Below the pieces are notes generated by a model. The model had not been told where the DNA came from and searched no databases. It saw only the letters and a list, made by a program, of their open reading frames with translations. Source: an uncultured Bacilli bacterium (GTDB taxonomy: Bacteria; Bacillota_I; Bacilli_A; RF39; UBA660). From it: 64,000 nucleotides of DNA. Position numbers and translations under genes: made by a program. This document shows, piece after piece, positions 1 through 64,000 of the stretch. Positions within the stretch are counted from its first letter, which is position 1. Each line of letters starts with the position of its first letter. Location: the NCBI GenBank assembly GCA_934120265.1, contig CAKOTU010000002.1, positions 40,905 through 104,904 on the forward strand, written 5' to 3'.

Positions 1-250
1 CTTTTCCATAATCCTCACTCCTAGTTTAATTATAACACAAAATAAATATTATTTTAATACTATTTATTAAACTTGCACACTAAATTAATTTTTCTAAAAT
101 TTCCAATTTAATATTATTAACCAAAATTTTTTTTATATATCTATTTATGGTCTAGATTAATAATTCTTATTTTATAAAACGTCCATATTTTTATATTCAT
201 TATAATCCATGTATAAATTATTCACACTGGCAAGAATCCTTTTATTACAT

Positions 251-276
251 AAAAAACCACACCCTTTGGTGCGGTT
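251..276 (-). terminator. Intrinsic terminator for the 288..2024 gene (minus strand)
   Basis: Inverted repeat ccacacc/ggtgcgg (7 bp, U-G wobble on the minus-strand RNA) followed by a U-run (aaaaaa on the + strand at 251-256) immediately after the TAA stop at 288-290. Confidence 0.5.
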
Positions 277-287
277 TAAATTTCAAT

Positions 288-2024
288 TTAGGATCCTGTT
301 GAAGTATTAACTTCTATTACATTAGATTTTGCACTATATACATATACAGGCTGTAAGCCTGAAGATTCATAATCTTTAGCATATGCTCTTACATATATTT
401 CCATATTTTCTTCAACATCAATACTTATTTGTCCATCTTTTAAAGTAAATGATTTTATAATAACTTCATCATTCGTAGAATTCAACTTGTAAACATTAAA
501 CTTAAAGTCGTATGAATAATCAATAACATTAGTAATACTTAAATTAGCTTTACCTTCTGTTATATCTGACACTTTAATTTCTGGAGTTCTAACAACTTCT
601 ATTTTATTTGAAAAATCACTATAAACTTTTTCACCAGCTGCATTAGTAGTATAAACTCTTGAGACATATACACTATGACCATAGCTTGGCAAAACATCTA
701 CAAACCAATTAGTAGTATCTTTTACTAATTTGTAAGTATTTCCATCCACTATTTCGTAAAACTCTACTCCCTCTTTATTGTAATCTAAAGTATTTTCATT
801 TTGCTGTTTATAATAATCATTATTAATAATTATACGTTCTCCATCTCTCATTCGATCTGTCCATGAACGATTTTCATCAACAGATAATGTTGGAACAGAC
901 AAATCTCTGGTATCAATAATTAATACTTTATCAGTTTCTTCATTACTTGAAAGACTAATAAAATCTCCATTGGCTTTATAATACCCGATTTTTGCTGTGT
1001 AACGTGCTATTTTATTTTTTGGAATTGTCACCATAATTTTAGCATCCAAATCAAATTTTTCATTTTGATAAGATGTTGTTGCATTTCCATCAAACTCTTC
1101 ATTTATAACATATGCGTAAGAATTTCTATTTAAAGAAAATGCAGACCACCCTTCAGGTTTTTCTAATTCTAATTGATAAATATAATATCCATCACCTTCT
1201 GATATATAAGTTACATTTGAACTTTTTAACTTTACAGTTGGTAAGTAATCATCTTCAGGTATGGTATCAACTAACATATCACTGTAAACTTTTTTGCCAT
1301 TCTCATCTAAGGCATAAGCTTTAGCATTTATAGTTACCTCACCATAGCCACCATTAATAATGATGTTGTTGATTTCTATCGAATGCATATGATATGTATG
1401 TCCGATTTCAATTCCTTCCACATTCTTTTTAAAATCTTCATTAACGGTTGTAGTAGTTTCCTTAAAATATTTATCGTATGTCAAATCATAAGTTTCAGAA
1501 ATATTACCATTTTGAAAAATTTTTAATTCAACACCATCAACTTTATTAGATTGATCATTTATATCATCTAACAAAACATATATCATAGCAGAAAAATTAT
1601 TTTTATCCTTATTATATGTTAATGCAGTGTCCCAAAATATTATAGGCTTTTTAGGTTCTTTAACTGTGTCATTATCTTCTTCTAAAGCCTTATTAGTATA
1701 ATTTATCTTAAAATTATCTGGTGTTGAAACTATAGTTCCATTTAAGCCGTTAATCCATTTCCCAGATGCAGTTTTATAATAAATAATCATATCATCAATA
1801 GTATTTCCATCAATTGTCTTTGATGCTAGCATAATTAAGTCTGTTGTTAATTTTCCATCATATCCTTTATCTTGATTAACATCTCTTGTAAACATATGTG
1901 TACCAATAATATATGTTGAACCAGGGATGTCTTCTTTATTTATTGTTTTTGCATTTGCTGAAGTAATTCCCAAAAACATTGTAAAAATTGATATAACACT
2001 AAATAATAAAAATTTATTTTTCAT
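288..2024 (-). CDS. Secreted protein of unknown function (N-terminal signal peptide, 578 aa)
   Basis: Long intact ORF. The N-terminus MKNKFLLFSVISIFTMFLGITSANA looks like a Sec signal peptide with an AXA-like cleavage site. No recognisable catalytic motifs. Tandem with the upstream surface-repeat protein on the same strand. Confidence 0.55.
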   Translation of the reverse strand: MKNKFLLFSVISIFTMFLGITSANAKTINKEDIPGSTYIIGTHMFTRDVNQDKGYDGKLTTDLIMLASKTIDGNTIDDMIIYYKTASGKWINGLNGTIVSTPDNFKINYTNKALEEDNDTVKEPKKPIIFWDTALTYNKDKNNFSAMIYVLLDDINDQSNKVDGVELKIFQNGNISETYDLTYDKYFKETTTTVNEDFKKNVEGIEIGHTYHMHSIEINNIIINGGYGEVTINAKAYALDENGKKVYSDMLVDTIPEDDYLPTVKLKSSNVTYISEGDGYYIYQLELEKPEGWSAFSLNRNSYAYVINEEFDGNATTSYQNEKFDLDAKIMVTIPKNKIARYTAKIGYYKANGDFISLSSNEETDKVLIIDTRDLSVPTLSVDENRSWTDRMRDGERIIINNDYYKQQNENTLDYNKEGVEFYEIVDGNTYKLVKDTTNWFVDVLPSYGHSVYVSRVYTTNAAGEKVYSDFSNKIEVVRTPEIKVSDITEGKANLSITNVIDYSYDFKFNVYKLNSTNDEVIIKSFTLKDGQISIDVEENMEIYVRAYAKDYESSGLQPVYVYSAKSNVIEVNTSTGS

Positions 2025-2038
2025 TTACTTCATCCTTC

Positions 2039-3115
2039 CTATTGAACACTAGCAGTTACAGAAGTTCCATTTGTTAATACAACTGTTACAGAACTAATTC
2101 CTTCTATTTCATACATATTAACAACCATATTGCTTCCACTACATAATGTTACTCCATTATATTTAATTGCTGATACATTGATTTTTACATTGTCTTCATA
2201 AACAGTTAATATTCTATCTGGAGAATATTGATCTACGCTTGTTACTTTAACTTTGTATGTTTTTTGATTCCACTTGGCTACTAATGTTATATTACTAGTA
2301 ATCGGCGTATTAAAATCATAGCTGTTTCCATTTAATAACCAACCAGCAAAATTATAACCACTTTTTGTTGGATTTGATGGTCTAGAAATCTTGTTTCCTT
2401 CGTTTACCGTTTGAGAATTAACTGATGAACCACCATTTGAATCAAAAGTTACAGTATATGTCTTTTTTTCTGTAGGGGTTGTTGGAGTAGTAGGTTGACT
2501 TGGTGTAGTTGTATTTCCTGAATTATTTCCATTATTATTTGGCTTATTATTACTTGGTTTTGTAGTACTTGGCTTAGTATTGATTGTTGGTGTTTCAGTT
2601 TCTATTTTTTCATAAACTGCCACTAATTCTAAATTTGATGTTACTGGCAAATTAAAATCGTATTTCACACCATTAAGTTGCCATTCAATAAAATTATATC
2701 CTTCCTTTATTGGATTTCCTGGCATTACCACTTTTTTACCACTTTCAATATTTTGTTCAGATATAGTTGTTCCACCATCACTATTAAATTTAATTGTAAA
2801 AATTTCATTTTCTGTTGTCTTCCACTGCGCCACTAATATCATGTTATCAGTAACAGTAGTATTAAAATCATAACTTTGATTTTCGTAATACCATTCAACG
2901 AATTCGTATCCTTCTTTTGTTGGATTTTCTGGAACTTTGATTTTTTCTCCTTTCTTAACTGGTTGATTTTCAATAACACTTCCACCTTGCGTATCAAATG
3001 TTATTTCATAAAAAGTATTATTTCTTTTGTTATTGTTAATTATAAAAATTGCTATAAAAATACCTATTAATACAATTAAAGAACTAACAATAATTAAAAT
3101 TTTATTTCTATTCAT
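2039..3115 (-). CDS. Membrane-anchored surface protein with three Listeria-Bacteroides (Flg_new/InlB B-repeat-like) repeats
   Basis: N-terminal TM anchor (ILIIVSSLIVLIGIFIAIFII). Three ~70-aa repeats of the pattern YxVTFDSxGG...V...P.NPTKxGYxFxxW.....YDFNTxVTxNxxLVAxW, separated by a T/P/N-rich linker. Confidence 0.7.
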   Translation of the reverse strand: MNRNKILIIVSSLIVLIGIFIAIFIINNNKRNNTFYEITFDTQGGSVIENQPVKKGEKIKVPENPTKEGYEFVEWYYENQSYDFNTTVTDNMILVAQWKTTENEIFTIKFNSDGGTTISEQNIESGKKVVMPGNPIKEGYNFIEWQLNGVKYDFNLPVTSNLELVAVYEKIETETPTINTKPSTTKPSNNKPNNNGNNSGNTTTPSQPTTPTTPTEKKTYTVTFDSNGGSSVNSQTVNEGNKISRPSNPTKSGYNFAGWLLNGNSYDFNTPITSNITLVAKWNQKTYKVKVTSVDQYSPDRILTVYEDNVKINVSAIKYNGVTLCSGSNMVVNMYEIEGISSVTVVLTNGTSVTASVQ

Positions 3116-3288
3116 TTTTTCCTCCTTTTTATTTTAGAAATACAATATTGACTAAGCCACAAATCAATAATTTGCTGTACTCCTAGTACATTGTATCATA
3201 TTTTGACAAAAAATGACACTAATTATAGAACTTTTATCTACTATTTATATATAAATAAAATCTATCATAAGTGACAAAATATATATAG

Positions 3289-3588
3289 GTGGTGGTTTTT
3301 GTGAATTTTACTCCAGAAGATGATCGTTATATATATGAATTAGTAAGTAAAAATATTAAATATTATAGATTACATAATAATAGCAAATATAGTAAGTATG
3401 GAAAAATGACACAAGAAAAATTGGCAGAGTTATGTGATTTGAGTCACAGTTTAATAAGCAATATTGAATCTGATAGAGTACAACAATCTTTTAGTTTAGC
3501 AGTACTTTATAGAATTGCAAACGTTTTAGAAATAAACATTTCTAAGCTTTTTGAAGAAAGAGATGAAAATGGTAATTTGTTTAAATAA
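3289..3588 (+). CDS. XRE-family helix-turn-helix transcriptional regulator
   Basis: HTH_XRE-like segment KMTQEKLAELCDLSHSLISNIESDR. GTG start at 3289, or GTG at 3301 preceded by aggtggtgg RBS-like sequence. Confidence 0.55.
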   Translation: MVVFVNFTPEDDRYIYELVSKNIKYYRLHNNSKYSKYGKMTQEKLAELCDLSHSLISNIESDRVQQSFSLAVLYRIANVLEINISKLFEERDENGNLFK

Positions 3589-3639
3589 ATTCTTAACAAA
3601 AAAAATTCATCTTTTTTAATAATTAAAATTATTAAATCA

Positions 3640-3683
3640 GCAAAAAAATATATCATTAGATGATGATATATTTTTTTGCTGAT
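3640..3683. terminator. Long AT-rich inverted repeat between convergent genes (bidirectional terminator candidate)
   Basis: cagcaaaaaaatatatcat...atgatatatttttttgctg forms a ~19-bp stem. It lies between the + strand XRE gene (ends 3588) and the - strand ynbB-like gene (ends 3730). Confidence 0.5.
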
Positions 3684-3729
3684 TTTCTATAATTAACATG
3701 ATTTTATAGTATATAAAAAATCAGTATTT

Positions 3730-4980
3730 CTACTGATTTAATAAATTTGATATAGCTTTCATAACTCCTATTTTACCATATTCATAAGTTAAACCACCTT
3801 GTTCATATGCAATATAAGGATCTCTAATAGGTCCATCGCAAGAAAGTTCAATTGATGATCCTTGAGTAAATGTTCCTGCGGCCATAATTACCTTATCAGT
3901 ATATCCTGGCATATCCCATGGTTCTGGAGTTACGTGAGAATCAATTGGTGAAGCTTGTTGAATCCCTTGACAGTACTTTATTAATTTCTCAGGATCTCTA
4001 AATATAATATTTTGAACTATATCAGCTCTTTCTTCATTATATTTTGGTTCAACATCATATCCTAATTTTTCTAACATCAAACTTGCAAAGACTGCAGTTT
4101 TTAAACTACTAGCTACAACATTAGGTGCCATAAACAATCCTTGAATTAAAGACTTATTCATTCCTAATGAAGGCCCTACTTCTTTACCTTCTCCAGGAGC
4201 AGTCAATCTTTCCGCTACCAATTCTACTAAATCTTTTCTTCCAACAACATAAGCACCATTTGGAGCTATTCCTCCACCTAAATTCTTAATAAGTGAACCT
4301 ACAGCAATATCAGCGCCTACTTCAATAGGTTCTCTATCTGAAACAAATTCACAATAACAATTATCTATCATAACGATTGTCTCTGGAGATACTTCTTTTA
4401 TTAATTTAATTACTTTTTCTACTTTACTTATAACAATACTTTTTCTAGTAGAATATCCTTTTGATCTTTGAATTTCTATTACTTTAATAAATTTTTCTTT
4501 TAATTTTTTTTCTATTTTTTCATAATCAAAATCATTATCAACAAGATCAATTTGTTCATAGTTAACATTAAAGGATTTTAAAGAACTTTTATTTGGAACA
4601 ATACCAATTACTTCATCTAATGTGTCATATGGTTTTCCAGTAATAGAAAGTAATGTATCATTTGGTCTTAAAAGACCAAAAAGAGTTACTGTTAAAGCGT
4701 GAGTTCCTGAAATAAATTGTGTTCTAACTAATGCATCCTCTGCTTTAAAAATAGTTGCATAAACTTGCTCTAAAGTATCTCTTCCTAAATCATCATATCC
4801 ATAACCTGTTGTTTGATTAAAATGTGAATCAGAAAGTTGATGTTTACGAAAAGCAGAAAGTACCTTTAAACTATTAATCTCACATATCTCATCAATTTTT
4901 TTAAATTCAACATTTAATTCTGGTTCTATTTCTTTAGATAAGCTTAAAACTTTATCATTTATTTTGAATTCTTCTAACAT
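3730..4980 (-). CDS. PLP-dependent enzyme of the aluminium-resistance / Met-gamma-lyase-like family (YnbB-like)
   Basis: 416 aa. Resembles the YnbB / Cys-Met-metabolism PLP family throughout (GYGYDDLGRD..., FISGTHAL, GADIAVGSLIKNLGG). Overlaps the upstream SDR gene by 7 nt, so an operon. Confidence 0.65.
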   Translation of the reverse strand: MLEEFKINDKVLSLSKEIEPELNVEFKKIDEICEINSLKVLSAFRKHQLSDSHFNQTTGYGYDDLGRDTLEQVYATIFKAEDALVRTQFISGTHALTVTLFGLLRPNDTLLSITGKPYDTLDEVIGIVPNKSSLKSFNVNYEQIDLVDNDFDYEKIEKKLKEKFIKVIEIQRSKGYSTRKSIVISKVEKVIKLIKEVSPETIVMIDNCYCEFVSDREPIEVGADIAVGSLIKNLGGGIAPNGAYVVGRKDLVELVAERLTAPGEGKEVGPSLGMNKSLIQGLFMAPNVVASSLKTAVFASLMLEKLGYDVEPKYNEERADIVQNIIFRDPEKLIKYCQGIQQASPIDSHVTPEPWDMPGYTDKVIMAAGTFTQGSSIELSCDGPIRDPYIAYEQGGLTYEYGKIGVMKAISNLLNQ

Positions 4981-5714
4981 TTAAATCCTCCATCTATTCT
5001 AATTACTTCTGAATTTATATAACTTGCATCTGGAGTTGCTAAAAAGTAAATAACTTTAGCAATTTCTTCAGGACGTGCAAATCTATTTAATAGTATTTTT
5101 TCATTTTCTTTTTCAATAAAAGATTGATCTAGTTCTTTATTCATGTCTGTATTAACCCAACCTGGCGCTACAGCATTAACTCTTATATAAGGGGCATATT
5201 GTAGAGCTAAGTTCTTAGTTAAAGATATTACTCCTGCTTTAGAAGCATCATAATCTAAACTCTCAGGATATATTGTGTCTATTCCATTAGTAGATGCAAC
5301 ATTAATAATTGTGCCACTTTTATTTTCCAACATATATTTACCAACATATTTACTAACAATAAATGTACCTATTAAATTAATATCTAAAGTCTTCCTAAAA
5401 TTTTCTACTGTTTTATCTTCAAAGGTTGTATCAATAGCAATACCGGCATTATTAACTAACACATCTATATGTCCAAATGTATCAACAACTTTTCCCACCA
5501 TACTTTTTACTTCTAATTCATTTGAAACGTCACATTTAATGCATAGTGCTACTACATGATATTTATTTTCTATCTCTTCTTTTAATTTAAGTGCTACATC
5601 AGGACTATTATTATAATTTATTACTACATTATAATTATTGCTAGCAAATACTTTAGCCGCTTCTGCTCCAATACCTCTACTTGCGCCTGTTATTAATACT
5701 ACTTTATTAGACAT
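4974..5714 (-). CDS. Short-chain dehydrogenase/reductase (FabG-like 3-oxoacyl-ACP reductase family)
   Basis: N-terminal Rossmann motif TGASRGIG, NNAG motif, catalytic S...YxxxK (YDASKAG). 246 aa. Confidence 0.8.
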   Translation of the reverse strand: MSNKVVLITGASRGIGAEAAKVFASNNYNVVINYNNSPDVALKLKEEIENKYHVVALCIKCDVSNELEVKSMVGKVVDTFGHIDVLVNNAGIAIDTTFEDKTVENFRKTLDINLIGTFIVSKYVGKYMLENKSGTIINVASTNGIDTIYPESLDYDASKAGVISLTKNLALQYAPYIRVNAVAPGWVNTDMNKELDQSFIEKENEKILLNRFARPEEIAKVIYFLATPDASYINSEVIRIDGGFKC

Positions 5715-5756
5715 AATATCCCTCCACTTTCACTATTATAACACATCATCCATTTT

Positions 5757-7298
5757 TTAGTTATAGTTTATTATTTCTATATTCTTTTTGTGCTCTTTTT
5801 CTAATTCCTTAATAAAGATAGATTCTTTATTTTTTTGTGTTAACAGGTAAACATTATTTTTAGTTCTTGTAAGGGCGACATAAAATAGTCTTCTTTCTTC
5901 TTCATATAAAAATTTTTCTTTACTTTTATTAACTAATCTTAAAATTTTATCTTCTTCAATTTGGCTTGGAAAACCAAGCTTATCATTATTCATGTTAAGA
6001 ACAATAACATTATCAGCTTCTAGTCCTTTTGATTTATGAACTGTTAGATATCTAAGATCTATATTTCTATTTTTTAAACTTATTATGCCATCTTTTTCTA
6101 CTTTAAAATTCTCATCTACATAGTAATTAATGTCATTGTTGTTTCGACCTAAGATCATTATTGAACCATTATTCTCTGAAACTAAATTTATTATTTTTAA
6201 AAGAATATTTTTCTTATTTTTATATTTGATTATTTTCACTGGCTTTATATTGTGTTTGTATGACACCAAATCTTTTTTAATTTGGTATTTATTATTCATA
6301 ATGAACTTTCCTGCAACGTCTACAAGTTCCTGACTATTACGATAAGTTGTTTCTATTTTTAATACTTTTGCATTCTCAAACATATCTTTAAAATTTAAAA
6401 ATAAAGATATATCACATCCATTAAAACGATATATAGATTGAAAATCATCTCCAACAACCATTAATTTAGCTTGGCTTTTTTCTAAAATATTTTTAATTAA
6501 ATTAAATCTAATGAACGATGTATCTTGATACTCATCAATTATTACATATTCAAATTTATTCTTTAAACCATTGTCTTCCACTTCTTTTGTCGCATTAATA
6601 ATCATATCATCAAAATCTATTTCGTTATTTTCTTTTAAATAATTTTCATATTCAATATAAATATTTAAAGCAAAAATTAAAAACATTTTTTCTTTTCTAA
6701 ATTTTTTATATGATATAGTTCTTTTTATTAATTTAAGAAAACTACTAAAATCTTCTATTTTATAGTTATTACACTTAAATAATCTAATAAATGTTTCTAT
6801 TATTTTGGATAACTGATATATATTTTGTTTATTGTCTTTATAAAATTTTAAATAATTATCTTTTATATTAAAAAATTTATAGTTGTTAAAATATTTTAAA
6901 AGTAATTTCATATGAAAATCAGATTCTAATATTTTTATTGTAAAAAAGTTATTAATAATGTCTGATAGTAAATTATTATCTGCAATCTCATACCTTTTAG
7001 AAAGTAATGTTAACGCAAGCTTATGAAAGGTATAGACCGGCATCGAAACATTAAACTCTTTTTTTATTTTATCTTTCAATCCTTTAGAACTGTCTCGAGT
7101 AAAAGAAATACATAAAATTTTATCAGGCGAAATATTTTTATACTTTATTAAATAATTGATTTTACCTAGTATTGTCAATGTTTTACCGCTTCCGGCACCT
7201 GCTACTACTAACAGTCTATCACTTTCATCTAAAACAATATTCTGCTGTTGCTCATCTAAATAGAAACCATTTATTTTATCATTCAAAATTATCACCAA
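5757..7298 (-). CDS. UvrD/PcrA-family (superfamily 1) DNA helicase, short form
   Basis: Walker A AGAGSGKT, motif II DEYQDT, motif III GDDFQSIY. C-terminal UvrD_C motifs (VHKSKGLEADNVIV, YVALTRTKNNVYLL). 513 aa, lacks an extended 2B domain. Confidence 0.75.
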   Translation of the reverse strand: MVIILNDKINGFYLDEQQQNIVLDESDRLLVVAGAGSGKTLTILGKINYLIKYKNISPDKILCISFTRDSSKGLKDKIKKEFNVSMPVYTFHKLALTLLSKRYEIADNNLLSDIINNFFTIKILESDFHMKLLLKYFNNYKFFNIKDNYLKFYKDNKQNIYQLSKIIETFIRLFKCNNYKIEDFSSFLKLIKRTISYKKFRKEKMFLIFALNIYIEYENYLKENNEIDFDDMIINATKEVEDNGLKNKFEYVIIDEYQDTSFIRFNLIKNILEKSQAKLMVVGDDFQSIYRFNGCDISLFLNFKDMFENAKVLKIETTYRNSQELVDVAGKFIMNNKYQIKKDLVSYKHNIKPVKIIKYKNKKNILLKIINLVSENNGSIMILGRNNNDINYYVDENFKVEKDGIISLKNRNIDLRYLTVHKSKGLEADNVIVLNMNNDKLGFPSQIEEDKILRLVNKSKEKFLYEEERRLFYVALTRTKNNVYLLTQKNKESIFIKELEKEHKKNIEIINYN

Positions 7299-7520
7299 AA
7301 TACATTATATATATAAGAAAAATAAAAGCAAATGAATAACTTTGCCTTTTTCAATAAAAACCAGTTTTATTTTTGAAAATTATACTTAGCGCAATATTGA
7401 TTATTATATGTATATTTAGATGTTAATTTCTATAAACCGCTAACTTATAAAATTTTTTATATTTAATGGAGTTGATTAATTATTAAAACTATGATAGTAT
7501 ACATAACTTGAGGTGAAACT

Positions 7521-8168
7521 ATGGAATACGAAAATAAAGAAATATGTGCTGCTTGTGGAGGAATTTGTTGCAAAAAAAGTGGTTGCGATTATTTTACTAC
7601 TGATTTTGACGTTATTAATAAAAACACTATGTTAGAAGTTTTAGAAACAGGAAATGTTTCTATTGTATCTACATTTATTTTTAGCACTTTAGCTGACGGC
7701 AAAAAAACATTAACACCATTTCTATATCTAAGAGCAAGAAACAAAAATAGAGGAATTGTTGACTTGTTTTCTATGAAAACGCAATGTTCTATGTTAACAG
7801 AAAATGGTTGTTCTTACGATTTAGAACATAGACCTGGTGGAGGTGTAAATCTTATACCGGGTAAAGAAGCATGTACACATTTACGTGATCCAAGAAACGA
7901 AATATTAAAATGGAAACAATATCAAGGATTATTACTAAAATTAGTAAAAAGATATACCGGAAAAACTGTTAATACTGTTATTCAAGAAAATGTTGAAGAA
8001 GTGTTTTACCAAATCCTAACTGAACAATTTGATGGAGTACAAAAAGCAGAAATCGAAGATATTAAAAGGGGTATATTAGATTTGATAGAATGTTTCCCTG
8101 AACAATATATGAATGCAGAAAAAAGAGCTGAAAAAGATACTAAAACACTAAACAAAAAATTAGGTTAA
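7521..8168 (+). CDS. Cysteine-cluster hypothetical protein (CxxCxxxCC N-terminus; YkgJ-like Zn/Fe-chelating motif?)
   Basis: Intact 215-aa ORF with RBS tgaggtga. N-terminal CAACGGICCKKSGC plus further conserved Cys/His residues. No confident family assignment. Confidence 0.45.
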   Translation: MEYENKEICAACGGICCKKSGCDYFTTDFDVINKNTMLEVLETGNVSIVSTFIFSTLADGKKTLTPFLYLRARNKNRGIVDLFSMKTQCSMLTENGCSYDLEHRPGGGVNLIPGKEACTHLRDPRNEILKWKQYQGLLLKLVKRYTGKTVNTVIQENVEEVFYQILTEQFDGVQKAEIEDIKRGILDLIECFPEQYMNAEKRAEKDTKTLNKKLG

Positions 8169-8195
8169 AGAACCTAATTTTTTTATTTTTAATTA

Positions 8196-8236
8196 TAAAT
8201 ATTTATGCTAGTTTAAAAAAATAAAACTAGCACAAG
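8196..8236. terminator. Hairpin gctagttt-N9-aaactagc between the Cys-cluster gene and tRNA-His (bidirectional terminator candidate)
   Basis: 8-bp perfect stem with A/T runs on both sides. Confidence 0.4.
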
Positions 8237-8252
8237 CTAGTTATTTCATAAG

Positions 8253-8329
8253 TGGGGCGAAATAAGGGATTCGAACCCTTGCATAACGGAACCACAATCC
8301 GCCGTGTTAACCCCTTCACCAATTTCGCC
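8253..8329 (-). tRNA. tRNA-His (anticodon GTG) with encoded G-1 and 3' CCA
   Basis: The reverse complement folds as a cloverleaf. Acceptor GCGAAAT/ATTTCGC with an extra 5' G(-1) pairing to C73 (His hallmark), anticodon stem GCGGA/TCCGT, loop TTGTGGT (GTG anticodon), T-loop GGTTCGAATCC, terminal CCA encoded. Confidence 0.85.
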
Positions 8330-8462
8330 ATGTCATTGCTGACAACAAATATTTTAACAAGTTTTAAGCGATTTGACAAGAGTTTTTATAAAAAAAGATA
8401 AATTAGTTATATACCTATACACTAATTTATTAGTTCCATACAATAAAACGAGGAGGGATATT

Positions 8463-8900
8463 ATGAATAGTTATAACTTAACCCAAGATTATTATAACTA
8501 TGTTAATAATAATTACAATCAACCTTTGTATAATCAAAATGTAGAAAAATATAGTGTTTATGATGTATACAACGGCTATATAAGAGGAAATATGTTTCCT
8601 GCTTTATACAATTTTTATAGGACAGATAAACCTTATGAAATAACTCCAATGAATGAACAAGCGGAGCTTCTTACATATGTAGATATGTATACTTTTGCGA
8701 TGACTGATTTAAATCTTTATTTAGATGTTCATCCTGATGATAAGGAAGCATTACAACTTTTTAATGAATATCGCAAACAAGCTATAGAAGCTACTAAAAA
8801 TTACGAAAATAAATATGGACCTTTACAATTAACTAGCAACTCACTTAATACATTCCCTTGGGCTTGGGATAATGAACCATGGCCTTGGGATAAGAAATAG
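8463..8900 (+). CDS. cotJB: Spore coat protein CotJB with N-terminal CotJA-like region (apparent CotJA-CotJB fusion)
   Basis: C-terminal half matches CotJB (LLTYVDMYTFAMTDLNLYLDVHPDDKEALQLFNEYRKQ...KYGPL). N-terminal Y/N-rich part has a CotJA-like G.MFPALY..Y motif. Strong RBS aggaggg before the ATG at 8463. The long 8373 start is in the track but has no RBS. Confidence 0.6.
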   Translation: MNSYNLTQDYYNYVNNNYNQPLYNQNVEKYSVYDVYNGYIRGNMFPALYNFYRTDKPYEITPMNEQAELLTYVDMYTFAMTDLNLYLDVHPDDKEALQLFNEYRKQAIEATKNYENKYGPLQLTSNSLNTFPWAWDNEPWPWDKK

Positions 8901-8910
8901 GAGGGATAAT

Positions 8911-9468
8911 ATGTGGATTTATGAGAAGAAATTAGAATATCCTGTCAATATTCGCAGAAAAGATTTAAAAATGGCTAAAAATTTGCTATCGCAATATGGA
9001 GGTAGTACTGGTGAATTAGGCGCAGCTTTAAGATATTTAAATCAAAGATATACTATGCCTGATGAAAGAGGCAAAGCTCTTCTTACTGACATTGGAACAG
9101 AGGAACTTGCTCACATCGAAATGATTGCGGCCATGATAACACAATTAGTTAATGGTGCTACAGTGGAAGAATTAACTGCTGCTGGATTAGATGCACAGTT
9201 TGCGCAACATGATCATGGAATATTTCCAGCAGACGCTTTCGGTGTTCCATTTACTGCTGCTTACATAGAAACAACAGGAGATTATATTGCTGATATTGAA
9301 TCAGATATGGCTGCCGAACAAAGAGCTAGAGCAACATATGAACATTTAATGGATTTAACCAACGATCCTGATTTACTAGCGCCTTTAGCATTCCTACGTC
9401 AAAGAGAAGTTATTCACTATCAACGATTTAAAGAATTAAGAAATTACTACCTTGAAAAGAAAATATAA
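8911..9468 (+). CDS. cotJC: Spore coat protein CotJC (manganese-catalase-like ferritin fold)
   Basis: Starts MWIYEKKLEYP, essentially identical in pattern to B. subtilis CotJC MWVYEKKLQYP. Di-metal ligand motifs EELAHIEM and EHL present. RBS taggaggg 6 nt upstream. Overlaps the cotJB stop. Confidence 0.85.
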   Translation: MWIYEKKLEYPVNIRRKDLKMAKNLLSQYGGSTGELGAALRYLNQRYTMPDERGKALLTDIGTEELAHIEMIAAMITQLVNGATVEELTAAGLDAQFAQHDHGIFPADAFGVPFTAAYIETTGDYIADIESDMAAEQRARATYEHLMDLTNDPDLLAPLAFLRQREVIHYQRFKELRNYYLEKKI

Positions 9469-9524
9469 TACTATCTAATAGTATTTTTTTCTTTATAAAA
9501 AGCATAATAAATACGAGGTGTAAT

Positions 9525-10217
9525 ATGAAAAAGATACTCATTCTAATACTACTATTTTTTATTACAGGATGTAGTAGTAAATTAAATATCAATAACGAAA
9601 TAAACAGTATTAAATATAACGATAATAATATTTACTATCAAGATTATGATACTATTATAAATGATTTAAATAGTATAAAGTGGAATTGTGATAGAAAAGA
9701 TAATAATTATAATGAATCTAATTTAATAATAAATACTAAAGATAGTATTATGAATTTTTACTTTTCTAATAACTATTATATGGAATATAAAAATAATAAT
9801 AAGTACTGCTACACAAAAAATAAAAAAGTTGTTAAAAAGATTAAAGATACCTTAGACAATTTAATTAATAAATATAAAAATACTGATTTTATAAAGTTAG
9901 AATTAATTGATAATTTTGATTATGAAGAAAATGATACGATTATAAAGCTAGATAAAAGTGATAGTTACTTAGTCTTAGATATACTTGATGATGTTTACAA
10001 TTTTAAAATACATCAAATAGAAAGAAATAATGATGCAATTCAAGAGATAGATTTGGTATATGATAACGAACTTATAAATAAGAAAATACTTATTAGAATT
10101 GATAAAAAGAATATAAGTAATTATAAAATCAATTTTAAAAATAAGTATAATTATGATTTTGAAATATTTTTAAATTACAATGAAAATATATTTTCATACG
10201 AAATTAAACAAAAATAA
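9525..10217 (+). CDS. Lipoprotein of unknown function (N/K/Y-rich)
   Basis: Signal peptide plus lipobox MKKILILILLFFITGC. 230 aa, low-complexity. Immediately downstream of the cotJ operon. Confidence 0.5.
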   Translation: MKKILILILLFFITGCSSKLNINNEINSIKYNDNNIYYQDYDTIINDLNSIKWNCDRKDNNYNESNLIINTKDSIMNFYFSNNYYMEYKNNNKYCYTKNKKVVKKIKDTLDNLINKYKNTDFIKLELIDNFDYEENDTIIKLDKSDSYLVLDILDDVYNFKIHQIERNNDAIQEIDLVYDNELINKKILIRIDKKNISNYKINFKNKYNYDFEIFLNYNENIFSYEIKQK

Positions 10218-10218
10218 A

Positions 10219-10240
10219 AAACTCCTAAGAGTTTTTATGC
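10219..10240. terminator. Hairpin aaactc-ttag-gagttt between convergent genes
   Basis: aaaaactcctaagagttttt, a 6-bp stem flanked by A/T runs, between the lipoprotein gene (+) and the Zn-ribbon gene (-). Confidence 0.4.
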
Positions 10241-10420
10241 GTTTTGACGATTGCTAGAATGATTTTGTTCTTCTTGTCTTCTAGCTTTTTTTGCAGCGCG
10301 GCATTCCTTACATCTTACTGGTTCGTTAGTAAATCCCATTTCTTTATAAAATTCTTGATCTCTAACTGTAAAAGTAAATTCTTTACCACAATCTTTGCAA
10401 ACAATAACTTTATCTTGCAT
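10235..10420 (-). CDS. Small zinc-ribbon protein (two CxxC pairs)
   Basis: 61 aa. CKDCGKEF...CKECRAAK followed by a basic tail. RBS aggaggac upstream. Confidence 0.5.
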   Translation of the reverse strand: MQDKVIVCKDCGKEFTFTVRDQEFYKEMGFTNEPVRCKECRAAKKARRQEEQNHSSNRQNA

Positions 10421-10475
10421 TTAAGTCCTCCTCTTTAGATTTGATTTAAAATTATTATATTGTTTCTCTAAAAAG

Positions 10476-10510
10476 GTTGACAAAATAACTCATAAATCAA
10501 ATATACTATA
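10476..10510 (+). promoter_or_regulatory. Sigma-A-like promoter candidate upstream of ddl
   Basis: TTGACA at 10476-10481 followed ~17-19 nt later by a tatact/aatata -10-like hexamer. About 100 nt upstream of the ddl ATG. Confidence 0.3.
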
Positions 10511-10611
10511 CCACATAAATATGTTTTCCACAATAAAAATATTCTTTATTTTTTTATAGTTTACACTTTCACATTCTTAGGCTAATTACATATACTTTAT
10601 AGAGGTGTAAT

Positions 10612-11592
10612 ATGAAAAAAGTATTAGTTTTATGTGGAGGAAACTCTAGCGAACACAATGTTTCTTTAATATCAGCTAAATCAATATTAGATAACATTGA
10701 TAATAATTTATTTCAAGTATCAACTGTAGTTATTGACTATGACAATAAATGGTATGAATATGGTGGAAAAGTGGATTGTTTAAGCGATTGGAAACATCAA
10801 GAATATCAATATATAGATAATATTGTGGATTACTTAAAAATGTTTGATGTAATTTTTCCAATCACTCATGGGACAAATGGTGAAGATGGAAAGTTACAAG
10901 GAATGCTTGATTTATTTGATATAAAGTATGTTGGCTGTAAAACAAGCAGTAGTGCTATATGTATGGATAAAGATTTTTCAAAGATGATTTTTTCTTATTT
11001 AGGTATTCCTCAAATACCATTTATAACTATATCAAACCAAAAATTTAAAATTCATGACATAATAAAAAAACTAGGTCTCCCACTTATTGTAAAACCTGCT
11101 AATGGTGGATCATCTATCGGCATTAATAAAGCCAATAATAAAAGAGAATTAAAAAAAGCTATCATTGAAGCTTTTAAATACGATGAAAAAATTGTAATTG
11201 AAAAATTTATTAAAGCACGTGAACTAGAATGTGGAATATTAGAAGATAAAGATTTTTATATATCTGAAGTTGGTGAAATAACATCCGCAAACGAATTTTA
11301 TGATTATAACGCTAAATATGAAAATAAAAAATCATATACAACCATTCCTGCAAATTTAAAAAAAGAAGTTAAAGATAAAATTTTTAAATATTCTAAAACT
11401 GCTTTTGACGGAATCAACGGTAAAGGTTTTGCAAGAATAGATTTTTTATATGATGAGGATAATGAACAATTATATTTAAATGAGATAAATACTTTGCCAG
11501 GATTCACTGAAATTAGTATGTATCCAAAATTATTTATTTATAGTGGTATTGAATATAAAGATTTAATTACAAAATTAATAAATAACTGTTAA
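10612..11592 (+). CDS. ddl: D-alanine--D-alanine ligase
   Basis: N-terminus KVLVLCGGNSSEHNVSLISAKS and full-length ATP-grasp Ddl architecture (GxxGEDG, C-terminal NTxPGFT). Confidence 0.85.
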   Translation: MKKVLVLCGGNSSEHNVSLISAKSILDNIDNNLFQVSTVVIDYDNKWYEYGGKVDCLSDWKHQEYQYIDNIVDYLKMFDVIFPITHGTNGEDGKLQGMLDLFDIKYVGCKTSSSAICMDKDFSKMIFSYLGIPQIPFITISNQKFKIHDIIKKLGLPLIVKPANGGSSIGINKANNKRELKKAIIEAFKYDEKIVIEKFIKARELECGILEDKDFYISEVGEITSANEFYDYNAKYENKKSYTTIPANLKKEVKDKIFKYSKTAFDGINGKGFARIDFLYDEDNEQLYLNEINTLPGFTEISMYPKLFIYSGIEYKDLITKLINNC

Positions 11593-11696
11593 ATCAATAT
11601 ATTTTACGATTTTATTACTTTTTATCATTAATAAATATAGCGTTTAAAAGAGACTTTTTACAAGTGTTTAATAAAAATGTAAAGCAATTTGACATC

Positions 11697-11888
11697 TTAC
11701 AAGAAAATATCATCTGGTTTTTTATTAAATATAGCAGCTATCTTTATAGCAAAATCATAATATAGTCTTCTCTTCTTATTTTCAATTTGAGAATAATAAG
11801 AAGATGATATTCCTAGTTTGCTAGCCATTTCATATATTGTAAAATTATTTTCTTTTCTTAATCTCTTTAGAGTATCTGTATTATACAT
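11697..11888 (-). CDS. Small XRE-family HTH protein
   Basis: 63 aa. NFTIYEMASKLGISSSYYSQIENKKR is an HTH_XRE signature. Divergent from a second XRE gene. Confidence 0.55.
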   Translation of the reverse strand: MYNTDTLKRLRKENNFTIYEMASKLGISSSYYSQIENKKRRLYYDFAIKIAAIFNKKPDDIFL

Positions 11889-11976
11889 TTAATCACCAAT
11901 TTCATTATACATTTTCATGGACTATTTGTCTATGTATTAAAAATAATTTCTATGAGAAAATAAATATGGTGGTAGT

Positions 11977-12249
11977 ATGACAAATAGCAAACAAGAGAAC
12001 ATTTATAATAAAATAGGTAAAAATATTAAAAAGTATCGATTAGAAAAAGGAATGACTCAAAGAGAGTTAGCAGATGCCTTACTTCTAAGTGAAAGTTTTA
12101 TAGCAAAGTTAGAATCTGTTACTTATCAATCAATATCAATTGATACATTAGAACAGATAGCTAAAGCTCTAGATACTAATATAACCAATTTCTTTAATGA
12201 AGATGAAATAAAAGAAACTAAGAATAAAGATTTACAATCAATTTCTTAG
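11977..12249 (+). CDS. XRE-family HTH transcriptional regulator
   Basis: 90 aa. KKYRLEKGMTQRELADALLLSESFIAKLES is an HTH_XRE signature. RBS ggtggtag. Confidence 0.6.
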   Translation: MTNSKQENIYNKIGKNIKKYRLEKGMTQRELADALLLSESFIAKLESVTYQSISIDTLEQIAKALDTNITNFFNEDEIKETKNKDLQSIS

Positions 12250-12258
12250 TTTCTTTTT

Positions 12259-14070
12259 TTATTTTCTACTATCAAATTTTTTTCTTTGTTCAGTATTTAA
12301 AATTTTCTTTCTTAAACGATAATTAAGAGGTGTAACTTCTACTAATTCATCACTATTAATATAATCTAAACTTTCCTCTAAACTCATATTACGAGGTCTA
12401 TTTAAAACAACAGTATGATCACTACCAGAAGCTCTAGTATTTGTTAATTTTTTACCTTTTACAACGTTAACTGCAAGATCATTTTCATGATTATGTTCCC
12501 CAACAATCATACCTTCATAAACATCTGCACCAGGTTCAATAAACATCACTCCACGGTCTTCTAATTGGCCTAAAGCGTAAGCTGTAGCTTTTCCGTTTTC
12601 CATAGAAACTAGAACACCAGCTTTTCTTTCTCCTACTTTGCTACTAGCCATCTTACGATATTCTAAATATGAATGATTTAACATACCATAACCTTTAGTC
12701 ATAGTCATGAAATCAGTAGTAAATCCTATTAAACCACGTGATGGCATAACATAATGGATTTTTACTTGCCCATCTGCTTGTGTCATATTAACAAGTTCTG
12801 CTTCACGGTTACCCAAAGCTTCTATTACACTACCCATATATTCTTCAGGCATGTCAATTTGAACTTCCTCATAAGGTTCACATTTAACGCCATCTATTTC
12901 TTTAACAATTACTTCTGGTTTTGATACTTGAAGTTCAAAACCTTCACGACGCATATTTTCTATTAAAATTGATAAATGTAATTCTCCACGTCCTGAAACA
13001 ATAAATGATTCAGAATCATTAGGTGCAACTTTTAAAGAAACGTCTCTTTCTGTTTCTTTTCTTAGTCTTTCAGCAATCTTACTAGCTGTTAATAATTTAC
13101 CATCTCTGCCACAGAATGGAGAAGTGTTTACTCCAAATGTCATTTGTAAAGTTGGTTCATCAATTCTTAAGTGAGGAAGCGCTTCTTCTTTTCCTACTGT
13201 ACAAACTGTTTCACCAACACTAATATCTGGAAGTCCAGCTATAGCAATTATATCCCCAGCACTAGCTTCTGTTATTTCAATTCTTTTTAGTCCTAGATAA
13301 CCAAACATTTTTTGAATTCTAAATTGTTTAATGCTCCCGTCTAATCTAACGCAGGAAACCATTTCATTTACTTTAACAGAACCACGTTTAACACGTCCAA
13401 TACCAATTCTTCCAACGAAATCATTGTAATCAAGTAAGGCAGGTTGAAATTGGAATCCACCTTCTACGTCTACATCTGGTTCTGGAATATATTTAATTAT
13501 TGCATCTAGAATAGGATCCATAGTATGTTCTTGAGTATCTAATTCTGGACTTAAACTTGATGTTCCAGCTAAACCTGAAGCATAAATGACAGGGAATTCT
13601 AATTGATCAACATCAGCACCTAATTCAATAAACAAATCTAACACTTCATCTACTACTTCAGTAGGACGAGCTGCAGATTTATCTATTTTATTAACAACAA
13701 CAATAGGTGTTACCCCTGCTTCTAAGGCCTTTTTTAAAACAAATCTAGTTTGAGGCATAGTTCCTTCATATGCATCTACAACAAGAAGCACACCATCAAC
13801 CATGTTCATAATACGTTCTACTTCTCCACCAAAGTCAGCATGTCCTGGAGTATCTAAAATGTTAATTCTATAATCTTTGTAATTAATAGCAGTTGTCTTT
13901 GATAAGATGGTAATACCACGTTCACGTTCAATGGCATTTGAATCCATTACACAATCTACTACTTCTTCATTTTCTCTAAAAGTTCCTGACATTTGTAATA
14001 ATTTATCTACCAATGTTGTCTTTCCATGGTCAACATGGGCAATTATTGCAATATTTCTTATTTTTTTCAT
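12259..14070 (-). CDS. typA: Translational GTPase TypA/BipA
   Basis: [38 protein letters not shown] motifs. 603 aa, EF-G-like domains. Confidence 0.9.
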
Positions 14071-14178
14071 ACTATCATCTCTCCAACCGCTGTATTATAT
14101 CACACTTTTATTATTTATGTAAAGTTTTTTACCCTAGCATATTTTAATTTTTTATTATAAAATAAGATAGGTGGTAGT

Positions 14179-14781
14179 ATGAAAAAGATATTAGTATTAT
14201 GTTTTAGTTTTTTTATAGGAATGAATATCTGCTTAGCTAGTGATAAAATCGAAGTAACTTTTGCCAGTTGTGTAGATGGTGATACAGCTAAAGTTAATTT
14301 AAATGGAGAAACAATTAAAATTAGATTTCTTGCTATTGATACTCCTGAGACTAAACATCCTACAAAGGGCGTTGAACCTTTTGGTAAAGAAGCTAGCGAA
14401 TATACTTGTTCTAAACTTACAAATGCAAAAAAGATAGAAATTGAATATGATGAAAATAGTGATAAAAAGGATAAGTATGATCGTGATTTGGTTTGGGTTT
14501 GGGTTGACGATTACCTACTTCAAGACGAATTAATAAAAGAAGGGTTTGCTGAAGTCGCATATCTCTATGGAGATTATAAATATACAGGAACTTTAGAAGA
14601 TCATCAAAGTATCAGCAAAGCTAATAAAGTTGGAATTTGGGGAGATTATAGGGAAGAACCTAAAAATTATTTAATGATAGGGCTTACAGTGTTAGGGGCT
14701 GGAGTTTTACTTTTTACTGGAAAACTTACTAAGTCCAAAGCAAAAAAAATAAAAAAACAATTAAAAAAATATGGTGCATAG
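14179..14781 (+). CDS. Thermonuclease (staphylococcal nuclease-like) with lipoprotein signal and C-terminal hydrophobic anchor
   Basis: SNase motifs (IRFLAIDTPETKHP, DRDLVWVWV). N-terminal signal ending ICLASD (lipobox-like LASC absent, so a Sec signal). C-terminal hydrophobic segment plus a K-rich tail. Confidence 0.75.
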   Translation: MKKILVLCFSFFIGMNICLASDKIEVTFASCVDGDTAKVNLNGETIKIRFLAIDTPETKHPTKGVEPFGKEASEYTCSKLTNAKKIEIEYDENSDKKDKYDRDLVWVWVDDYLLQDELIKEGFAEVAYLYGDYKYTGTLEDHQSISKANKVGIWGDYREEPKNYLMIGLTVLGAGVLLFTGKLTKSKAKKIKKQLKKYGA

Positions 14782-14791
14782 CCATATTTTT

Positions 14792-15514
14792 TTATTCTAA
14801 TATTACTAGTGGTTCTATATCATTATTTTTTTCATAAACAGTAACCTTTTCATTGTTATCCAAGGTTGCTAATAAAATATTTTCAAATGTCTTATAACCC
14901 TTTATTTTTAATTCTTGGACTAACCATTTTTTATCTTTATTCATATTTTTTAAATTTGTATACATTATTTTTCCATCAATAATTACGTTGGCGCACAACC
15001 CTTGCTTTTCTGGTTTTATATTCATGTCCTTAATAGTCACGGGAAGATTTTCTCCTTTAGGAAGAATACTAAGTTTACCATTTGCCTCCATTAAAGCGTA
15101 TTCTATTTGACTTATATCAAAATAGCCATTGCCTCGACATTCTTCTAATAAATCATTAACATCAAACTTAACTCGTTTTAATCCTTTCATAAGTATCTTT
15201 CCTTCTTGAATTAAAACTGTTGGAGTACCTATAAAAAATCTACGCAAGGAAATACTTTTCATAGTAAGAACTGATACCAAATACGCTACTAAACCAAATA
15301 TTAAAACTGCCACAACACCATGTGTATAAGGTAAATCTAAATCAGTTGTCATTTCAGCAGCAAAGTTACCTATCGATATACCTATCACATAATCAAATAA
15401 AGATAGCTGTGACACTTGTTTTTTTCCTAGTAATTTGGTAACTGAAAACAAAGCAATTAAAGAAATTAGTGCTCTTAAAATTACATCTACGATTTCCATC
15501 ATATTAACATTCAT
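14792..15514 (-). CDS. DUF421 (YetF/YdfR-like) membrane protein
   Basis: Two N-terminal TM helices followed by the conserved DUF421 core (LSLFDYVIGISIGNFAAEM, VIIDGKIMYTNLK). Confidence 0.65.
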   Translation of the reverse strand: MNVNMMEIVDVILRALISLIALFSVTKLLGKKQVSQLSLFDYVIGISIGNFAAEMTTDLDLPYTHGVVAVLIFGLVAYLVSVLTMKSISLRRFFIGTPTVLIQEGKILMKGLKRVKFDVNDLLEECRGNGYFDISQIEYALMEANGKLSILPKGENLPVTIKDMNIKPEKQGLCANVIIDGKIMYTNLKNMNKDKKWLVQELKIKGYKTFENILLATLDNNEKVTVYEKNNDIEPLVILE

Positions 15515-15560
15515 TTTATCACCTATTTTATTGTGGAAAAGTTTATATTATTTTATACAA

Positions 15561-15589
15561 AAAATAGATGCTATTAACATCTATTTCTT
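15561..15589. terminator. Bidirectional intrinsic terminator at the 3' end of the tagO-like gene
   Basis: aaatagatg-ctattaa-catctattt (9-bp stem) with T-runs on both sides. Overlaps the tagO-like stop codon. Confidence 0.5.
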
Positions 15590-16642
15590 TTTTACTTTAA
15601 ATAATTTATCTTTTTGTTCGTCATCTAATATCACGTTTGTTTTAGCGACAAATAATACTACCATAACAAGAAGAATGCTATAAATTATATACCCTAGTAT
15701 TCTATCTTTTAAAACATAAACAATTGATGCAAAAGAGAAAAGTAAGTTTACTGCATATATAATTAATACGGTAGTTCTTTGTGAAAAATTACGATTTAAT
15801 AATTGATGATGAATATGAAATTTATCTGGCTTAGAAGGATTTTCTCCTTTTAATAATCTTCTTATAATAGCAAACAATGTATCTAAAATAGGAATTGCTA
15901 ATATTAAAAGTGGTATTATTAACGAAGTCATTGTTACGTTTTTGAATCCTAGTAAAGCAATTACTGCCACTATAAATCCTAAGAACATCGAACCACTTTG
16001 ACCCATGAAAATACTAGCTGGATAAAAGTTATGAACAAGGAATCCTAGAGTTGATCCTAACATTACAAAAGTTAAGACAAAATCTAATCCTGTTGATCCT
16101 TTAATTGTCGTAATAATACCTATTGTTAAAAAGTAAATTGAACTGATACCTGATGCTAGTCCATCTAAACCATCAATTAAATTCATACAATTTATACATC
16201 CTAATATGAAGAATATTGTAAGTGGATAAGACAGAATACTAAAATTGATATATATTCCAAAAGCACTAATATCTTTTAAAACAATATTTCCATAAAATAC
16301 TACTATTAGTGATGCAACTAATTGACCTATAAACTGTGTTGAAGCTTTTAAAGGTTTAATATCATCAACTACACCTGTAAGTACAATTATAAAACTTCCT
16401 ATCAAAATGGAGTTCATTGTTTCACTATGTTGACCAAATATCATATAACCAAATAAGAATCCTAAATAAATTCCTAGCCCTCCAAGTCGAGGCATTGGTT
16501 TTGTATGAACTTTTCTAGCATTTGGAATATCCATTGCGTCAATATGGATTGCTATTTTTTTAATAAACGGTATAAGGAATGCAACTAACAAAAATGTTGA
16601 AATTACCATCATCATTATCTTTATTAATACTTCTTGAGTCAT
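15581..16642 (-). CDS. tagO: Glycosyltransferase family 4 / MraY-like undecaprenyl-phosphate GlcNAc-1-phosphate transferase (TagO/WecA-like)
   Basis: Polytopic membrane protein with MraY/WecA motifs (NLIDGLDGLA, D-D in loops, FMGQSGS). 353 aa. Confidence 0.75.
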   Translation of the reverse strand: MTQEVLIKIMMMVISTFLLVAFLIPFIKKIAIHIDAMDIPNARKVHTKPMPRLGGLGIYLGFLFGYMIFGQHSETMNSILIGSFIIVLTGVVDDIKPLKASTQFIGQLVASLIVVFYGNIVLKDISAFGIYINFSILSYPLTIFFILGCINCMNLIDGLDGLASGISSIYFLTIGIITTIKGSTGLDFVLTFVMLGSTLGFLVHNFYPASIFMGQSGSMFLGFIVAVIALLGFKNVTMTSLIIPLLILAIPILDTLFAIIRRLLKGENPSKPDKFHIHHQLLNRNFSQRTTVLIIYAVNLLFSFASIVYVLKDRILGYIIYSILLVMVVLFVAKTNVILDDEQKDKLFKVKKK

Positions 16643-16726
16643 AAAATCACCTACTTCATTATAACATAATTAATTAATAATATAAAGTAATAAGAAAAAA
16701 AGTGCAATTATTTTACAAGTGCACCA

Positions 16727-17743
16727 TTATCTTATTATTAATTTGTTTATGTTATCTAACATCATCCCTGCACCTTCAACAACACAAGTTAAAGGGCTTT
16801 CAGCAATAAACACTGGCACTTTTAATTCATGTGATAATAAATCACTAAATCCCCTAATTAAAGCACCTCCACCAGTAATAACAATTCCTTTATCAATAAT
16901 ATCGGCCGATAATTCTGGTGGTGTTTTTTCTAAAACACTTTTAGCCGTGTGTATAATTGTATCTATACTATCTTTTAATGCTTCCTCTACTTCTTTAGAA
17001 GTAATAGATATTGTACTAGGTAAACCAGATACCATATCTCTACCTCTAACTTGCATTTTTTCTTTTTCATCAGCCTTGTATACATTACCTATTGTAATCT
17101 TTATTTCTTCAGCTGTTCTATCTCCAATTAGTAATTTATATTTATCTTTTATATATTTTACAATATCTGTATCAAAAGTATTTCCGGCTGTTTTAATTGA
17201 TGCACTAGTAACTATCCCACCTAAAGATAATACTGCAATATCCGTAGTTCCGCCACCAATATCAATAACCATATTTCCTCCAGGTTTTGATATATCAAGT
17301 CCGGCACCTATAGCTGCTACTTTAGGTTCTTCTTCTAAAAATACTCTCTTAGCCCCAGTTCTTTCAGCCGCCTCTTTGATTGCATTCTTTTCAACACCAG
17401 TTATATTTGATGGACAACAAATTAGTATTCGTGGTCTTGTAAATACACTTTTACCATTTATTTTTTTTATAAAATAATTAAGCATTGTTTCTGTTACATC
17501 AAAATCAGCAATTACACCATCTTTCATAGGTCTAATAGCAATTACCGTTCCTGGAGTTCTACCCAACATTTCCCTAGCTTCACTTCCAACAGCTAATGGT
17601 TTCCTTGTTTCAGCATCTAATGCTACAACACTTGGTTCATTTAGGACTATACCTTGTCCTTTAATATATACTAAAACATTAGCTGTTCCTAAATCTATTC
17701 CTATATCTTTTGCAAACATTTGAACATTCACTTTCCTTTTCAA
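16727..17743 (-). CDS. mbl: Rod-shape-determining actin homolog MreB/Mbl
   Basis: DIGIDLGTANVLVY, GGGTTDIAVLS, actin-fold phosphate motifs. Sits immediately downstream of spoIIID, as B. subtilis mbl does. Confidence 0.9.
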   Translation of the reverse strand: MKRKVNVQMFAKDIGIDLGTANVLVYIKGQGIVLNEPSVVALDAETRKPLAVGSEAREMLGRTPGTVIAIRPMKDGVIADFDVTETMLNYFIKKINGKSVFTRPRILICCPSNITGVEKNAIKEAAERTGAKRVFLEEEPKVAAIGAGLDISKPGGNMVIDIGGGTTDIAVLSLGGIVTSASIKTAGNTFDTDIVKYIKDKYKLLIGDRTAEEIKITIGNVYKADEKEKMQVRGRDMVSGLPSTISITSKEVEEALKDSIDTIIHTAKSVLEKTPPELSADIIDKGIVITGGGALIRGFSDLLSHELKVPVFIAESPLTCVVEGAGMMLDNINKLIIR

Positions 17744-17994
17744 CTATTTATATTTAAATATTTTTGTTTTGTCGATTCGCCACCTCTAATATGTCTTATT
17801 TCTGTATGATATTTTAAGATTTTATCCACAATATCAAACTTATCTCTATCTATTTTAAGTAATCTTTCATGTAAATCCTTATGAACAGTACTTTTTGAAA
17901 CTTTAAAAATTTTAGCCAAATCTCTTATAGTATCATGTGTTTCTATAATATAATTGGCTTCCTCTAAAACGCGATTAGAAATATTATTAAACAT
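17740..17994 (-). CDS. spoIIID: Stage III sporulation protein D (mother-cell transcription factor)
   Basis: 84 aa. HTH IRDLAKIFKVSKSTVHKDL. The whole protein aligns to SpoIIID. Conserved spoIIID-mbl synteny. Confidence 0.85.
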   Translation of the reverse strand: MFNNISNRVLEEANYIIETHDTIRDLAKIFKVSKSTVHKDLHERLLKIDRDKFDIVDKILKYHTEIRHIRGGESTKQKYLNINS

Positions 17995-18056
17995 ATTACA
18001 CCCCTTAATAAATTATATAAATTAGAGGTGCTTTTATTCTAAAAAAGAGCTAAGCT

Positions 18057-18686
18057 CTATAATTCAGAAATTTTTTTATCATAGTAATTTTCAGGATTTA
18101 CAATTGATCCTTTTACAATCATTTCAAAATGTAAATGATTTTTTAAATCGTTTTCGATATTACAAGTACCACTAGTTCCAATAATATCGCCTTGTTTAAT
18201 TTCTTGATTCTCTTTTACCTTAACATCACTTAAACTTTGATAAATACTTATAATATCATTACTATGTGTTACTTCTACAATTTTACCTAAGTTTTGATCT
18301 TCTTTAATAGAAGTTACAGTACCATCTAAAATAGAAACTACATCAAATGATGCCTCTCTTCCATAACTGATACCACTATTTTGTAAGTATGTGTTTTCAT
18401 AGTATATTAATGATTTTTCTTGATTTTCAGCTTCGCTTTTATAATCATAATAATTTTTAACTATGCTTACATCGTTAACTAAATAAGGCCTTACAATAGT
18501 ATCTGCAGTGTTAATAACAGGTACATCTTCTTCTATAACTGTCTTATTTACATAATCATCATCTACACCATTAAAACTGTTCGATGGAAACATCCCTTCT
18601 ATTAGATATAATGTTCCTAGTAACATTACAAATCCTAAGGCATATAAACTATACACAACTGCTTTTTTTAATTTTCTTCTTTTCAC
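18057..18686 (-). CDS. spoIIQ: M23/LytM-domain protein in SpoIIQ position (SpoIIQ-like, intact HxH)
   Basis: N-terminal TM anchor plus a C-terminal LytM domain (HSNDIISIYQSL, NHLHFEM). Located immediately upstream of spoIIID as in Bacillus. Intrinsic terminator hairpin agagc-tta-gctct at 18030-18056. Confidence 0.55.
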   Translation of the reverse strand: MKRRKLKKAVVYSLYALGFVMLLGTLYLIEGMFPSNSFNGVDDDYVNKTVIEEDVPVINTADTIVRPYLVNDVSIVKNYYDYKSEAENQEKSLIYYENTYLQNSGISYGREASFDVVSILDGTVTSIKEDQNLGKIVEVTHSNDIISIYQSLSDVKVKENQEIKQGDIIGTSGTCNIENDLKNHLHFEMIVKGSIVNPENYYDKKISEL

Positions 18687-18740
18687 TTTCTCACCTCATT
18701 TTAAGTTTGGACAGAAAGTGATTTATTTATACTAATTTTT

Positions 18741-19655
18741 TTAAATTTTTTCAATTTGAATATTTTGATAATAATATTTTAATATTTCATCATATTTATA
18801 ACCTTTTTTTGCCATTGCTAAAGCTCCATATTGACTCATTCCTACTCCATGGCCATATCCTTTAGTATTGATAACAACGTTACTGCCAATTTGATTTATT
18901 TCAAAAAAAGTTGAACGTAAATTTAAATTTTTATATACCTCACTACCCGTAAATTTTTTATTATTTATTTTAATATTCTTTATTCTACCGGTACTAGTAG
19001 TATTTAAAACTTCTACTTTAATTTTATCAGAATATTTTAAATTTAAGCGTTCATAAAATTCCTGCAAACTGTATTCTTTTGAATCGTTAAATACAGGAGA
19101 TACTTCTTCATCCCATGTTGAATCTACACTTCTAAGATATGGCAGAGCTTGTTTAAAAACATCTTCACTATTTTCTGTCTTTCCTACACTTGTAGAAAAA
19201 AAGAAAGCTTCTATTACTTTTCCATTATAAGATAAGTATTCACCTTTAGTTTCTAATACCGCTGTTTTTACTTTATTAATTCGTTCCTGATATTTATCTT
19301 TCCATTTATCTTGTAGTTCTTGATCGCTAATATATACTTGATTTTGAACTGTATCTACAATATCATAATCTTCATTTTTATTATCACTCATTTTTTTCAT
19401 TACATAAGTTCTTGCTGCTACAGCTTGGGCTTTTAGTGCTTCTAATTCAAAATTTACTGGCATTTCCCCTGCTAATACACCAACAACATAATCTTCAAAA
19501 GGAACCACTTCTACTGTGTTAGTTTCTTCTCTTTTTACTCTAACATTCATTCCTTCAGTATAGTAAAATTTTATATCATCAGTCTTGATAAATAAACTTA
19601 CGATAATATAAGGAATGAAAATAATAATTAAAATGACTAAGATAATTTTTTTCAT
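18741..19655 (-). CDS. spoIID: Stage II sporulation protein D (lytic transglycosylase, SpoIID/LytB family)
   Basis: SpoIID signature (EDYVVGVLAGEMP, EALKAQAVAARTY, HGVGMSQYGA). N-terminal TM anchor. Confidence 0.85.
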   Translation of the reverse strand: MKKIILVILIIIFIPYIIVSLFIKTDDIKFYYTEGMNVRVKREETNTVEVVPFEDYVVGVLAGEMPVNFELEALKAQAVAARTYVMKKMSDNKNEDYDIVDTVQNQVYISDQELQDKWKDKYQERINKVKTAVLETKGEYLSYNGKVIEAFFFSTSVGKTENSEDVFKQALPYLRSVDSTWDEEVSPVFNDSKEYSLQEFYERLNLKYSDKIKVEVLNTTSTGRIKNIKINNKKFTGSEVYKNLNLRSTFFEINQIGSNVVINTKGYGHGVGMSQYGALAMAKKGYKYDEILKYYYQNIQIEKI

Positions 19656-19728
19656 AATATACCTTCTTTTTTTTATTATATGTTATATTATGAACATTTT
19701 TTGTCAAAAAAAAGCTAAAATATTTAGC

Positions 19729-19923
19729 TTATATAAATTTTGAAAAAAGAAAGAAATCATATAAAAAGTTTACTACTAAATATGCTAGAGCCATAGAAGC
19801 AAACAGATATAAAACTCTAGCTTGATAATATCTATTTTTTTTAAATAAATTAGTTATATTAATACTATCTAAAGCCCAAATAGACAAAATGACTGTAATT
19901 ATATAAAGAATTGTTTTAAGCAT
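19729..19923 (-). CDS. Small hydrophobic ORF (possible two-TM membrane peptide)
   Basis: 64 aa, two hydrophobic stretches. Overlaps the rpiB start by 8 nt. No homology signal. Confidence 0.3.
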   Translation of the reverse strand: MLKTILYIITVILSIWALDSINITNLFKKNRYYQARVLYLFASMALAYLVVNFLYDFFLFSKFI

Positions 19924-20359
19924 TATTTTTTTCTATTTCCTTTATTTCTTCAACTCGTTTTATATGTCTTTCTTCAGTTGAATTTGGAGTCTTTATAAAT
20001 GTTTCAACCATCTTTATAGCTGTTCTTTTAGATAATTTAGACGATAGCGCTATAACATTGGCATAATTATGTGATTTTGTTAATTCAGCTTCTTCTATCG
20101 TGTTTACTTTTCCACATATTATTCCATTTACTTTATTAGCAACAATACTCATTCCTATTCCTGTTCCACATATTAAAATCCCTAGTCCTTTTTCCTCTTT
20201 TACTTTTTCACACAATTTCAAAGCATATTCAGGATAATTAACTAAAGCTTCTGTATCTGTTCCTATATTTTCCACATCATAATTTTTTGATAATAAATAT
20301 TTTAATATTTGCTCTTTTAATTTTAAACCACGATGATCATTCCCAATTATTATTTTCAT
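19916..20359 (-). CDS. rpiB: Ribose-5-phosphate isomerase B
   Basis: MKIIIGNDHRGLKLKE, GILICGTGIGMSIVANK (RpiB/LacAB motifs). Confidence 0.85.
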   Translation of the reverse strand: MKIIIGNDHRGLKLKEQILKYLLSKNYDVENIGTDTEALVNYPEYALKLCEKVKEEKGLGILICGTGIGMSIVANKVNGIICGKVNTIEEAELTKSHNYANVIALSSKLSKRTAIKMVETFIKTPNSTEERHIKRVEEIKEIEKNNA

Positions 20360-20421
20360 CTTACCACTCTCCTTCTTTATTATACTATAAAATTCATAAG
20401 AAAAACATCTCTTTTGAGATG

Positions 20422-21876
20422 TTATCTAAATAATGTCCATGGATTAACTCGAACGCCTCGGTATGCAGGACCGCCGTACCATACAGCAAAATGTAAATGT
20501 GGACCTGTAGCTTGACCTGTCATACCTACATATCCTATTACTTGACCTTTTTCTACATAATCACCTACTGAAAGTGACTCAAATCTACTCATATGATTAT
20601 ACTGAGTATAGTAACCATTGTTATGATTGATTACAATATAATTTCCAGCAGTTGAAGTATAAGACTTAGTTACTATAACACCACTATTTGATGCATAAAC
20701 ATTAGAACCATAACCAGTACCAGCAATATCTAGTGCGCCATGAAGCTCACGGGCTCCAGTAACTGGATTAATACGATATGAATATCCAGATGAAATTGTC
20801 CATCCACTATCTGTAGGCCACAACCATGTAGAACTACCTATACCATAAGTTCGCTTTCCACCTTTTACAACAATTTTATCAATAGCTGGCTTTAAAGACT
20901 CTTTAGATAGCTGTTTTACATAAACTGTTGTTCCATTAGTAATTTTGACGTCTTGTTTAATTCTAAGCAGACCATTTTCTCCTTGTTGTGTAACTTTTGT
21001 AACTCCATAATTTAAAGTTTCATCAACTTCTTCTATTGTTTTATATGAATCTACTAAATCCTCGATTACTTGTTGTTCAACAGTTACCTTTATTTGTGGA
21101 TCCAAGATTCCTATTACAAGTTCTAAACCAGGATATAACAATGCATTAGAATTTTTAAACTGTGGATTGGAAATTAATAATTCCTCTACACTAATTTCAT
21201 TGTCAAAAGCAACTTGTTCCATTGTATCGCCTAAATTTACAACATATTTTTTTTGTTGCTCTGTTGTGCCAAAAAGCAAATATTTGGTAAGTTCCTCTGC
21301 AGATGTATATATTTTTTCAGTAGTAGGAATATAAGCTTCCTTTATAGTCATTTCATTTTCAATATAAATATTATTTATGTAAGTACCTACATCCTTTATT
21401 TGAGACTGACTTTTATTTATGTAATTATTATAATTGTCTGTTCCAACAAAGGTCTTTATGGCATTCTCTAGTGATTCTTTATAAATTTTATCATCTAAAA
21501 CGTATATTACTTGACTTTCTTCATTATTATAAACTGTTAGTTGATAGCCTTTAACTGTAAATGGTTTCTTACTTTGAATTAAATTATATATATCACTTAT
21601 ATCATCTAATTTCTCAGCATAACTAACAATTTTTTTTACTTCTAGGCCATTAGGAGCATAAACTTCATCTATGTTATATTTTTGTTTTATATACTCTTCT
21701 GTATTACTTATATATCTCTCTAATTGTTTTTTTGATTTTATATTACCAATTAGTTCCCCATCTAAAGTTACTTGATAATATGTATATGGTTGAGAATTTT
21801 TTTTTGTTGAAAGTCCTAAAAAGACAGTAATACTTGAAAGTATCAAAATAAAAATAACAAAAAAAGCTTTCTTCAT
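20422..21876 (-). CDS. Secreted LysM-domain M23 metallopeptidase
   Basis: Signal/TM N-terminus, a central LysM-like segment (YVVNLGDTMEQVAFDNEISVEELLISNP) and a C-terminal M23 domain (HGALDIAG...GPHLHFAV). Confidence 0.75.
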   Translation of the reverse strand: MKKAFFVIFILILSSITVFLGLSTKKNSQPYTYYQVTLDGELIGNIKSKKQLERYISNTEEYIKQKYNIDEVYAPNGLEVKKIVSYAEKLDDISDIYNLIQSKKPFTVKGYQLTVYNNEESQVIYVLDDKIYKESLENAIKTFVGTDNYNNYINKSQSQIKDVGTYINNIYIENEMTIKEAYIPTTEKIYTSAEELTKYLLFGTTEQQKKYVVNLGDTMEQVAFDNEISVEELLISNPQFKNSNALLYPGLELVIGILDPQIKVTVEQQVIEDLVDSYKTIEEVDETLNYGVTKVTQQGENGLLRIKQDVKITNGTTVYVKQLSKESLKPAIDKIVVKGGKRTYGIGSSTWLWPTDSGWTISSGYSYRINPVTGARELHGALDIAGTGYGSNVYASNSGVIVTKSYTSTAGNYIVINHNNGYYTQYNHMSRFESLSVGDYVEKGQVIGYVGMTGQATGPHLHFAVWYGGPAYRGVRVNPWTLFR

Positions 21877-21941
21877 ATTATCTACCTCGCATAGTTAGTA
21901 TACCATAAAACAAAAAAAGAAGCAAAAGTTATAATAACTTT

Positions 21942-23573
21942 CTACTTGCTTTTAAAAAACTTATTTTTTAGTTTTAAAATAACGCCATCTCCAAAAACAT
22001 CTTTTATAATCCCCATTTTCCAAGTAAAAAATATGTAAATTGTAGCACCTATTAAAGAATAGATAATAACATTCAATAAAGAAAGCATTCTTGTTGTGTT
22101 AGGTATATTAATTATTAATCTTAAAATATATAAGAAGCCAAGCATAAGAGCAATATTTAATACAATTTTTAATAAGATATCAAATGTTTCCTTATAACTA
22201 AATTTATACTTTTTCTTTAATAAAGATAACACAATAATAGTAGTTAGTAACTCTACTAATGCATTTGTTATTGTTGGACCAAAGTAAGAATCTATACCAC
22301 AATATTTAACAATATACATCATAGGAATATTTAGTAAAGCCTTCGCCAAAAAGCTGCCTAAAAGAGAACCTAAAGCTATTTTTGTTTCACTCATGGATTG
22401 CGCCAAATTTATTACTGTCGTATATAAACTAAAAAATACAACTTGAAGAATAAATATTCTAAAGATGCTAATGCTTAAAGCACTATAACCATAGAAAACA
22501 TTCCAGATTGGTGTTGCTAAAAAACTAATACCAAAGGCCATCGGTAAAGTGGTATATAATAAAATTTTTAAACTTTGGTTAATTTTAGTATTTACATCAT
22601 TGTAGTCCTTTTTTGCCATACTACTTGCTATATTAGGTACCAAACTAATTGTTAAACCTAATGATACAGATATTACTATCATATTAAGCTTAGTTCCCCA
22701 AGTTGCCATTACTCCAAATGCTGTTTCAGCAGTATTTATATCATATCCAATATTTACCAAAGTTCTAACTACTGTCACAGAATCTACAATACCATAAGCA
22801 GATTTTAACAAATCTATTATAACAAAAGGTAAAGCATAAAATATTACTTGTTTTAATAAATATTTTTTATCAAATTTCTTCTCTTCTTCTTTTAATTCGT
22901 ATACTGTCTTGTCTTTATAATTTTTATATTTAAGTTTTAAAAATATATATGAAGTAAGTGCACCTAAAGAAGCACCCAAAATTGCAACATATACTGCACA
23001 CTCAATTGATAAATTGAAAACTCGAACAGTAACATAGCTTCCTGCCACTATTACTATTACTCGTACTAATTGCTCAATAACTTCTGCAATACTAGTAGGT
23101 GTAATATATTTATGTCCCTGTAAATATCCTCTCATTAAACTTAATCTAGGAACGATCAATAACGCAAGGGATACTAATCTTATTGCTATAGTTACTTGTT
23201 CAACCGTATTTCCACCTGTAATATTACCAATTATAACTTTGGCAATAGAACTAGAAAATATAAATAACACTAAGAAAGATATAAAACCTATTGTATTAAT
23301 TAACTTAGATGATATTTTATAAATTTTTTCCTTAGTATTTTTATATCCTAACTCGTCATATTCACTAACAATTTTAGAAATTGCTGTAGGAATACCGGAA
23401 ATAGATAAACTTAAGAATATTGAATATATAGAATATGCATAACTATATAAAGCTCCACCCTTAGTACCAATAATATTATAAAAAGGAATTACATATATAA
23501 GTCCCAATATTTTACATAATACTATGCCTAATGTAGCAATCATCATTCCTTCAACAAAATTATTTTTTTTCAT
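21942..23573 (-). CDS. MOP-superfamily flippase (MurJ/SpoVB/YtgP-like polysaccharide-lipid II exporter)
   Basis: 543 aa with ~14 TM helices. The N-terminus MMIATLGIVLCKILGLIYVIPFYNIIG is typical of the SpoVB/MurJ family. Confidence 0.7.
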   Translation of the reverse strand: MKKNNFVEGMMIATLGIVLCKILGLIYVIPFYNIIGTKGGALYSYAYSIYSIFLSLSISGIPTAISKIVSEYDELGYKNTKEKIYKISSKLINTIGFISFLVLFIFSSSIAKVIIGNITGGNTVEQVTIAIRLVSLALLIVPRLSLMRGYLQGHKYITPTSIAEVIEQLVRVIVIVAGSYVTVRVFNLSIECAVYVAILGASLGALTSYIFLKLKYKNYKDKTVYELKEEEKKFDKKYLLKQVIFYALPFVIIDLLKSAYGIVDSVTVVRTLVNIGYDINTAETAFGVMATWGTKLNMIVISVSLGLTISLVPNIASSMAKKDYNDVNTKINQSLKILLYTTLPMAFGISFLATPIWNVFYGYSALSISIFRIFILQVVFFSLYTTVINLAQSMSETKIALGSLLGSFLAKALLNIPMMYIVKYCGIDSYFGPTITNALVELLTTIIVLSLLKKKYKFSYKETFDILLKIVLNIALMLGFLYILRLIINIPNTTRMLSLLNVIIYSLIGATIYIFFTWKMGIIKDVFGDGVILKLKNKFFKSK

Positions 23574-23623
23574 ATTTCACCTCTTTAGAATATAAACGAG
23601 TAACTAGTACTCGTTTATGTCCG

Positions 23624-24865
23624 TTAATATTTAGTAGTTCTATTATAGAAAGTATTTCCACCAGAAGGGAAATTAACAATATTTCTTGGATTGTATGTTT
23701 TTGACACAAATGTATTCCAACTTGTATAATCTTTCAAATACCAACCGTCTGCAACCATAAAATGCAAGTGAGCTCCCGTTGAACAACCATCCCAAGTTTC
23801 TATAGATGGATCTCCACCCATTACTGCTATTTGAGTATCTTTCGTAACAGTATCTCCAATAGAAACCAAAATTCTTCTTAAATGTACATAGGCAGTGGTA
23901 TATTTTTTGCCATTTATAGTGTGATTAATATATATTTTATTTCCTCCGCAACTTGCTTTGGTAACAATTCCAACGACTTTTCCAGCTGCTGCCGCATAAA
24001 CAGGAACGTTGCTATTTGGGTAAGTTGTAATATCTAGACCTGTATGAAAATCTGTAACTTTTTTTCCACCTAAATAATATGTTCTATATCCATATTCACT
24101 ACTTCTATGGCCTGTAACTAAAGGCCTCCAAAAAGAAGTATCCGCTGGTAATTTATCAGCTGTACAAACGGAAATTTCATCACTATCTTTACATTTATAT
24201 TGCTGCTCATATAATCGAATTGCTTCTTGTTTTACTTTTATGTCTTCCTCTATATCTACTGTTAAATCTATAATTCCTGTTAATTTGTCGCCTAGTGAAT
24301 CCAATTGTTGATTTAATTCACCTTGTTTTTTAACTAAATCAGCTTCCATGTTTTGTAATTCTTTTTGTTTCTTTTTACTTTCTTCTATTAATCTATTATG
24401 TTCATCAACTAGATCTTTGTTATATTTTGTTAATTGTTCTGAAATTGCTAATCTATAAATAAAATCTGTATAAGTTGTGGCACTGAAAATATATTCTAAA
24501 TAAACAGATTCACCATTTGCTTGCTGATAAAATCTTACTATGTCTTTGATTTCTTCTTCTCTTTTAACAATATCTTCTTTTAATTGTTCTATCTGTACTC
24601 CAAGTTCAACAACCGTATTTTGATTATCTTCTATTTGTTTATATATTGAACTAATATTACTCTTTATATTACTAATTTGTTTTTCAGTAAGTTCTTTTTG
24701 ATTTTTTGTATTATTAAATTCTTCAATTTGTTTATTTAACTCTGCCTTTAGATCTCCTAATGTTTTGGCATGAATTCTATCAAATGGTATAAATAAGCAT
24801 GTGCAAAATAATACTAATGATAAAACCAAATTTAGTAATTTTTTTAAAATCTTCATTTGAACCAC
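23624..24865 (-). CDS. Coiled-coil M23 peptidase (EnvC/FtsEX-type murein hydrolase candidate)
   Basis: Signal/TM, ~200-aa heptad-rich coiled coil (E/K/Q-rich) and a C-terminal M23 domain (HTGLDIT...GAHLHFMV). Confidence 0.75.
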   Translation of the reverse strand: MVQMKILKKLLNLVLSLVLFCTCLFIPFDRIHAKTLGDLKAELNKQIEEFNNTKNQKELTEKQISNIKSNISSIYKQIEDNQNTVVELGVQIEQLKEDIVKREEEIKDIVRFYQQANGESVYLEYIFSATTYTDFIYRLAISEQLTKYNKDLVDEHNRLIEESKKKQKELQNMEADLVKKQGELNQQLDSLGDKLTGIIDLTVDIEEDIKVKQEAIRLYEQQYKCKDSDEISVCTADKLPADTSFWRPLVTGHRSSEYGYRTYYLGGKKVTDFHTGLDITTYPNSNVPVYAAAAGKVVGIVTKASCGGNKIYINHTINGKKYTTAYVHLRRILVSIGDTVTKDTQIAVMGGDPSIETWDGCSTGAHLHFMVADGWYLKDYTSWNTFVSKTYNPRNIVNFPSGGNTFYNRTTKY

Positions 24866-24896
24866 CTCTATCTAATACAAATATTATATCATATTT

Positions 24897-26138
24897 CTAT
24901 TTAAATTTATCAATAATTTTATGTAGGCAATATTTACCAGGACTTGTAACTAAATCAAAATCGCCTATATATTCAACTACAGTACCACCAAAGCCTTTTT
25001 TAAATGTATAAACTCCAAACCTATCATCATCTTTACTAAAATTACCATTAATGCCGTAAAAATTATGAAGCTTATAATCTTTTTTTATTCCATATTGAAT
25101 GATATGCCACTGCAACAAATATTGAGATTTTAATGTCATAAATTCACTTTTAGTACCACTGTACAAGTAAACACTTTCATCTCCATAAAGCATAAACATT
25201 GCACCAGCCATCATTAATGTTTTTCCATATTTTAACTTTTGTTCTTGAGCCTCTTTTATTCTTGATTCAAGTACTTCTATTTGACTTGAAAATTCGGCTT
25301 TTCTTGCCTTAGTAGAAACAGAATCACTCAACTTATCTTTCTTTTTAATGATTTCTGTTTTTTCTTTACTTAACTCCTCAATATATTGATCAACATCTAG
25401 TTCTGTAACTAAAAATTTAACTTGCTCTTTTGGATGAAAAAGATTATACATTTTTTGATAGTACTCTGTTTTTCTACTATGAAAATTTTTTCTGCTACCG
25501 CTACTTTCTACTATCTCTGTAAATTTTTCTAATTCATCATAAGCTAGCTCTCTAACGCTAACGCCATTTTTTAAATTTTTTCTTATAGTATTTCTGGTAT
25601 TTGGCTTAAATTTACTAAATACCTCCTCCTCTGTTTGATTTGAGATATCAAGTACAAAAGCCCATCTGACCTGCTTATTTAAATCCAAATGTTCATAAAA
25701 GCCACCATGTTTATATCCAAGATTAATCAAATTATCATATATATCAGAATTATCAAAGCCATTTGGTACTAAATTACCATCTATATCTCTTTCTTTATAA
25801 TAAATTTTTGGTTCTATTTTTAAAACATATCCGCCCTTACTTTTTACATATTTTTTAATTTTCTTAGTAAAAAACTCTAATAAGTCTTTGTTTCTAAAAT
25901 CTATCAAATAACCTCTTGGAGCATTAAAAAACTTACCCATTCTACCATTATATGATATCATCATAGTTGCGCATATTATCTCATTATTTTCCTTTACACC
26001 AACAAAGTATTTTTCCCAACCATCCATAACCTTCAGTTCACCCATCTCTGGTGTTTGTAAATATGATCTTAAGGGATGATTATCTGCAAAACTTCTAAAT
26101 TCTTCTTGAGTTAACTCAACAAATTTCATTATTATCAC
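24897..26138 (-). CDS. FemAB-family aminoacyl-tRNA-dependent peptidoglycan cross-bridge transferase
   Basis: 413 aa. GNAT-like Fem halves separated by the coiled-coil insertion typical of FemA/FemB/FmhB (KEKTEIIKKKDKLSDSVSTKARKAEF...). C-terminal FKKGFGG motif. Confidence 0.8.
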   Translation of the reverse strand: MIIMKFVELTQEEFRSFADNHPLRSYLQTPEMGELKVMDGWEKYFVGVKENNEIICATMMISYNGRMGKFFNAPRGYLIDFRNKDLLEFFTKKIKKYVKSKGGYVLKIEPKIYYKERDIDGNLVPNGFDNSDIYDNLINLGYKHGGFYEHLDLNKQVRWAFVLDISNQTEEEVFSKFKPNTRNTIRKNLKNGVSVRELAYDELEKFTEIVESSGSRKNFHSRKTEYYQKMYNLFHPKEQVKFLVTELDVDQYIEELSKEKTEIIKKKDKLSDSVSTKARKAEFSSQIEVLESRIKEAQEQKLKYGKTLMMAGAMFMLYGDESVYLYSGTKSEFMTLKSQYLLQWHIIQYGIKKDYKLHNFYGINGNFSKDDDRFGVYTFKKGFGGTVVEYIGDFDLVTSPGKYCLHKIIDKFK

Positions 26139-26182
26139 CTATATACATCATACTACAAAATTTATTTTTATTAAAGGACTTT

Positions 26183-26208
26183 TTGAAAATAGTATATTGT
26201 GCTATAAT
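26183..26208 (+). promoter_or_regulatory. Promoter with extended -10 (TGcTATAAT) for the alr/ATP-grasp operon
   Basis: TTGAAA at 26183-26188, a 14-nt spacer, TG at 26200-26201 and TATAAT at 26203-26208. The track ORF start at 26197 falls inside this promoter. Confidence 0.4.
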
Positions 26209-26229
26209 AAAGCAGAGGATGATTTTTTT

Positions 26230-27423
26230 ATGTATAGAAACACTTATTTAGAAATAAATTTAGATAATATTAAAAAAAATACGCATAATTTATTACAAAA
26301 ATACAATGACTACGATTATTATTTTGGTGTCGTAAAAGGTAATGCCTACGGTCATGGATTTTACATTATTAATACATTAATAGAAGCAGGTATAAATTAT
26401 TTAGCTGTCTCAAATTTAGATGAAGCTCTAAAGATTAGAAAAATTAATAAGGAAATACCAATTTTATGCTTAGAGCCTATCAATTTAAAATGGTTAGAAA
26501 TTTGTTCTAAAGAAAATATAACTATAACTGTTTCTTCCTTAGATTATGTCAAAAAAATTAATGAGTTTCAAAATAGTATTAAAATACACATTAAAATTGA
26601 TAGTGGAATGAATAGATTAGGTTTTGATAACAAGAAAGATTTGGAAGAAGCTATTAATTTAATAAAGGAAAATAGTAATCTCTACCTTGAAGGAATTTAT
26701 ACTCATATGGGTACACTTGGAATAAATGATCCTTATAGAAAAAAGCAACTAACAAGTTTCGAAGATATAACAAGTAATATCAATCTTGCAGAGTTTAAAA
26801 TTGTTCATATTGACAGAAGCGTTACTGCAATGTGTAACAAAAAAATAGATTACTGCAACGGGGTTAGAATGGGAATATCTCTTTACGGTTACAATCAATT
26901 ACCTATTATAAATAACACTTTAAAAGATAAACTTAGAAATATAAAAAGATGGTTGCAAAGAAAAAAATATCATATTGAAAATTATGAATTCGATAGAAAT
27001 ATAGATTTAACCCCTGCATTAAGTTTATATAGTGAAGTTATAGAAATTAAAACTGTTCATAATGGAGAGTTTGTTGGGTATTTTGGCTATCTACACCAAG
27101 GAGAGGATATTACTGTTGCAACCGTTTGCATCGGGTATGCAGATGGACTAGATTTAAAATCAAATGGAGCGTATGTTTCAATAAAAAACAAAAAGTATAA
27201 AATAATTGGAACTATAAACATGGGAATGATTTCTGTAGTAGTTGATAAAAATATTATGGTTGGAGATAAAGTGGCTATAATAAGTAATGACAATGGTATT
27301 AGAGAGTTAAGCAGCTGCAATGAAACTACAATATATAAAACGATGACATGCTTATCACCACTACTCCCAAGGGTATATATTAAAAATAATAAAGTAGAAA
27401 AAATTGAGGAGATGTCTTTATGA
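26230..27423 (+). CDS. alr: Alanine-racemase-family PLP enzyme (fold type III)
   Basis: Start MYRNTYLEINLDNIKKN matches the Alr N-terminus. PLP-lysine motif VVKGNAYGHG. RBS agaggatga. C-terminal beta domain present. Confidence 0.8.
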   Translation: MYRNTYLEINLDNIKKNTHNLLQKYNDYDYYFGVVKGNAYGHGFYIINTLIEAGINYLAVSNLDEALKIRKINKEIPILCLEPINLKWLEICSKENITITVSSLDYVKKINEFQNSIKIHIKIDSGMNRLGFDNKKDLEEAINLIKENSNLYLEGIYTHMGTLGINDPYRKKQLTSFEDITSNINLAEFKIVHIDRSVTAMCNKKIDYCNGVRMGISLYGYNQLPIINNTLKDKLRNIKRWLQRKKYHIENYEFDRNIDLTPALSLYSEVIEIKTVHNGEFVGYFGYLHQGEDITVATVCIGYADGLDLKSNGAYVSIKNKKYKIIGTINMGMISVVVDKNIMVGDKVAIISNDNGIRELSSCNETTIYKTMTCLSPLLPRVYIKNNKVEKIEEMSL

Positions 27424-28643
27424 AATTTAAAACTTTAATAATTGGTTCTGATATTAATGCCTATTATATGGCACGTTGCTATCACGAAGAATATAATGAT
27501 AAAGCTCATTTAATCGCTAAAGAACCTATGAATTTCACAAATTTAAGTACTATACTAACAATAGAATATCATCATAATCTTTGGGAAAAAGAGGCTTTCT
27601 TAGAAGCTGTTAATGATTACGCTGAGAAGTATAAAGATTATAAAATTCTTATTATACCGAGCAATGATTTCTATGTAAGATTAATCGTTGAAAATAAAAA
27701 AAATTTAAGAAAAAATCTCGTTTTCCATGATTTAGACATAGATTTACTAAATAATCTTTTAATAAAAGATAACTTTTACAGTTTTTTCAAAGATTCAGGA
27801 TTAGAATTCCCAAAAACATACATATATGATTGTTCATTAAAAAATAAATTAACCAAAGAAAATATAAAAGATTTCAAATTTCCAATAATTATTAAACCGG
27901 GAGATGGAGTTGCTTATTATAAGGCAAAGTTTGAGGGACAATCCAAGGTATATAAGGTTAATAGTTTAAAAGAAATCCAAGATATTATTTCAAAAATAAC
28001 AAATGCAGGATATAAAAAGAAGCTCATTATACAAGAGTTTATTCCTGGAGGAGATGATAAACTTTTTGATTCTATATTCTATAGTAACAAAAATCATAAG
28101 GCTGAATTAGCATCTTTTGCTCAAATTGGTCTTCAAGAACATACCCATACTGGTATCGGAAACTGTACCGTTTTAGTTAATGGTTTTTGTGAATTTGGCA
28201 ATTATGAAAATGAAATTTATAAAATGAAAGAGTTTTTAGAGAATAACAATTATTGTGGTTTTGCCGAATTCGATTTAAAATATGATGAAAGAGATAAAAA
28301 GTTTAAAGTTTTTGAAATAAACCCACGTCAAGCAAGAAGTAGTTACTACTTATGTGCCTGTGGATACAATCTAGTTAAATACTTAGTAGATGATTTAATT
28401 AAAAACGAACAAAAAGACTTTGTTATCATAAAGAAAGAGTATGCGCTTAGCTTTGTTCCTACATTTGTTATAAAAAAATATATAAAAAATGATAAACTTA
28501 AAAAAGAAGTATTAAAATTAAAGAAAAGCAAAAATTTTGTAGATCCTCTAAACTATAAACAAGATAAAAATTTAAAAAGAAAAGCTTGGTTATTTATAAG
28601 AAAAATTAATTATATAAAAAAATATAAAAATAATCAGTGGTAA
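27420..28643 (+). CDS. ATP-grasp carboxylate-amine ligase of unknown specificity (D-amino-acid/peptidoglycan branch ligase candidate)
   Basis: ATP-grasp core (FPIIIKPGDGVAYYKAKF, LIIQEFIPGGDD, EFDLKYD...FKVFEINPR). Start ATG overlaps the alr stop (ATGA), implying translational coupling. Confidence 0.7.
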   Translation: MKFKTLIIGSDINAYYMARCYHEEYNDKAHLIAKEPMNFTNLSTILTIEYHHNLWEKEAFLEAVNDYAEKYKDYKILIIPSNDFYVRLIVENKKNLRKNLVFHDLDIDLLNNLLIKDNFYSFFKDSGLEFPKTYIYDCSLKNKLTKENIKDFKFPIIIKPGDGVAYYKAKFEGQSKVYKVNSLKEIQDIISKITNAGYKKKLIIQEFIPGGDDKLFDSIFYSNKNHKAELASFAQIGLQEHTHTGIGNCTVLVNGFCEFGNYENEIYKMKEFLENNNYCGFAEFDLKYDERDKKFKVFEINPRQARSSYYLCACGYNLVKYLVDDLIKNEQKDFVIIKKEYALSFVPTFVIKKYIKNDKLKKEVLKLKKSKNFVDPLNYKQDKNLKRKAWLFIRKINYIKKYKNNQW

Positions 28644-28647
28644 AAAA

Positions 28648-28672
28648 ATAAGAGCTAAATAATAGCTCTTAT
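28648..28672. terminator. Bidirectional intrinsic terminator between the ATP-grasp gene and rpmE
   Basis: ataagagcta-aat-aatagctcttat (10-bp stem) followed by ttttc. Overlaps the rpmE stop. Confidence 0.5.
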
Positions 28673-28878
28673 TTTTCTTGGTTTAAACCATATTTACGGT
28701 TGAATTTTTCAACTCTACCAGTTTTTGCAGCTTTTCCTTGAACACCTGTAAAAAATGGATGACATTTATCACAAACTTCTAAATGTAAAGAAGGTTTATT
28801 TGATTTTACTGTGAATTTGTTTCCACAAGCACAAGTTACTTCTGTTTCTACATAATTTGGATGTATTCCTTTTTTCAT
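28669..28878 (-). CDS. rpmE: 50S ribosomal protein L31
   Basis: MKKGIHPNY...CxC...[10 protein letters not shown] is a canonical L31 with a Zn ribbon. The internal start at 28878 has RBS aggagata. The longer ORF-track start adds a non-conserved 10 aa. Confidence 0.9.
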
Positions 28879-28957
28879 AGTTATCTCCTTCCGCCATAGC
28901 AATTTCATGCCATAGAAATTTAATACTCATATAGTATAACAAGTTTTTTTTATAAAA

Positions 28958-29671
28958 TCAACCATTTTTTAAAACTGTTTCATTAATTGTAATAATTATT
29001 TGATCAGAAATATACTTATATCCCTTAAGTGAGGGGAAAATATTACCATTAGAAGAAAGATAAGAAGGATTTTCTAAAAATGGATTATATATATCTATAT
29101 ATTTCATGTTATATTTATTTGCTAATTCCTTATATCTTTCATTATAATATGAAAATAAATCTACTAAACCCGACTGATAAGCTTGGTATGGATAGTAAAC
29201 TCCTATTACAAAAATATCTTCTTTGCAATATTCTCTTGTTAAGCTAAATAATTTATCAAGATCTATTAATAAATTATCTATATAATTATATTGATTTAAA
29301 TTATTTGTCTTTGATGATAATAATTTATTATTTATTTCATTCATACCAATAAACATAGTTACCAAATCAGCTTTTATTAAAGTATTTTTTAAAGTTATAT
29401 TTTTATTATTAACTGTTATCTTTTTATTTTCTCTAATGTCATTTGCTAAATCATTAATAAGATAATCATTCTTAGAAAATTCAACTATAGCTCTTTCTAA
29501 CTTATTATTTAACGATAAATAATTAATGACTGATTCATTATAATCGCCATTTTCATCACTAAATTCATTATAAGATTCCAAAGACAGATAATAAACTTTA
29601 TTATCTATGTTAAATAAATATATTAAAAAAACTGCAACAAAAACAATCAAAATTAATAAAATTTTTTTCAT
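28958..29671 (-). CDS. Membrane-anchored hypothetical protein (possible SGNH/GDSL-like hydrolase fold)
   Basis: N-terminal TM (ILLILIVFVAVFLIYLF). Rest is N/Y-rich with no firm motifs. Confidence 0.4.
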   Translation of the reverse strand: MKKILLILIVFVAVFLIYLFNIDNKVYYLSLESYNEFSDENGDYNESVINYLSLNNKLERAIVEFSKNDYLINDLANDIRENKKITVNNKNITLKNTLIKADLVTMFIGMNEINNKLLSSKTNNLNQYNYIDNLLIDLDKLFSLTREYCKEDIFVIGVYYPYQAYQSGLVDLFSYYNERYKELANKYNMKYIDIYNPFLENPSYLSSNGNIFPSLKGYKYISDQIIITINETVLKNG

Positions 29672-29728
29672 TTTACCTCCAAAAAAAGTAGGGTTAATCC
29701 TACTTAATTATATTAAAATTCTATTAAT

Positions 29729-30982
29729 TTATTCTTCACTTAGTTCTATTTTAGCACCAACAGCAGTTAGTTTATTTATAATGTTATCATATCCTCTTAA
29801 TACATGTTCTACTTCTTTTACAACAGTTATTCCTTCCGCTGCAAGGCCTGCCAAAATAAGACAAGCACCTGCTCTTAAATCGGTTGCTATTACCTCTGTT
29901 CCTTTTAAACCTGTAGGACCTTGAATATATATTTTACGATCATTTATTTCTATTCTAGCACCCATACTATTTAAATACTTAACATTTTGAAATCTATTTT
30001 CATAAATTGTTTCTTCTAAAACAGATCTTCCATTACATTGAGTTAGTAATGTAGTTAAAGGTTGTTGTAAATCAGTAGGAAATCCAGGGTAACCTAAAGT
30101 TTTTACGTTCGTTCTTTTCATATTATCCGTTTTACTTATAATAGCATAGTCAGGTCCTATCTTAATTGGAACACCAATTTCTTTTAACTTTAAAGTCAAC
30201 GATTCAACATGTTCTGGAATAATATTTTCCACCTTTAAATTATTACCAGCTAAGGCTCCTGCTATAATATAAGTTCCAGCTTCAATTCTATCTGGAATGA
30301 CTTCAGAAAAGCAACCATTTAAATGATTAACACCAGTTATTCTTATTTCACTTGTTCCAGCACCAGTTATTTTAGCACCCATATTATTTAAAAATGTTGC
30401 AACATTAACAATCTCTGGTTCTTTTGCGGCATTTTCTATAATTGTTTTACCATTAGCTCTAACTGCCACTAACATAGTATTTATTGTTGCTCCAACACTA
30501 GGCATATCTAAATAAACATGTCCCCCATGTAAATTTTCTGCAGTTATCGTATATTTATTTCCCTCTTCTTTTACTGTAGCACCCAATTCTTTAAAACCTT
30601 TTAAAGTTTGATCGATTGGTCTAGCGCCTATAGAACATCCTCCTGGAAAATACATTTCTACTTTTTTATATTTACCTAAAAGAGCTGACATAAAATAATA
30701 AGATGCTCTTAATTTACTAGAAATCATTTCAGGAATTTCCTTGTTAACCAAATTAGTGGAATTTATTTTAATTAATCCTTCATTTCTTTCTACTTTTACT
30801 CCTAAAAATTCTAATATTTCTGATAAAGCATCTATATCTGATATATTAGGGACATTATCTATAGTAACAATTCCATCAGAAAGTAAAGATGCAGGAATAA
30901 GGGCTACTGCACTATTTTTAGCTCCACTGATTTTTATTGTTCCTTCTAGCAAATGCTTTCCTTCTATTTTTATCTGTTTCAT
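29729..30982 (-). CDS. murA: UDP-N-acetylglucosamine 1-carboxyvinyltransferase
   Basis: 417 aa. KISGAKNSAVALIPASLL, catalytic loop with Cys (GGCSIGARPID), EPSP-synthase fold motifs. Confidence 0.9.
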   Translation of the reverse strand: MKQIKIEGKHLLEGTIKISGAKNSAVALIPASLLSDGIVTIDNVPNISDIDALSEILEFLGVKVERNEGLIKINSTNLVNKEIPEMISSKLRASYYFMSALLGKYKKVEMYFPGGCSIGARPIDQTLKGFKELGATVKEEGNKYTITAENLHGGHVYLDMPSVGATINTMLVAVRANGKTIIENAAKEPEIVNVATFLNNMGAKITGAGTSEIRITGVNHLNGCFSEVIPDRIEAGTYIIAGALAGNNLKVENIIPEHVESLTLKLKEIGVPIKIGPDYAIISKTDNMKRTNVKTLGYPGFPTDLQQPLTTLLTQCNGRSVLEETIYENRFQNVKYLNSMGARIEINDRKIYIQGPTGLKGTEVIATDLRAGACLILAGLAAEGITVVKEVEHVLRGYDNIINKLTAVGAKIELSEE

Positions 30983-31113
30983 TTATAACCTCCACTACTA
31001 TCACTATATTTATATGTTTTTTTTTACTATTGGTGTTTGTATTATTAATACTTATCACACTTTAATTATATTATTTTTAGAAGGAAAAGGCAAGGAAAAC
31101 AAAAAAGAGCAAG

Positions 31114-31644
31114 TTAAAGTAAATATATTATTCCTATTGCTATTAAAACAAGGCCACCTATTATAGTAGATATTTTTCCTATCCACTGATTTATTTTTTT
31201 ACCAAGATTAAGACCAAGATACGTAAAAATATAACTGGTTACACTAAAAGTTAAAGCACATAATATTTTTTTATGAGATATTGCATTTAAACCAATACCT
31301 ATAGAAAAACTATCCATACTTACTGCTAAACCAAACAATAATAAATCTATGAATTTAGTTTTTTTTATGACAGTTTCATCTTTAATTGATTCAACAATCA
31401 TTTCTATTCCAACAAATGAAAGTACAATAAAAACTATAAAGTCAGGATTAAGCGGAATTATATTTAATAAAATACGACCTAAATAGTATCCAAATAAAGG
31501 CATAAAAAAATGATACAAGCCAACAATAAAAGATAGTTTTGATATTTCTTTTTTGGTAATTCCTAGTGTACCATAAGCTAGTGATAAAGAAAAAGCATCC
31601 ATGCTAAGACTTACTGCTATCATTAATATAATAAATATTTGCAT
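31114..31644 (-). CDS. mntP: Manganese efflux pump MntP
   Basis: 176 aa, 6 TM. Duplicated DUF204 signature (SMDAFSLSLAYG ... SMDSFSIGIGL). Confidence 0.8.
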   Translation of the reverse strand: MQIFIILMIAVSLSMDAFSLSLAYGTLGITKKEISKLSFIVGLYHFFMPLFGYYLGRILLNIIPLNPDFIVFIVLSFVGIEMIVESIKDETVIKKTKFIDLLLFGLAVSMDSFSIGIGLNAISHKKILCALTFSVTSYIFTYLGLNLGKKINQWIGKISTIIGGLVLIAIGIIYLL

Positions 31645-31719
31645 GAAAAAAACCTCCTATAACATTTTATTACAGGAAGTCTTAATTATACATTACGCTA
31701 AGCAACTTAATACTACTAA

Positions 31720-32298
31720 TTATATATACTTATCAACAATTTCCTTTAAAAAAGATTTATATTCTACGTCTGTACTTTCCTCTGCTTCTAACATACATAA
31801 AGGAGGAAATAAAACACACCACCAATTATTTCCTTTTCCTTCACCAATAGTAATAACTAAAGACTCGTAATATCCTTCATCATAAGTTATTCCCTTGAAT
31901 TCCTTTTCCGGAAAGTAATTTAATCCAAAATTAACCACGTAATTAAGTTTATAATTATTTCTATTAAATACATTGGTCACTTTATTGCTTATGTTATCTA
32001 AATTAGTAGAAATAATAGCTCTAGATTCATCAATATTATCAACGTTTTGTAAAATAGAAGCCATATATGATTCTACTTCATCTTTTACTTTATATTTTAC
32101 ATCTTGATCTTGTGTGCTATTGCTATTGGCTATTACTCTAAATCTAATTGCTTCATCTGGTATCTTTATTATTTCCTCACTTGCCACTCCAATTATATAA
32201 TAAATTAAAAATATTGTTATTAAAATAAATATTGTTTTTTTCATAAAAAGATTGTCCTTTCTATTTAATAGTGGACAATCTTTTTGATATTTATTCAA
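31720..32298 (-). CDS. spoIIR: Stage II sporulation protein R
   Basis: Signal/TM N-terminus and the SpoIIR hallmark C-terminal motif NWWCVLFPPLC. 192 aa. Confidence 0.8.
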   Translation of the reverse strand: MNKYQKDCPLLNRKDNLFMKKTIFILITIFLIYYIIGVASEEIIKIPDEAIRFRVIANSNSTQDQDVKYKVKDEVESYMASILQNVDNIDESRAIISTNLDNISNKVTNVFNRNNYKLNYVVNFGLNYFPEKEFKGITYDEGYYESLVITIGEGKGNNWWCVLFPPLCMLEAEESTDVEYKSFLKEIVDKYI

Positions 32299-32754
32299 TT
32301 ATTTATGATAAGATTCATTATTCATTATTTTATAAGCTCTATAAATTTGCTCTAAAAGGATTATTCTAAATAATTGATGAGGAAATGTTAATTTAGAAAA
32401 TGATAATTTAAAATCAGCTCTATCTTTTATTTGTTGATGTAATCCATAAGAACCTCCAATTATAAAAACAATATTTGAATTATAAATTTGAAGTCCTTCT
32501 ATCTTTTTAGCTAGTTCTAGTGAATCCAATTGTTTACCTTCTATTTCAAGCGTAATAACATAATCTTTAGATGTTATATGTTTTATAAGTAATTCTTTTT
32601 CTTTATCTAAAATTATATTTATATTATCACTATTGATATCATCTACTTCAATTATTTGAAGACTTGTATATTTTGACAGTCTTTTACTATATTCAGAAAT
32701 AGCATCTTTAAAAAAAGGTTCTTTTATTTTCCCAACACATAATATCTTTATCAT
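32299..32754 (-). CDS. rlmH: 23S rRNA (pseudouridine1915-N3)-methyltransferase RlmH (SPOUT)
   Basis: MIKILCVGKIKE..., IGGSYGL, SPOUT knot motifs. ~155-aa family size. Confidence 0.85.
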   Translation of the reverse strand: MIKILCVGKIKEPFFKDAISEYSKRLSKYTSLQIIEVDDINSDNINIILDKEKELLIKHITSKDYVITLEIEGKQLDSLELAKKIEGLQIYNSNIVFIIGGSYGLHQQIKDRADFKLSFSKLTFPHQLFRIILLEQIYRAYKIMNNESYHK

Positions 32755-33530
32755 ACTTCTACCAACTCAGTTCTCTCTTTTTGTTCTGCAACAATTATGT
32801 TATCACATTTTTTATTATTTGTTTGTAAAGTTTTTTTCAATTTTTCTAATGCTAAAGCTGGAGTATTATTATGTTCACTTAAATGGGCTAAAATAATATA
32901 TTTTGTATTTTCACTAATAAATTTTGATAAGTAATAAGAACAATCCTTATTAGATAAATGTCCTTTATCTCCAAGTATTCTTTGTTTAAGATGATAAGGA
33001 TATTTAGGATTATTCATAAGCATATCTATATCATGATTACTTTCTAATATGTACATATTCTTATTGGATAATTTTTGATGATTTTTTGCATTTATATATC
33101 CAGTATCTGTAATATAAACTAGACTATGACCATTTTCTTCAAAAATATATCCCATCGAATCGTCTGCGTCATGCGAAGTTTTTATGGCAGTTATCTTTAA
33201 ATCATCTATTATTAATTCCTTATCTATAATTACGTAGTTGTCTGACCAAACAATATTTCTTAATTCTTGATACATCTTCTCACTTACATATATTATAGGA
33301 TTATATTTTTTCACAAACACTTTTAAACCATTTATATGGTCAGCATGAGTATGTGTTATAAATACAGCATCTATGTCTTCTCCTGTTTTCCCAATAGTAT
33401 TTAATTCTTTATCTATATATGCGCACGTCATTCCTGCATCTATTAGAAAAGAATTGCTTTTTGTTTCAACAAAACAACAATTCCCTTTGCTTCCACTTGC
33501 TAATAAACTAACTTTCATGTTTACTATCAC
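32751..33530 (-). CDS. MBL-fold metallo-hydrolase (WalJ/YycJ-like)
   Basis: HTHADH metal-binding motif, further DTGY/H ligands. Position upstream of rlmH matches Bacillus yycJ-rlmH. Confidence 0.75.
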   Translation of the reverse strand: MIVNMKVSLLASGSKGNCCFVETKSNSFLIDAGMTCAYIDKELNTIGKTGEDIDAVFITHTHADHINGLKVFVKKYNPIIYVSEKMYQELRNIVWSDNYVIIDKELIIDDLKITAIKTSHDADDSMGYIFEENGHSLVYITDTGYINAKNHQKLSNKNMYILESNHDIDMLMNNPKYPYHLKQRILGDKGHLSNKDCSYYLSKFISENTKYIILAHLSEHNNTPALALEKLKKTLQTNNKKCDNIIVAEQKERTELVEV

Positions 33531-34860
33531 TCTTTAACATACTTACAAATGTACTAGTATTACGTTTGAAAATTAAATCTATTGTTGCGGTTGGGCCATT
33601 ACGATGTTTAGCTATAATAAATTCACTTTTACTTGTATTTTCATCAATTGATACTTCTTTTGTATAATAATCATCACGATATAAGAATGCAACTATATCG
33701 GCATCTTGTTCTATTGATCCTGATTCTCTTAAATCGCTTAGTAGAGGACGTTTATCTTCTCTTCCTTCAACAGTACGAGATAACTGAGCTAACGCTACTA
33801 CTGGTATTTCTAATTCCATAGCTAGTGTCTTTAAAGAACGAGATATTTCAGATACTTCTTGTTGTCTATTTCCTGCATATTTTGCAGAACCTGTGATTAA
33901 TTGTAAGTAGTCGATAATTACTACTCCTAATCCACCTTCAGAACTTGCTAAACGGCGACATTTAGCTCTTATTTCACCTATTGTCATACCAGGAGTATCA
34001 TCAATAAATATTTTTGTCTCGGCAAGACGGCTTATAGCTTCATTAACTCGTTTCCAATCATCATGTTCAAGTCTTCCATTTTTTAATTTATAACCATCAA
34101 TTTGACCTGCAGAAGAAAGCATGCGCATTGCTAGTTGTTCAGCACCCATTTCCATGTTAAAAAGGGCGACTGGTTTCTTATTTTGAATAGCTATATTAGT
34201 AGCTAAATTAACAGCAAAAGCTGTTTTTCCCATAGCTGGACGAGCTGCTATAATTATTAATTCATTTCCATGTAATCCAGAAGTTATTTTATCCAAATCA
34301 TAAAATCCTGTTACTAATCCAGTAATTTCGTTTTTTGTTTGAGCTAGTTTTTCTAAATCAGCTTGGGTCTTAAATAATACATCTTGGATACTTCTAAACT
34401 CTGTTCCTTTTCGTGTCTTTACGACATTAAGTATCTTTTTCTCTGCATTATCAAGGATATCATTAACATCCTCTGCTTGATTATAGCCACTACTTACAAT
34501 ATCTGTAGCTTCATTAATTAATCTTCTTAAAACAGCTTTTTCTTCAACAATTTTGATATACTCATCAATATTAGCAGCACTTGGTACAATATTTACTATT
34601 TCAGCTACATATTCAACATCTCCTACTTGTTTTAGCCATTTTCTATTATCCAATTCGGCTGTTACTGTTGTTAAATCTATACTTGTACCTTTTTCTGTTA
34701 GAAAATCAATAACTTCAAATATTTTAGCATTACTATCAGAATAAAATGATTCTTTTGTTAAAGATTCCAAAGCCTTTTGCAATGCATATTTTGATAAAAA
34801 CATTGATCCTAGTACAGATTGTTCTGCTTCTAAATTATGCGGCATATTTCTTTCTTGCAT
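33508..34860 (-). CDS. dnaB: Replicative DNA helicase (DnaB family; DnaC in Bacillus nomenclature)
   Basis: MPHNLEAEQSVLGSM N-terminus, Walker A ARPAMGKTAF, RecA-like C-terminal domain (IIDYLQLI, SQLSR). Confidence 0.9.
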   Translation of the reverse strand: MQERNMPHNLEAEQSVLGSMFLSKYALQKALESLTKESFYSDSNAKIFEVIDFLTEKGTSIDLTTVTAELDNRKWLKQVGDVEYVAEIVNIVPSAANIDEYIKIVEEKAVLRRLINEATDIVSSGYNQAEDVNDILDNAEKKILNVVKTRKGTEFRSIQDVLFKTQADLEKLAQTKNEITGLVTGFYDLDKITSGLHGNELIIIAARPAMGKTAFAVNLATNIAIQNKKPVALFNMEMGAEQLAMRMLSSAGQIDGYKLKNGRLEHDDWKRVNEAISRLAETKIFIDDTPGMTIGEIRAKCRRLASSEGGLGVVIIDYLQLITGSAKYAGNRQQEVSEISRSLKTLAMELEIPVVALAQLSRTVEGREDKRPLLSDLRESGSIEQDADIVAFLYRDDYYTKEVSIDENTSKSEFIIAKHRNGPTATIDLIFKRNTSTFVSMLKSDSKHES

Positions 34861-34868
34861 AATATCAC

Positions 34869-35309
34869 CTACTTCGTTAATTCTACTTTTATTTGTGCAA
34901 CTACCTCTTTATGTAATTCTATTTGTACATTATGAAATCCTAAAGAAGTTAAAGGGCTGTCTAATTTTATTTTTTTCTTGTCTATATCAAACCCTTGTTT
35001 TTTTAACTCTTCAGAAATTGATTTAGTACTTACACTACCAAAAACACGATCACCCGTTCCTGTTTTCACTTTAAATTTAAATTTTGCTTTTTCTAATTTT
35101 TGTTTTATTGCTTCACAATTTTTTATATTTAAATTTTCCTCTAAACGTTTTTCCTCGTTTTCAGCATTTAATCTTTTAACACCCGTCTGGGTTGCTAAAA
35201 CAGCATATCCATTCTTTATCAAGAAGTTTTTTCCATATCCATCTGCGACTTCTTTTATTTCACCTTTTTTACCTTGTTTTTTTACATCTTTAAGAAATAT
35301 AACTTTCAT
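34869..35309 (-). CDS. rplI: 50S ribosomal protein L9
   Basis: [31 protein letters not shown] is the canonical L9 N-domain. 146 aa. Confidence 0.9.
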
Positions 35310-35381
35310 ATATACCTCCTCTTAATTACATTTATTATACTATAAAATAAGTAAATTGTCGTTAAAAATAAGAAAAGAACG

Positions 35382-36311
35382 CTATTTTTCGTTCTTTCTT
35401 ATTTTCTCAGCTAATAATTTTATTTTTTTCATACGATGATTTACGCCTGATTTAGTTAGTGGTTTACCTGTTTCTAAAGATATTATTTCACTCAACTCTA
35501 GTAGTGATGCATCGGGATATTTAAGGCGATACTTTGCTACTATTTGTTCTTTTTCATCAAGTAAATCTAAACTTCCTATATCCATTATTGTTTTTATATC
35601 ATTTATTTGACTATTTGCAACACTAATGATCTTGTCAACATTTGCTTGTTCACAGTTATTTAATCTGTTAGTCATATTTTTATGATCACGATATATTCTT
35701 ATGTCTTCATAATACAGTAAACTTTTAGTAGCGTTTATAAGTCTTAGAAAATCACCTATTTTTTCGGCTTCTTTTATATAAACCATATATTTTGTTTCTC
35801 TTTTTATAGTTTTACTATTTAAATTAAATTTATTTAATAAATTTTTTAAAAACTCCGAATATTCTTTATTATTTACTAGAAACTCTAGATGATACCTTGA
35901 TTTTTTAGGATCGTTTATACTTCCGGTTATTAAAAATACTCCTGTCAGATACTTTCTTAATAAAGAATCATCATCAATAATATAATCTTCAGGAATCGAT
36001 AATATCTTGTTATTTTTTTCTATACCCAAATCTGATAATATATCATCAAATTTATTATATATTTCAAGTATATATATATAATTTTTTTTATAATTATAAC
36101 CGCGTCTAACTATGACTTTTGGAGTAACTTGATATATATCTTTTACCAATGAAAAAATATATCTAATAACAGAATTATTTTCAGAAATAATTCTAATGCA
36201 ATTCTCTGTAATAATAGAATTGTGGATAATAGCAGATAATTCGGATATTTTTTCTGTTTCAAGCGTTTCTAACCCGATTATCTCTTGTTTTACTTCTTGT
36301 GTAAAAGACAT
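35382..36311 (-). CDS. whiA: Sporulation/cell-division regulator WhiA
   Basis: LAGLIDADG-like N-terminal domains plus a C-terminal HTH (LLELSEIISLETGKPLTKSGVNHRMKKI). Confidence 0.85.
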   Translation of the reverse strand: MSFTQEVKQEIIGLETLETEKISELSAIIHNSIITENCIRIISENNSVIRYIFSLVKDIYQVTPKVIVRRGYNYKKNYIYILEIYNKFDDILSDLGIEKNNKILSIPEDYIIDDDSLLRKYLTGVFLITGSINDPKKSRYHLEFLVNNKEYSEFLKNLLNKFNLNSKTIKRETKYMVYIKEAEKIGDFLRLINATKSLLYYEDIRIYRDHKNMTNRLNNCEQANVDKIISVANSQINDIKTIMDIGSLDLLDEKEQIVAKYRLKYPDASLLELSEIISLETGKPLTKSGVNHRMKKIKLLAEKIRKNEK

Positions 36312-36324
36312 ATGTTACCCTCCT

Positions 36325-37227
36325 TTATAATAAGTATTTTTTTACTGAATTAGCAGCAATTGCACCATCACTTGCTGCCGTTATAATTTGATATAAATCT
36401 TTTTTTATTATATCACCACAAGCAAAAATTCCTTTTATATTCGTTTCCATATGATTATTAACAATAATATATTCATTTTCTGTTTCTAAATTCAGATTTC
36501 TTAAAAAGCTAATATCTGGAATACTACCTATAGCAATAAATAAGCCAGCTACGTTTAATTGTCTATTATCATTTAGAATTATTCCTGATAATGTTTGGTT
36601 GTTTTCTAATAGTGTAGTGACAACACTATCAGTAATAATAGTAATGTTTTCTTTATTTTTTACTTTTTCTAATAATATATTGTCTGCTTTAGGAAAACGG
36701 TTAGTTCTATTAATTAAGTAAACTTTGGAACAAATATTACTAAGGTATAAAGCTTCTTCCATAGCGGTATTTCCTGCACCTACAATAGCAACATCTCTAT
36801 TTTTATAAAAATTACCATCACAAGTTGCACAATAACTTACACCATGACCTGTTAGCTCGCTTTCAAATGGCAAACCTAATTTTCTCTCTGTTTTACCAGT
36901 CGCTACTACTATTGCTTTAGCCTTGTATGTTTCTTTTTCTGTTATTACTTCTTTCATTTCATCTTTTTCTTTAATATCTAGCACATTCCTATAAATAATT
37001 GGAACATCTAAGGATTTTAATTGGCTTTCAATTGTTAAAGAAAAGGTTGGACCGTCTATTTTTTGAAAGCCTGGATAATTTTCAATTATGTTAGTTTTAT
37101 TAATTTGTCCTCCAACATAATTTTTTTCTATTATAGCAACATCTATGCCTGCTCTTTTTAAATAAAGGGCTGAAGTCATTCCTGCTACTCCAGCTCCTAT
37201 AATAATACAATCAAAATCTAATTTCAT
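36325..37227 (-). CDS. trxB: Thioredoxin-disulfide reductase
   Basis: FAD GxGxxG (IIGAGVAGMTSA), redox-active CATC, NADPH-binding GAGNTAMEEA. Confidence 0.85.
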   Translation of the reverse strand: MKLDFDCIIIGAGVAGMTSALYLKRAGIDVAIIEKNYVGGQINKTNIIENYPGFQKIDGPTFSLTIESQLKSLDVPIIYRNVLDIKEKDEMKEVITEKETYKAKAIVVATGKTERKLGLPFESELTGHGVSYCATCDGNFYKNRDVAIVGAGNTAMEEALYLSNICSKVYLINRTNRFPKADNILLEKVKNKENITIITDSVVTTLLENNQTLSGIILNDNRQLNVAGLFIAIGSIPDISFLRNLNLETENEYIIVNNHMETNIKGIFACGDIIKKDLYQIITAASDGAIAANSVKKYLL

Positions 37228-38026
37228 TTATATCACCTGTTTTATTATATTGATTTTCTAACTTCGACCCTTTTCCTTTTACAATAAAGATTATAATTCC
37301 TATTAAAATCATAATAATTGAAACAATTTGAGCCTGCCTTAAAGTTCCTAGCATTAAGCTATCTGTTCTCATTCCTTCAATTATAAATCTTCCTATGCCA
37401 TACCATATTAAATATATAGCGGTTGGCTGACCTATTTTAATATATTTTATTCTTCTTACTATCAATAAAATTATGAATCCTACAAAACACCATATTGATT
37501 CATATAAGAATGTTGGTAAGTAGTAGTTACCATCAATGTATATACCATTAATAATAAACTCTGGCAAATGTAGTTGCTGCAAGTGTTCTAACGTTGTAAT
37601 TCCACCATGAGCTTCTCCATTAAAGAAATTTCCCCATCTGCCAATTGCTTGACCTATTATTAAACCAACTACTATCATATCTAAAATTCGATATGTATTT
37701 ACTTTATATTTTTTAGTGTAGAAAATAACCCATAAAAGACCAAATAGCATTCCACCATGAATTGCTAAACCGCCTTCCCAAATCATCAATATTTCTGATA
37801 GATGTGTTGAGTAATATGCCCAGTTAAATGCGACATAATAAAGACGTGCACCTAATATTGATATAGGTACAGCAAAGAAAAATAAGTTAATAATAAAATC
37901 TTCAGATATACCAAATCTTTTTGACTCATTTAATATTAACCATCCGCCTATTAATAGCCCTAAAAGGATCATTACTGAATACCAGTAAATTTTTACAATT
38001 CCTAAATCTAATAATATTGGATTCAT
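37211..38026 (-). CDS. lgt: Prolipoprotein diacylglyceryl transferase
   Basis: Lgt signature (GARLYYV, GGLAIHGG, NFFNGEAHGG). Start overlaps the trxB end. Confidence 0.85.
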   Translation of the reverse strand: MNPILLDLGIVKIYWYSVMILLGLLIGGWLILNESKRFGISEDFIINLFFFAVPISILGARLYYVAFNWAYYSTHLSEILMIWEGGLAIHGGMLFGLLWVIFYTKKYKVNTYRILDMIVVGLIIGQAIGRWGNFFNGEAHGGITTLEHLQQLHLPEFIINGIYIDGNYYLPTFLYESIWCFVGFIILLIVRRIKYIKIGQPTAIYLIWYGIGRFIIEGMRTDSLMLGTLRQAQIVSIIMILIGIIIFIVKGKGSKLENQYNKTGDINEIRF

Positions 38027-38029
38027 AAA

Positions 38030-38452
38030 TTACCTCTTTCTAAGTATATTTTCTACTACTGAGTCTATAAAAATATTCATAATTGATATAAATATGGCTA
38101 CTATAAAACTCATAAGTAAACCACCCATATTGAAATGAGATCCTAATATAAATGAAACTATATTAAGAATTAAAACATTTACAAATGGATAAAATAGTCC
38201 TAACGTTACACTTGTTATTGGTAATGTTAATAATACTAATAAAGGTTTGACTGTTTCATTTAACAAAGATGTTATAATAGCTGCTAAAAGAGCCCATAAG
38301 CCAAACATAGAATTATCTATTTGAACTGTTTTTGGAAATATTATCGATGCAATTATAAGCACAATAGCGTACCCAATCATATGAGCTAACCAATCTATAA
38401 AGTAATTACGTTTTTTATTTTTACTATCTTCTTCTATAACTGTTATTTTCAT
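38030..38452 (-). CDS. DUF360 / YvlD-like small membrane protein (holin superfamily IV fold)
   Basis: 140 aa, 3-4 TM. Pattern GYAIVLIIASIIFP...LWALLAAIITSLLN typical of YvlD/phage_holin_4_2. Confidence 0.6.
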   Translation of the reverse strand: MKITVIEEDSKNKKRNYFIDWLAHMIGYAIVLIIASIIFPKTVQIDNSMFGLWALLAAIITSLLNETVKPLLVLLTLPITSVTLGLFYPFVNVLILNIVSFILGSHFNMGGLLMSFIVAIFISIMNIFIDSVVENILRKR

Positions 38453-38505
38453 TCTATCACCACTATCATTATACCACGTATATTAGTAAATATAAATTAT
38501 TAGTT

Positions 38506-40458
38506 TTATTTATTACTTTGTAGTTCAAAAAGTATATCTCTTAATTCCATAGCTCTTTCAAAATCTAGATTTGCAGCAGCTTCTCTCATTTGAACTTCTA
38601 ATTCATTCATTAAATTCATTTTTTCTTTAGGACTCATCTTTTTATTTTCTTCTTTTTTTGTCTCTGCTGTATTACTAATTACATCTCTTATTTCTTTATT
38701 TATTGTCTTTGGAATAATATTATGTTCTTTATTATATTTTTCTTGAATTGAACGTCTTCTTTCAGTTTCTTTAATTGCTACTTTCATTGAATCACTAATC
38801 TCATCAGCATACATGATTACATGACCATTAGCATTACGTGCAGCTCTTCCAATTGTTTGAATTAAACTTCTATCACTACGTAAGAATCCTTGCTTATCAG
38901 CATCCATTATTGCTACTAAACTTACCTCTGGAATATCTAGTCCTTCTCTAAGCAAGTTAATACCTACTAAAACATCATATTTACCACATCTTAAATCATG
39001 AATTATTTGTAATCTCTCTAATGTTTTAATTTCACTATGTAAATAAGCCACTTTTATATCTAAGCTTTTTAAATAATTAGTTAATTCTTCAGCCATTCTT
39101 ATAGTCAGTGTTGTAATTAAAGTTCTAAATCCTTGTTTTCTTTCTTTGTGTATTTGTTCCACTAAATCATCTATTTGATTTTTTGTTGGTTTTACCTCTA
39201 TTTCTGGATCTAATAATCCTGTTGGACGAATAATTTGTTCTACTACTTTATTATCAACTTTTTCTAATTCATATTCTCCTGGGGTTGCGGAAATATAAAT
39301 AGCTTGATCTAATTTTTTTTCAAATTCATCAAATTTTAATGGTCTATTATCTAGTGCGCTTGGTAATCTAAATCCATAGTCGACCAAGACTTGTTTTCTT
39401 GCTCTATCACCGTTATACATTCCTCTAATTTGTGGGATTGTAACGTGAGATTCATCTACAACGAGAAGATAATCATCACCAAAGAAGTCCATTAGTGTTA
39501 CCGGGGTTGAGCCTGCTTCTTTTAAAGCAAGATGTCTAGAATAATTTTCTACCCCACGGCAAAATCCTGTTTCTCCTAACATTTCTATATCATAATTAAT
39601 TCTTTCTTTCAAACGTTGATATTCTAATAATTTATTATTTTTTAAAAAGTAGTCAAGCCTGTCATTTAATTCTTCTTTTATGTTTTCAAGAGCTTTAACT
39701 AACTTTTCTTCGCTTGTAACAAAGTGGCTAGCGGGAAATAAAGTACAATTCTTTTTACTTTTAATAACTGCTCCTGTTAAGGTATCAAATTCAGAAATGC
39801 TCTCTATTTCATCTCCAAAAAAATCTACTCTTATTGCTCTTCCGTGTTGTCCTATAGGAACTATTTCTAAAATATCGCCTCTAACTCTAAAACTACCTCT
39901 TTTTAAATCTAAGTTATTTCTTTCATATAGCATTTCTACTAACTTTTCTAGCACCTCGTCACGATTTACTTCTTGACCTACAGTTAGTGTTAAAGTTTTA
40001 TTTCTATACTCTTCTATTTCACCAATTCCATAAATGCAAGATACAGACGCAACTACAATGACATCTCTATTATTTAATAAAGCAGCTGTGGTTGCATGTC
40101 TAAGCTCATCTATTTCATCATTGATTGAAGCATCTTTTTCAATATATGTATCTGTTTTAGCAACATATGCTTCTGGTTGATAATAATCGTAATAAGATAC
40201 AAAATACTCAACATGATTATTGGGAAATAATTCTTTAAATTCCGCATAAAGTTGTCCTGCTAAAGTTTTATTATGCGCTAAAACTAAAGTGGGCTTGTTA
40301 ACTTCTTTTATTACATTTGCTATAGTAAATGTTTTTCCGGTTCCAGTTGCTCCTAATAAAACCTGACTTTTTTTACCTTCATTTATTCCAGATACTAGTT
40401 CTTTTATAGCCTCTGGTTGGTCACCACTCGGGCTATATTTACTTACTAAATCAAACAT
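38506..40458 (-). CDS. uvrB: Excinuclease ABC subunit B
   Basis: GDQPEAI, Walker [11 protein letters not shown], beta-hairpin, DESH box, C-terminal UVR domain ([17 protein letters not shown]). Confidence 0.95.
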
Positions 40459-40471
40459 ATTATCACCTCTG

Positions 40472-41011
40472 TCATTTTACGTGTTTGTTATATACCTCTT
40501 TTAAAAACTTTTTATTTATTGTTTTATCTAAACCATTAATTATCAACGAATTATATACTTCAATTAAAACTTCTTTGATTGAATCATTCATCCATTCAAG
40601 ATCTGTTCTTTTTTCAAAATACTTCAAGCAATCGGAAGGAACCCAATCTTTACTATGATAAGTCATTCCTGCAGCTATATTATCACAAATCATTTCTACA
40701 GTATATTTATATGGAATCACTGGAGTTTTTTCTTTGGCATTAATATCAATCCAATATTCAAAATGATGCTTATTTCTTCCTTTATGATGAAGCCAAGCTT
40801 TAGAATAACCATGTTCTTTTTTGCAAACTTTTATTGGGCTTATTTTTCCATCAAAATATTTTACTCCCTCCCAAAATTCGGTAGGACTATACTTAGATAG
40901 ATCATGAATCAATCCCCTAAAAGGAATACCTGCTTTACAACATAATTTAAAAACCTTATATCTATGTTTATTAACAACATTTAAATGTTTAAAAAAATTA
41001 ATTATCATCAT
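40472..41011 (-). CDS. Hypothetical protein with HD-like motif (H...HD....K)
   Basis: 179 aa. NKHRY...LIHDLSKY then WLHH/HHFEY clusters suggest a metal-dependent phosphohydrolase-like fold. No firm family. Confidence 0.4.
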
Positions 41012-41138
41012 AAAATTTCTCCTTTTAATATTCCAAAATATTTATAACATATATTTTAAAAGTTGACAACAAATTTCAAGTATATCTTTATTTTTCTCTT
41101 AGAATTATCAGTCAAAAAAAGAAACCGTTACGTTTCTT

Positions 41139-42557
41139 TTAAATTGTTTCTATTTTCATTAAATTTGTTGGTACTGAATCGCTATTTGGATTATTTGCTT
41201 TAAATCCACCAGTGATAATAATATTATCTCCTGAATTTAAGTTTATAAATTGTTTTGATTCTTCTACAGCTTTAGAAAACATTTCATCCATTGTATTATA
41301 ATAACCAACGACTTTAGTATATACACCATAATTAGCTTGAAGACTATATGCAACTTCTTTACTTGAAACAAGTGCTAATATAGGAGCATCAGGTTCCAGA
41401 TTAGATATCAATTTAGCAGATAATCCAGAAAAAGTTGGTACTACTATTAACTTAGCACTAATACTATTGGCAGCTTCTACTATACCTTTAACTACGGCAT
41501 CAGTTGGTGTTGCAGATGTTGATTTTGCAAATATATTCTTATAAATTATTGATTTTTCAATATGTTCACAAACCTCAGCCATACATTTTACTGCTTCTAC
41601 CGGGTATTTTCCAGTTGTTGTTTCTCCTGATAACATTACAGCATCTGTACCATTATATACAGCATTAGCTATATCTGTAACTTCAGCTCTAGTTGGACGT
41701 GGATTGTGTTTCATACTTTCTAACATTTCTGTTGCAACAATGCAAATTATGTTATGATCACGGCAAGTACTTGCTATTTTCTTTTGATATATAGGTAACT
41801 CATACATTGATACTTCTACTCCTAAGTCACCACGTGCAACCATTATCCCATCAGAAACTTCTGCTATACTTTCTAAATTATCTAATCCTGTTTTACTTTC
41901 TATTTTAGATATAATTTTAATATCTTTTCTACCTTCATTTTCTAATATTTTTCTTACTTCTTCTACTTCACTTGCTTCTGATACAAATGATAAAGCTAAA
42001 AAGTTTCCATCATGATGACAAGCATAAACAATATCATCATAATCTGTTTGGGAAATAAAAGGCATGTTTAATTTAACACCAGGAACAGATAGACTTTTTT
42101 TAGAATATAAAATTCCTCCATTAATAATTTTACAAGTTAATCCATCTACATTTTTATCTACTACTTGCATTTTCATTAAGCCATTTTCTAAAAGAATTAT
42201 ATTTCCTATATTTATAGAATCTAAAGCATCTGGATGATTAACAGAAAATGCATCTTGATTACCAATGATATTATCTTTAACAACACGAATTGTATTTCCT
42301 GGAATTAAATTTATTCCTGATTCAATTACTTCACCATTTCTAAACTCTGGGCCCTTTGTATCGTATAATATGGCAACATCTTGATTTAAAACTTCTCTTA
42401 CTTCTTTAACAACTTTTACTACTTGTTCTCTTTCTTCGATTGTTGCATGCGAAAAATTTATTCTTGCTATGTTTGCTCCCGCTAAAACCATTTCTTTAAA
42501 TGTTTCAAAATTACTAGAAGCAGGACCAATACTTGTTACTATTTTTGTTTTTTTCAT
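41139..42557 (-). CDS. pyk: Pyruvate kinase
   Basis: MKKTKIVTSIGPAS, NFSH, MVARGDLGVE motifs. Start at the internal ATG 42557 with RBS gaaggaggt. Confidence 0.9.
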   Translation of the reverse strand: MKKTKIVTSIGPASSNFETFKEMVLAGANIARINFSHATIEEREQVVKVVKEVREVLNQDVAILYDTKGPEFRNGEVIESGINLIPGNTIRVVKDNIIGNQDAFSVNHPDALDSINIGNIILLENGLMKMQVVDKNVDGLTCKIINGGILYSKKSLSVPGVKLNMPFISQTDYDDIVYACHHDGNFLALSFVSEASEVEEVRKILENEGRKDIKIISKIESKTGLDNLESIAEVSDGIMVARGDLGVEVSMYELPIYQKKIASTCRDHNIICIVATEMLESMKHNPRPTRAEVTDIANAVYNGTDAVMLSGETTTGKYPVEAVKCMAEVCEHIEKSIIYKNIFAKSTSATPTDAVVKGIVEAANSISAKLIVVPTFSGLSAKLISNLEPDAPILALVSSKEVAYSLQANYGVYTKVVGYYNTMDEMFSKAVEESKQFINLNSGDNIIITGGFKANNPNSDSVPTNLMKIETI

Positions 42558-42640
42558 ATATACCTCCTTCAAACGAACTAATTAAGTATACGCTATTTTT
42601 TTTGTAAATGCAAATAAATTTTGGAAAAAAAGAAGTATTT

Positions 42641-43885
42641 CTACTTCTTATGCACTTTAAATACAACTTGATACATATCTTCTAAATCAAATTCTTCTGT
42701 ATCTACTATAAAACCATATTTTTCAATAGTTTTTTCACATTCCCTAAATGCATCAATAACCATCTTAAGATTTCCTGATTCTACTGCAGAATTTGAAGAC
42801 ACTACTGAATTACTTATTGTACTATTTTCTGAATCCGAATTAAAAATAGAATCATCAAATTTAGGAATACCAAAATTTGGAGATATAGTGAAATCTTTGT
42901 TAATTGGTTCTTCATTTGGAACAAATGTGTTATTAAATTCATAATCAGTAGGATTTACATCTTGTTGAGTATTTTCAGGTTCAAAAGGAGCGGTAAAGAA
43001 ACTACTTTGTTTTGATTCTGAAATTTGATCTGAACTACTTGGTTTTAATAAATCACTAAATCTAGGAAGTTCCTCTTTTGATTCTGATTCCGTATTTAAA
43101 AATGGATTTATTATAGAATCAATATCTGTTTGTGGTAAATCTGTTGACGGTTCGATAATAGGATTACTTGGAATATTTAAATTTGATGGTACTTCTTCTG
43201 ATGGATCTGCTGGAATGATAATAGGTTCATCAAAATTTAATACTTCAACATCATTTTGCATAGTTTTATCTTCTTTTACTCCGTTTAGCATTTTATTTAT
43301 TTCCTCATCTGTCTTTCTAACAGTTAATCTTTCTGTTATTATTTTATCTAATAATTTTACTTGATCTTCTTTATTTGATAGTTTTAATAAAGAACGTGCA
43401 TGTCTTTCTGATATTTTACCATTTAGTAGAGCTTCTTGAACATCTTCATCCAAATTTAATAATCTTAATTTATTAGCTATAGCAGATTGACTTTTTCCTA
43501 TTTTCTCTGCTAAATTTTCTTGATTTAAATATCCCATATCTAGAATTTTTTTATAAGATATAGCTTCTTCTATTGGTGTTAAATCTTGGCGTTGAACATT
43601 TTCAATTAATGCAACTTCAGCACTTTCCTTATCATTTAAATTTATAATAATAGCAGGAATTGTTGGAAGACCTGCTAAAGTTGTTGCTTTAAATCTTCTC
43701 TCACCAGCTATAATTTCATATCTATCACCAACAGGTCTTACGACAATTGGTTGTATAACACCATGTTCTTTTATTGATTCAGATAGTTCATTAATTGCAT
43801 CTTCACTAAATTTTATTCTTGGTTGAAATCTATTAGGTAAAACATCTTCTAAAGGAAGTTCTACCACTTTTCTATTATTATCCAT
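42641..43885 (-). CDS. noc: Noc-type ParB paralog (nucleoid occlusion protein-like) with ~170-aa disordered insertion
   Basis: ParB N-domain (LPNRFQPR, GERRFKA). HTH-domain specificity segment KISERHARSLL matches Noc ITERHARAL, not Spo0J LSMGHGRTL. C-terminal FIVDTEEFDLEDMYQVVFKV resembles the Noc dimerisation tail. Immediately downstream of rsmG as noc is in Bacillus. 414 aa versus ~283 aa for typical Noc. Confidence 0.75.
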   Translation of the reverse strand: MDNNRKVVELPLEDVLPNRFQPRIKFSEDAINELSESIKEHGVIQPIVVRPVGDRYEIIAGERRFKATTLAGLPTIPAIIINLNDKESAEVALIENVQRQDLTPIEEAISYKKILDMGYLNQENLAEKIGKSQSAIANKLRLLNLDEDVQEALLNGKISERHARSLLKLSNKEDQVKLLDKIITERLTVRKTDEEINKMLNGVKEDKTMQNDVEVLNFDEPIIIPADPSEEVPSNLNIPSNPIIEPSTDLPQTDIDSIINPFLNTESESKEELPRFSDLLKPSSSDQISESKQSSFFTAPFEPENTQQDVNPTDYEFNNTFVPNEEPINKDFTISPNFGIPKFDDSIFNSDSENSTISNSVVSSNSAVESGNLKMVIDAFRECEKTIEKYGFIVDTEEFDLEDMYQVVFKVHKK

Positions 43886-43930
43886 AATAATTCCCCTTCC
43901 TTATTCTCTTATGTTTATATCATACTATAG

Positions 43931-43966
43931 TTTGGGAAATATTTCAATAGTTTTTGGGAAATAAAA
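43931..43966. promoter_or_regulatory. Two direct GGGAAAT half-site repeats (tttgggaaata x2) in the rsmG-noc intergenic region
   Basis: tttgggaaatatttc and ttttgggaaataaaa. GGGAAAT is one half of the Noc-binding sequence ATTTCCCGGGAAAT. Confidence 0.25.
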
Positions 43967-43974
43967 AAATAAAC

Positions 43975-44679
43975 CTATAAAGGCTTATTTTTTATTTCTT
44001 TTGGATTACGTGGATATCGTTTTGATGTTGGTTTTTGTTTTGTTATTAATAATAAAGTACGATTACTATCTTCTTTTGGTAGTAAAAATTCATCACTTTT
44101 TAACAACATCCCATCTATCTTTTTTAGAGAACTATCTAATAAGTTTATTTCCCGGGAAATATTTCCTTTCATAGGAATAAAATATTTCCCAACTTTTGCT
44201 AATGGTAAACAATACTCTATCAAAATATTTATTGGTGCTACTGCACGGGCTGTTACAACATCATATTTTTCACGGTTATTTTTAGCAAAATCTTCTGCTC
44301 TGTCATGAACTAATTCTATATCTTTTAAAACTAACTGTTTTACCACTTCATTTAAAAATGTTATACGTTTTTGTAATGAATCAACCAAAGTTATCTTTAA
44401 ATCAGGATAAACTATCTTTAAAACTATTCCTGGAAATCCTGCACCACTACCTATATCACATAGTGTACTTTCTTTTTTTAAATCTATTATTCTAGCAATT
44501 GTTAGACTATCATAAAAATGTTTCAAATATACTTCTTTTTCTTCGGTTATGCCAGTTAAATTCATAACTTTATTCCATTCAACTAAAAGTTGATAATATT
44601 GATTTAGTTGTTCTAATTGTTTGTCTGTAAGTTGAATATTTAAATTTTTTAAAGCCTCTATAAATTCAGTTTTATCCAC
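43975..44679 (-). CDS. rsmG: 16S rRNA (guanine527-N7)-methyltransferase RsmG (GidB)
   Basis: SAM-binding motif DIGSGAGFPG, N-terminus EQLNQYYQLLVEWNKVMNLT. 234 aa. Confidence 0.9.
   Translation of the reverse strand: MDKTEFIEALKNLNIQLTDKQLEQLNQYYQLLVEWNKVMNLTGITEEKEVYLKHFYDSLTIARIIDLKKESTLCDIGSGAGFPGIVLKIVYPDLKITLVDSLQKRITFLNEVVKQLVLKDIELVHDRAEDFAKNNREKYDVVTARAVAPINILIEYCLPLAKVGKYFIPMKGNISREINLLDSSLKKIDGMLLKSDEFLLPKEDSNRTLLLITKQKPTSKRYPRNPKEIKNKPL
44147..44160. promoter_or_regulatory. Noc-binding site (NBS), exact consensus ATTTCCCGGGAAAT, inside rsmG
   Basis: Perfect 14-bp palindrome identical to the B. subtilis NBS consensus. Adjacent to the noc-like gene. Confidence 0.6.
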
Positions 44680-46540
44680 GATTGTACTCCTTTTTTAAAT
44701 AAACCATTAAAATTGAAATATCTGCAGGATTTACGCCGCTTATTCTTAACGCTTGAGCTATAGTTGTAGGTCTTACTTCTTTTAATTTTTGTTTTGCTTC
44801 ACTAGCTATATTGTGTATTGCATCATAATCAATATCTTCTGGTATTTTTTTATTTTCTAAATTATTTAACTTTTCTGCTTCTTTTAGGGCTTTGGTTATA
44901 TATCCCTCATATTTTATTTCTATTTCAACTTCTTCTATTATTTCTTCATCAAAGTCAATATCCAAATATTTTTTTACAATATCCATATCTATTTCAGGAC
45001 GTTTTAATAAATTATAAAAAGTTATTCCATCTTTTAAGATTGCAGAATTGATGGATGCTAGAAATTCATTTACTTCAACTTTAGGATTTAATTTATTATT
45101 TCTTAATATTTCTTTTAATTCTTCTATTTTTGCTTTTTTGTCTAAGAATTTTTGGTATCTATCTTCGTCTATTAAACCTACATTATGACCAATCTCTCTT
45201 AATCTTAAATCAGCATTGTCATTTCTTAATAATAAACGATACTCTGCTCTTGAAGTCAATAAACGATAAGGATCTCTTACTCCCTTTGTTACTAAATCAT
45301 CAATTAAAACACCAATATATGCTTCATTTCTCTTTAATATTAGTGGTTCTTTTCCTTCTAATTTTAAAGAAGCATTTATTCCTGCAATTAATCCTTGACA
45401 TGCAGCTTCTTCATAACCACTAGTTCCATTTATTTGACCGGCTGTATAAAGTCCTTCTATTAATTTGGTTTCTAGAGATTGTTTTAATTGTGTAGGATAT
45501 ATTGCATCATATTCAATTGCATAGGCATATTTTAGTATTTTAGCATTTTCTAACCCTGGTAAACTATGAACCATTAATTCTTGAACATCATGAGGCATAC
45601 TTGTTGAAAAACCTTGTAAATATATATCGTCATAGTATAAACTTTCTGGCTCCAAAAACAATTGATGTTTTTCTTTATCAGCAAATCTTACAACTTTATC
45701 TTCAATAGAAGGACAATATCTTGGACCTATACCTTTTATATCATCTAATCCCCCATACATACTAGCTTTGTGAAGATTATCTCTGATAATTTTATGTGTT
45801 TCAGGTGTTGTATAAATTAAATGACATGATATTTGATCTTCTATTTTATATTGTGGTTTTCTATCAAAACTAAATGATAATAATTTATCGTCACCTTTTT
45901 CTTCTCTAGTTTTTGTAAAATCAATTGTATTTTTATCGATTCTTTGTGGCGTTCCTGTTTTTAATCTTATTATTTTAAAGCCTAATTTTTCTAAATTATC
46001 ACTTAAGTGCATACTTGGTCTTTCACCATGGGGCCCCTGTCTTGTTCTTGTATCTCCAACTAAAATATCAGCTTTTAAGTATGTTCCAGTTGTTAAAACC
46101 ACTGCTTGAGCATAAATTTTTTCTCCAGTTTCTAAAACTACACCTTTTATTTTATTATTTTCAACGATTAAATCTTCTACTAAAGATTCTTTAATCTCTA
46201 AATTTGGTGTTGATGTTAATGTTTTTAACATTTCTTTAGGATATGTTACTTTATCACCTTGAGCACGCAAAGCCTGTACTGCTGGTCCTTTTCCACTGTT
46301 TAACATTTTAATTTGAATTTGACCTTTATCTGCATTTACACCCATTTCTCCACCTAAAGCATCAATTTCTCTTACAACAATCCCTTTGGCACTACCACCA
46401 ATTGATGGATTACAAGGCATATCCGCAATATTTTTGATATTTCCTGTTATTAATAATGTTTTATGACCTTTTCTAGCGCTTGCTAAAGATGCTTCACATC
46501 CTGCATGTCCACCACCAACAACTATTATTTCATATTCCAT
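44672..46540 (-). CDS. mnmG: tRNA uridine-5-carboxymethylaminomethyl modification enzyme MnmG (GidA)
   Basis: Start MEYEIIVVGGGHAGCEA (FAD GxGxxG) at 46540 with RBS aggtga. The 8-codon-longer track start lacks an RBS. 622 aa. Confidence 0.9.
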   Translation of the reverse strand: MEYEIIVVGGGHAGCEASLASARKGHKTLLITGNIKNIADMPCNPSIGGSAKGIVVREIDALGGEMGVNADKGQIQIKMLNSGKGPAVQALRAQGDKVTYPKEMLKTLTSTPNLEIKESLVEDLIVENNKIKGVVLETGEKIYAQAVVLTTGTYLKADILVGDTRTRQGPHGERPSMHLSDNLEKLGFKIIRLKTGTPQRIDKNTIDFTKTREEKGDDKLLSFSFDRKPQYKIEDQISCHLIYTTPETHKIIRDNLHKASMYGGLDDIKGIGPRYCPSIEDKVVRFADKEKHQLFLEPESLYYDDIYLQGFSTSMPHDVQELMVHSLPGLENAKILKYAYAIEYDAIYPTQLKQSLETKLIEGLYTAGQINGTSGYEEAACQGLIAGINASLKLEGKEPLILKRNEAYIGVLIDDLVTKGVRDPYRLLTSRAEYRLLLRNDNADLRLREIGHNVGLIDEDRYQKFLDKKAKIEELKEILRNNKLNPKVEVNEFLASINSAILKDGITFYNLLKRPEIDMDIVKKYLDIDFDEEIIEEVEIEIKYEGYITKALKEAEKLNNLENKKIPEDIDYDAIHNIASEAKQKLKEVRPTTIAQALRISGVNPADISILMVYLKKEYNRG

Positions 46541-46548
46541 ATTTTCAC

Positions 46549-47895
46549 CTACTTTCCTAAACAAAATTGACTAAATAATTGGTCTATTAACTCTTCTTCA
46601 TATGTTTCACCAATTATTTCACCTAATATATTCCAACTATCTTTAATATCTATTTCCACCATATCTATTGGATAATTATCATCTATTCCTTTATCTGCAC
46701 TTTTTAAAGATTGCATAGCTTGTTTTAATAAAGAAATACTTCTAGCACTGCTTAAATAAGATAAATCTTCTGTTTCTATTTTTTCTAAATTATAAAGCTC
46801 TTTTATTTTGTTTTTTAAATCATCTATACCTATATTTTCTTTTGCACTTATGTATACACAATCATCATCGTTTAAGTTTAATTTTTTATTTAGATCACAT
46901 TTATTAATAACTATAATATGATTTTTATTTTTTAACTGTTCTATTATCTTTTTATCCTCTAGTGTTATATCTTCATTATTATTTAATAAAAACAACACTA
47001 AATCAGCTTTATCTATTAAACTTAAACTTTTTTCTACACCTATTTTTTCAACAACATCTTCTGTTTGCCTAATTCCAGCAGTATCTATTATATTTAAAAT
47101 AATTCCATCTAAGTTTATTTTTCCTTCAACTATATCTCTCGTTGTTCCTTCTATATCAGTTACTATTGCTTTATCTTCCTCTAATAATCTGTTTAATAAA
47201 CTACTTTTTCCTACATTTGGACGACCAAGAATTAAAACATCTATGCCTTCCTTTATGATCTTAGTATTTTCACTATGATTTATTATTTCTTTTAATTTCT
47301 TTATTATATTAGTTATTTGAGGTTTTATTATTTGTGTAGATAATACAACTATATCGTCATATTCTGGATAATCAATATTAACTTCTATATTAGCAAGAAT
47401 TTCAACTATTTCTTTTCTTAATTCTTTAATAAGCTCAGAAGAAGTTCCACTTAGCTGATTTATCGCTAAGTTTCTAGCTTTTTCCGTTTTAGAATTAATT
47501 AAATCCATTACTCCTTCTGCTTCTATTAAATCTATTCTACCATTTAAAAAGGCTCTTTTAGTAAATTCACCCGGCTCAGCTAAGCAACATCCATTATTTA
47601 AAAGTAATTCTAATACTTTATTTGTTGTAGATATTCCACCATGACAATTTATTTCTACAGTATCTTCTGTTGTAAAGCTTTTTGGTGCTCTCATAATAGA
47701 TACCAAAACTTCATCTATTATTTTACCATCTTCTACTATATGTCCATAAGTTATGGTATGAGTTGGTTGGGATGTTAAATCTTTACCTTTAAAAATACTA
47801 TTTACTATTTTTATTGATTCTGAACCACTTACTCTAATAATTGATATTGCACCTACACCTAGTGATGTGGCGATTGCAGCTATAGTATCTTCCAT
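46549..47895 (-). CDS. mnmE: tRNA modification GTPase MnmE (TrmE)
   Basis: N-terminal TrmE domain (DTIAAIATSLG...ISIIRVSG), G-domain GRPNVGKSSL, DTAG, C-terminal CLGK tetrapeptide. Confidence 0.9.
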   Translation of the reverse strand: MEDTIAAIATSLGVGAISIIRVSGSESIKIVNSIFKGKDLTSQPTHTITYGHIVEDGKIIDEVLVSIMRAPKSFTTEDTVEINCHGGISTTNKVLELLLNNGCCLAEPGEFTKRAFLNGRIDLIEAEGVMDLINSKTEKARNLAINQLSGTSSELIKELRKEIVEILANIEVNIDYPEYDDIVVLSTQIIKPQITNIIKKLKEIINHSENTKIIKEGIDVLILGRPNVGKSSLLNRLLEEDKAIVTDIEGTTRDIVEGKINLDGIILNIIDTAGIRQTEDVVEKIGVEKSLSLIDKADLVLFLLNNNEDITLEDKKIIEQLKNKNHIIVINKCDLNKKLNLNDDDCVYISAKENIGIDDLKNKIKELYNLEKIETEDLSYLSSARSISLLKQAMQSLKSADKGIDDNYPIDMVEIDIKDSWNILGEIIGETYEEELIDQLFSQFCLGK

Positions 47896-47965
47896 AATAA
47901 TCTCTCCTTTGCTAGATATATTTTAGTATTAAATAGTATTTTAGTCAACAAAAAAATAAAGGGGC

Positions 47966-48580
47966 TTATTCCCCTTTATAACTTATTACTACATATCTAT
48001 TTGGATTTTCTCCAAAACTTTCAGATTTTAAATTTTCAAATTTTGATACTACATTATGTACACATCTACGATCATAAGAATTCATTGGATCTAATTTAAC
48101 ATCAACATGAGATCTTAAAACATCTTTGGCAATTTTTTTAATCTCATATTCTAAATTTTTTTGTTTTTTTGCTTTATAATTTGAAGCATCAAGATTTATT
48201 TTAATGTTAAAACCTATCTTGTTGTTAAGTGTGTTTTTTATTAAAGTTTGAAGAGCTGCTAAAGTTCTTCCTTCTTTACCTATTATAATAGCATTATTGT
48301 CTGATACTAAAACAATATATAAGATATCTTCTTTAAATCTAACCTCACTTTTTATTTCAACGCCAAAGTTATTACTTAATTCTTCTATATAATTTTTAAC
48401 AAAAGTGATAATATCTTCTTTTTTAGCTACTTCATAGATATATTTTTTTGCTTTAAATAATGTTCCTTCTTCTTCTCTTACTTTAATAAATAAATCTTCT
48501 TTAGACGTGTTTAATTCTGATAAAATTTTATTTTCTATTTCTTCTTTATTTTTTCCTTCATATTTATATAACATTTGCAT
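47966..48580 (-). CDS. jag: Jag/KhpB (KH + R3H RNA-binding protein)
   Basis: Jag_N, KH-like and C-terminal R3H motif (SYDRRCVHN). Conserved position between yidC and mnmE. Confidence 0.8.
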   Translation of the reverse strand: MQMLYKYEGKNKEEIENKILSELNTSKEDLFIKVREEEGTLFKAKKYIYEVAKKEDIITFVKNYIEELSNNFGVEIKSEVRFKEDILYIVLVSDNNAIIIGKEGRTLAALQTLIKNTLNNKIGFNIKINLDASNYKAKKQKNLEYEIKKIAKDVLRSHVDVKLDPMNSYDRRCVHNVVSKFENLKSESFGENPNRYVVISYKGE

Positions 48581-49502
48581 TTTTCTTACTCCTTTTAACT
48601 AATAAATTTTGTAGTATTGTAAATCCACTATTGAAAATCCAATACAATGCAATTCCAGTTGAAATAGTAAATGATGCGATTGAAATAAATATAATTGAAA
48701 TATTACTCATCATTTTCATTTGTTTTTCTTGATCACTACTCATTGATGCGGTTGAATTTAACTTAAATGAATAATACGTTGTTGCGATAACTAAGATTAT
48801 AAATATTATATAATAAAATTTACCATTGCTCATTGCTGTTAAAGGACTTGTACCTAATTGAAATCCTAATAAATTTTCTTCAAATAATGCTGGTATTCTA
48901 TTCATTGCTTCATAAAATGCAAAGAATAATGGAATCTGAATGAATGAGAATAAGCAACCAGATAATGGATTTATACCATTTTTTTTGTATATCATCATCA
49001 TCTCTTGAGATTTTTGAATTTGAGCTTCATTATCTTGTCTATTTTTATATTTCTTTTCTAACTTATCTAACTCAGGTTTAGCTTTTTTCATGTTTTCTGA
49101 TTGTAAAGCTGTTTTTTTAGTTATAGGATATAAAATCATTCTTATTAATAAAGTTACAATTATAACTGACAACCCATAATTTTTAACAAGATTTCCTATT
49201 TTTATTATTATCCAAGCTAAAGGTTTTACAAATATAGTTGTCCATATTCCTTCATATCCCCCAGATGTTATGCTAAAATTCTTACAATCTACTAAAGAAT
49301 CAACGTCCACATTATTCTCTCTATATAATTTTAATGTATTTTCATCTGTTGGTTTACATAATATATTTTCTACTAAATTTTGACCTGTTAACGTATTTTG
49401 AACTACTTTTTTATCATCATTTTTAAGTATTTTTGTACAACCAGTTAGTGTTAAAACAACAGTAAAAAGTAAAACAAATATTTTTAATTTATTTTTTTTC
49501 AT
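48564..49502 (-). CDS. yidC: Membrane protein insertase YidC/SpoIIIJ (lipoprotein type)
   Basis: Lipobox LTLTGC. Conserved 60-kDa_IMP core (IIIKIGNLVKNYGLSVIIVTLLIRMILYP, 5 TM). Confidence 0.85.
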   Translation of the reverse strand: MKKNKLKIFVLLFTVVLTLTGCTKILKNDDKKVVQNTLTGQNLVENILCKPTDENTLKLYRENNVDVDSLVDCKNFSITSGGYEGIWTTIFVKPLAWIIIKIGNLVKNYGLSVIIVTLLIRMILYPITKKTALQSENMKKAKPELDKLEKKYKNRQDNEAQIQKSQEMMMIYKKNGINPLSGCLFSFIQIPLFFAFYEAMNRIPALFEENLLGFQLGTSPLTAMSNGKFYYIIFIILVIATTYYSFKLNSTASMSSDQEKQMKMMSNISIIFISIASFTISTGIALYWIFNSGFTILQNLLVKRSKKNANVI

Positions 49503-49839
49503 TACATTTCTCCTTAATTATATTTAATTTTTTAAAAGCTTCTATTAAATCATTTTCTCTTTCTGAAAAAGACTTTTCCAATAAACCTCTCCTTACTATT
49601 ATAATACAATTAATTCCTTTTTCATAGTTATTTTTATCAATTATAGTTTTTAACTGTCTTTTTATTTTATTCCTAGTAACAGCATTACCTACTTTTTTTC
49701 CAACCGATAACCCAAAATGATAAGTAGGATCTTCAACCTTTTCTACATATAATATATAATCTTTATATTTATATGACCTATTGTTTTTTATTATTCTATC
49801 AAAATCCATACTCTTTTTTAATATATTTGTTTTTTTCAT
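49489..49839 (-). CDS. rnpA: Ribonuclease P protein component
   Basis: 116 aa, basic. RNR-motif region KKVGNAVTRNKIKRQLK. Confidence 0.85.
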   Translation of the reverse strand: MKKTNILKKSMDFDRIIKNNRSYKYKDYILYVEKVEDPTYHFGLSVGKKVGNAVTRNKIKRQLKTIIDKNNYEKGINCIIIVRRGLLEKSFSERENDLIEAFKKLNIIKEKCNEKK

Positions 49840-49860
49840 ATAGCACCTTCTTTAAACTAA

Positions 49861-49884
49861 AAGCCACTGTTTTGCAGTGGCCTT
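49861..49884 (-). terminator. Hairpin between rpmH and rnpA (attenuator/terminator candidate)
   Basis: gccactg-ttttg-cagtggc, a 7-9 bp GC-rich stem. On the minus-strand transcript it is followed by UUUUAGUUU. Confidence 0.4.
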
Positions 49885-49889
49885 AAATA

Positions 49890-50012
49890 TTAGTGTGATA
49901 AAACTTTACGACCTTTTCTTCTTCTTGAATTGATCATTTTAGTTTTCATACGAGCTAAAAAACCCATTTTTTTACTTCTTTTTCTATTATTTGGTTGAAA
50001 TGTTCTTTTCAT
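49890..50012 (-). CDS. rpmH: 50S ribosomal protein L34
   Basis: Not in the ORF track (<60 aa). Reverse complement encodes [40 protein letters not shown], a textbook L34. RBS ggaggtgg. Confidence 0.9.
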
Positions 50013-50105
50013 AGTCCACCTCCTAAAGCCTATATTTCATCGCTTTAACCATTATATAGATAAATTATGAATTTGTCAAATATTTTTTATCGTTATAATT
50101 ATATT

Positions 50106-50305
50106 TTTTCCACACAGTATTTTTCTTTAATTTATAATATATAACGTTATTTTCCACAGTAGATGTGGAAAACTTACTAACATGTGATTTGATATGTTAA
50201 TTATTTTTCCACAATGGGTGTTGAAAATGTAATTATTCTTTTAAAAATAATGTCGTTTGGTGTGGAAAATTGTGTTAATTTGTCGAATTTTAATATTTTT
50301 CCACA
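50106..50305. promoter_or_regulatory. oriC DnaA-box cluster upstream of dnaA (6 boxes)
   Basis: TTTTCCACA at 50106, 50150, 50205, 50297 and TGTGGAAAA at 50164, 50261. One-mismatch variants of TTATCCACA, in both orientations within 200 bp. Confidence 0.8.
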
Positions 50306-50373
50306 GTTTATATTGGTTTTTATTTTTTTTTGGTGTAAAATAATGTTAACAATTGTTAAAGTGAGGTGAGTTT

Positions 50374-51726
50374 GTGGATATTAATACTATTTGGAACCTT
50401 TTTTTAGAAAAAATAAAAGGGGAACTTGATCCTATACTTTATGAAACTTGGTTCATGGATACTAAATTAATAGAATTAAACAACAATACTGCTAAAATAT
50501 TAGTGCCAATGCAAGTACATAAAAAACACCTTAAAGAAAACTATAATAATCTTATAGAAGAAATTTTCACTGAAATTACTGGTAGTAATTTTAAATTTGA
50601 ATATCTATTAGAAGAAGAAATTGTTAAAAATGTTACTATTGATGTGGATAAAGTAGGGGTTCCATCAAATAATTTATTTGAATCTAATCTTGATCCTAAA
50701 TACACATTTGATAATTTTATTGTAGGTAACAGTAATAAATTTGCTAAGGCTACATCTTTAGCTGTTGCAGAACAACCTGGTTTTATGTATAATCCTTTAT
50801 TTATATATGGAAGTAGTGGATTAGGTAAAACTCATTTAATGCACGCTATTGGAAATTATATTGTGAAAAATAGTAATAAAAAAGTATTATATGTTACTAG
50901 TGAAAAGTTTGTGGATGATTTTCTTAATATATATAGGAAAAACAAAGAAGAAAATAACTTTGATGCGATAAACGAATTTAAGAATAAGTATAGAAATGTT
51001 GATGTGTTAATGATAGATGACATTCAATACTTAGAAATAGCAAGTAAAACACAGCAAGAATTCTTTAATACTTTTAATGAATTACATTGTAATAATAAAC
51101 AAATCATTATTTCTTCCGATAGATCACCAGATGATTTAAAAAAATTAGAAGAAAGACTTAGAACTAGATTTAACTGGGGTTTAACGATAGATATTTTGCC
51201 ACCAGATTTCAAGTTAAGAATGGATATAATTGATAAAAAAATAGAGGCTAATGATGTATGCAATGATTTTCCTATGGAAGTTAAAGAATATATTGCTAGC
51301 AATTGTACTTCTGATATAAGAAAACTTGAAGGAGCTATTACAAGAGTATTCGCTTATGCAACTATTATGAATGGATCTGATATTACAATAGAATTAGCAA
51401 CAGAGGCTTTAAAAGACTATTTCGTTAAAAGCATTATATCAAAAAATAAAATTGAACAAGTACAACAGTTAATTGCCAATGCTTATAATATTTCTGTAGA
51501 AGATATAAAAAGTAAGAAAAGAATGTCAAGTATTTCTGTTCCTAGACAAATAGGTATGTATATATGTAGAACTTATCTTTCCGAATCTTTACCTAAAATA
51601 GGATTAGAATTTGGTGGAAAAGATCACACTACAGTAATGCATTCAGTAGATAAGATAAAAAAAGAGATTAAAACTAACAGTGAGTTAGAAGAACAAATTA
51701 ATAAAATAGTTAATCAAATAAAATAG
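50374..51726 (+). CDS. dnaA: Chromosomal replication initiator DnaA
   Basis: GTG start with RBS gtgaggtga. AAA+ Walker A GSSGLGKTHL, Walker B LMIDDIQ, C-terminal DNA-binding domain (RQIGMYICR...HTTV). Confidence 0.95.
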   Translation: MDINTIWNLFLEKIKGELDPILYETWFMDTKLIELNNNTAKILVPMQVHKKHLKENYNNLIEEIFTEITGSNFKFEYLLEEEIVKNVTIDVDKVGVPSNNLFESNLDPKYTFDNFIVGNSNKFAKATSLAVAEQPGFMYNPLFIYGSSGLGKTHLMHAIGNYIVKNSNKKVLYVTSEKFVDDFLNIYRKNKEENNFDAINEFKNKYRNVDVLMIDDIQYLEIASKTQQEFFNTFNELHCNNKQIIISSDRSPDDLKKLEERLRTRFNWGLTIDILPPDFKLRMDIIDKKIEANDVCNDFPMEVKEYIASNCTSDIRKLEGAITRVFAYATIMNGSDITIELATEALKDYFVKSIISKNKIEQVQQLIANAYNISVEDIKSKKRMSSISVPRQIGMYICRTYLSESLPKIGLEFGGKDHTTVMHSVDKIKKEIKTNSELEEQINKIVNQIK

Positions 51727-51870
51727 TGGTGGAAAAACAAATTTAAACAACATTTTTTCCACAATATAAAATTACTGTTTGTCCTTGAAAATAAAAGAAA
51801 AATGATAGTTTTATACATTTTACACACTAATAATAAAAATAACTATTATAAAAATAAAAATTATAGGGAG
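51727..51870. promoter_or_regulatory. dnaA-dnaN intergenic oriC segment: DnaA-box-like inverted pair plus AT-rich unwinding-element candidate
   Basis: gtggaaaaa (51729) and TTTTCCACA (51755-51763) form an inverted pair. Then ~90 nt that are >85% A/T. In Bacillus-type origins the DUE lies between dnaA and dnaN. Confidence 0.45.
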
Positions 51871-51878
51871 GTTTATTT

Positions 51879-53000
51879 ATGAAATTAAAAATTAAACAAA
51901 ATATATTAATGGAACATTTAAATTATGTTATTAAAGGAATATCAAATAAAAATTTAATACCTATATTAAACTGTATTAAATTTGAACTTACAAATGAAGG
52001 TTTATATTTATTAAGTACTGATAATGAAATTTCTATTAAAACTTTTATTAAAAAAGAAGATATTGAAAAAATAGATACTTTAGGAGATATTGTTGTTTCT
52101 GGTAGATATATATATGATATTATTAAAAAATTACCAAATGAAATAATAGATATAGAAGAAGTAATGGATTCAAAAATATTTATTAATACAACTAATTCAT
52201 CATTTAATTTAAATTGTAATTTAGTTAGTGATTTTCCTAGATTAGAATTAGAAGAGAGTAAAACACCAATTGTTTTAAACCAAAAAGTATTTAAAAATAT
52301 AATTAATCAAACTATTTTTGCTACGTCAACTCAAGAGTCTAGACCTGTATTAACTGGTATCAATTTAAAAATAACAGATGATATATTAGAATGTACAGCT
52401 ACAGATTCATATAGATTAGCTAGTAAAAAGATAAAATTATCCACAGCAATTAGTGAAAAAATTAATATTATTATTCCAACACGTAATTTAAATGAATTAT
52501 TAAAGTTACTTACTAATGATGAAGATGAAATTAAAATACATATATTTAATAATAAAATTATATTTATGTTTGATACAATTATATTTATGTCAAGACTTAT
52601 TAATGGTACTTATCCAGATGCTTCAAAATTAATACCTAATGAATTTACAGCAACATTAACAGTAAATCTAAAAGATTTATATAATTCTATAGATAGAGCG
52701 TCATTATTAACTAATGAAGCAGATAAGAATACTGTTAAATTAAATATAGAAAATGAACAAATTATATTAAAATCAAATATTCCTGAAATAGGTAATGTAG
52801 AAGAAAAATTAAGTATTATAGATTATGATAATAATAATATTAAAATAGCATTTAGTTCAAAATTTATGATGGATGCTTTAAAAGTAATGGAATGTGAGAA
52901 TGTTAAATTATTATTTAATGGTGAAGTAAAACCAATAATTATTAAAAATGCAGAAAATGATGATTTAATTCAATTAATATTACCAATAAGAACTTATTAA
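51879..53000 (+). CDS. dnaN: DNA polymerase III beta sliding clamp
   Basis: 373 aa, three-domain beta clamp, RBS agggagg. Conserved position after dnaA. Confidence 0.95.
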   Translation: MKLKIKQNILMEHLNYVIKGISNKNLIPILNCIKFELTNEGLYLLSTDNEISIKTFIKKEDIEKIDTLGDIVVSGRYIYDIIKKLPNEIIDIEEVMDSKIFINTTNSSFNLNCNLVSDFPRLELEESKTPIVLNQKVFKNIINQTIFATSTQESRPVLTGINLKITDDILECTATDSYRLASKKIKLSTAISEKINIIIPTRNLNELLKLLTNDEDEIKIHIFNNKIIFMFDTIIFMSRLINGTYPDASKLIPNEFTATLTVNLKDLYNSIDRASLLTNEADKNTVKLNIENEQIILKSNIPEIGNVEEKLSIIDYDNNNIKIAFSSKFMMDALKVMECENVKLLFNGEVKPIIIKNAENDDLIQLILPIRTY

Positions 53001-53005
53001 AAAGA

Positions 53006-53040
53006 GAGAAAAAATTGAAAAAAAGTACAATTTTTTCTTT
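53006..53040 (+). terminator. Terminator-like hairpin after dnaN
   Basis: agaaaaaattg-aaaaaaagtac-caattttttct inverted repeat followed by a T-run. Confidence 0.35.
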
Positions 53041-53046
53041 TTTTTG

Positions 53047-53126
53047 ACAAATTTCGACAAAAAATGACAAAAAAATAGAGTATAAGAAAGGAAATTTCCA
53101 ATTTTTGTGGAAATTTATAAGTAGAG
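53047..53126. promoter_or_regulatory. Repeat-rich control region upstream of the comK-like gene (three TGACAA/TCGACAA repeats plus a DnaA-box-like inverted repeat)
   Basis: TTGACAAATTTCGACAAAAAATGACAAAAAAA contains a Spo0A-box-like TTCGACA. AAATTTCCA-N7-TGGAAATTT is a perfect inverted repeat containing TGTGGAAAT. Confidence 0.35.
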
Positions 53127-53138
53127 GGAGGTGAATTT

Positions 53139-53588
53139 ATGTTAGAAAATTATGAAATAAATAGTGGTACATTAGCTGTTATACCAATAGATGAGTATAC
53201 ATCAAAAGTTATTGAGTTGGATAATGAGTATATTGTTAATAAACCATGTTTTGAAATAATTGATGATAGTTGTAATTATTATGGTAGTACATATCAAGGT
53301 AGATATGAAGGAACAAAAAATATGATAGGAATGAATTATAAATTACCAATCATAATAGAAGAGAGCAAAAATATAATATTTTTTCCTACAACATCTCCAA
53401 GACTAATTAATTGTTCTTGGGTTTCCTTAAATAATTTAAAAACTTATTTAAGAAATAATGAGGGATCTGATATAGTATTTAAAAATGATAGTATAGTTAA
53501 TTTTAGTATTTCAATTTTTTCATTAGAAAGTCAAATTTTACGTGCATCAAGATTGGAATCAATTTTAAGAAGTAGAAAAAATCAATAA
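53139..53588 (+). CDS. ComK-family protein (short, 149 aa) in the position usually occupied by yaaA
   Basis: YEINSGTLAVIPIDE...CFEIIDDSCNYYGSTYQGRYEGTK...LPIIIEESKNIIFFPTTSPR...CSWVSLNNLK aligns to B. subtilis ComK (YEVNGATIAVLPEE...SCRFFGSSYAGRKAGT...PPIMVDPSNQIFLFPTLSS...CGWISHVHVK). RBS gagggagg. Confidence 0.7.
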   Translation: MLENYEINSGTLAVIPIDEYTSKVIELDNEYIVNKPCFEIIDDSCNYYGSTYQGRYEGTKNMIGMNYKLPIIIEESKNIIFFPTTSPRLINCSWVSLNNLKTYLRNNEGSDIVFKNDSIVNFSISIFSLESQILRASRLESILRSRKNQ

Positions 53589-53595
53589 TTATAAA

Positions 53596-53623
53596 AAAAT
53601 AGGCAAAAAAGCCTATTTTTTTG
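53596..53623 (+). terminator. Intrinsic terminator after the comK-like gene
   Basis: aaaataggc-aaaaaa-gcctatttt followed by a T-run. Confidence 0.5.
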
Positions 53624-53729
53624 CTTTTTATTATCAAATTTATGATATAATATATATGATGTATAGGAATATTAAAAATATACTTTTTTTCTTCTACAGC
53701 CTTAAAAATATCAAAAACAGGGGTGTTAT

Positions 53730-54842
53730 ATGTATTTAAGTAATATAAAATTACATAATTTTAGAAATTATGAAAAATTAGTGTTAGATTTTACTCCTGG
53801 TATTAATATTATCTACGGAAATAATGCTCAAGGAAAAACAAATTTATTAGAATCTATATACTATTTATCTGTAACTAAATCACATCATTCTTTTTTAGAT
53901 AATAATTTAATAAAGAACGGGGAAGATAGTTTATTTGTTGAAGGAATTATTAAAGATAATGATTTAACCAATAAATATTCTATAGAATTAGTTAATCATA
54001 AGAAACTATTAAAAATAAATGATGATAAAATAAATAAAATTAGTGATTATATATCTAATATTAATACAATTTTCTTTTATCCCGATGATTTGAATTTGAT
54101 AAAAGGTAATCCTGAAGTAAGAAGAAGATATTTGAATATTCAATTAAGTCAGTTATCAAGTATATATTTTAAAAATATAAGTGACTATAATAAACTATTA
54201 AAAATAAGAAATGATTATTTGAAAAAATATGTCGATAGAATTGATTTTGATGAAAATTATTTTGATATAATAACAGATCATTTAATTGATAAAAGTATTT
54301 ATATATATAAAATGCGAAAAAAATATATTTCAAAAATCAATCAATATAGTAAACTTATAAGTAAAAAAATATATAATAACGATAATTATGAAGTTGTATA
54401 TAAGACAAATTTTGATCATTTAGATTTTAATGAGGTAGATATAAAATCTAAAATAAAAGAGGAATATAGAAAAAATTTATATAAAGATAAAAAGTATAAA
54501 ATCACATTATTAGGTCCTCAAAAAGATGATTTTGAATTTATATATGATGATAAAAATTTAAAATTGTATGGTTCACAAGGGCAACAACGTTTAGGAGTTT
54601 TAGTATTTAAATTGTCTGAAATAAATATCTTTAATGATTTTAAACAGACAAAGCCTATATTACTTTTAGACGATGTATTTAGTGAATTAGACAATAATAA
54701 AAAAAATAGTTTATTAAATTATATTAATAACGAGATTCAAACAATTATAACAACGACAGATTTATCAAATTTAGATGAAAATTTAATTAATACATCAAAT
54801 CTAATAAAGATAAATGGTGGCAAAATAGAAGAGGTGGAATGA
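53730..54842 (+). CDS. recF: DNA replication and repair protein RecF
   Basis: [15 protein letters not shown], Walker [13 protein letters not shown], signature and Walker B ([12 protein letters not shown]). Confidence 0.9.
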
Positions 54843-54843
54843 A

Positions 54844-56769
54844 ATGGAACAAAATAATCAACATTATGATGCATCTGATATTCAAGTATTGGAAGGTTTA
54901 GAAGCTGTTAGAAAACGTCCTGGTATGTACATAGGAACAACAGATGTAAAAGGGTTGCATCATTTAGTATGGGAAATAGTAGATAATTCTATAGATGAAG
55001 CTTTAGCTGGATATTGTAATAATATTGAAATAATAATTAATAAAGACAATTCTATTACAGTTAAGGATAATGGTAGAGGTATTCCTGTTGGAGTACATCC
55101 AAAAACAGGTCTATCCACAGTAGAAACAGTTTATACAGTTTTACACGCTGGTGGAAAGTTTGGAGGCGGAGGATATAAAGTATCTGGAGGTCTTCATGGA
55201 GTAGGTGCTAGTGTTGTTAATGCTTTATCTAAATGGGTAACAGTAACAGTCTATAAAGATTCAAAAATATATGAAGCAAAGTTTGCTGATGGTGGAAAAA
55301 TCATTCAAAAATTAACAGTTATAGGTGATTGTGATCCTAATAGAACAGGAACAACAGTTTCATTTAAACCAGATCCAGAAATTTTTGATACAGACATATA
55401 TGATTATGAAACATTAAAAACAAGAACAAGAGAATTAGCTTTTTTAAATAAGGGTTTAAGATTAATATTAAGAGATGATAGAGACGATGAAGACACAACT
55501 GGAGAAGTATTCCATTATGAAGGTGGAATCAGTGAATATGTAAGATATTTAAACAGAAATAAAACACCAATTCATGAACAAATAATTCACTTAGAAGGTG
55601 AAGATGATGGTGTTATGTTTGAAGTAGCTATGCAATATAATTCTGGTTATACTGATAGTATTTATTCATTTGTTAATAATATTAATACTCACGATGGTGG
55701 TACTCATGAGGAGGGAGTTAGAAGAGCTTTAACTCGTATAATAAATAATTATGCAAGAAAAAATAATTTTTTAAAGGAAAAAGATGATTCTTTAACTGGT
55801 GATGATGTTAAAGAAGGATTAACAATGATCGTTTCTTGTAAACATCCTAATCCACAATTTGAAGGCCAAACAAAGGGAAGATTAGGAAATTCTGAAGTAA
55901 GAAAACTTGCTGATAATGTTTTTTCTGCGGGATTTGAAAGATTTTTAATGGAAAATCCAGATGAAGCTAAATTAATAATAGAAAAAACAATGACAGCAGC
56001 ACGTGCTAGAGTAGCGGCAAAGAAAGCAAGAGAATTAACAAGAAGAAAAAGTGATCTAGATGTAGTTAATTTTGGTGGAAAATTAGTCGATTGTAAAGAT
56101 AAAGATCCTAAAATATGCGAAATATTTTTAGTCGAGGGAGATTCGGCTGGAGGATCTGCTATTAAAGGTAGAAATTCAATGACTCAAGCTATTTTACCGT
56201 TAAGAGGTAAAATACTTAATGTAGAAAAAGCTAGATTAGATAGAGCTTTATCAAATGAAGAAATTAGAACAATTATAACAGCTTTTGGAACAGGTATAGG
56301 AAATGAATTTGATTTAAGTAAATTAAGATATCATAAAATAATAATCATGACCGATGCCGATGTTGATGGATCACATATTAGAGTTTTATTATTAACATTA
56401 TTCTACAGATTCTTTAGACCAATAGTAGAAGCAGGACATGTGTATGCAGCTCAACCACCATTATTTTGTATAAAGCATGGTAAAACAATTAAATATGTTT
56501 TAAATGAAGAAGAAAGAGATTCTTATCTAGCTTCATTAAATCCTAATACAAAATATGATATAGCTCGTATGAAAGGTTTAGGAGAAATGGATGCAGAAGA
56601 ATTAAATGAAACAACAATGGATATAAATACAAGAATACTAAGAAAAATAACTGTAGATGATTTAATAGCTGCAGATGAAGTATTCTCTAAATTAATGGGT
56701 GATGAAGTAGAACCAAGAAGAGAATTTATAGAAGAAAATGCAGTATATGTAGAAAATTTGGATATTTAG
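54844..56769 (+). CDS. gyrB: DNA gyrase subunit B
   Basis: GHKL ATPase ([15 protein letters not shown]), TOPRIM ([12 protein letters not shown]), QRK loop. Starts 1 nt after the recF stop. Confidence 0.95.
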
Positions 56770-56781
56770 GAGGTGTAATAT

Positions 56782-59241
56782 ATGGATCATAGTAGAGATA
56801 GATTAGAAGAAAATAACATAGTAGAAGAGGTAAAATCATCATTTTTAGAGTATTCTATGAGTGTAATAGTATCACGTGCTTTACCAGATTTACGTGATGG
56901 TTTAAAGCCAGTTCATCGTAGAATTTTATGGTCAATGTATGAATCTGGATATACACCAGATAAACCTCATAAAAAATCAGCTCGTATAGTTGGAGATGTA
57001 ATGGGAAAATATCACCCACATGGAGATTCTTCAATATATGAAGCAATGGTAAGAATGGCTCAAGACTTTAATTATCGTCATATGTTAGTAGATGGGCATG
57101 GTAACTTTGGTAATATTGAGGGTTATGGTGCAGCAGCAATGCGTTATACCGAATCTAGATTATCAAAAATATCATTGGAATTATTAAGAGATATTAATAA
57201 AGATACTGTTAATTTTATTCCAAACTTTGATGAATCTGAAAAAGAACCATCAATTTTACCATCAAGATTTCCAAATATATTAGTTAATGGAACAATGGGT
57301 ATTGCTGTAGGTATGGCAACTAATATTCCACCACATAACTTGGGAGAAGTAATAGATGGATGTATTGCTTATATTGATAATCCGGATATTGATACTTTAG
57401 GTTTGATGGAATATATAAAAGGACCAGATTTTCCTACTGGGGGCATAATTTTAGGTAATAGCGGTATTAAAAAGGCCTATGAAACAGGTCGTGGTACTAT
57501 TACTATAAGAAGTAAGGCTACTATAGAAGAAAAAGATGGTAAAAATTATATAGTAATTGATGAAGTTCCATATGGTGTTAACACAATGGAATTAAAAAAC
57601 AAAGTTGCAGAATTAGTACATAATAAAACAATAGATGGTATTTCTGATTATCATACTGACTTAAAAGATGGTATTAAAATAACTATTACATTAAAAAGAG
57701 ATGCAAATCCACAAGTTGTTTTAAATAATTTATATAAACATACTCAATTTCAAACAAATTATGGAATTATATTCTTGATGCTTGATAATGGTGTACCAAA
57801 AACGCTTGGACTTAAAGATATCATAACTAAATATATTGATTATCAAAAAGAAATTATTATAAGACGAACAAGATTTGATTTGAATAAATGTGAAGCGAGA
57901 GTTCATATTTTAGAAGGTTTAAAAGTAGCTCTAGATAATATTGATGAAGTTATTAAGATAATTAAAGCTTCAAAGACAGATGACATAGCTAAAGAACAGT
58001 TAATGTCTAAATTTCCTTTAGATGAAATTCAATGTGAAGCTATTTTGGAAATGAAGTTAAGAAGATTAACTGGTCTAGAAAAAGATAAGATTGAAAATGA
58101 ATTAAATGATTTATTAGAACGTATTAAGGAATTAAAAGCAATTTTAGGCTCTGAACAAAAAGTTTTAGATATAATTAAGTTAGAATTAACTGAAATTAAA
58201 AACAAATATAGCGATGATAGAAGAACAAAAATTGATATGTCAGCAATAGATTATATAGAAGATGAATCATTAATTCCAGTTGAAGATATTGTAATTACTT
58301 TAACTAACAAAGGATATATCAAACGTGTATTAAGCGATAATTTTAAATCTCAAAATAGAGGTGGAGTCGGAATTAAAGGAATGTCTACAAATGAAGAAGA
58401 CTTTGTACAATATTTACTTTCTATGACAACCCATGATTATATATTATTCTTTACAAATAAGGGAAAAGTATATAGATTAAAGGGCTATGAAATTCCTTTG
58501 TTTAATAGGCAATCAAAGGGAATTCCAATAATTAATTTATTACCAATAGAAAAAGAAGAGGTTGTTAAAGCTATGTTAAAGATAGAAAATAACGACGAAT
58601 CTAAATATATTGTATTTTGTACACAAACTGGTTTAGTTAAGAGAACTAAACTTGAAGAATTTGATAGTATTAGATCAAATGGTAAATTTGCAATAACTCT
58701 AAGAGAAGATGATGAATTACTTGATGTTAAAAAAACTACTGGAGACAACCAAATATTAATTGCATCTTCAAATGGAAGAATGATAAGATTTAAAGAAGAT
58801 GAAATTAGAGTTATGGGTAGAAGTGCTGCTGGTGTTAAAGGAATTGAAGTAGATGATGGCAAAGCAGTAGGATGTGAAGTTTCTGAACCAAATAAAAATG
58901 TATTAATAGTAACAGAAAATGGTTATGGAAAGAAAACTAATATAGATGAATATAGAATGACACATCGTGGTAGTAAAGGTGTAAAAGCATTAAATATAAC
59001 AGAAAAAAACGGTAATATAGTTGCTTTCAGGATGGTTGATGGTGATGAAGATCTAATGATTGTTACTAATTCTGGAATAATTATACGTTTAAATTTAATA
59101 CAAGTATCTAATACAGGTAGAGTAGCTCAAGGTGTAAGATTAATAAATTTAAAAGATAACCAAAAGGTTGGAAATATATCAATATTAAAAAAAGAAGATA
59201 GTGATGAAAGCGAAGATGCTACTGAACAAATAATTGAATAA
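56782..59241 (+). CDS. gyrA: DNA gyrase subunit A
   Basis: Active-site region with YHPHGD (QRDR), AAMRYTE catalytic Tyr, C-terminal beta-pinwheel repeats, acidic tail. Confidence 0.95.
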
Positions 59242-59249
59242 TAAAAGAA

Positions 59250-59265
59250 TGTTTCACGTGAAACA
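59250..59265. promoter_or_regulatory. parS site 1 (TGTTTCACGTGAAACA, perfect palindrome) embedded in the gyrA terminator hairpin
   Basis: Exact match to the palindromic parS consensus tGTTtCACGTGAAACa. Flanked by aagaa/ttctt extending the stem and followed by tttt. Confidence 0.75.
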
Positions 59266-59283
59266 TTCTTTTTCTATAGGACT

Positions 59284-59297
59284 ATTTCCCGGGAAAT
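59284..59297. promoter_or_regulatory. Noc-binding site (NBS), exact consensus ATTTCCCGGGAAAT
   Basis: Perfect 14-bp palindrome identical to the B. subtilis NBS. Lies between parS1 and parS2. Confidence 0.6.
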
Positions 59298-59320
59298 AAA
59301 TTTTTATAAATTATTATGCA

Positions 59321-59336
59321 TGTTTCACGTGGAACA
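59321..59336. promoter_or_regulatory. parS site 2 (TGTTTCACGTGGAACA)
   Basis: Identical to the reverse complement of the B. subtilis parS consensus TGTTCCACGTGAAACA. Confidence 0.75.
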
Positions 59337-59380
59337 TATATGGTTATTTTTAATTTTATTATAAATTAGATTATATAATG

Positions 59381-59409
59381 TTGAAAAAATGTTAAAAATA
59401 TAATATATT
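59381..59409 (+). promoter_or_regulatory. Sigma-A-type promoter for the SRP RNA gene
   Basis: TTGAAA (59381-59386), 17-nt spacer, TATATT (59404-59409). Predicted start ~59415 coincides with the 5' arm of the SRP RNA helix. Confidence 0.45.
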
Positions 59410-59413
59410 ATTA

Positions 59414-59490
59414 GTGCACAACATTTATGTTTGAACCAGGTCAGAATTGGAAAATAGCAGCCTTAAGATCCTCTAAATGTGTGTGCTTTT
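59414..59490 (+). ncRNA. ffs: Signal recognition particle RNA, short (4.5S-like) form
   Basis: Single long hairpin (gtgcacaacattta...taaatgtgtgtgc) enclosing the conserved domain IV motif CCAGGTCAGAATTGGAAAATAGCAGCC (compare AGGUCAGGUCCGGAAGGAAGCAGCC). Followed by a ttttttt terminator. Conserved position upstream of tadA-dnaX as scr is in Bacillus. Confidence 0.6.
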
Positions 59491-59497
59491 TTTATGA

Positions 59498-59513
59498 TGT
59501 TTCACGTGAAACG
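59498..59513. promoter_or_regulatory. parS site 3 (TGTTTCACGTGAAACG, 1 mismatch)
   Basis: 15/16 match to the palindromic parS. Directly after the SRP RNA terminator. Confidence 0.65.
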
Positions 59514-59530
59514 TTGTAAAAATAAAATTA

Positions 59531-59546
59531 TGTTTCACGTGAAACA
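59531..59546. promoter_or_regulatory. parS site 4 (TGTTTCACGTGAAACA, perfect)
   Basis: Exact palindromic parS, 19 nt upstream of the tadA start. Confidence 0.75.
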
Positions 59547-59564
59547 TTGTAAGGGTGATAAAAA

Positions 59565-59984
59565 ATGAATGATTTTATGAATTTAGCTTTAAAACAGGCG
59601 TTAAAGGCATATAAAAAACAAGAAGTACCCATAGGTACTGTTATTGTTAAGAATGGAAAAATAGTATCCAAAGCTTATAATAAAAAAGAAAATAAAAAAA
59701 TGACTACTAAACATGCTGAAATTATAGCTATAGAAAAAGCGTGTAAAAAATTAAAAACATGGCATTTAGATGGATGTGAAATATATACAACGATGGAGCC
59801 CTGCTTAATGTGCTATGGTGCAATAGAACAATCGCGAATAAGAAAGATTAATTATGGATTAAAAAATATGAATTTCGGATTTAAAAGCAAATATAATATA
59901 GAATCAAAGTTAGAAATTTGTGAATGTAAAATATCAGATGAATATATTGACTGTATAAAATCTTTTTTTAAAGAAAAGAGGTAA
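59565..59984 (+). CDS. tadA: tRNA-specific adenosine deaminase
   Basis: CDA fold motifs HAE and PCLMC. 139 aa. RBS aagggtga. Confidence 0.85.
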   Translation: MNDFMNLALKQALKAYKKQEVPIGTVIVKNGKIVSKAYNKKENKKMTTKHAEIIAIEKACKKLKTWHLDGCEIYTTMEPCLMCYGAIEQSRIRKINYGLKNMNFGFKSKYNIESKLEICECKISDEYIDCIKSFFKEKR

Positions 59985-60037
59985 AATAATTAAAAAATAA
60001 TATTCAAAATGATATAATAAAACAAGAGGTGATTAAT

Positions 60038-61723
60038 ATGTATCAAGCATTATATAGAAAATATAGACCTATAGATTTTTCTGATGTAGTTGGTCAAGAT
60101 ATAATAGTGAAAACGCTATTAAACTCTTTAAAACTTGGTAATATAAATCACGCTTATTTGTTTACAGGCCCTAGAGGAACTGGTAAAACAAGTATAGCAA
60201 AGATATTAGCAAAATCAGTTAATTGTGAAAACTTAATCGATGGTGTTGCTTGTAATAAGTGCGTAAATTGTACACAAAATATTAATAAAAATCATGTTGA
60301 TGTTATAGAAATAGATGCTGCTTCAAACAATGGGGTAGACGAAATAAGAGAATTACGTAATAAAGTTAATCTAGTACCATCTTTAGGCAAGTATAAAATA
60401 TACATAATTGATGAGGTTCATATGCTTACTACAGGGGCTTTTAATGCTTTATTAAAAACATTAGAAGAACCACCTAAACATGCTATTTTTATATTAGCAA
60501 CGACTGAACCTCAAAAAATACCACTAACTATATTATCAAGGTGTCAACGCTTTGACTTTAAAAAGATAAGCAATAACTATATTTTTAAAAGGTTAAAAGA
60601 TATTTGTGATAAAGAAAATATTAAAATAACAGAAGATAGTATAAGGGAAATAGCAAGATTAGCTGATGGTGGAATGAGAGATTCTTTAAGTATCCTTGAT
60701 CAAGTTTCATCATTTACACAAAATGAAATAACAGTAGAGGATGTTCATTTAATTAACGGAACACTAACACAAGAAGAGTTATCTAAATTTGCAGTAGAAA
60801 TTTTAAATAAAAATGTATATGAAGTATTAAAAAAAATCGATAATTTTGATGAAAATGGTAAAAATTTCACCAAAATATTGGAAGAATTAATCTTATTCTT
60901 CAAAAATGTATTGATAGTTGAAGAAGCTCCCCAATATTTGATTGATACGAATTATGATATTGAAATATATAAAAGTATGGCTGGAATATTATCAAAATTA
61001 GAATTAATCGATATAATAGATACGATGAACCAAAATTTATCTATTATAAAAAAAGGTACAGTACAGAGATTACAATTTGAATTATTGATTTTAAAACTGC
61101 TTAATTATGATAAAGTACAAAATAAACAAGAAAAAATAAATACACCAAAAGTAGATACAAAAATAGATATAAAAGTAAAACCAATAGAAAATAAAAAGGA
61201 ATTAAAATCGGAAGATAATGCTTCAAATAAAATTGATAATTCATTTGTACAAATTAATCAAGAAATAAAAGAAAAATTAAAACAGATAAAAGAAATAAGA
61301 ATAAATAATACTCTAGCAAATTTTAATAAAAAAGAACTAACAAAAGTAAAATCATTAGAAGATGATTTAAAACCACTTTTAATAAATTTAGATTACAGTA
61401 AATATGTATCTATTATTTTAGACGGTAATTTAAAGGCAGCAAGTGAAGATTATCTTATTTACGTATTTAATACAGAAACTGATAGTGACTTATTTAATGA
61501 GAATATTTTAAAAATAGAAGAAATTATTGCTAAGGTTTTTAAACATAACTACAAAGTTATTTCGACAGATAATATTTCCTGGGAAATAATTAAGAAAGAA
61601 TTTAATTCCCATATCAAACAGTATACATATGTTGAGGAAACAGAAAATATAAGTAAAATATTAAAAAATGAAAATAAAAATGAAATAGAAAATTTATTTA
61701 GTGATGCAATAAACTATAATTAG
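60038..61723 (+). CDS. dnaX: DNA polymerase III subunits gamma/tau
   Basis: MYQALYRKYRP start (RBS agaggtga), Walker A GPRGTGKTS, zinc module CNKCVNC, SRC motif. The 3-codon-longer GTG start sits inside the RBS. Confidence 0.9.
   Translation: MYQALYRKYRPIDFSDVVGQDIIVKTLLNSLKLGNINHAYLFTGPRGTGKTSIAKILAKSVNCENLIDGVACNKCVNCTQNINKNHVDVIEIDAASNNGVDEIRELRNKVNLVPSLGKYKIYIIDEVHMLTTGAFNALLKTLEEPPKHAIFILATTEPQKIPLTILSRCQRFDFKKISNNYIFKRLKDICDKENIKITEDSIREIARLADGGMRDSLSILDQVSSFTQNEITVEDVHLINGTLTQEELSKFAVEILNKNVYEVLKKIDNFDENGKNFTKILEELILFFKNVLIVEEAPQYLIDTNYDIEIYKSMAGILSKLELIDIIDTMNQNLSIIKKGTVQRLQFELLILKLLNYDKVQNKQEKINTPKVDTKIDIKVKPIENKKELKSEDNASNKIDNSFVQINQEIKEKLKQIKEIRINNTLANFNKKELTKVKSLEDDLKPLLINLDYSKYVSIILDGNLKAASEDYLIYVFNTETDSDLFNENILKIEEIIAKVFKHNYKVISTDNISWEIIKKEFNSHIKQYTYVEETENISKILKNENKNEIENLFSDAINYN
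61574..61587. promoter_or_regulatory. NBS-like site ATTTCCTGGGAAAT (1 mismatch) inside dnaX
   Basis: 13/14 match to the NBS consensus. The central CCCGGG is degenerate to CCTGGG. Confidence 0.3.
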
Positions 61724-61736
61724 GAGGAAAGATAAT

Positions 61737-62033
61737 ATGAATATGCAAGCTATAATGAAACAAGCTCAAAAATTACAAAAAGATATGTTAGAAGCTCAAA
61801 ATGAAATAAACAATAAAGTATTTGAATCAAAATCATCTTTAGTAAGTGTTAAAATGACAGGCGCTAAAAAATTAGTTGAAGTAAAGATAGATGCTGATAC
61901 AATAGAAAATGATGATATAGAAATGTTAGAAGATATGATTATGGTTGCAGTTAACGATACTTTAAAGCAAATAGAAAAAGAAACCGAAGAAAAATTAGGC
62001 AAATATGCTCAAGGAATGCCAGGTTTATTTTAA
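61737..62033 (+). CDS. ybaB: Nucleoid-associated protein YbaB/EbfC
   Basis: 98 aa. MQAIMKQAQKLQKDM...GMPGLF is the canonical YbaB. Confidence 0.9.
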   Translation: MNMQAIMKQAQKLQKDMLEAQNEINNKVFESKSSLVSVKMTGAKKLVEVKIDADTIENDDIEMLEDMIMVAVNDTLKQIEKETEEKLGKYAQGMPGLF

Positions 62034-62638
62034 TGTATAATTATCCAAAAAGTATAAGAAATTTAATAGATAGTTTAAAAAAATTACCTAGTGTTGGTGA
62101 AAAATCAGCAGAACGAATGGCTTTATCAATATTAGAAGAAGATAAAGATCAAGTTGAGTTTTTTGCTAAGTCTTTATTAGATGCAAAAAATAAAATTAAA
62201 AAATGTAAAATTTGCAATAATTTTTCTGAAGAAGATATTTGTGAAATATGTAGTGATAAAAATCGTAAAAGTGATGTTTTATGTGTTGTAGAATATCCTA
62301 AAAATATAATTATGTTTGAAAGAACAGAATCATTTTCAGGAAAATATCATGTTTTAAATGGGCTTATTTCTCCTTTAGATGGAATAACACCAGATGATAT
62401 AAATATAAAATCTTTAGTTGATAGAGTAGAACAAGAGAATATAAAAGAAATAATTATCGCAGTAAAACCTAGCATAGAAGGTGAAACAACCGCATTATAT
62501 ATTTCAAAAATATTTGAAAATACTCAAGTATTGGTCACTAAAATTGCTCATGGAGTTCCATTAGGAACAGATATGGATTATATCGATACTTTAACTTTAG
62601 AATTAGCTTTAGAAGATAGAAAAAAAATATCTAATTAG
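62033..62638 (+). CDS. recR: Recombination protein RecR
   Basis: HhH (LPSVGEKSAERMA), C4 zinc finger (CKICNNFSEEDICEIC), TOPRIM. Start overlaps the ybaB stop. Confidence 0.9.
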   Translation: MYNYPKSIRNLIDSLKKLPSVGEKSAERMALSILEEDKDQVEFFAKSLLDAKNKIKKCKICNNFSEEDICEICSDKNRKSDVLCVVEYPKNIIMFERTESFSGKYHVLNGLISPLDGITPDDINIKSLVDRVEQENIKEIIIAVKPSIEGETTALYISKIFENTQVLVTKIAHGVPLGTDMDYIDTLTLELALEDRKKISN

Positions 62639-62675
62639 TTGTGTATCTTCATATCATTTATAGAGGTGAAGATAT

Positions 62676-62864
62676 ATGTTAAAAAAAATATTTCAAATAT
62701 TAAAAAAAATAGTTTTTTCAATGTTTTTAATTTATGGTTATAATTTAATTGCAGTACCATTAGGAATTTTGGTACCATTAAATATACTAACTGTCTTATA
62801 TGTTGCTATATTTGGTGTACCAGCATTACTATCATTAATTGCATTGATATTTTTTGTGTTTTGA
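62676..62864 (+). CDS. bofA: BofA-like small membrane protein (pro-sigma-K processing inhibitor family candidate)
   Basis: 62 aa, two TM. The segment GYNLIAVPLGILVPLNILTVLYVAIFGVPALL resembles BofA (VPINLVTTAISGILGIPGIAAL). Position after recR mirrors the Bacillus recR-yaaL-bofA arrangement. Confidence 0.45.
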   Translation: MLKKIFQILKKIVFSMFLIYGYNLIAVPLGILVPLNILTVLYVAIFGVPALLSLIALIFFVF

Positions 62865-62881
62865 TAGAAAGGAAGTATGTT

Positions 62882-63838
62882 ATGCTTAGTGAATATTATG
62901 CAGATAATCATATAGCTTGTGAAATACTATATAGACAGTTAAAAAGTTTAAATATTTCCCATGCTTATATTATAGAAACTAATAATTACTATAGAGGCTA
63001 TGATTTTGCTTTATCGTTTGCTAAAGCCATACTATGTCCTAAAAAAAATGTTGACTATAATCTTTGCGGGAATTGTGATCTTTGTACACAAATTGATAAT
63101 GGTAATAATACAGAGTTGGAAATAGTAAGACCAGATGGTATGTGGATAAAAAAAGATCAATTAAATGGTCTTCAAAAGGATTTTTCTACCAAAGCAGTAA
63201 CGGCATCCACGAAAGTATATATTATAGATCAGGCTGAAAAAATGAACGAAGCTGCAGCTAATTCCATTTTAAAGTTTTTGGAAGAACCTGAAGATAATAT
63301 AGTTGCCATATTAGTTGTTAACAATGCTGAAATGTTACTTGATACAATTTCCTCAAGATGTCAGAAAGTAAAATTAATAAATAAAAAGAATGTAATAGGA
63401 AATACTGATTTAGAACGTGTAGCAAATTATATATTTGATGATAAAACAAAACAGATAGAATTTATTCAAAGTGAACAAAGCAAAAATATGTTAAGTTCTG
63501 TTATTAAATTTATTAAATCTATAGAAAATAATAAAAGAGATACACTTTTAAAAGAAAATACAATATGTTCAATAATTTTAAAGGATAAACTCTTGTTTCA
63601 AGAGTATTTAAAAATATTGCTTTTATTGTATAATGAAGCTTTGAATTATACAATAATCAAATCAGAAAAAATATTTGTAGAGAATAGAGACGTATTAGAA
63701 TTAATAGTTTCTAAAAATGATACAGATAGTTTAGCAAACAAAATATTAACAATATTAAAAATAGAGGAGAGATTAAAATATAATTGTAATCTTAACTTAG
63801 TATTAGATAAATTAATTTTAATGTTAGAAGGTGATTAG
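62882..63838 (+). CDS. holB: DNA polymerase III delta-prime subunit
   Basis: SHAYIIE start region, zinc module CPKKNVDYNLCGNCDLC, Walker-B-like VYIIDQAEKM, SRC. ATG 62882 with RBS aaaggaag. The upstream TTG lies in the RBS. Confidence 0.85.
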   Translation: MLSEYYADNHIACEILYRQLKSLNISHAYIIETNNYYRGYDFALSFAKAILCPKKNVDYNLCGNCDLCTQIDNGNNTELEIVRPDGMWIKKDQLNGLQKDFSTKAVTASTKVYIIDQAEKMNEAAANSILKFLEEPEDNIVAILVVNNAEMLLDTISSRCQKVKLINKKNVIGNTDLERVANYIFDDKTKQIEFIQSEQSKNMLSSVIKFIKSIENNKRDTLLKENTICSIILKDKLLFQEYLKILLLLYNEALNYTIIKSEKIFVENRDVLELIVSKNDTDSLANKILTILKIEERLKYNCNLNLVLDKLILMLEGD

Positions 63839-64000
63839 ATGATAGAAGTAGTTGGAGTTAAATTTAATAATAATAAAACTGTATATAATTTTTTACCAGG
63901 TAATAAAAAACTGAAAAAGGGTATTACTGTAATTGTAGAAACAGAAAAAGGCTTAGAGTTTGGTACTGTCGAATTAGAAAACTATGATATAGATGAAAAA
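63839..64000 (+). CDS. ricT: PSP1-domain protein RicT/YaaT, 5' partial (runs off the window)
   Basis: MIEVVGVKFNNNKTVYNFLPG...VIVETEKGLEFGTVEL aligns to B. subtilis YaaT MYEVVGVRFKKAGKIYYFDP...VIVETVRGIEYGEV. ATG immediately after the holB stop. Confidence 0.6.
   Translation, partial: MIEVVGVKFNNNKTVYNFLPGNKKLKKGITVIVETEKGLEFGTVELENYDIDEK

Follow-up and report, generated by a model that had tools for sequence, protein, structure and literature searches.

A conserved gene pair joining an alanine-racemase-fold enzyme to a D-aspartate-ligase-family ATP-grasp ligase, with a probable role in cell-wall cross-bridge formation

RESULTS

Organization of the Alr*-Asl* locus

The window analyzed here is a 64-kb stretch of DNA from a spore-forming gut bacterium. 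It contains a racemase gene (Alr*) followed on the same strand by an ATP-grasp ligase gene (Asl*), with a FemAB-family gene divergent from the two (Table 1). The initial annotation had named these three genes and a separate, genuine Ddl, and all four lie where it placed them. The junction also reads as it had described: the ATG of Asl* overlaps the TGA of Alr* as ATGA, and the RBS GAGGAG is located 8 nt 5' of this ATG. Alr* most likely starts at ATG 26230, which has the RBS AGAGGA and agrees with the gene calls on identical contigs; the TTG at 26197 is not the start. A terminator-like hairpin closes the pair. The locus had further been described as driven by an extended -10 promoter. The motif itself is present and reads TGcTATAAT, but only ~5 nt separate its end from the RBS of Alr*, and promoter-like matches are not enriched in this AT-rich region (25 observed versus 29.9 expected from shuffles); it is therefore regarded only as a candidate promoter.

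Table 1. Features at and around the Alr*-Asl* pair (window positions)
Feature	Coordinates	Strand	Remarks
Racemase gene Alr*	26230..27423	+	Alanine-racemase-fold PLP enzyme, 397 aa; catalytic residues kept, entryway remodelled, basic helix inserted
Ligase gene Asl*	27420..28643	+	ATP-grasp carboxylate-amine ligase, D-aspartate-ligase family, 407 aa; clade invariably Alr*-paired
FemAB-family aminoacyl-tRNA-dependent transferase	24897..26138	-	Coiled-coil insert; divergent from the Alr*-Asl* pair
Coupling junction	27406..27423	+	RBS GAGGAG at 27406-27411, then ATGA stop/start overlap at 27420-27423; from sequence
TGnTATAAT motif (extended -10 type), candidate	26200..26208	+	In the 100-bp divergent intergenic region; from sequence
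Terminator-like hairpin	28644..28676	.	14-bp stem and T tract; between the ligase gene and convergent rpmE
M23 peptidase, PcsB-type coiled coil	23624..24865	-	Domain matches; recurs near the pair
MurJ/SpoVB-like flippase-family membrane protein	21942..23573	-	Domain matches; recurs near the pair
Genuine D-Ala-D-Ala ligase Ddl	10612..11592	+	Dala_Dala_lig_N and C domains; context only

The pair is surrounded by cell-wall genes (FemAB, M23/PcsB, MurJ-like, and MurA; in relatives also MurE and MraY). The FemAB protein matches Pfam FemAB (PF02388) with 369.8 bits over profile positions 1 to 406 of 406 and has a coiled-coil-like stretch at residues 247 to 301. Its divergent position, to which the initial annotation had given weight, is a feature of close relatives (the identical contigs L001 to L003 together with L089/L090), with a short Fem in L016, and is absent from most loci. 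Of the 50 paired loci, 8 have an M23/PcsB-type peptidase gene in the vicinity and 18 have a member of the MurJ/SpoVB-like family.

Alr* keeps the catalytic residues of alanine racemases in a remodelled active-site entryway

Alr* matches the Pfam domains Ala_racemase_N (164.6 bits) and Ala_racemase_C (79.4 bits) and passes the cutoff of the NCBIfam alr equivalog TIGR00492 (247 bits versus 168), which bears out its earlier identification as a fold-type-III PLP racemase from the letters VVKGNAYGHG; the full PLP-lysine motif is GVVKGNAYGHG. The best PDB folds for its AF2 model (pLDDT, 86.5) are alanine racemases, with TM values of ~0.82, and its sequence identity to GsAlr is ~30%. With the alanine racemases Alr/DadX (EC 5.1.1.1) it shares the two-domain fold, the PLP-lysine motif, and the catalytic Lys/Tyr pair. 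Equivalents of K39, Y43, K129 (the carbamylated-Lys position), R136, H166, S204, R219, Y265, M312, and Y354 (GsAlr numbering, used throughout for the racemase) are all retained. Among 47 sequences of the Alr* clade, K39, Y43, R136, R219, Y265, and M312 are invariant (47/47), Y354 is found in 46, and H166 and S204 are each found in 43.

The differences from Alr/DadX are located in the middle layer of the entryway, in an acidic entryway pair, at N203, and in a linker helix. The entryway of solved alanine racemases is strictly conserved and consists of an inner layer (Y265', Y354, Y284', and Ala) and a middle layer (R309', I352, R290', and D171). Alr* retains the inner-layer tyrosines Y265', Y354, and Y284'. 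All four middle-layer residues are altered in the window protein (D171G, R290L, R309T, and I352T), which also carries the substitutions E172I, N203R, D313G, and Q314M. Across the clade, D171G is universal (47/47), R309 is replaced by D, E, T, or N, and I352 is replaced by N, S, or T; the acidic entryway pair is gone. Position 203, which is N in alanine racemase and adjoins the PLP phosphate, is R or K in all 47 sequences. In addition, the interdomain linker has 44 residues compared with 19 in GsAlr and contains a predicted helix (residues 231 to 246); in the clade, this insertion is a basic helix of about 20 to 25 residues with a mean net charge of +6.6. Judged from these residues, Alr* appears to be an active PLP racemase but no longer looks alanine specific.

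Precedents for new specificity in this fold are provided by the serine racemase VanT, the lysine racemase Lyr, the broad-spectrum racemases Bar/Bsr, and histidine racemase, and none of them is closer to Alr* in sequence than Alr is. In Lyr and Bar, Y354 is replaced and the entryway keeps its acidic/basic charge pattern; Alr* shows the opposite, with Y354 retained and the charge pattern lost. Six genomes carry a canonical alr (Alr2) in the same operon as Alr*, in the order Alr*-Asl*-AsnB-MurJ-like-Alr2, and Alr2 is canonical at each position altered in Alr*. The MurJ-like protein of the window aligns with the flippase-like gene product of these operons at 368 bits. The 64-kb window contains no second Alr.

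Asl* belongs to the D-aspartate ligase family and defines a distinct clade

Asl* aligns over its full length (residues 3 to 406) with a racD-adjacent ligase of Latilactobacillus curvatus at 31% identity (E = 9e-68), this ligase, rather than the characterized Aslfm or AslA, being the comparator for the family assignment. Homologues at 30 to 35% identity are fused to PF01177 (Asp/Glu-type) racemases, and some sources label homologues "D-aspartate ligase." The protein encoded at 27420 has no Ddl domain match; it is a member of the Asl family and not of the Ddl, RimK, CPS, or cyanophycin synthetase families. Its AF2 model (pLDDT, 93.5) adopts the ATP-grasp fold, and the family-wide Mg/ATP-binding residues K116, K159, K176, Q205, D285, E299, N301, and R303 are present. 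No PDB chain matching Asl* at the sequence level was found; the nearest solved structures are PylC and L-amino-acid ligases, which have the ATP-grasp fold in common with it at only 14 to 15% identity and a TM value of ~0.55.

The ligases paired with Alr* form a single clade with the signature T5, F123 (Y or F in the clade), L215, F216, G237, and E283 (window numbering). The near-invariant family residues P5, C123, and N283 are thereby replaced, and the clade is unlike classical Asl at the near-invariant positions occupied by E283, Y/F123, and G237. E283 is universal (100%) in the paired clade, whereas N283 is found in 81 to 100% of the other groups (67% of three RacD fusions); the site lies two residues before the Mg ligand D285. 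The sister clade consists of Asl-family ligases from Planococcaceae (Planococcus, Sporosarcina, Psychrobacillus, Lysinibacillus, and others), which are 43 to 49% identical to Asl*, lack an adjacent racemase or AsnB, and, unlike Asl*, have the usual family residues N283 and C123. Peptidoglycan bridges in these genera are of the Lys/Orn-D-Glu or Lys/Orn-D-Asp type.

The pair is conserved and its operons parallel those of the classical D-aspartate pathway

Conservation of the neighborhood, one of the checks that had been proposed, was found: in 50 of 82 nonredundant species-level loci, the gene immediately 5' of the ligase gene, in the same orientation, encodes a member of the Alr* clade, and the two genes overlap or are separated by no more than 20 nt in 41 of the 50 paired species. 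None of the loci examined has Alr* but lacks the ligase, and sequence divergence in one protein tracks that in the other (r = 0.79 for pairwise identities). The pairing is far beyond chance. It is conserved in ~50 species, which are mostly uncultured; no cultured carrier with a known cell-wall chemotype was found. As the initial annotation had supposed, the pairing appears to be previously uncharacterized, and no description of it was found in the literature searched.

The known counterpart of the pair is the D-aspartate cross-bridge pathway AslA/Aslfm-RacD(-AsnH), found in Lactococcus lactis, Enterococcus faecium, and lactobacilli. The L. lactis operon that contains aslA also contains racD, and the ligated D-Asp is amidated by AsnH (PMC4155827). 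The Alr*-Asl* pair resembles this pathway in end-to-end homology of the ligase, in the coupling of a racemase gene to the ligase gene, and, in its relatives, in an AsnB-type amidotransferase gene, often with MurE, coming next. The racemases, however, belong to different families, as had been noted: RacD is a cofactor-independent Asp/Glu-type enzyme, whereas Alr* is PLP dependent and has the alanine racemase fold. The racemase gene lies downstream of the ligase gene in the classical pathway but upstream in the Alr*-Asl* pair.

AsnB is encoded in 30 of the 50 Alr*-paired loci, directly downstream in 25, and is often followed by a MurE with a motif other than DNPR, giving operons of the form Alr*-Asl*-AsnB(-MurE). 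The control set comprised 80 loci of the classical Asl branch, with operons of the form Asl-RacD-AsnB; RacD is 3' of Asl or fused to it in 61 of 66, AsnB comes next in 33 of 49, and none of the 80 contains an Alr-family gene. Conversely, a PF01177-type gene occurs within ~8 kb of the pair in 0 of 50 paired loci. The architecture is thus common to both branches, and only the racemase differs. The 64-kb window contains neither AsnB nor MurE; L089, a syntenic relative, has AsnB 6 kb from the pair.

A probable D-amino acid cross-bridge module

We infer that the Alr*-Asl* pair probably builds a D-amino acid cell-wall cross-bridge by a route so far undescribed. Alr* would make the D-amino acid. Asl* would activate a carboxyl group of this amino acid as an acyl phosphate and attach it to the residue-3 side-chain amino group in UDP-MurNAc-pentapeptide or lipid II. 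In most relatives, amidation of the free alpha-carboxyl group would follow, catalyzed by the AsnB/AsnH-type amidotransferase encoded beside the ligase, and in the window organism, the divergent FemAB transferase could extend the bridge by another L-amino acid or glycine.

The preferred identity of the D-amino acid is acidic, D-Asp first and D-Glu second, with an alanine-racemase-fold enzyme in place of RacD; we put this reading at about even chances. It is suggested by the parallel between Alr*-Asl*-AsnB(-MurE) and Asl-RacD-AsnB, as would be expected if the amino acid is acidic and its free carboxyl group is later amidated. Several points count against it. We know of no alanine-racemase-fold enzyme that racemizes Asp or Glu, and Alr* retains the narrow gate of inner-layer tyrosines. 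Moreover, the carboxylate substrate of Asl* could differ, as the changes N283E, C123Y/F, and at P5 set its clade apart even from the RacD-linked ligases. The lack of AsnB, MurE, and a second Alr in the window itself also speaks against this reading.

The initial annotation had read the locus as a D-amino acid ligation pathway with a substrate of the D-Ala, D-Ser, or D-Lys type, an interpretation that is partly supported as a whole. Of the substrates it named, D-Ala is unlikely because of the canonical alr found in the same operon in six genomes, and a basic amino acid is unlikely because the acidic pair of the entryway, retained even by lysine racemases, has been lost from Alr*. A neutral one may fit, and the operon parallel favors an acidic one.

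Alternative functions of the pair

In the strongest alternative, the product of Alr* is a neutral D-amino acid (e.g., D-Ser, D-Asn, or D-Thr), and the diverged ligase couples the alpha-carboxyl group of this amino acid to the side chain of residue 3; the role of AsnB would be to amidate elsewhere (mDAP or iGlu) or to provide L-Asn as a substrate for Alr*. Such an amino acid is possible because both enzymes have clade-specific active-site changes. The E283 carboxylate of Asl*, which we take to correspond by position to R255 of Ddl, could hold an alpha-ammonium group beside the activated carboxyl group. The small inner tyrosine gate retained in Alr* would also suit this, and PylC, the nearest solved fold, couples a D-amino acid alpha-carboxyl group to Lys N-epsilon. 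An acidic D-amino acid nevertheless explains the Asl-RacD-AsnB operon parallel more simply, there is no independent pointer to any one neutral amino acid, and Alr* keeps Y354, which is replaced in VanT and the other known serine racemases of the fold. We therefore consider a neutral substrate rather unlikely. Only slightly less doubtful is the broader proposition that the pair handles some D-amino acid other than D-Asp or D-Glu (e.g., D-Ser or D-Asn, via the alpha-carboxyl group) or that Alr* epimerizes after ligation; if true, uncultured gut Firmicutes would widely share a peptidoglycan chemotype and an enzyme chemistry that have yet to be described.

Alr* might instead be an ordinary alanine racemase feeding Ddl and MurF, its gene being cotranscribed with that of the ligase simply as part of a cell-wall operon; the ligase would use D-Glu supplied by MurI or D-Asp made by a racemase whose gene lies elsewhere. 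Its score above the alr equivalog cutoff and its full set of catalytic residues agree with this, as do the Planococcaceae sister ligases that have no adjacent racemase at all; given that AsnB, MurE, and a second Alr are absent within 64 kb, Alr* could even be the only D-Ala source of the window organism. However, the clade as a whole departs from solved alanine racemases at otherwise invariant entryway residues and has also acquired the basic helix, a canonical alr shares the operon in six genomes, and in the examined loci Alr* always accompanies the ligase, with which it covaries, making this explanation improbable.

In a third scheme, the ligase would add an L-amino acid to the precursor, and Alr* would invert it in place, a logic for which MurD2/MurL in Xanthomonas is a precedent. 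PLP could form a Schiff base with the ligated residue through the free alpha-amino group of the latter, the widened and neutralized entryway with its K/R-rich helix near the outer layer could fit a nucleotide-peptide, and the tight gene coupling and protein covariation would be in keeping. Yet the inner tyrosine constriction is kept, the racemase of the classical module acts on the free amino acid, and to our knowledge no alanine-racemase-fold enzyme acts on a peptide-bound residue; we regard the scheme as very improbable.

It is just as improbable that the D-amino acid is placed on teichoic acid, a polysaccharide, or another amine, as might be suggested by a Polysacc_synt/MurJ-like transporter recurring nearby and by distant family members fused to DegT-type sugar aminotransferases (one also to FemAB), since the DegT-fused ligases lie far from the Alr*-paired clade in the tree, the neighbors are MurE, MraY, MurA, FemAB, and AsnB, and the closest cultured relatives of the ligase belong to taxa with D-Glu- or D-Asp-bridged peptidoglycan.

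Organization of the racemase-ligase locus

The window has a G+C content of 27% and carries CotJB, SpoIIID, SpoIID, and SpoIIR, which mark its source as an endospore-forming Firmicute. The alanine-racemase-family gene (Alr*, a name that we also use for its clade) and the ATP-grasp ligase gene (Asl*, likewise) are arranged as the initial annotation had described, with a FemAB-family gene on the opposite strand, a stop-start overlap between the two genes, and a separate Ddl gene, all of which were confirmed (see the table). The start of the racemase is most likely the ATG listed there, the start also called on identical contigs from metagenomes. An extended −10 promoter had also been proposed to drive the pair; the motif TGcTATAAT is indeed present, but it nearly coincides with the ribosome-binding site, and promoter-like matches are not enriched in this AT-rich stretch, so its use as a promoter is unproven.

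Features of the racemase-ligase locus and its surroundings (window coordinates)
Feature	Position	Strand	Details
FemAB-family gene	24897-26138	minus	Pfam FemAB, 369.8 bits, whole profile
FemAB-racemase intergenic region			100 bp
TGcTATAAT motif	26200-26208		
Racemase gene (Alr*)	ATG 26230	plus	397 aa; both alanine-racemase domains; motif GVVKGNAYGHG
ATP-grasp ligase gene (Asl*)	27420-28643	plus	ATG overlaps racemase stop as ATGA; GAGGAG 8 nt upstream
Hairpin closing the pair	28644-28676		Opposite convergent rpmE
True Ddl gene	10612-11592		Separate gene
M23-family peptidase gene	18057-18686	minus	
M23-family peptidase gene	20422-21876	minus	
M23-family peptidase gene	23624-24865	minus	
Replication origin region	44672-59241		Centred on 49503-50373
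DnaA-box-like 9-mers	50106-50305		TTTTCCACA, n = 6
dnaA	50374-51726	plus	

A dense cell-wall remodelling and sporulation cluster lies beside the pair, in which the three M23-family peptidase genes, all within 7 kb (one is short, and the other two encode a G5 domain and a PcsB-type coiled coil, respectively), are interleaved with genes for a MurJ/SpoVB-like flippase, SpoIID, and SpoIIID.

Asl* groups with the D-aspartate ligase family

Sequence searches with Asl* gave no match at E values up to 1 among all PDB chains and only sub-threshold ATP-grasp and "CPS-like" matches in Pfam and NCBIfam; because nothing rose above threshold, the family placement was taken from homologues. A word-indexed search, in which 8000 word-sharing candidates were scored, returned 2249 homologues at E values up to 1e-3 (1970 clusters at 50% identity), and their source names, where given, are "carboxylate--amine ligase" or "D-aspartate ligase." Three homologues (30 to 35% identity) are natural fusions to the Asp/Glu-type racemase domain PF01177, and Latilactobacillus curvatus has a 233-aa PF01177 racemase gene directly before a 417-aa ligase gene whose product aligns end to end with Asl* (31% identity, E value of 9e-68). 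The latter arrangement is that of racD-aslA described for Lactococcus lactis, in which the precursor receives D-Asp on its L-Lys from the ligase, by way of beta-aspartyl phosphate, before AsnH amidates the alpha-carboxyl (PMC4155827). Judged by these homologues, Asl* is a member of the D-aspartate ligase family, and the clustering with a characterized non-cell-wall family that would have spoken against a role in the wall was not seen. The AlphaFold model of Asl* (pLDDT of 93.5) is a typical ATP-grasp structure, closest among solved structures to PylC and L-amino-acid ligases (TM score of ~0.55, 14 to 15% identity). The domain searches and these structure matches led us to reject a RimK-like role and, together with the separate Ddl gene, a Ddl-like one.

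Some distant homologues of the ligase (among P0329, P0334, P0384, and P0339) carry a fused DegT/DnrJ-type sugar aminotransferase, in one case (1235 aa) together with a FemAB domain; they probably function in amino-acid decoration of amino sugars rather than of peptidoglycan stem peptides.

The pair is conserved and its ligases form a clade of their own

The gene neighbourhood, whose conservation the initial annotation had proposed as a check, is preserved: 50 of 82 non-redundant loci have a gene of the racemase clade directly upstream of the ligase gene and in the same orientation, with a gap of at most 20 nt or an overlap in 41 of the 50. Pairwise identities of Alr* and Asl* are correlated (r = 0.79). 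The carriers are gut and rumen metagenome-assembled genomes labelled Bacilli, "Tenericutes," Clostridia, Acutalibacteraceae, and Lachnospiraceae; the labels Saccharibacteria, Muribaculaceae, and Ignavibacteriales on a few others are probably binning or labelling errors. The genome scan, which took one genome per species, returned 80 loci, none of them from a cultured carrier of the pair, and the organism names attached to clusters went no further than metagenome-assembled genomes of "Firmicutes/Bacilli/Clostridium sp." The pair is thus real and conserved; its known element is the Asl-racemase cross-bridge module, and what is new is the alanine-racemase-fold racemase with its own ligase clade. 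As the initial annotation had supposed, the pairing is undescribed as far as the searchable literature shows, and the families to which it had assigned the two enzymes stand.

In a neighbour-joining tree, the paired ligases form one group, the sole exceptions being three loci in which the upstream gene is replaced (L023, L028, and L074). The genes found there encode a DNA methyltransferase and an unknown protein, an MntP protein, and MraY, and no substitute racemase that might serve as a substrate clue was found upstream of these ligases. The neighbouring ligase group, from cultured Planococcaceae and related genera, is 43 to 49% identical and, unlike the paired group, has no adjacent racemase; these genera are described as having Lys/Orn-D-Glu or Lys/Orn-D-Asp bridges. 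Asl* also bears a private signature at sites that are near-invariant elsewhere in the family: N283, two residues before the Mg ligand D285, is Glu in 100% of the paired ligases, C123 is Y/F, P5 is V/I/T, L/V237 is G, and M215-x216 is L-F.

Alr* keeps the catalytic residues and has a rebuilt entryway

Residues were numbered according to Geobacillus stearothermophilus Alr, the sequence of which was verified against PDB entry 1l6f. Alr* retains the catalytic and PLP-binding residues K39, Y43, K129, R136, H166, S204, R219, Y265′, M312′, and Y354. According to structural papers, the entryway is strictly conserved among all alanine racemases; even lysine and broad-spectrum racemases keep its charge pattern. 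Across the Alr* clade, D171 is Gly (47 of 47), E172 is replaced by a hydrophobic residue, R309′ by D/E/T/N, and I352 by N/S/T, and R290′ is kept as Arg or Lys in only ~60%; in the window enzyme, all four middle-layer residues are changed (G164, L309, T328, and T367 in its own numbering). Position 203, at which the Asn side chain of Staphylococcus aureus Alr reaches the PLP phosphate via a water molecule, is Arg or Lys in 47 of 47 members, and Met takes the place of Q314. With an insertion in the interdomain linker (consensus LRKxKRxxxxKK, mean net charge of +6.6), this segment spans 35 to 45 residues compared with 15 to 19 in canonical enzymes, and the inserted part is helical in the predicted model. 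By these residues, Alr* is not a typical alanine racemase. The loss of the acidic pair, the Arg/Lys by the phosphate, and the basic helix are compatible with an anionic side chain; a basic D-amino acid was rejected as the substrate because the acidic entryway pair is lost.

Six Oscillospirales-type loci contain a five-gene operon, Alr*-Asl*-AsnB-MurJ-like-Alr2, in which Alr2, a second alanine racemase 31 to 34% identical to Alr*, is canonical at every position listed above as changed in Alr*. The co-occurrence of two alanine-racemase-fold genes in one operon argues against simple redundancy and against D-Ala as the product of Alr*, and it weighs against the lesser alternative that Alr* is an ordinary alanine racemase.

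Operon partners resemble those of the classical RacD-linked branch

Asparagine synthase (TIGR01536, 515 bits) is encoded in 30 of the 50 paired loci, directly downstream of the ligase in 25, and MurE often follows AsnB. The operon-linked MurE proteins have EDPR, EDAR, EDPG, or other variants in place of the mDAP-type motif DNPR. Four Lachnospiraceae-labelled loci (L017, L022, L031, and L033) carry, inside the Alr*-Asl* operon and between AsnB and an EDAR-motif MurE (~11.1 to 12.4 kb in locus coordinates), an EctB-like diaminobutyrate-2-oxoglutarate transaminase whose TIGR02407 score of 577 bits exceeds the cut-off. Taken together, the MurE motifs and EctB-like genes suggest non-mDAP diamino acids, and in these four loci they hint that residue 3 of the stem peptide is L-2,4-diaminobutyrate.

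As a control, the classical RacD-linked branch of the ligase family was used to scan metagenomes. Of 66 loci, 61 have RacD either after the ligase or fused to it, AsnB comes after in 33 of 49, and MurE comes after in some, whereas no Alr-family gene was found in the classical loci scanned. The two branches therefore have a common architecture of racemase, ligase, and AsnB (plus MurE in some) and differ only in the family of the racemase and its position relative to the ligase. Several classical loci (L137, L138, L141, L144, L159, L160, L163, and L171) have the order AsnB-Asl-RacD-AsnB, and this flanking by AsnB suggests that amidation takes place in two separate steps.

Neither AsnB nor MurE is encoded in the 64 kb of the window; in a syntenic relative, AsnB lies 6 kb from the pair within the same cell-wall cluster. 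The link to FemAB made in the initial annotation was overstated, since the divergent FemAB gene is found only in close relatives. Mixed bridges (for example, Lys-Ala-Asp or Lys-Gly-Glu) are known, and FemAB, where present, would extend the bridge by an L-amino acid or glycine. In another locus (L008, 2685-5287; ligase 61% identical), a RimK-like ATP-grasp protein (330 aa) takes the place of FemAB upstream of the pair, together with a 536-aa class I/II aminotransferase-domain protein and SAM synthetase, which may constitute another amino-acid ligation system. The syntenic relatives L089 and L090 have a 529-aa MurF-like Mur ligase (11561-13150), below the murF cut-off and with an N-terminal extension of ~165 residues, inserted between rpmE and a GDSL lipase gene; the window has no such gene.

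A putative D-Asp cross-bridge module with a replaced racemase

Because the architecture is common to both branches and only the family and position of the racemase differ, the simplest reading is that Alr* has replaced RacD non-orthologously in the module that leads from D-Asp to a D-iso-Asn cross-bridge. The module would thus combine an alanine-racemase-fold enzyme of altered entryway with a co-evolved ligase clade. The D-Ala/D-Ser/D-Lys-type product proposed at the outset is probably wrong, as the parallel with Asl-RacD-AsnB operons favors an acidic D-amino acid. A neutral D-amino acid joined through its alpha-carboxyl is unlikely, but we retain it because no enzyme of the alanine-racemase fold has a known activity on Asp or Glu, the searchable reviews listing none, because the inner tyrosine gate of Alr* is kept and tight, and because the private residues of the ligase, above all E283 next to where the acyl phosphate is predicted to form, may point to another carboxylate substrate. 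Epimerization of the residue by Alr* after ligation and an acceptor other than peptidoglycan are less probable still.

If the replacement of RacD by Alr* is correct, Alr* would be the first enzyme with the alanine-racemase fold (fold-type III PLP) to be specialized for an acidic D-amino acid and a clean non-orthologous replacement within the D-Asp cross-bridge pathway, which annotation pipelines now mask as "alanine racemase." Dozens of uncultured Firmicutes from gut and rumen carry the module, and their wall chemistry shapes the muropeptides seen by the host, sensitivity to lysozyme and endolysins, and how susceptible the cells are to antibiotics such as D-cycloserine. The clade-specific G171, R/K203, basic helix, and ligase E283 offer testable specificity determinants for both enzyme families.

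Proximity to the replication origin

The window also contains the chromosomal replication origin, with mnmG, mnmE, jag/KhpB, and yidC on the minus strand, dnaA, dnaN, recF, gyrB, and gyrA on the plus strand, a cluster of DnaA-box-like 9-mers, and a cumulative GC-skew minimum near 50 kb. About 22 kb separate oriC from the racemase-ligase pair, whose transcription opposes the local gene orientation.

Follow-up and report, generated by a model that had tools for sequence, protein, structure and literature searches.

The current model of Noc, built on the proteins of Bacillus, Staphylococcus and Geobacillus, holds that a CTP-released N-terminal helix tethers DNA carrying Noc-binding sites (NBS) to the membrane and physically excludes the divisome. 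An N-terminal amphipathic helix was found in every Noc homologue examined, the residues F5, F8 and F9 are each essential for membrane binding by Noc, and a heterologous helix can replace the native one (Adams 2015). The DNA-specificity code is QKKR in Noc and RTAG in ParB; Q173 reads A1, R201 reads C6, and a single Lys at position 179 or 184 is enough as the permissive residue (Jalal 2020). Further hallmarks of Noc are a terminus region free of NBS, inhibition of cell division where the nucleoid lies, and synthetic lethality with min. According to the literature, noc occurs throughout the Firmicutes, and a dnaA...parA-parB-noc-gidA-gidB cluster has been inferred in the Firmicutes ancestor. Here we describe a Noc-type protein encoded in a 64-kb stretch of DNA (hereafter, the window), to which an earlier note had drawn attention; the comparison covers this stretch and related loci of at most ~20 kb.

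Identity and surroundings of the Noc-type protein

The noc gene of the window (42641..43885, minus strand) encodes a long Noc-type ParB paralog of 414 aa, as judged from Pfam, TIGR04285 and PDB matches, an AlphaFold model and a tree. The protein contains the ParB_N (PF02195) and HTH_ParB (PF17762) domains (E ~1e-34, Pfam) and is laid out as a CTP-binding N-terminal and HTH part (residues 1-205), a linker (~205-370) and a C-terminal dimerisation domain (371-414). Its top NCBIfam model, by a margin of ~100 bits, was TIGR04285 (nucleoid_noc), which matched the native protein with 291 bits over model positions 1-207 and, after in-silico removal of the linker, with 303 bits from end to end (1-255/255); both scores fall just short of NCBIfam's curated cutoff (315 bits). 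The C-terminal domain aligned with the C-terminal part of this model, in agreement with the Noc-like C-terminal tail described in the earlier note. In the PDB ranking, Noc (7NG0/7NFU, 220 bits) came ahead of Spo0J (181 bits). A neighbour-joining tree placed the long-linker proteins with the Noc proteins of B. subtilis and Geobacillus, and Spo0J proteins from this lineage joined B. subtilis Spo0J with 100% bootstrap.

The insertion reported for this protein proved genuine: it measures ~165 aa and is found throughout the lineage, the long-linker architecture being common to at least 150 protein clusters (50% identity) with lengths of 291-848 aa. Since, in addition, the identical window protein is present on 13 contigs, an artefact of assembly or annotation was rejected. 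A linker generated by tandem repetition or slippage of DNA was rejected as well, because TRF returned just a trace of a 24-bp repeat in 1.9 copies.

The specificity residues of the window protein are Q173, K179, N at position 184 and R201 (QKNR), three of the four being identical to those of Noc. Of the 121 close family members, 109 share this combination, as do 116 of the 150 cluster representatives. Spo0J proteins from the same lineage carry R173 and G201. The alignment thus upholds the claim that the specificity is Noc-like and not Spo0J-like (R/T/A/G). The GERRxxA and ENVQR CTP motifs are invariant across the family, with G61, E62, R63, R64, E95, N96, Q98 and R99 retained in 70/70 members, and from these intact motifs the window protein would be expected to depend on CTP; it would likewise be predicted to bind NBS. 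As far as sequence can tell, it is a genuine Noc-type (nucleoid occlusion) ParB paralog and the Noc ortholog of its lineage.

In the window, noc adjoins rsmG and is followed downstream by pyk (pyruvate kinase). Neither soj nor a second parB was detected by tblastn in the 64 kb, which cover 42 kb downstream and 20 kb upstream of noc, and both this search and the gene order confirmed that pyk rather than soj-spo0J lies downstream. The order rsmG-noc-soj-spo0J is kept in the relatives L067, L068, L070-L072 and L079. Four near-perfect parS sites, described below, suggest that this genome also possesses soj and spo0J. A ComK gene lies between dnaN and recF, and SpoIID, SpoIIR and CotJB are encoded; the relatives are labelled as Bacilli or Tenericutes MAGs, one of which, Ca. 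Fimihabitans, belongs to the GTDB order RF39. By its gene content, the organism looks like a spore-forming, walled member of the Bacilli that encodes ComK. It had been described as a Clostridia/Erysipelotrichia-like spore-former: the sporulation part of that description stands, supported by SpoIID, SpoIIR and CotJB, but the placement does not, given ComK, the labels of the relatives and the RF39 placement of one of them. The noc variant belongs to a large uncultured lineage of gut Bacilli. The related argument, that Noc is confined to Bacilli and the find hence taxonomically new, had to be abandoned, since the literature has noc across the Firmicutes. The literature searched contained no Noc that lacks the helix or has a long linker, which is not proof of absence.

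The N-terminus and the acidic linker

The window protein begins 16 residues ahead of the PNRFQPR motif, and its residue 3 aligns with residue 26 of B. subtilis Noc. The open reading frame (42641-43885, minus strand) cannot be extended at its N-terminus, as it begins at the first start codon past a stop. PNRFQPR starts at residue 15-18 in 121/121 close members and at residue 15-26 in the 150 representatives, and the N-terminal amphipathic helix is absent from all of these proteins as well as from the window protein. The absence of the N-terminal amphipathic membrane-targeting helix, which the earlier note had pointed out, is therefore confirmed by the alignment to B. subtilis Noc. When the rest of the window protein was scanned by hydrophobic moment for an amphipathic helix, only helices of the folded domains were flagged. 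Because helix α1 and the helix α2 behind it are lost, the textbook route, in which a CTP-released N-terminal helix reaches the membrane, is closed to this protein.

The disorder prediction proposed in the earlier note was run with AlphaFold and returned a disordered region at ~205-370 (pLDDT <50) between folded parts at 1-205 and 371-414; the linker had pLDDT <50 in two independent models. It carries a net charge of -24 over 157 aa in the window protein, and across the family the charge per residue averages -0.14 to -0.18. Linker lengths in the family are 140-270 aa and reach >600 aa. Short motifs were counted in 148 linkers from the cluster representatives and compared with shuffled expectation: NPGF[LM]D[IV]DK occurred in 64/148 linkers (0.1 expected) and PGKFFN in 37/148 (0 expected), and PSSPII and KNFDPIIP were well over the shuffled expectation. 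The motifs are conserved and form an ordered set, F296 being the sole invariant residue of the linker. One of them, PG[KR]FFN-φ, is similar to the core (R7-F8-F9) of the helix in canonical Noc; in the subclade of the window protein this FF motif is degenerate (SSFFTAPF, with Pro and without Lys). In the AlphaFold model of P0117, a family member with the canonical PGKFFN, the motif had pLDDT ~44 and no secondary structure. As the two AlphaFold models predicted neither a stable helix nor docking for any linker motif, it is only the conservation of the motifs that points to the recruitment of partners. FtsZ, whose C-terminal peptide the [ILV]PxF[DE][DE] motifs of the linker might mimic, was sought along with MinD in the window and the related loci, and no FtsZ was found there.

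NBS, parS sites and the noc promoter

Exact matches to ATTTCCCGGGAAAT had been claimed inside rsmG and near the parS sites; both were confirmed (44147-44160 and 59284-59297), and another with one mismatch was found at 61574-61587. The T...A flanks that complete the 16-bp NBS, TATTTCCCGGGAAATA, are present at all three window sites and, in related metagenome loci, at 286/288 exact NBS among the matches listed. The first exact 16-bp site (44146..44161), ~270 bp upstream of noc, falls within the 3' part of rsmG and is read there as the codons I-S-R-E-I, whereas the second (59283..59298) lies between parS 1 and parS 2, at centre-to-centre distances of 33 and 38 bp. The site with one mismatch, TATTTCCTGGGAAATA (61573..61588), is inside dnaX, where it forms the codons I-S-W-E-I. 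The three sites in the window are above chance: with up to two mismatches allowed, 0.18 matches were expected in the 64 kb, and 0/100 shuffles reached three. Among 140 composition-matched palindromes, moreover, the NBS was the sole one to occur in 1.49 Mb of related loci, with 13 exact copies and none for any of the others.

The rsmG site is under selection at the DNA level, as judged from its rare CGG codon and its positional conservation in close relatives. CGG is used for 1/336 Arg codons in 18 window genes, the single instance being the one in this NBS, which also uses TCC, a codon found at 14/498 Ser positions in the same genes. At the corresponding position of rsmG, close relatives encode ISREI, ISQEI or IAQEI, equivalent to 0, 1 or 2 NBS mismatches, and distant relatives encode unrelated amino acids.

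The second exact NBS belongs to a composite cluster located ~9 kb from dnaA, in the interval gyrA-SRP RNA-tadA. An exact parS 1, TGTTTCACGTGAAACA (59250..59265), directly follows the gyrA stop codon; parS 2 (59321..59336) and parS 3 (59498..59513) each have one mismatch to the parS sequence, and parS 4 (59531..59546) is again exact. Within the cluster lies the gene for the small SRP RNA (59406..59502, plus strand; Rfam RF00169, 55.4 bits), which was found in or beside the parS/NBS cluster in 11/13 related loci tested. As a terminator of gyrA, parS 1 was considered and set aside: by eye it forms an extended palindrome with a T-run behind it, but a simple terminator scan gave no flag there.

NBS and parS are interleaved at the gyrA-SRP RNA-tadA position in related loci as well, sometimes as tandem arrays. 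A scan of metagenomes returned at least 120 such loci; as it selected for NBS/parS juxtaposition by design, it shows that the arrangement recurs, not how frequent it is. Among the matches listed, 116/120 loci shared the gyrA/tadA/dnaX synteny, 242 exact NBS fell into 85 kb of parS clusters and 46 into 638 kb outside them, and the centre-to-centre spacing of NBS and parS peaked at 25-29 and 35-37 bp. The tandem units measure 72 and 106 bp, and each consists of one parS and one NBS. In L194, a locus of middle GC content (GC 0.48), an NBS stands beside parS upstream of SRP RNA-tadA; since at least this one mid-GC locus has the juxtaposition, it may predate the long-linker clade. No report of interleaved parS and NBS was found in the literature searched, which does not prove that none exists.

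Upstream of noc we located a promoter-like element (43919..43947, minus strand) with TTGAAA, a 17-nt spacer and TATGAT, scoring 10/12 in a consensus scan; the layout TTG...TAtAgTAT is kept upstream of noc in relatives. Two NBS half-sites ATTTCCC, both on the minus strand, form a direct repeat 22 bp apart that flanks the -35 element: one is in the promoter spacer (43934..43940, ~-55 from the ATG) and the other just upstream of the -35 element (43956..43962, ~-77 from the ATG). In 68/80 relatives the 150 bp preceding noc contain half-sites, at a density of 12.3 per kb versus 0.31 per kb overall and with positions peaking at -80..-71 and -60..-51, and other sublineages have full NBS 75-90 bp upstream of noc. 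The location of the two half-sites around the -35 element suggests that Noc may repress its own promoter.

Possible roles and comparison with known systems

The protein probably works differently from textbook Noc. We lean slightly towards the view that the Noc ortholog of this lineage is an NBS-loading DNA clamp that has lost the helix, recruits partners through its linker and represses its own promoter. Such a ParB-family clamp would recognise the 16-bp NBS known from Bacillus Noc and would load at the NBS packed among parS sites in the conserved, centromere-like gyrA-SRP RNA-tadA cluster, at the rsmG NBS beside its own gene and at further NBS scattered in origin-proximal DNA. The linker motifs would recruit one or more partner proteins or, in the case of one motif, possibly the membrane, and through this recruitment the origin region, coated with Noc and adjacent to ParB, would be linked to the envelope or the division apparatus. 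The two half-sites around the -35 element would let Noc repress its own transcription. A good deal more tentatively, Noc may have been rebuilt in this lineage, with the helix replaced by a motif-bearing linker (one motif perhaps being the relocated core of the helix), a phased and sometimes tandem NBS/parS centromere and promoter control through half-sites, so that it would act with ParB as an organiser or tether of the origin and not in chromosome-wide, membrane-tethering occlusion.

The classic mechanism might instead have been kept and only the anchor moved, in which case PG[KR]FFN-φ-φ with the acidic run after it would be the equivalent of the N-terminal helix (K2, F5, R7, F8 and F9 of B. 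subtilis) and would tether NBS DNA directly to the membrane. We consider this unlikely, although several observations speak for it: [KR]FF[NSDGT] is present in the linker of 162/282 family proteins with strongly conserved flanks, F296 is invariant, the hydrophobic moment of the motif (0.44-0.60 at a mean hydrophobicity of ~0.1) compares with that of residues 1-11 of B. subtilis Noc (0.43-0.46), and the essential phenylalanines and the exchangeability of the helix (Adams 2015) would suit a relocated anchor. However, the likeness spans just 3-5 residues, Pro-Gly precedes the motif, and anionic membranes should repel the acidic run and a linker with a charge of ~-0.15 per residue; AlphaFold predicted no helix at the motif, and that of the window protein itself is degenerate. 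A component of the centromere complex is suggested by the loss of the membrane helix, the interleaving of NBS and parS at a conserved locus, their preferred spacing, the amplification in tandem units and the fact that the organism is a spore-former. Noc clamps placed between ParB clamps would then give the ParB/SMC loading zone its shape, insulate it or anchor it, for instance in anchoring the origin during sporulation as RacA or RicO do, and general division inhibition would be lost. That role nevertheless seems to us rather improbable, since NBS are not limited to the cluster (they are present in rsmG and dnaX and, among the matches listed, 46 times in 638 kb of flanking DNA), as would be expected of a chromosome-wide factor, and since the protein is not known to have a partner and nothing links it to sporulation.

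A protein acting primarily as a transcriptional repressor in the manner of KorB, with NBS and half-sites as operators, would explain the half-site pair around its own -35 element in 68/80 relatives and the full NBS that other sublineages have 75-90 bp ahead of noc. Most NBS, however, are intragenic or in the parS cluster and not at promoters, and autoregulation fits every other role too, so that we give this explanation little credence. Membership in the ParB family and the adjoining soj-spo0J of some relatives would be compatible with a second partition ParB that works with Soj. That explanation, and with it an artefact of assembly or annotation, is effectively refuted and hardly deserves further weight: the N-terminal ParA-stimulating peptide RRALGRGLEELF of the true Spo0J of the lineage is missing, the residues are Q173 and R201, not R173 and G201, and the 13 contigs and at least 150 clusters cited above speak against an artefact.

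The long-linker clade, with its at least 150 clusters, has retained both the NBS code and the CTP boxes but not the helix, and so offers a natural experiment that can tell the essential parts of Noc from the dispensable ones. The short conserved linker motifs are handles for finding the protein partners that have long been sought for Noc. The phased parS and NBS imply loading of two distinct ParB-family clamps at no more than 25-40 bp from one another, which raises questions about collisions between clamps, partition complexes of mixed composition and the loading of SMC, and the half-sites of the noc promoter provide a simple test case for half-site recognition by the ParB family. If true, the reading of Noc as an organiser of the origin would mean that the Noc family includes a second solution with a mechanism of its own.

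If partner recruitment is right, the protein would share with RacA of B. subtilis, RicO of S. aureus (described in a 2026 preprint) and SlmA of E. coli the logic of a site-specific DNA binder that acts near the origin or over the nucleoid and joins DNA to the envelope or the divisome; these belong to unrelated families with different DNA sites, and the analogy is conceptual only. KorB of RK2, a CTP clamp that represses promoters as well, is, like the window protein, a ParB-family member with cognate sites at promoters, and autoregulation is possible, but the match is just 58 bits, KorB operators are full palindromes and KorB acts together with KorA, whereas the noc promoter of the window has half-sites in direct repeat. 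With chromosomal ParB/Spo0J the protein has in common the fold, the CTP motifs, origin-proximal loading sites and probably the load-and-slide mechanism. It differs from them in its Noc-type residues and in lacking the N-terminal ParA-interaction peptide (LG(R/K)GL), and a canonical Spo0J (~295 aa) is present separately in the lineage. The closest counterpart is Noc (YyaA) of B. subtilis, S. aureus and Geobacillus thermoleovorans (PDB 7NFU, 7NG0, 7OL9, 6Y93), with which it shares the position beside rsmG, the CTP-binding domain with GERRxxA and ENxQR boxes, the HTH with Q173, K179 and R201, the identical 16-bp NBS and a C-terminal domain co-linear with the Noc model. Unlike Noc, the window protein is without helices α1 and α2 and has N in place of K at position 184, and its soj-spo0J is displaced by >20-40 kb; its family has an acidic disordered linker of 140 to >600 aa between the DNA-binding and C-terminal domains, NBS interleaved with parS and half-sites in its own promoter. 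What is new here is the architecture and the arrangement of binding sites, not the taxonomic range.

Noc-type identity and architecture of the ParB paralog

The ORF at 42641-43885 on the minus strand, beside rsmG, encodes a 414-aa protein with ParB_N and HTH_ParB domains. Its best NCBIfam match was TIGR04285 (nucleoid_noc), at 291 bits, ~100 bits over the generic ParB model and short of the curated cutoff of 315; after in silico removal of the linker it scored 303 bits over the entire model (positions 1-255), and the C-terminal 55 aa alone matched positions 212-255 (E = 0.02). Ranking of PDB sequences placed Geobacillus Noc (220 bits) ahead of B. subtilis Noc (191 bits) and Spo0J (181 bits). 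In a neighbour-joining tree of the N-terminal 200 aa, the long proteins grouped with canonical Noc, whereas the lineage's own Spo0J proteins grouped with B. subtilis Spo0J with 100% bootstrap. The DNA-specificity positions read Q-K-N-R, versus QKKR in Noc and R-(I/M)-x-G in the lineage's Spo0J, and QKNR was found in 109/121 close relatives and 116 of the 150 cluster representatives. In Noc, Q173 reads A1 and R201 reads C6, while one Lys at 179 or 184 suffices as the permissive residue (Jalal et al. 2020, PMC7383237). The CTP boxes GERR..A and ENVQR were invariant in an alignment of 70 sequences. The protein is very probably an NBS-binding Noc-type ParB paralog and the positional ortholog of noc.

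The N-terminus is MDNNRKVVELPL, residue 3 aligns to residue 26 of B. subtilis Noc, and an upstream extension of the ORF was ruled out; the short N-terminus was present in all 121 close relatives and all 150 representatives. Adams et al. 2015 (PMC4331003) report an N-terminal membrane-targeting helix in every Noc homologue that they examined, with F5, F8 and F9 each essential, and the CTP-switch model of Noc is founded on it (Jalal et al. 2021, PMC8429893).

AlphaFold gave pLDDT < 50 for residues ~205-370 of the window protein and for the equivalent region of P0117, a family member with a canonical PGKFFN motif, in both cases between folded domains. The 157-aa linker stretch of the window protein has a net charge of -24, with S, N, P, E, I and D abundant. 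A tandem-repeat check ruled out that it is a DNA tandem repeat. Linker length within the family varies from ~140 aa to >600 aa. Protein length spans 291-848 aa in the best 150 representatives (50% identity), and the 148 with an analysable linker have a median of 551 aa. These 148 linkers share ordered short motifs far beyond shuffled expectation: NPGF[LM]D[IV]DK[IL] occurs in 64 (0.1 expected), PGKFFN-phi in 37 (0 expected), and [FN][IL]PSSP[IL][IL][DE] and KNFDP[IL][IL]P are both clearly above expectation. In the linkers of close relatives, [ILV]PxF[DE][DE] occurs 237 times versus 20 in shuffled sequences, and F296 is the sole invariant linker residue in the 70-sequence alignment. The Noc-like specificity residues, the Noc-like C-terminal tail, the missing membrane helix and the long low-complexity insertion described in the earlier note were all borne out, the insertion being lineage-wide and predicted to be disordered.

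NBS sites and the noc promoter

Two exact copies of ATTTCCCGGGAAAT, reported from first reading at 44147 (inside rsmG) and 59284 (between parS sites), were confirmed, and a copy with one mismatch lies at 61574; 0.18 copies with at most two mismatches are expected in the window. The T...A flanks that complete the 16-bp NBS are present at each of the three sites. Of 140 palindromes (permutations of the NBS half-site composition, the NBS among them) counted in 1.49 Mb of related loci, the NBS alone was present, with 13 exact and 18 one-mismatch copies, and all others were at zero. The rsmG site is encoded as I-S-R-E-I using TCC and CGG codons; among the 336 Arg codons of 18 window genes, CGG appears once only, at this very NBS. 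At the homologous position close relatives have ISREI, ISQEI or IAQEI (0, 1 or 2 NBS mismatches), and more distant relatives have unrelated residues, e.g. IEEEI or INDEL, which argues that the DNA motif sets the protein sequence there. Judged from these sequence patterns, the NBS is maintained by selection rather than chance.

An additional half-site is located at 44183-44190, 22 bp from the rsmG NBS. The one-mismatch NBS inside dnaX (61573-61588) is coded I-S-W-E-I, by the same coding trick as in rsmG. In three distant relatives (L069, L071 and L077) an exact NBS is found at ~5860-5920, ~4.1 kb upstream of noc, a recurrence that points to another intragenic NBS with a conserved position.

In the window sequence upstream of noc, tATTTCCCaaaaactaTTGAAAtATTTCCCaaactaTAGTATGAT, a -35-like hexamer has an NBS half-site on either side; the two half-sites are direct repeats at a distance of 22 bp. 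Half-sites were found within 150 bp upstream of noc in 68/80 relatives, at 12.3 per kb versus 0.31 per kb overall, with clusters at -80..-71 and -60..-51. Sublineages differ: some have the upstream copy in inverted orientation or the pair fused as GGGAAATATTTCCC, and in others a complete NBS precedes noc by 75-90 bp. The simplest reading of this arrangement is that noc would be autoregulated through its promoter half-sites.

Composite parS/NBS clusters in the origin region

The window spans a replication-origin region, with a sign flip of GC skew near 50 kb and the dnaA start at 50374; rnpA-yidC-jag-mnmE-mnmG-rsmG lie on the minus strand and dnaA-dnaN-comK-recF-gyrB-gyrA-(SRP RNA)-tadA-dnaX-recR-holB on the plus strand. 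The ComK-family gene (53139-53588, plus strand; PF06338, E = 8e-40) stands between dnaN and recF also in 12 of 120 related metagenome loci listed; in B. subtilis this place is taken by yaaA/rlbA.

parS occurs four times, at 59250, 59321, 59498 and 59531, with the NBS at 59284 between the first two. The first is contained in a longer perfect palindrome, AGAATGTTTCACGTGAAACATTCT, 4 nt past the gyrA stop (59245-59275) and with TTTTC after it; on visual inspection it resembles a terminator hairpin as well, and it went unflagged in a simple scan for terminators. The third (59498-59513) overlaps the final 5 nt of the SRP RNA gene (59406-59502, Rfam call).

A metagenome scan for exact parS 5-35 bp from exact NBS returned at least 120 loci; as this juxtaposition was required, the scan shows recurrence and positional conservation rather than genome-wide frequency. 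Among the 120 loci listed, nearly all have GC of 0.22-0.31 and in 116 gyrA, tadA and dnaX are present, as in the window; 242 exact NBS fall in 85 kb of parS clusters versus 46 in the other 638 kb, and 286/288 exact NBS have T...A flanks. Measured centre to centre, the NBS is most often 25-29 bp from its nearest parS, with a further peak at 35-37 bp, roughly a helical turn away. Of 13 loci checked for the SRP RNA gene, 11 have it within or next to the cluster. Besides interleaved runs of parS and NBS, true tandem arrays occur: L122 has a 72-bp unit (1-320), and L157 has 5.5 copies of a 106-bp unit (2090-2674) and 2.5 of a 104-bp unit (3304-3566), with one NBS and one parS per unit. Arrays also occur in L088, L082, L151 and L180. 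All these arrays lie between gyrA and tadA on low-GC contigs, and each unit, of 72-106 bp or, in L088 and L082, of 260-400 bp, holds a single exact copy of parS and of the NBS. In the mid-GC locus L194 (GC 0.48) an NBS lies 12 bp from a parS, with a second parS next, at 6296-6572, directly upstream of SRP RNA-tadA-dnaX; because of this locus, the juxtaposition may be older than, and not limited to, the low-GC long-linker clade.

As the earlier note stated, noc is followed by a pyruvate kinase gene and not by soj-spo0J, and tblastn found neither soj nor a second parB in the 64-kb window. Six relatives (L067, L068, L070, L071, L072 and L079) have soj immediately after the gene for the long protein, together with a Spo0J of 292-297 aa that bears an N-terminal RRALGRGLEELF peptide. 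The pair lies ~4-5 kb downstream of noc in L025, L026 and L028, ~8 kb upstream in L008, and farther away in most relatives and presumably in the window's genome, where the four near-perfect parS sites suggest a Spo0J encoded elsewhere. The taxonomic surprise voiced in the same note does not stand, since noc is Firmicutes-wide and ancestral there according to the literature.

The host is walled and probably rod-shaped; the window (GC ~27%) encodes Ddl, Alr, a MurA-type EPSP_synthase-fold protein, FemAB and MreB. Besides the ComK homologue, it encodes CotJB (8373-8900), a manganese-catalase-like protein, possibly CotJC (8872-9468), SpoIID (18741-19655) adjoined by an M23 peptidase (18057-18686), and SpoIIR (31720-32298), consistent with a spore-former of small, low-GC genome. 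Gut and rumen MAGs, labelled at NCBI as uncultured Bacilli, Tenericutes or Firmicutes, are the source of the protein's close relatives; one relative, Candidatus Fimihabitans, was assigned to GTDB order RF39 by its describers. No match at the thresholds used was obtained for ORFs 288-2024 (minus strand, 578 aa) and 7521-8168 (plus, 215 aa) in Pfam or NCBIfam, for 27420-28643 (plus, 407 aa) in a Pfam scan, or for 9525-10217 (plus, 230 aa) in an NCBIfam scan.

Candidate mode of action and comparison with Noc

We lean, with some reserve, towards a joint mechanism in which the protein would act as a CTP clamp without direct N-terminal membrane binding, its acidic linker would be a platform recruiting partners, and it would be co-loaded with ParB at a composite centromere and regulate itself. 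A relocated internal membrane anchor is a doubtful alternative: PG[KR]FFN-phi-phi, which is followed by acidic residues, equals B. subtilis Noc residues 1-11 in hydrophobic moment and mean hydrophobicity and recalls R7-F8-F9, a likeness that may serve as a lead, but AlphaFold predicted no helix at the motif and the motif is degenerate in the window protein itself (SSFFTAPF). It is unlikely that the protein serves solely the partition complex or origin anchoring and lacks a general occlusion function, and a mainly regulatory role is quite improbable.

Four features appear to be new, no report having been found in the literature searched: a very large clade of helix-less Noc proteins, an acidic linker bearing motifs, phased parS/NBS composite clusters and noc promoter half-sites. 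Compared with Noc, the protein is similar at its DNA end, narrowly misses the curated score cutoff, and clearly departs from Noc in its N-terminal helix.

Follow-up and report, generated by a model that had tools for sequence, protein, structure and literature searches.

A stand-alone comK-family gene with putative Spo0A-type promoter boxes lies beside the replication origin in uncultured gut Bacilli

We find that the open reading frame at 53139–53588 (+) of the 64-kb stretch of DNA analyzed here (“the window”) is a genuine comK-family transcription-factor gene. It forms a transcription unit of its own, fixed between dnaN and recF and lying ~1.3 kb from oriC. The explanation that we favor, and hold with moderate confidence, is that phosphorylated Spo0A (Spo0A~P) would control this gene through tandem promoter boxes, and that its product, a ComK without the MecA/ClpCP degron, would activate K-state genes. 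ComK is a textbook bistable developmental switch, with nearly all knowledge of it coming from cultured Bacillus, Staphylococcus, and Listeria. The host here belongs to a deep clade of uncultured, ~27% G+C gut Bacilli with sporulation genes and is probably spore-forming.

RESULTS

The gene between dnaN and recF encodes a whole ComK domain

The reading frame, taken from the ORF list of the window, encodes 149 amino acids and is preceded by a Shine-Dalgarno sequence, GGGAGGTG (53126–53133, +), which has the ATG 5 nt downstream and is visible both in the sequence itself and in the alignment of related loci. A profile search with the Pfam ComK family (PF06338) scored the protein at 136.5 bits (E = 7.9e-40), far above the curated gathering score of 22.3 bits that served as the membership threshold. 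The match covers profile positions 2–150 of 152, i.e., the whole domain. In pairwise alignment, residues 2–146 are 35% identical to residues 9–157 of Bacillus subtilis ComK (E = 5e-31). The B. subtilis query has the right length, 192 aa, and its C-terminus is near-identical, with one residue off, to the degron printed in PMC8138137.

The two proteins part at the C-terminus. The 149-aa protein stops 3 residues past the site that pairs with residue 157 of B. subtilis ComK, and the C-terminal 35 residues of B. subtilis ComK lie beyond its end. In B. subtilis, the MecA/ClpCP degron (FMLYPK...) is within the C-terminus (PMC8138137), and the alignment with B. subtilis ComK shows that this degron is absent from the 149-aa protein. 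Since the ComK domain is whole while the degron is absent, control of comK is probably mainly transcriptional. An earlier note on this DNA, made from the letters alone, had described a 149-aa ComK homolog that is C-terminally shorter, and both the profile score and the pairwise alignment bear this out.

The protein has 270 homologues, most of which are 147–153 aa long, and a scan of species genomes yielded 402 stretches encoding a relative. One MAG, CAKPHO01, has ~95% identity to this DNA, and the ComK that it encodes is 97% identical. Among 17 diverse members, 29 columns are invariant. The AlphaFold model of the 149-aa protein has a pLDDT of 95; its fold matches are LytTR domains and are weak (ComE, 4cbv, E = 0.044, probability 0.92; also AgrA), none of them having E <= 0.001.

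comK is its own transcription unit at a conserved place beside the origin

The neighbors of comK, identified from the ORF list and by tblastn synteny, are dnaN (beta clamp; 51879–53000, +) upstream and recF (53730–54842, +) downstream. The canonical origin block of Firmicutes is dnaA-dnaN-yaaA(rlbA)-recF-remB-gyrB-gyrA, and in B. subtilis it is yaaA that fills the dnaN-recF slot. A tblastn search with B. subtilis YaaA found no yaaA homologue in the window, nor in any of 80 related loci, and no gene lies between recF and gyrB in the window. Of the 80 species-level loci that matched best, 72 (70 intact and 2 cut at a contig end) have the order dnaA-dnaN-comK-recF-gyrB-gyrA, and DnaA identity among the syntenic comK loci goes down to 51%. 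In the non-syntenic loci compared, comK adjoins ligA-pcrA or gatCAB. The proposal that comK occupies the yaaA slot is supported.

The earlier note had further placed comK, with a terminator of its own, inside the origin operon. The terminator is there (53592–53623, +; −13.8 kcal/mol, z −3.8), but the operon is not continuous. Specifically, a terminator-like hairpin with a T-run (53004–53045, +; −11.1 kcal/mol, z −2.5) follows dnaN, is visible in most aligned related loci, and ends the dnaA-dnaN unit. On the other side, recF has an extended −10 promoter, TGATATAAT (53643–53651, +), which is found as TGnTATAAT ~85 nt 5′ of the recF start in essentially all loci and opens a separate recF-gyrB-gyrA unit. 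Given the dnaN terminator, the comK promoter (described below) and terminator, and the recF promoter, dnaN, comK, and recF belong to three separate transcription units. A motif in the recF leader, GTATAGGAGTA, was considered as a regulon site and rejected; it is conserved but confined to that leader.

That the place beside the origin has no function is, in our judgment, about as likely as not; after a single insertion into the part of the chromosome that resists rearrangement most, comK would simply have been carried along. This would fit the block itself, in which the order dnaA-dnaN-recF-gyrB-gyrA is kept in all syntenic loci with near-constant intergenic lengths. It would also fit the comK regulatory region, which is self-contained and independent of its neighbors, as well as the fact that comK works elsewhere both in B. 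subtilis and in the non-syntenic loci. Nothing speaks directly against it, but comCDE and comAB of Streptococcus pneumoniae adjoin oriC, which makes a dosage- or replication-linked role plausible, and the dosage model for these operons is itself contested (PMC8394987). We consider it improbable that the placement is adaptive, in the sense that comK, being next to oriC ahead of any other non-replication gene, would tie entry into the K-state to replication through origin dosage and Spo0A~P. In B. subtilis, the level of Spo0A~P is gated by the replication cycle.

Phased Spo0A-type boxes precede comK and Spo0A-regulon genes

Upstream of comK, three 7-bp boxes lie in tandem with a 10-bp period (53043–53069, +), namely TTTGACA (box 1, 53043–53049), TTCGACA (box 2, 53053–53059), and AATGACA (box 3, 53063–53069), whose GACA cores are exactly 10 bp apart. 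The core of the Spo0A site, TGTCGAA, is contacted at G2, C4, and G5 and is conserved from Bacillus to Clostridioides difficile (PMC3485338). Box 2 is the perfect reverse complement of this core and the only perfect 0A box of the three; the other two have 1 and 2 mismatches to it.

The boxes are strongly enriched at comK. When up to one mismatch to TTCGACA is allowed, 81 distinct comK upstream regions hold 1.57 boxes per 90 nt, compared with 0.10 in 19,402 background windows, and 41 of the 81 regions, but only 0.06% of the background windows, contain tandem pairs spaced by 10 or 20 bp. Exact TTCGACA/TGTCGAA is found 5.6 times per kb 5′ of comK and 0.05 times per kb elsewhere. The spacing is phased as well: across loci, successive GACA cores are 10 bp apart in 25 cases and 20 bp apart in 26, and the consensus among relatives is (T)TYGACA. 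The distances from the boxes to the −10 element are dominated by 11, 21, and 31 nt among the anchored loci, and the window has the same three spacers. In the non-syntenic loci shown, where comK has ligA-pcrA or gatCAB as its neighbors, the boxes, the −10 element, and the leader inverted repeat accompany the gene.

The same arrangement is linked to genes of the Spo0A regulon. We scanned metagenomes with a motif for tandem boxes, TTCGACAWWWTTCGACAWWW, and found 3′ of it 7 comK genes as well as Spo0A-like response regulators, which number at least 9 and have Pfam Spo0A_C in 5 of the 5 checked. An AbrB-type gene, spoVS, and histidine kinases also follow the motif. Some of these contigs have 41–60% G+C, i.e., they lie outside the AT-rich comK clade, and in AT-rich MAGs labeled “Bacilli bacterium,” spo0A promoters likewise have these tandem boxes. 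As far as sequence comparison can tell, we read the repeats upstream of comK as Spo0A-type boxes and not as DnaA boxes. The case for the Spo0A-box-like repeats is in fact stronger than the earlier note had made it, since they are conserved, phased, and common to spo0A and abrB-type promoters elsewhere.

The CtsR site, GGTCAAA-N3-GGTCAAA, has the same 7+3 geometry and was rejected as the identity of the boxes, since its first base differs and the comK motif co-occurs with spo0A and abrB-type genes. The window also contains a second tandem pair, at 3204–3218, upstream of an XRE-type gene. As a sign of regulon membership we set it aside, because two degenerate boxes in a single occurrence are too weak as evidence.

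The genetic background is probably that of a sporulating organism. Among the proteins encoded in the window are SpoIIR, SpoIID, CotJB, and a CotJC-type Mn catalase, and spore formation is predicted for RF39 and related orders (PMC10868615). The presence of Spo0A in the source genome is inferred, because tblastn with B. subtilis Spo0A found no spo0A in either the window or the 80 comK loci, and among the contigs compared a spo0A contig and a comK locus never came from the same assembly, sharing only a study series (BRZ_*).

The boxes would take the place of a −35 element

A −10-like hexamer, TATAAG (53081–53086, +), lies 11, 21, and 31 nt 3′ of the three boxes. It is present in 29 of 51 anchored loci, often with TGn just 5′, and no −35 hexamer is found at the 17-bp position before it. 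Instead, the three head-to-tail boxes, which span about −50 to −24 relative to the predicted start, would replace the −35 element, and the binding of phosphorylated Spo0A to them would turn comK on. The sign of this regulation is uncertain because the proximal box (about −30 to −24) is at a repressor-type position; high Spo0A~P may turn comK off through it. In many species, an inverted pair of boxes just 3′ of the −10 element may provide a further off-switch. ComK, once made, would activate genes for DNA uptake and recombination (the K-state genes) elsewhere in the genome. No late competence genes (comG, comE, comF, dprA, ssbB) are found in the window or in the comK loci, and the competence role is thus read from family membership.

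Directly 3′ of the −10 element lies a conserved sequence, AAAGGAAAT (53087–53095, +), in which the comparison of related loci reveals a near-invariant AGG..A. It could be either the transcript start or a sigma-H-type −35 element (RNAGGAWWW). We note that AGGAAAT-N15-GAAT, just downstream of the boxes, fits sigma-H in many loci, an observation that counts against our best explanation.

A sigma-H-type promoter could thus be the working one, with AAAGGAAAT as its −35 and approximately GGAAAT (53109–53114) as its −10 element, though we regard this as rather unlikely. In that case the boxes, at about −60 to −80, would work as they do at sporulation promoters that depend on sigma-H and are activated by Spo0A, and TATAAG would be incidental or a second promoter. 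The sigma-H consensus of B. subtilis is RNAGGAWWW-N11-12-RNNGAAT, and elements of the comK leader match it: AGGAAAT right after TATAAG is near-invariant, and (C/G)GAA(A/T) is fixed 14–15 nt downstream in most loci, as in AGGTAAT-N15-GAAT (locus L030) and AGGAAAT-N15-GAAT (L031). However, GAAT/GAAA is missing at the expected position in loci L007, L020, L066, and L070, the −10 element of the window would be one base off, and TATAAG, often after TGn, is also conserved, with a constant distance to the boxes. Even if sigma-H were used, Spo0A would stay the regulator; the sigma factor would change and the logic would not.

Further downstream, the leader contains an inverted repeat, AAATTTCCA (53092–53100) and TGGAAATTT (53108–53116), with a 7-nt loop (53092–53116, +; −7.4 kcal/mol, z −2.2). 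The earlier note took this repeat to be built from DnaA-box halves, a description that does not extend to other species. There, the arms are quite different (TTCGACA/TGTCGAA, ATCTAATTTT/AAAATTAGAT, and others), and only in the closest relatives does an arm read TGTGGAAAT or TGTGGAAAA. On this comparison, it is the symmetry that is conserved and not a DnaA box.

The + strand of the leader folds more stably in 68 of 78 leaders (Wilcoxon p = 3e-11), with 105 G-U pairs compared with 32. Nevertheless, this strand asymmetry was rejected as proof of an RNA hairpin, because a composition-matched shuffle gave the same asymmetry (−2.07 versus −2.18 kcal/mol, p = 0.94). Internal mismatches in the stems number 13 G:T and 4 A:C, which is only suggestive. 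RNAalifold returned no consensus structure from a MAFFT alignment of 49 leaders, and the stems lie in differing registers across lineages, which precludes a column-wise count of covariation.

The boxes are unlikely to be ComK boxes

We searched for the canonical sites of ComK itself. No exact K-box (paired AAAA-N5-TTTT) of any type occurs in the window, where the expected count is also ~0, so that this absence says little. Exact matching likewise found no canonical K-box in the comK upstream regions; single AT-boxes are present in 30 of the 81, nearly all of them inside the dnaN terminator.

It is conceivable, and we think quite unlikely, that the phased TTCGACA boxes are this clade's own ComK boxes, and that ComK activates its own gene through direct repeats and not through A4-N5-T4 dyads. 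LytTR domains bind direct repeats with a period of ~21 bp; the ComK model has its weak fold matches in this class, and well-matched comK boxes are often 20 bp apart, near that period. In addition, auto-activation of ComK is the rule in B. subtilis (PMC3297582), and with no canonical K-box 5′ of comK any auto-activation here must use another site. Against this, the box is identical to the Spo0A core, and tandem boxes also precede spo0A, abrB-type genes, and spoVS, including on the 41–60% G+C contigs. Moreover, the metagenome scan found no late competence gene among the recognizable ORFs 3′ of the tandem motif, and the fold matches do not reach E <= 0.001.

DnaA boxes mark the origin and not the comK promoter

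A cluster of DnaA boxes 5′ of dnaA (50106–50305), with six exact copies of TTTTCCACA, shows which sequence is the local DnaA box and where the origin lies. The sequence TTWTCCACA occurs 16 times in the window, compared with 1.9 expected, and 6 of the 16 are in 50106–50305. Another DnaA box lies in the dnaA-dnaN spacer (51755–51763, +), ~1.3 kb from comK, and the very AT-rich stretch directly after it is likely the unwinding region. In 52990–53140, by comparison, there is no consensus DnaA box, versus 7 around dnaA, and the cores of the comK boxes across loci read CGACA 69 times and TGACA 48 times (together 117) as opposed to CCACA twice.

The earlier note had suggested wiring of comK to DnaA or Spo0A boxes at oriC. 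It is very improbable that the repeats, direct and inverted, serve as DnaA sites through which DnaA, as a transcription factor at the origin, would control comK and couple it to replication initiation. In favor of this reading, the 0A core TGTCGAA is one base from TGTGGAA, the core of the local DnaA box, the inverted repeat of the window has a 3′ arm, TGTGGAAAT, that matches TGTGGAAAA at 8 of 9 positions (the arm in locus L004 being a perfect TGTGGAAAA), comK is close to oriC, and E. coli oriC has arrays of like-oriented weak DnaA sites at ~11 bp. Against it, the CGACA and TGACA cores mismatch the conserved C of TTWTNCACA, consensus boxes are missing from the region, the inverted-repeat arms vary freely between species, and the promoter architecture leaves dnaN together with comK in the non-syntenic loci. 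Coupling of comK to DnaA is not supported. The finding that the same note named as refuting its idea, that the repeats are simply part of an oriC DnaA-box array, is not borne out, since the architecture stays with comK beside ligA-pcrA or gatCAB.

DISCUSSION

The closest known counterpart of this system is B. subtilis comK, where comK lies far from oriC, whereas here it is adjacent to it. Both genes are monocistronic, and both proteins belong to the PF06338 family, with 35% identity over the whole domain. The B. subtilis comK promoter has three putative activating (A1–A3) and two putative repressing (R1–R2) Spo0A sites, mutations of which change expression (PMC3297582); likewise, there are several Spo0A-type boxes upstream of the clade gene, and many relatives have a further two 3′ of the −10 element. 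The differences are a protein of 149 instead of 192 aa in which the region of the MecA/ClpCP degron is missing (PMC8138137), no A4-N5-T4 K-boxes, and strictly phased tandem boxes in place of a −35 element.

The boxes themselves resemble those of 0A promoters of the abrB, spo0A, spoIIG, and spoIIE type, which have head-to-tail TGTCGAA with a 3-bp spacer and a 10-bp period. The sigma-A promoters of spoIIG and spoIIE are over-spaced, at 22 and 21 bp, respectively, and at comK a box similarly occupies the −35 site but stands 21 nt from the −10 element. The comK promoter is set apart from the known 0A promoters by the gene that it controls and by three boxes that reach −24; its Spo0A sites are putative.

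At the level of the locus, the clade shares with the canonical Firmicute block the order of dnaA, dnaN, recF, gyrB, and gyrA and the DnaA boxes both 5′ of dnaA and in the dnaA-dnaN spacer. It departs from that block in that comK replaces the S4-domain gene yaaA, the recF-gyrB gap is empty in the window, and dnaN, comK, and recF have their own transcription signals. A competence master locus conserved beside oriC throughout a lineage is also known from comCDE/comAB of S. pneumoniae (PMC8394987), to which comK at ~1.3 kb in 72 of 80 loci can be compared. The regulators are unrelated, however, a peptide-sensing two-component system there and ComK here.

Altogether, these results show that a minimal ComK persists across a very large group of uncultured gut Bacilli, without a degron, under a promoter of phased Spo0A-type boxes, and at a fixed place beside oriC. 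As such, the clade makes it possible to ask, in a second lineage and independently of the streptococci, whether the proximity of a competence regulator to the origin matters. If the placement were adaptive, a gut lineage that is uncultured, spore-forming, genome-reduced, and without MecA/ClpCP control of ComK would have arrived by convergence at a counterpart of comCDE/oriC in the pneumococcus. The promoter, with three boxes from −50 to −24 and no −35 element, is also a clean design for studying the action of Spo0A on a non-sporulation gene. Finally, our reading predicts that members of this clade would be naturally transformable, or would enter a K-state, under the sporulation phosphorelay, which would bear on how genes, resistance genes among them, spread in the gut, and could aid the genetic tractability of the clade.

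A short ComK is encoded between dnaN and recF

Within the standard Firmicute origin block of dnaA (50374-51726), dnaN (51879-53000), recF (53730-54842), gyrB (54844-56769) and gyrA (56782-59241), the window encodes a 149-aa protein between dnaN and recF (ORF 53139-53588, preceded by GGGAGGTG). The Pfam ComK profile (PF06338) matches this product over profile positions 2-150 of 152 with 136.5 bits (E 7.9e-40; cut-off, 22.3 bits), which upholds the ComK-family assignment of an earlier note; NCBIfam and the PDB sequence library gave no significant match. B. subtilis ComK (192 aa) is 35% identical, with residues 9-157 aligned to 2-146 (E 5e-31), and in this pairwise alignment its final 35 residues have no counterpart. 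That C-terminal segment, by which B. subtilis ComK differs from the shorter protein, bears the MecA-recognised degron for ClpCP, FMLYPK... (PMC8138137, citing Prepiak and Dubnau 2007).

AlphaFold, given 17 homologues, models the product (53139-53585) with very high confidence (pLDDT 95.2). We know of no solved ComK structure. A fold search of the PDB with the model returned LytTR DNA-binding domains only, all of them weak, namely ComE 4cbv (E 0.044, probability 0.92), AgrA 4xqn (TM 0.61 on target), AgrA 3bs1 and B. cereus 3d6w; a similar point is made in a 2026 preprint (PMC13232269).

The arrangement is conserved, but not as one operon

The protein has 270 homologues, mostly of 147-153 aa, nearly all from metagenomes and MAGs labelled Bacilli, Tenericutes, Mollicutes or Firmicutes. 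Scanning a single genome for each species gave 402 stretches encoding a relative, and we compared the best 80, reading gene order by tblastn with the window's DnaA, DnaN, RecF, GyrB and GyrA. The complete dnaA-dnaN-comK-recF-gyrB-gyrA order was found in 70 of these 80 loci, and 2 others, which end at a contig edge, have recF-gyrB-gyrA after comK. Since DnaA identity to the window ranges from 98% down to 51% among the syntenic loci, the arrangement is, judged by these comparisons, old. The spacers mostly measure ~90-160 nt (dnaN-comK) and ~90-200 nt (comK-recF), with a few larger insertions. In the remaining loci (L024, L044, L046, L051, L057, L079, L027 and L038), comK lies beside pcrA-ligA and/or gatCAB; pcrA and ligA being DNA-metabolism genes, the neighbours of comK include replication or repair genes in both contexts. 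A search with YaaA gave no similar sequence in the window or any of the 80 loci, and a literature search found no paper on comK at the dnaN-recF position or in RF39-type bacteria.

The earlier note had placed comK inside the origin operon, a placement that the flanking signals contradict. The dnaN 3' end carries a 14-bp hairpin with a U-run (-11.1 kcal/mol), and a hairpin with a T-run is visible there in most aligned related loci; comK has its own strong terminator (53592-53623); and ahead of recF virtually all loci show the extended -10 TGnTATAAT, ~85 nt (mostly 75-96) before the recF ATG. Thus, dnaN, comK and recF are predicted to form three transcription units.

The position of comK beside oriC may be functional, via gene dosage or replication linkage; for pneumococcal comCDE, with a similar origin-side position, such a role has been proposed and disputed (PMC8394987). 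Equally, the position may be a passive result of comK having landed in an ultra-stable gene block.

The recF leader (53643-53729; spacer IG2 of the 80 loci, L001-L080) has a conserved layout, in which GTGTATAGGAGTAC follows TGnTATAAT by ~5-8 nt, often forming a short hairpin whose loop is UAGGAG (AGTAGGTA-TAGGAG-TACCTACT in locus L007), and RGCNTTAAAAW lies near the SD. Rfam gave no match to this leader, and the motif is confined to it (48/74 hits within one mismatch). Compared with the related locus L002, nucleotide identity is ~82-90% in dnaA and dnaN and 76-79% within comK, and rises to ~94-98% from 53583 on (recF-gyrB-gyrA); at the protein level, ComK is only 73% identical and GyrB 99%. 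Either recombination with a breakpoint at the comK terminator or chimerism of the MAG contig would account for this jump. The SRP RNA (59406-59502) and tadA-like deaminase, dnaX, ybaB/ebfC, recR and holB-like genes (59565-63838) follow gyrA in the usual Firmicute order; the 64-kb window holds no rRNA operon.

The comK promoter carries phased Spo0A-type boxes

Upstream of comK lie the boxes TTTGACA (53043-49), TTCGACA (53053-59) and AATGACA (53063-69), with GACA cores spaced exactly 10 bp, and a -10-like TATAAG (53081-86) 11 nt after the last. In related loci, neighbouring cores are spaced by 10 bp (n=25) or 20 bp (n=26) and almost nothing else, the unit with its flanks reads WWTT(C/T)GACAWAA, and 11, 21 or 31 nt separate the boxes from the -10. 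Allowing at most one mismatch to TTCGACA, we counted 1.57 boxes per 90-nt comK upstream region versus 0.10 in 19,402 background windows, and tandem pairs in 41/81 upstream regions versus 0.06% of background windows. Per kb, the exact 7-mer occurs 5.6 times in comK upstream regions and 4.6 times in the comK leader, compared with 0.51 times in front of dnaA and 0.05 times elsewhere. No -35 hexamer is found 17 bp from the comK -10; a box 21 nt away stands in its place. A sigma-H-type promoter also fits, given that AGGAAAT directly after the -10 is nearly invariant and GAA(A/T) follows 14-15 nt further; this alternative concerns the sigma factor, not the regulator.

The window's own DnaA box is TTTTCCACA, and TTWTCCACA occurs 16 times versus 1.9 expected, with six copies at 50106-50305, one at 51755 and zero between dnaN and comK. 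The comK box cores read CGACA (69) or TGACA (48) versus CCACA (2), the conserved C of the DnaA box being replaced by G. TTCGACA is the reverse complement of the Spo0A core TGTCGAA, in which the protein contacts G2, C4 and G5 and which is recognised alike by Spo0A of B. subtilis and of C. difficile (PMC3485338). By sequence, the comK boxes are of Spo0A type and not DnaA boxes. In addition, the off-origin loci keep the boxes, the -10, AGGAAAT and the leader inverted repeat; since it moves with comK to non-origin loci, the promoter architecture belongs to comK, not to oriC, which speaks against an oriC DnaA-box array unrelated to the gene.

An exact 0A (Spo0A) box, TGTCGAA/TTCGACA, lies among the oriC DnaA boxes (50281-50287), and exact 0A boxes are likewise mixed with DnaA boxes upstream of dnaA in loci L007, L063, L064 and L073. 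They recall B. subtilis, in which Spo0A binds oriC.

A scan of metagenome contigs for TTCGACAWWWTTCGACAWWW yielded 120 stretches. The first ORFs 3' of it encode, among others, ComK homologues (n=7), Spo0A-like response regulators (at least 9; Response_reg plus Spo0A_C in 5/5 checked, E 1e-35 to 1e-47), SpoVS, histidine kinases and an AbrB-type protein; no late competence genes were among the recognisable ORFs. That the motif also precedes spo0A, AbrB-type and spoVS genes supports the Spo0A-box-like reading first given to the repeats. Such Spo0A proteins abound in AT-rich "Bacilli bacterium" MAGs, with the same tandem boxes in their promoters. A spo0A gene was not found in the window or the 80 loci, and no spo0A contig was linked to the assembly of a comK locus; its presence in this genome is an inference. 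A second, degenerate tandem pair, TTTGACA-AAA-AATGACA (3204-3218), lies ~70 nt ahead of an XRE-family HTH gene of 99 aa (3289-3588), which may be a SinR-like Spo0A target; on three metagenome contigs (L109, L116 and L183), small XRE-type genes also come after the tandem motif.

The leader inverted repeat is conserved in symmetry

The comK leader contains the inverted repeat AAATTTCCA / TGGAAATTT (53092-53116; -7.4 kcal/mol, z -2.2), and one is present at the same place in most of 78 distinct leaders, as read from the fold listing. Its sequence varies by lineage: many loci have TTCGACA-N5-7-TGTCGAA, two inverted 0A boxes, and ATCTAATTTT/AAAATTAGAT, GATATTTTT/AAAAATATC and AAAGA..GTTCT/AGAAG..TCTTT are further variants. 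Because the arms differ between lineages and the DnaA-like TGTGGAAAT is seen in the closest relatives alone, conservation evidently lies in the symmetry and not in the DnaA-box halves initially proposed. RNAalifold found no common register among the leaders, and the repeat may function either as an RNA hairpin or at the DNA level. Strand asymmetry of leader folding energy, considered as RNA-level selection, was reproduced by composition-matched shuffles.

A proposed Spo0A-ComK circuit in a predicted spore former

The window encodes CotJB (8373-8900), a CotJC-type Mn catalase (8872-9468), SpoIID (18741-19655) and SpoIIR (31720-32298), and the organism is therefore predicted to form endospores; RF39 and related uncultured orders are predicted spore formers in a comparative study (PMC10868615). 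An M23 peptidase gene adjoins SpoIID (region 18057-19655). Database labels of relatives read "Tenericutes" or "Mollicutes" despite these sporulation genes.

We propose that phosphorylated Spo0A would bind the phased boxes and switch on a sigma-A-type, -35-less comK promoter, which high Spo0A~P may close again by acting at the proximal box and at the inverted boxes downstream. B. subtilis PcomK has 3 putative activating and 2 putative repressing Spo0A sites, mutation of which alters expression (PMC3297582). The short ComK would evade MecA/ClpCP control and then activate DNA-uptake and recombination genes. Taken jointly, Spo0A wiring and this ComK role seem to us somewhat favoured. The locus is a new version, in an uncultured clade, of a regulator and a promoter logic that are already known.

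Follow-up and report, generated by a model that had tools for sequence, protein, structure and literature searches.

The stretch of DNA analysed here, called the window, comprises 64,000 nucleotides (64 kb) from an uncultured, low-GC (26.7 %) gut member of the class Bacilli, which is walled and probably spore-forming and whose relatives have genomes of about 1.3–1.5 Mb. The replication origin, oriC, is marked by a cluster of six TTTTCCACA DnaA boxes at 50106..50305, upstream of dnaA, together with a further single TTTTCCACA box at 51755. From there the genes follow each other leftward in the order rnpA, yidC, jag, mnmE, mnmG, rsmG and a ParB-family gene, and rightward in the order dnaA, dnaN, comK, recF, gyrB, gyrA, tadA, dnaX and recR, with the cluster of sites described below lying between gyrA and tadA. 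An integrated plasmid or prophage partition cassette was considered as the source of these sites and rejected on account of the housekeeping synteny and of the fact that no par genes lie nearby.

The gene calls place gyrA at 56782..59241 and the gene of a tadA-type deaminase at 59565..59984, both on the + strand, as the left boundary of the cluster and, in the source genome, its right boundary; dnaX follows at 60029..61723, also on the + strand. The space between the two boundaries holds ffs, the gene of the bacterial small SRP RNA (59406..59502, + strand), which scores 55.4 bits against Rfam RF00169, for a gathering score of 40, and two 16-bp parS palindromes on each side of it, parS1 and parS2 5′ and parS3 and parS4 3′. 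The body of the RNA, from a direct reading of its terminal helix (GUGCACA...UGUGUGC), probably extends from about 59414 to 59487 and its U-tract ends at 59494, so that parS3 starts 4 nt past the U-tract. parS1 (59250..59265; no strand is assigned to this or the other palindromes, nor to the DnaA-box cluster) is a perfect palindrome, TGTTTCACGTGAAACA, with no mismatch to the consensus TGTTNCACGTGAAACA. parS2 (59321..59336), which has the sequence TGTTTCACGTGGAACA, reads TGTTCCACGTGAAACA on the minus strand, where it is identical to the consensus, whereas parS3 (59498..59513), TGTTTCACGTGAAACG, agrees with it at 15 of 16 positions, the one mismatch falling on the terminal G. parS4 (59531..59546), again a perfect palindrome with no mismatch, lies 33 bp past parS3, and the start codon of tadA follows it at a distance of 18 bp. 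Four parS sites are thus packed in 297 bp, and a direct repeat of about 30 nt contains parS3 and parS4; the repeat family to be recognized in the window is a loose one, with four copies of about 31 nt at spacings of 71, 177 and 33 bp.

A first-pass annotation made from the sequence alone had placed parS sites at 59250, 59321, 59498 and 59531, three of them perfect or consensus-identical and one matching at 15 of 16 positions, on both sides of the SRP RNA gene in the gyrA–tadA interval. The positions are exact, the mismatch counts are 0, 0, 1 and 0, and the gene calls and the Rfam match agree with the location. The description of a tight intergenic cluster close to the origin also stands, since the DnaA boxes at 50106–50305 and 51755 put the sites 7.5–9 kb from oriC. 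With up to two mismatches allowed, parS1–parS4 are the only matches to TGTTNCACGTGAAACA in the window; they amount to eight strand-matches for 0.06 expected by chance, a number that none of 100 shuffled sequences reached, and a search with three mismatches added a single, chance-level match at 42441. These data support the reading of parS1–parS4 as genuine parS sites under selection.

The same interval contains a site of a second class, an element that was absent from the earlier description of the cluster: a perfect palindrome of the Noc-binding site (NBS), TATTTCCCGGGAAATA, at 59283..59298, 17 bp past parS1 and between parS1 and parS2. According to the study on which we rely here and below for the specificity of these proteins, NBS and parS have half-sites that are identical except at positions 1 and 6 (PMC7383237). 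A second perfect NBS is found at 44146..44161, inside the 3′ end of rsmG and about 260 bp upstream of the ParB-family gene, where it is translated as I-S-R-E-I. Several subclades have conserved this copy. A further copy, with one mismatch, lies inside dnaX (61573..61588).

The conservation of this arrangement was followed in 80 species-level genomes retrieved by a GyrA search (GyrA 74–99 % identical), all of them metagenome-assembled genomes of uncultured gut or rumen organisms labelled as Bacilli, Tenericutes or Mollicutes. parS sites are present within about 0–2 kb downstream of gyrA, in one case at 3.3 kb, in 78 of the 80, and the two genomes without them offer only 122 and 524 bp of sequence downstream of gyrA. 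The order gyrA, [parS/NBS], ffs, [parS], tadA, [parS], dnaX is conserved. In 1.53 Mb of sequence, 309 pure parS palindromes fall in the gyrA–dnaX zone and none elsewhere, and the 191 kb of noc-side loci contain none either; random scatter of equally good palindromes, the outcome that would have spoken against the cluster, was seen neither in the window nor within ±10 kb in the 80 related genomes. Where the zone is fully covered (66 genomes), a genome carries from 1 to 12 parS sites, with a median of 4, over a cluster span with a median of about 500 bp and a maximum of 2.1 kb. A scan of metagenomes for an NBS within 6–36 bp of a parS returned at least 120 contigs; among the 120 listed, the gyrA/ffs/tadA/dnaX context is found in 116 and all the clusters measure 2.4 kb or less. 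The higher-GC contigs L204 and L149, which had been candidates for the occurrence of the cluster in other lineages, were discarded, as they look chimeric: in them a low-GC segment adjoins outer-membrane genes of a Bacteroidota style.

The comparison of related genomes that the first-pass annotation had called for therefore finds the cluster at the same address throughout the sampled lineage. All the information resides in the 16-mer and the one base next to it; it drops to about 0 bits within 1–3 nt outside, which indicates that selection acts on the site rather than on a surrounding repeat; the sole wobble within parS, at position 5/12, is the N of the canonical consensus. These observations establish strong site-specific selection on the palindromes at one fixed, origin-proximal address.

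The number of sites is far less constant than their location. At least 30 genomes carry tandem arrays with parS inside the repeated unit, with periods of 31–409 bp and up to about 11 copies (for example, units of 39 bp repeated 7 times, 53 bp repeated 10.8 times and 126 bp repeated 8.7 times), and the maximum density among the relatives is 12 parS in about 1.65 kb. Differences occur even within a species, as in the same-species genome L007, in which parS2 has decayed and parS3 is perfect. Sites also lie in coding sequence, in the form of in-frame copies inside dnaX that are translated as N-V-S/P-R-E-T repeats in L077 and, judged by position, also in L062 and L064. Comparison of the genomes shows a parS copy number that changes through tandem duplication and decay.

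The NBS follow a different distribution. The 82 pure NBS palindromes found in the same 1.53 Mb are divided into 57 in the gyrA–dnaX zone, where they are enriched about 10-fold, and 25 perfect sites elsewhere in the origin-proximal DNA sampled, several of which lie inside genes at conserved positions. The zone contains NBS in 26 of the 66 genomes in which it is fully covered, about half of the zone copies lie 24–49 bp from a parS, and NBS can be duplicated together with parS, as in units of 97 bp in L085 and 235 bp in L071. Only the pure forms occur: no hybrid combination of parS and NBS half-sites was found in the 1.53 Mb. Sequence and distribution establish that parS and NBS behave as two distinct classes of presumptive protein-binding sites.

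The only ParB-family gene in the window (42641..43885, − strand) encodes a protein of 414 aa with ParB_N and HTH_ParB domains and the GERRxKA motif. It is of the Noc type: the best NCBIfam model is TIGR04285 (nucleoid_noc), which it matches with 291 bits, below the cutoff of 315, and its best solved relatives are Noc structures (220 and 191 bits, vs at most 182 for Spo0J/ParB). The gene lies directly after rsmG (gidB), both in the window and in the neighbourhoods of four divergent orthologs. In the specificity study, the residues that discriminate between the two sites are Q-K-K-R in Noc and R-x-x-G in ParB, R173 and G201 being invariant among extant ParBs; mutagenesis and structures indicate that Q173 is unable to contact or hydrogen-bond G1 of parS and that R201 reads an NBS-specific base pair, and a single lysine at 179 or 184 is enough for reading NBS in combination with Q173 and R201 (PMC7383237). 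The window protein has Q-K-N-R at these positions, and hence Q173, R201 and at least one lysine at 179/184; all 120 orthologs retrieved have Q-K-N/K/E-R, and position 184 is N in 112 of them, vs a near-invariant K in Noc. On account of these residues, NBS, and not parS, is the predicted target of the protein. Strict NBS specificity is an extrapolation, because the exact Q-K-N-R combination was not found in the accessible text of the deep-mutational-scan supplement of that study (PMC7383237).

The protein also departs from Noc in its architecture. Its first residue corresponds to residue ~24 of Noc, only 5 in-frame codons and then a stop lie upstream of the start, and the protein is without the N-terminal 10-aa amphipathic helix (MKHSFSRFFG in B. 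subtilis Noc), which is likewise missing in all 120 orthologs. A hypervariable linker of 170–290 aa, in which a PG(K/R)FFN motif is conserved, is present, together with a Noc-like C-terminal domain. Noc depends on the amphipathic helix to bind the membrane and to exert nucleoid occlusion (PMC8429893), and the Noc-type paralog, being without this membrane-targeting element, is probably not a classical membrane-tethering nucleoid-occlusion factor.

The first-pass annotation had made its reading dependent on the presence of a canonical ParB/Spo0J gene, and on this point the outcome was negative for the origin-proximal DNA sampled, in which the Noc-type gene (Q-K-N-R) is the only ParB-family gene of the window. 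Six-frame phmmer searches, in which the Noc-type protein and a sequence of B. subtilis Soj were the queries, revealed no second ParB-family ORF and no ParA-like ORF in the 64-kb window, and six-frame phmmer found no canonical ParB or ParA within ±10 kb of gyrA in the 80 genomes. Similarly, no canonical ParB lies in the 10 kb on either side of the noc-type gene in five subclades, represented by the gene neighbourhoods of the window protein and of the four divergent orthologs, and tblastn against 722 kb of metagenome contigs (the 120 listed) gave neither a canonical ParB nor a ParA. All the DNA searched for the two proteins is origin-proximal, and for this reason the result amounts to absence of evidence; in Staphylococcus aureus parB can be apart from noc (PMC5540599).

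Taking these data together, we consider it probable that the 300-bp stretch is a chromosomal centromere, a hub for the loading of a ParB that would be encoded elsewhere in the genome, and that it is shared with the Noc paralog. A canonical ParB of the R173/G201 type, with its gene outside the sampled origin region, would load at parS as a CTP-dependent clamp, spread over the origin region and recruit SMC, whose loading at origin-proximal parS depends on ParB (PMC7333895), and several adjacent parS sites would raise the rate of ParB loading. As no ParA was seen in the sampled DNA, the system may lack this partner. ParB, parS and SMC may work in the absence of ParA, a situation with parallels in S. 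pneumoniae and in S. aureus, the latter having Noc plus a ParB without ParA (PMC5540599). The NBS interleaved with parS suggest that the hub is probably common to two readers: they would load the Noc-type paralog at the same place, making it a platform for both. A more demanding version, in which the ParB on parS and the helix-less Noc paralog on NBS form a composite centromere and act together in the segregation or organization of the origin, is possible but doubtful, also in its extreme form, in which the lineage would have no canonical ParB at all.

Two further properties of the palindromes depend on RNA structure. Every parS of the window sits in a transcribed spacer, and it is for this reason that secondary roles as RNA hairpins can be proposed for parS1 and for the parS3/parS4 pair. 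parS1, 2 nt past the gyrA stop, is part of a 13-bp RNA hairpin (−14.7 kcal/mol, z = −5.1) with a U-run (UUUUUC) after it; from its predicted folding it is plausible that parS1 doubles as the intrinsic terminator of gyrA, although the hairpin was not among the terminators listed by a simple consensus scan. parS3 and parS4 can pair into a 26-bp hairpin (−30.1 kcal/mol), which would form a strong structure between ffs and tadA. As for promoters, a predicted sigma-70-type ffs promoter (59381..59409, + strand; TTGAAA, 17 nt spacer, TATATT) is a consensus match only, and a second promoter-like sequence (TTCACG, 16 nt spacer, TAAAAT) partly coincides with parS3 and adjoins parS4. Such matches occur at the chance rate (9 found vs 8.4 expected), and we therefore make no claim of promoter overlap.

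Among the explanations that compete with a ParB hub shared with the Noc paralog, the one that deserves most attention keeps the centromere and changes its reader: a canonical ParB would have been lost, and parS would be read by the Noc-type paralog, along with NBS, or by an unrelated protein. This would agree with the finding that the Noc-type gene is the only ParB-family gene in any sampled sequence of the lineage, and the parA–parB pair that follows noc in B. subtilis is missing at this locus. Also in its favour are the asparagine at position 184, a lineage-specific deviation from the lysine of Noc, the absence of the helix, which brings the protein closer to a ParB-like clamp than to a classical Noc, and the fact that NBS and parS cluster and duplicate together; moreover, variants with dual specificity are present in the mutational landscape described in PMC7383237. 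The same source, however, speaks against it, for Q173 cannot hydrogen-bond G1 of parS, R173 is invariant in the parS-binding variants, and those with dual specificity mostly have T or S, not R, at 201 (PMC7383237). Furthermore, parS is confined to the cluster and NBS is also dispersed inside genes, which is the classical division between two readers, and a parB gene apart from noc, as in S. aureus (PMC5540599), could have escaped a survey of origin-proximal DNA. We hence regard a single or non-canonical reader as unlikely. Still less probable is a primary role in transcription, with the palindromes as operators: ParB or the Noc-type protein bound there would repress ffs, tadA and dnaX or insulate them, and the centromere would be secondary. 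The sites do fill every gap of the gyrA–ffs–tadA–dnaX run; in 27 of 63 genomes a parS precedes the start of the ffs match by 48–66 bp, and other parS precede tadA by 27–40 bp; one promoter-like match touches both parS3 and parS4; and in Pseudomonas aeruginosa the intergenic parS3 and parS4 repress adjacent genes (PMC7022226). Against this, from 1 to 12 sites at spacings of 31–409 bp among close relatives, with one loss within a species, fit poorly with a fixed operator geometry, and the rise to 12 sites together with the in-frame copies in dnaX points to selection for copy number. The promoter-like matches, as noted, do not exceed chance, and the loss of Spo0J in B. subtilis leaves the expression of the genes adjacent to parS unchanged (PMC7022226). 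The suggestion of the first-pass annotation that ParB might control ffs, tadA or dnaX is thus to be taken as speculation, built on the position of the sites and on analogy with the P. aeruginosa precedent (PMC7022226).

The explanation to which we give the least credit, and which appears highly improbable, dispenses with protein binding altogether and sees in the palindromes REP-like intergenic repeats, or RNA hairpins of terminators or insulators that resemble parS by chance. The terminator-like hairpin of parS1, the stable pairing of parS3 with parS4 and the location of all the window sites in transcribed spacers would be expected from it. It does not account for the exact agreement with the universal parS consensus of 16 bp, down to the single degenerate position, nor for a second class of palindrome that is an exact NBS and co-occurs with a Noc-type reader. 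An identity as REP-like or terminator-only elements was rejected on three grounds: the sites are found at one locus only in the DNA sampled, whereas REP elements are dispersed; their flanks carry no information; and in some relatives they persist inside coding sequence, in frame.

Among known systems, the Spo0J(ParB)–parS system of B. subtilis, another member of the class Bacilli, is a close one: the 16-bp consensus TGTTNCACGTGAAACA, including the degenerate position 5, is identical, the sites are origin-proximal, and clamp loading dependent on CTP and recruitment of SMC would be expected here too (PMC7333895). The layout is another matter. In B. subtilis, ten parS sites, most of them intragenic, are distributed over hundreds of kb, and noc and soj are the neighbours of spo0J. 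The sites described here, by contrast, occupy a single fixed address, where they are packed, often in tandem arrays, into 0.3–2 kb of noncoding DNA, and neither parA nor parB lies beside the noc-type gene. The contrast drawn by the first-pass annotation with the scattered, mostly intragenic sites of studied Firmicutes is therefore fair, but other phyla already provide examples of tight intergenic clusters, such as that of Corynebacterium glutamicum (PMC7083940). There, several consensus parS near oriC, 9 of 10 of them intergenic, form a single ParB/SMC hub; the ten sites of this actinobacterium, which has ParA, occupy 35 kb and lie 73 kb from oriC (PMC7083940), in comparison with the 4 sites that the window holds within 297 bp, 7.5–9 kb from oriC, and the maximum of 12 within about 1.65 kb among its relatives, in a lineage with tandem repeats and interleaved NBS. 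P. aeruginosa too has an origin-proximal cluster of 4 parS, of which parS3 and parS4 are, like the present sites, intergenic and just upstream of genes, the difference being that repression was demonstrated there and is inferred here from position (PMC7022226).

The arrays of the relatives recall a plasmid centromere, sopC of the F plasmid, in which a 43-bp unit is directly repeated 12 times and every copy includes a 16-bp inverted repeat to which SopB binds (PMC3177203). Both have head-to-tail repeats with one 16-bp palindrome each, the units in the relatives measuring 37–53 bp and being repeated 7–11 times. Unlike sopC, which is plasmid-borne, adjoins the sopAB operon and has a different sequence, the present arrays are chromosomal, contain canonical parS and have no adjacent par genes, and the window itself is only loosely repeated (71, 177 and 33 bp). 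With the Noc–NBS systems of B. subtilis and S. aureus, as described in PMC8429893, PMC5540599 and PMC7383237, the lineage shares an identical NBS palindrome, Noc-type residues, a reader gene next to rsmG and NBS that occur also inside genes. It differs from them in a reader without the membrane helix, with N for K184 and with the 170–290-aa linker, and in NBS that are concentrated about 10-fold in the parS cluster and are duplicated together with parS.

What was already known, therefore, are the canonical sequences of the sites and the existence of origin-proximal, mostly intergenic clusters in other phyla; what appears distinctive is the extreme density, the lineage-wide fixed address, the fast turnover of copy number, the NBS interleaved and co-duplicated with parS and the helix-less Noc paralog. 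No report of the interleaving of parS and NBS was found in the literature consulted, in a search that was not systematic. Variation in the number and clustering of parS is an open question according to a recent review (PMC7333895), and the lineage makes it approachable by comparative and synthetic work, because one and the same centromere, at one address, is available there in about 200 natural variants, from 1 to 12 sites and from loose clusters to sopC-like arrays. If the composite centromere were real, the rapid expansion and contraction of its arrays of parS, with or without NBS, would amount to an experiment of nature on what determines how many centromere sites there are and how they cluster, and Noc would have gone back from the role of a membrane-tethering inhibitor of division to that of a clamp associated with the centromere. 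Cooperation of two clamps at a centromere would extend the known roles of the CTP switches of the ParB family, and a true absence of canonical ParB would overturn the one-to-one link that is assumed between parS and ParB. On a practical level, the 16-bp sites offer a compact marker of the origin region in the uncultured gut and rumen genomes of this lineage.

[quoted passage not shown] Inside this linker, the alignment of the orthologs (A2) reveals a short, nearly invariant motif, PG(K/R)FFN(L/F)xE, in which the two phenylalanines of the window protein are F296/F297. Since this motif resembles FSRFFGLGE, the core of the canonical Noc helix, it could be a membrane-binding element that has been relocated, or it could serve to bind a partner.

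The predicted target of this protein, the Noc-binding site (NBS), also occurs within genes. A perfect copy is located in the 3' end of rsmG (44146-44161), with the Noc-type gene about 260 bp downstream of it, and is conserved in the related genomes L001-L006, L089 and L213. Here it encodes I-S-R-E-I through the codons ATT TCC CGG GAA ATA, which look like GC-rich choices for a genome of 27 % GC, and it could be a self-nucleation or autoregulatory site. A second intragenic NBS, again encoded as ISREI, is shared in position by several relatives and lies within an ORF of about 278-305 aa, past the right end of the window and about 6.4-7.8 kb downstream of gyrA (L008, L017, L025, L027, L039, L042, L045, L047, L066, L069, L075, L076 and L080). 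Coding copies of parS, the ParB centromere site, are found in dnaX: in L077 (14376-14490) the coding sequence contains a 48-bp (16-aa) tandem repeat, each unit of which includes N-V-S/P-R-E-T, an in-frame parS, and thus centromere copies have spread into a protein-coding linker; the repeat was checked in L077, and L062 and L064 were assigned by position only.

Between ffs and tadA, the pairing of parS3 with parS4 would form, if transcribed, a 26-bp RNA hairpin (59488-59560; -30.1 kcal/mol, z = -8), and this predicted structure could serve as an ffs terminator or as a tadA leader structure. In two metagenome contigs, L204 and L149, a low-GC parS/NBS-tadA-dnaX segment is fused to Bacteroidota-like outer-membrane genes, with an overall GC of 38-48 %; these are probably chimeric assemblies.

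The window also encodes the sporulation proteins CotJB, a CotJC-like Mn catalase, SpoIID and SpoIIR, together with MreB and a full peptidoglycan toolkit (8373-9468, 16727-17743, 18741-19655, 24897-26138 and 31720-32298), and many relatives, deposited as 'uncultured Tenericutes/Mollicutes', have chromosomes of about 1.3-1.5 Mb, which suggests that the organism has a cell wall, forms spores and makes do with a very small genome. Four sizeable ORFs of the window match no Pfam family at E <= 1e-5, namely 288-2024 (minus strand, 578 aa), 7521-8168 (plus, 215 aa), 9525-10217 (plus, 230 aa) and 27420-28643 (plus, 407 aa).

In the origin region, the clustered DnaA boxes (50106-50305) are all, six out of six, the variant TTTTCCACA and not TTATCCACA. 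The origin operon includes a ComK-family gene (53139-53588, plus strand), conserved also in L001, L002 and L089; the interval between dnaN and recF is an unusual location for a competence regulator.
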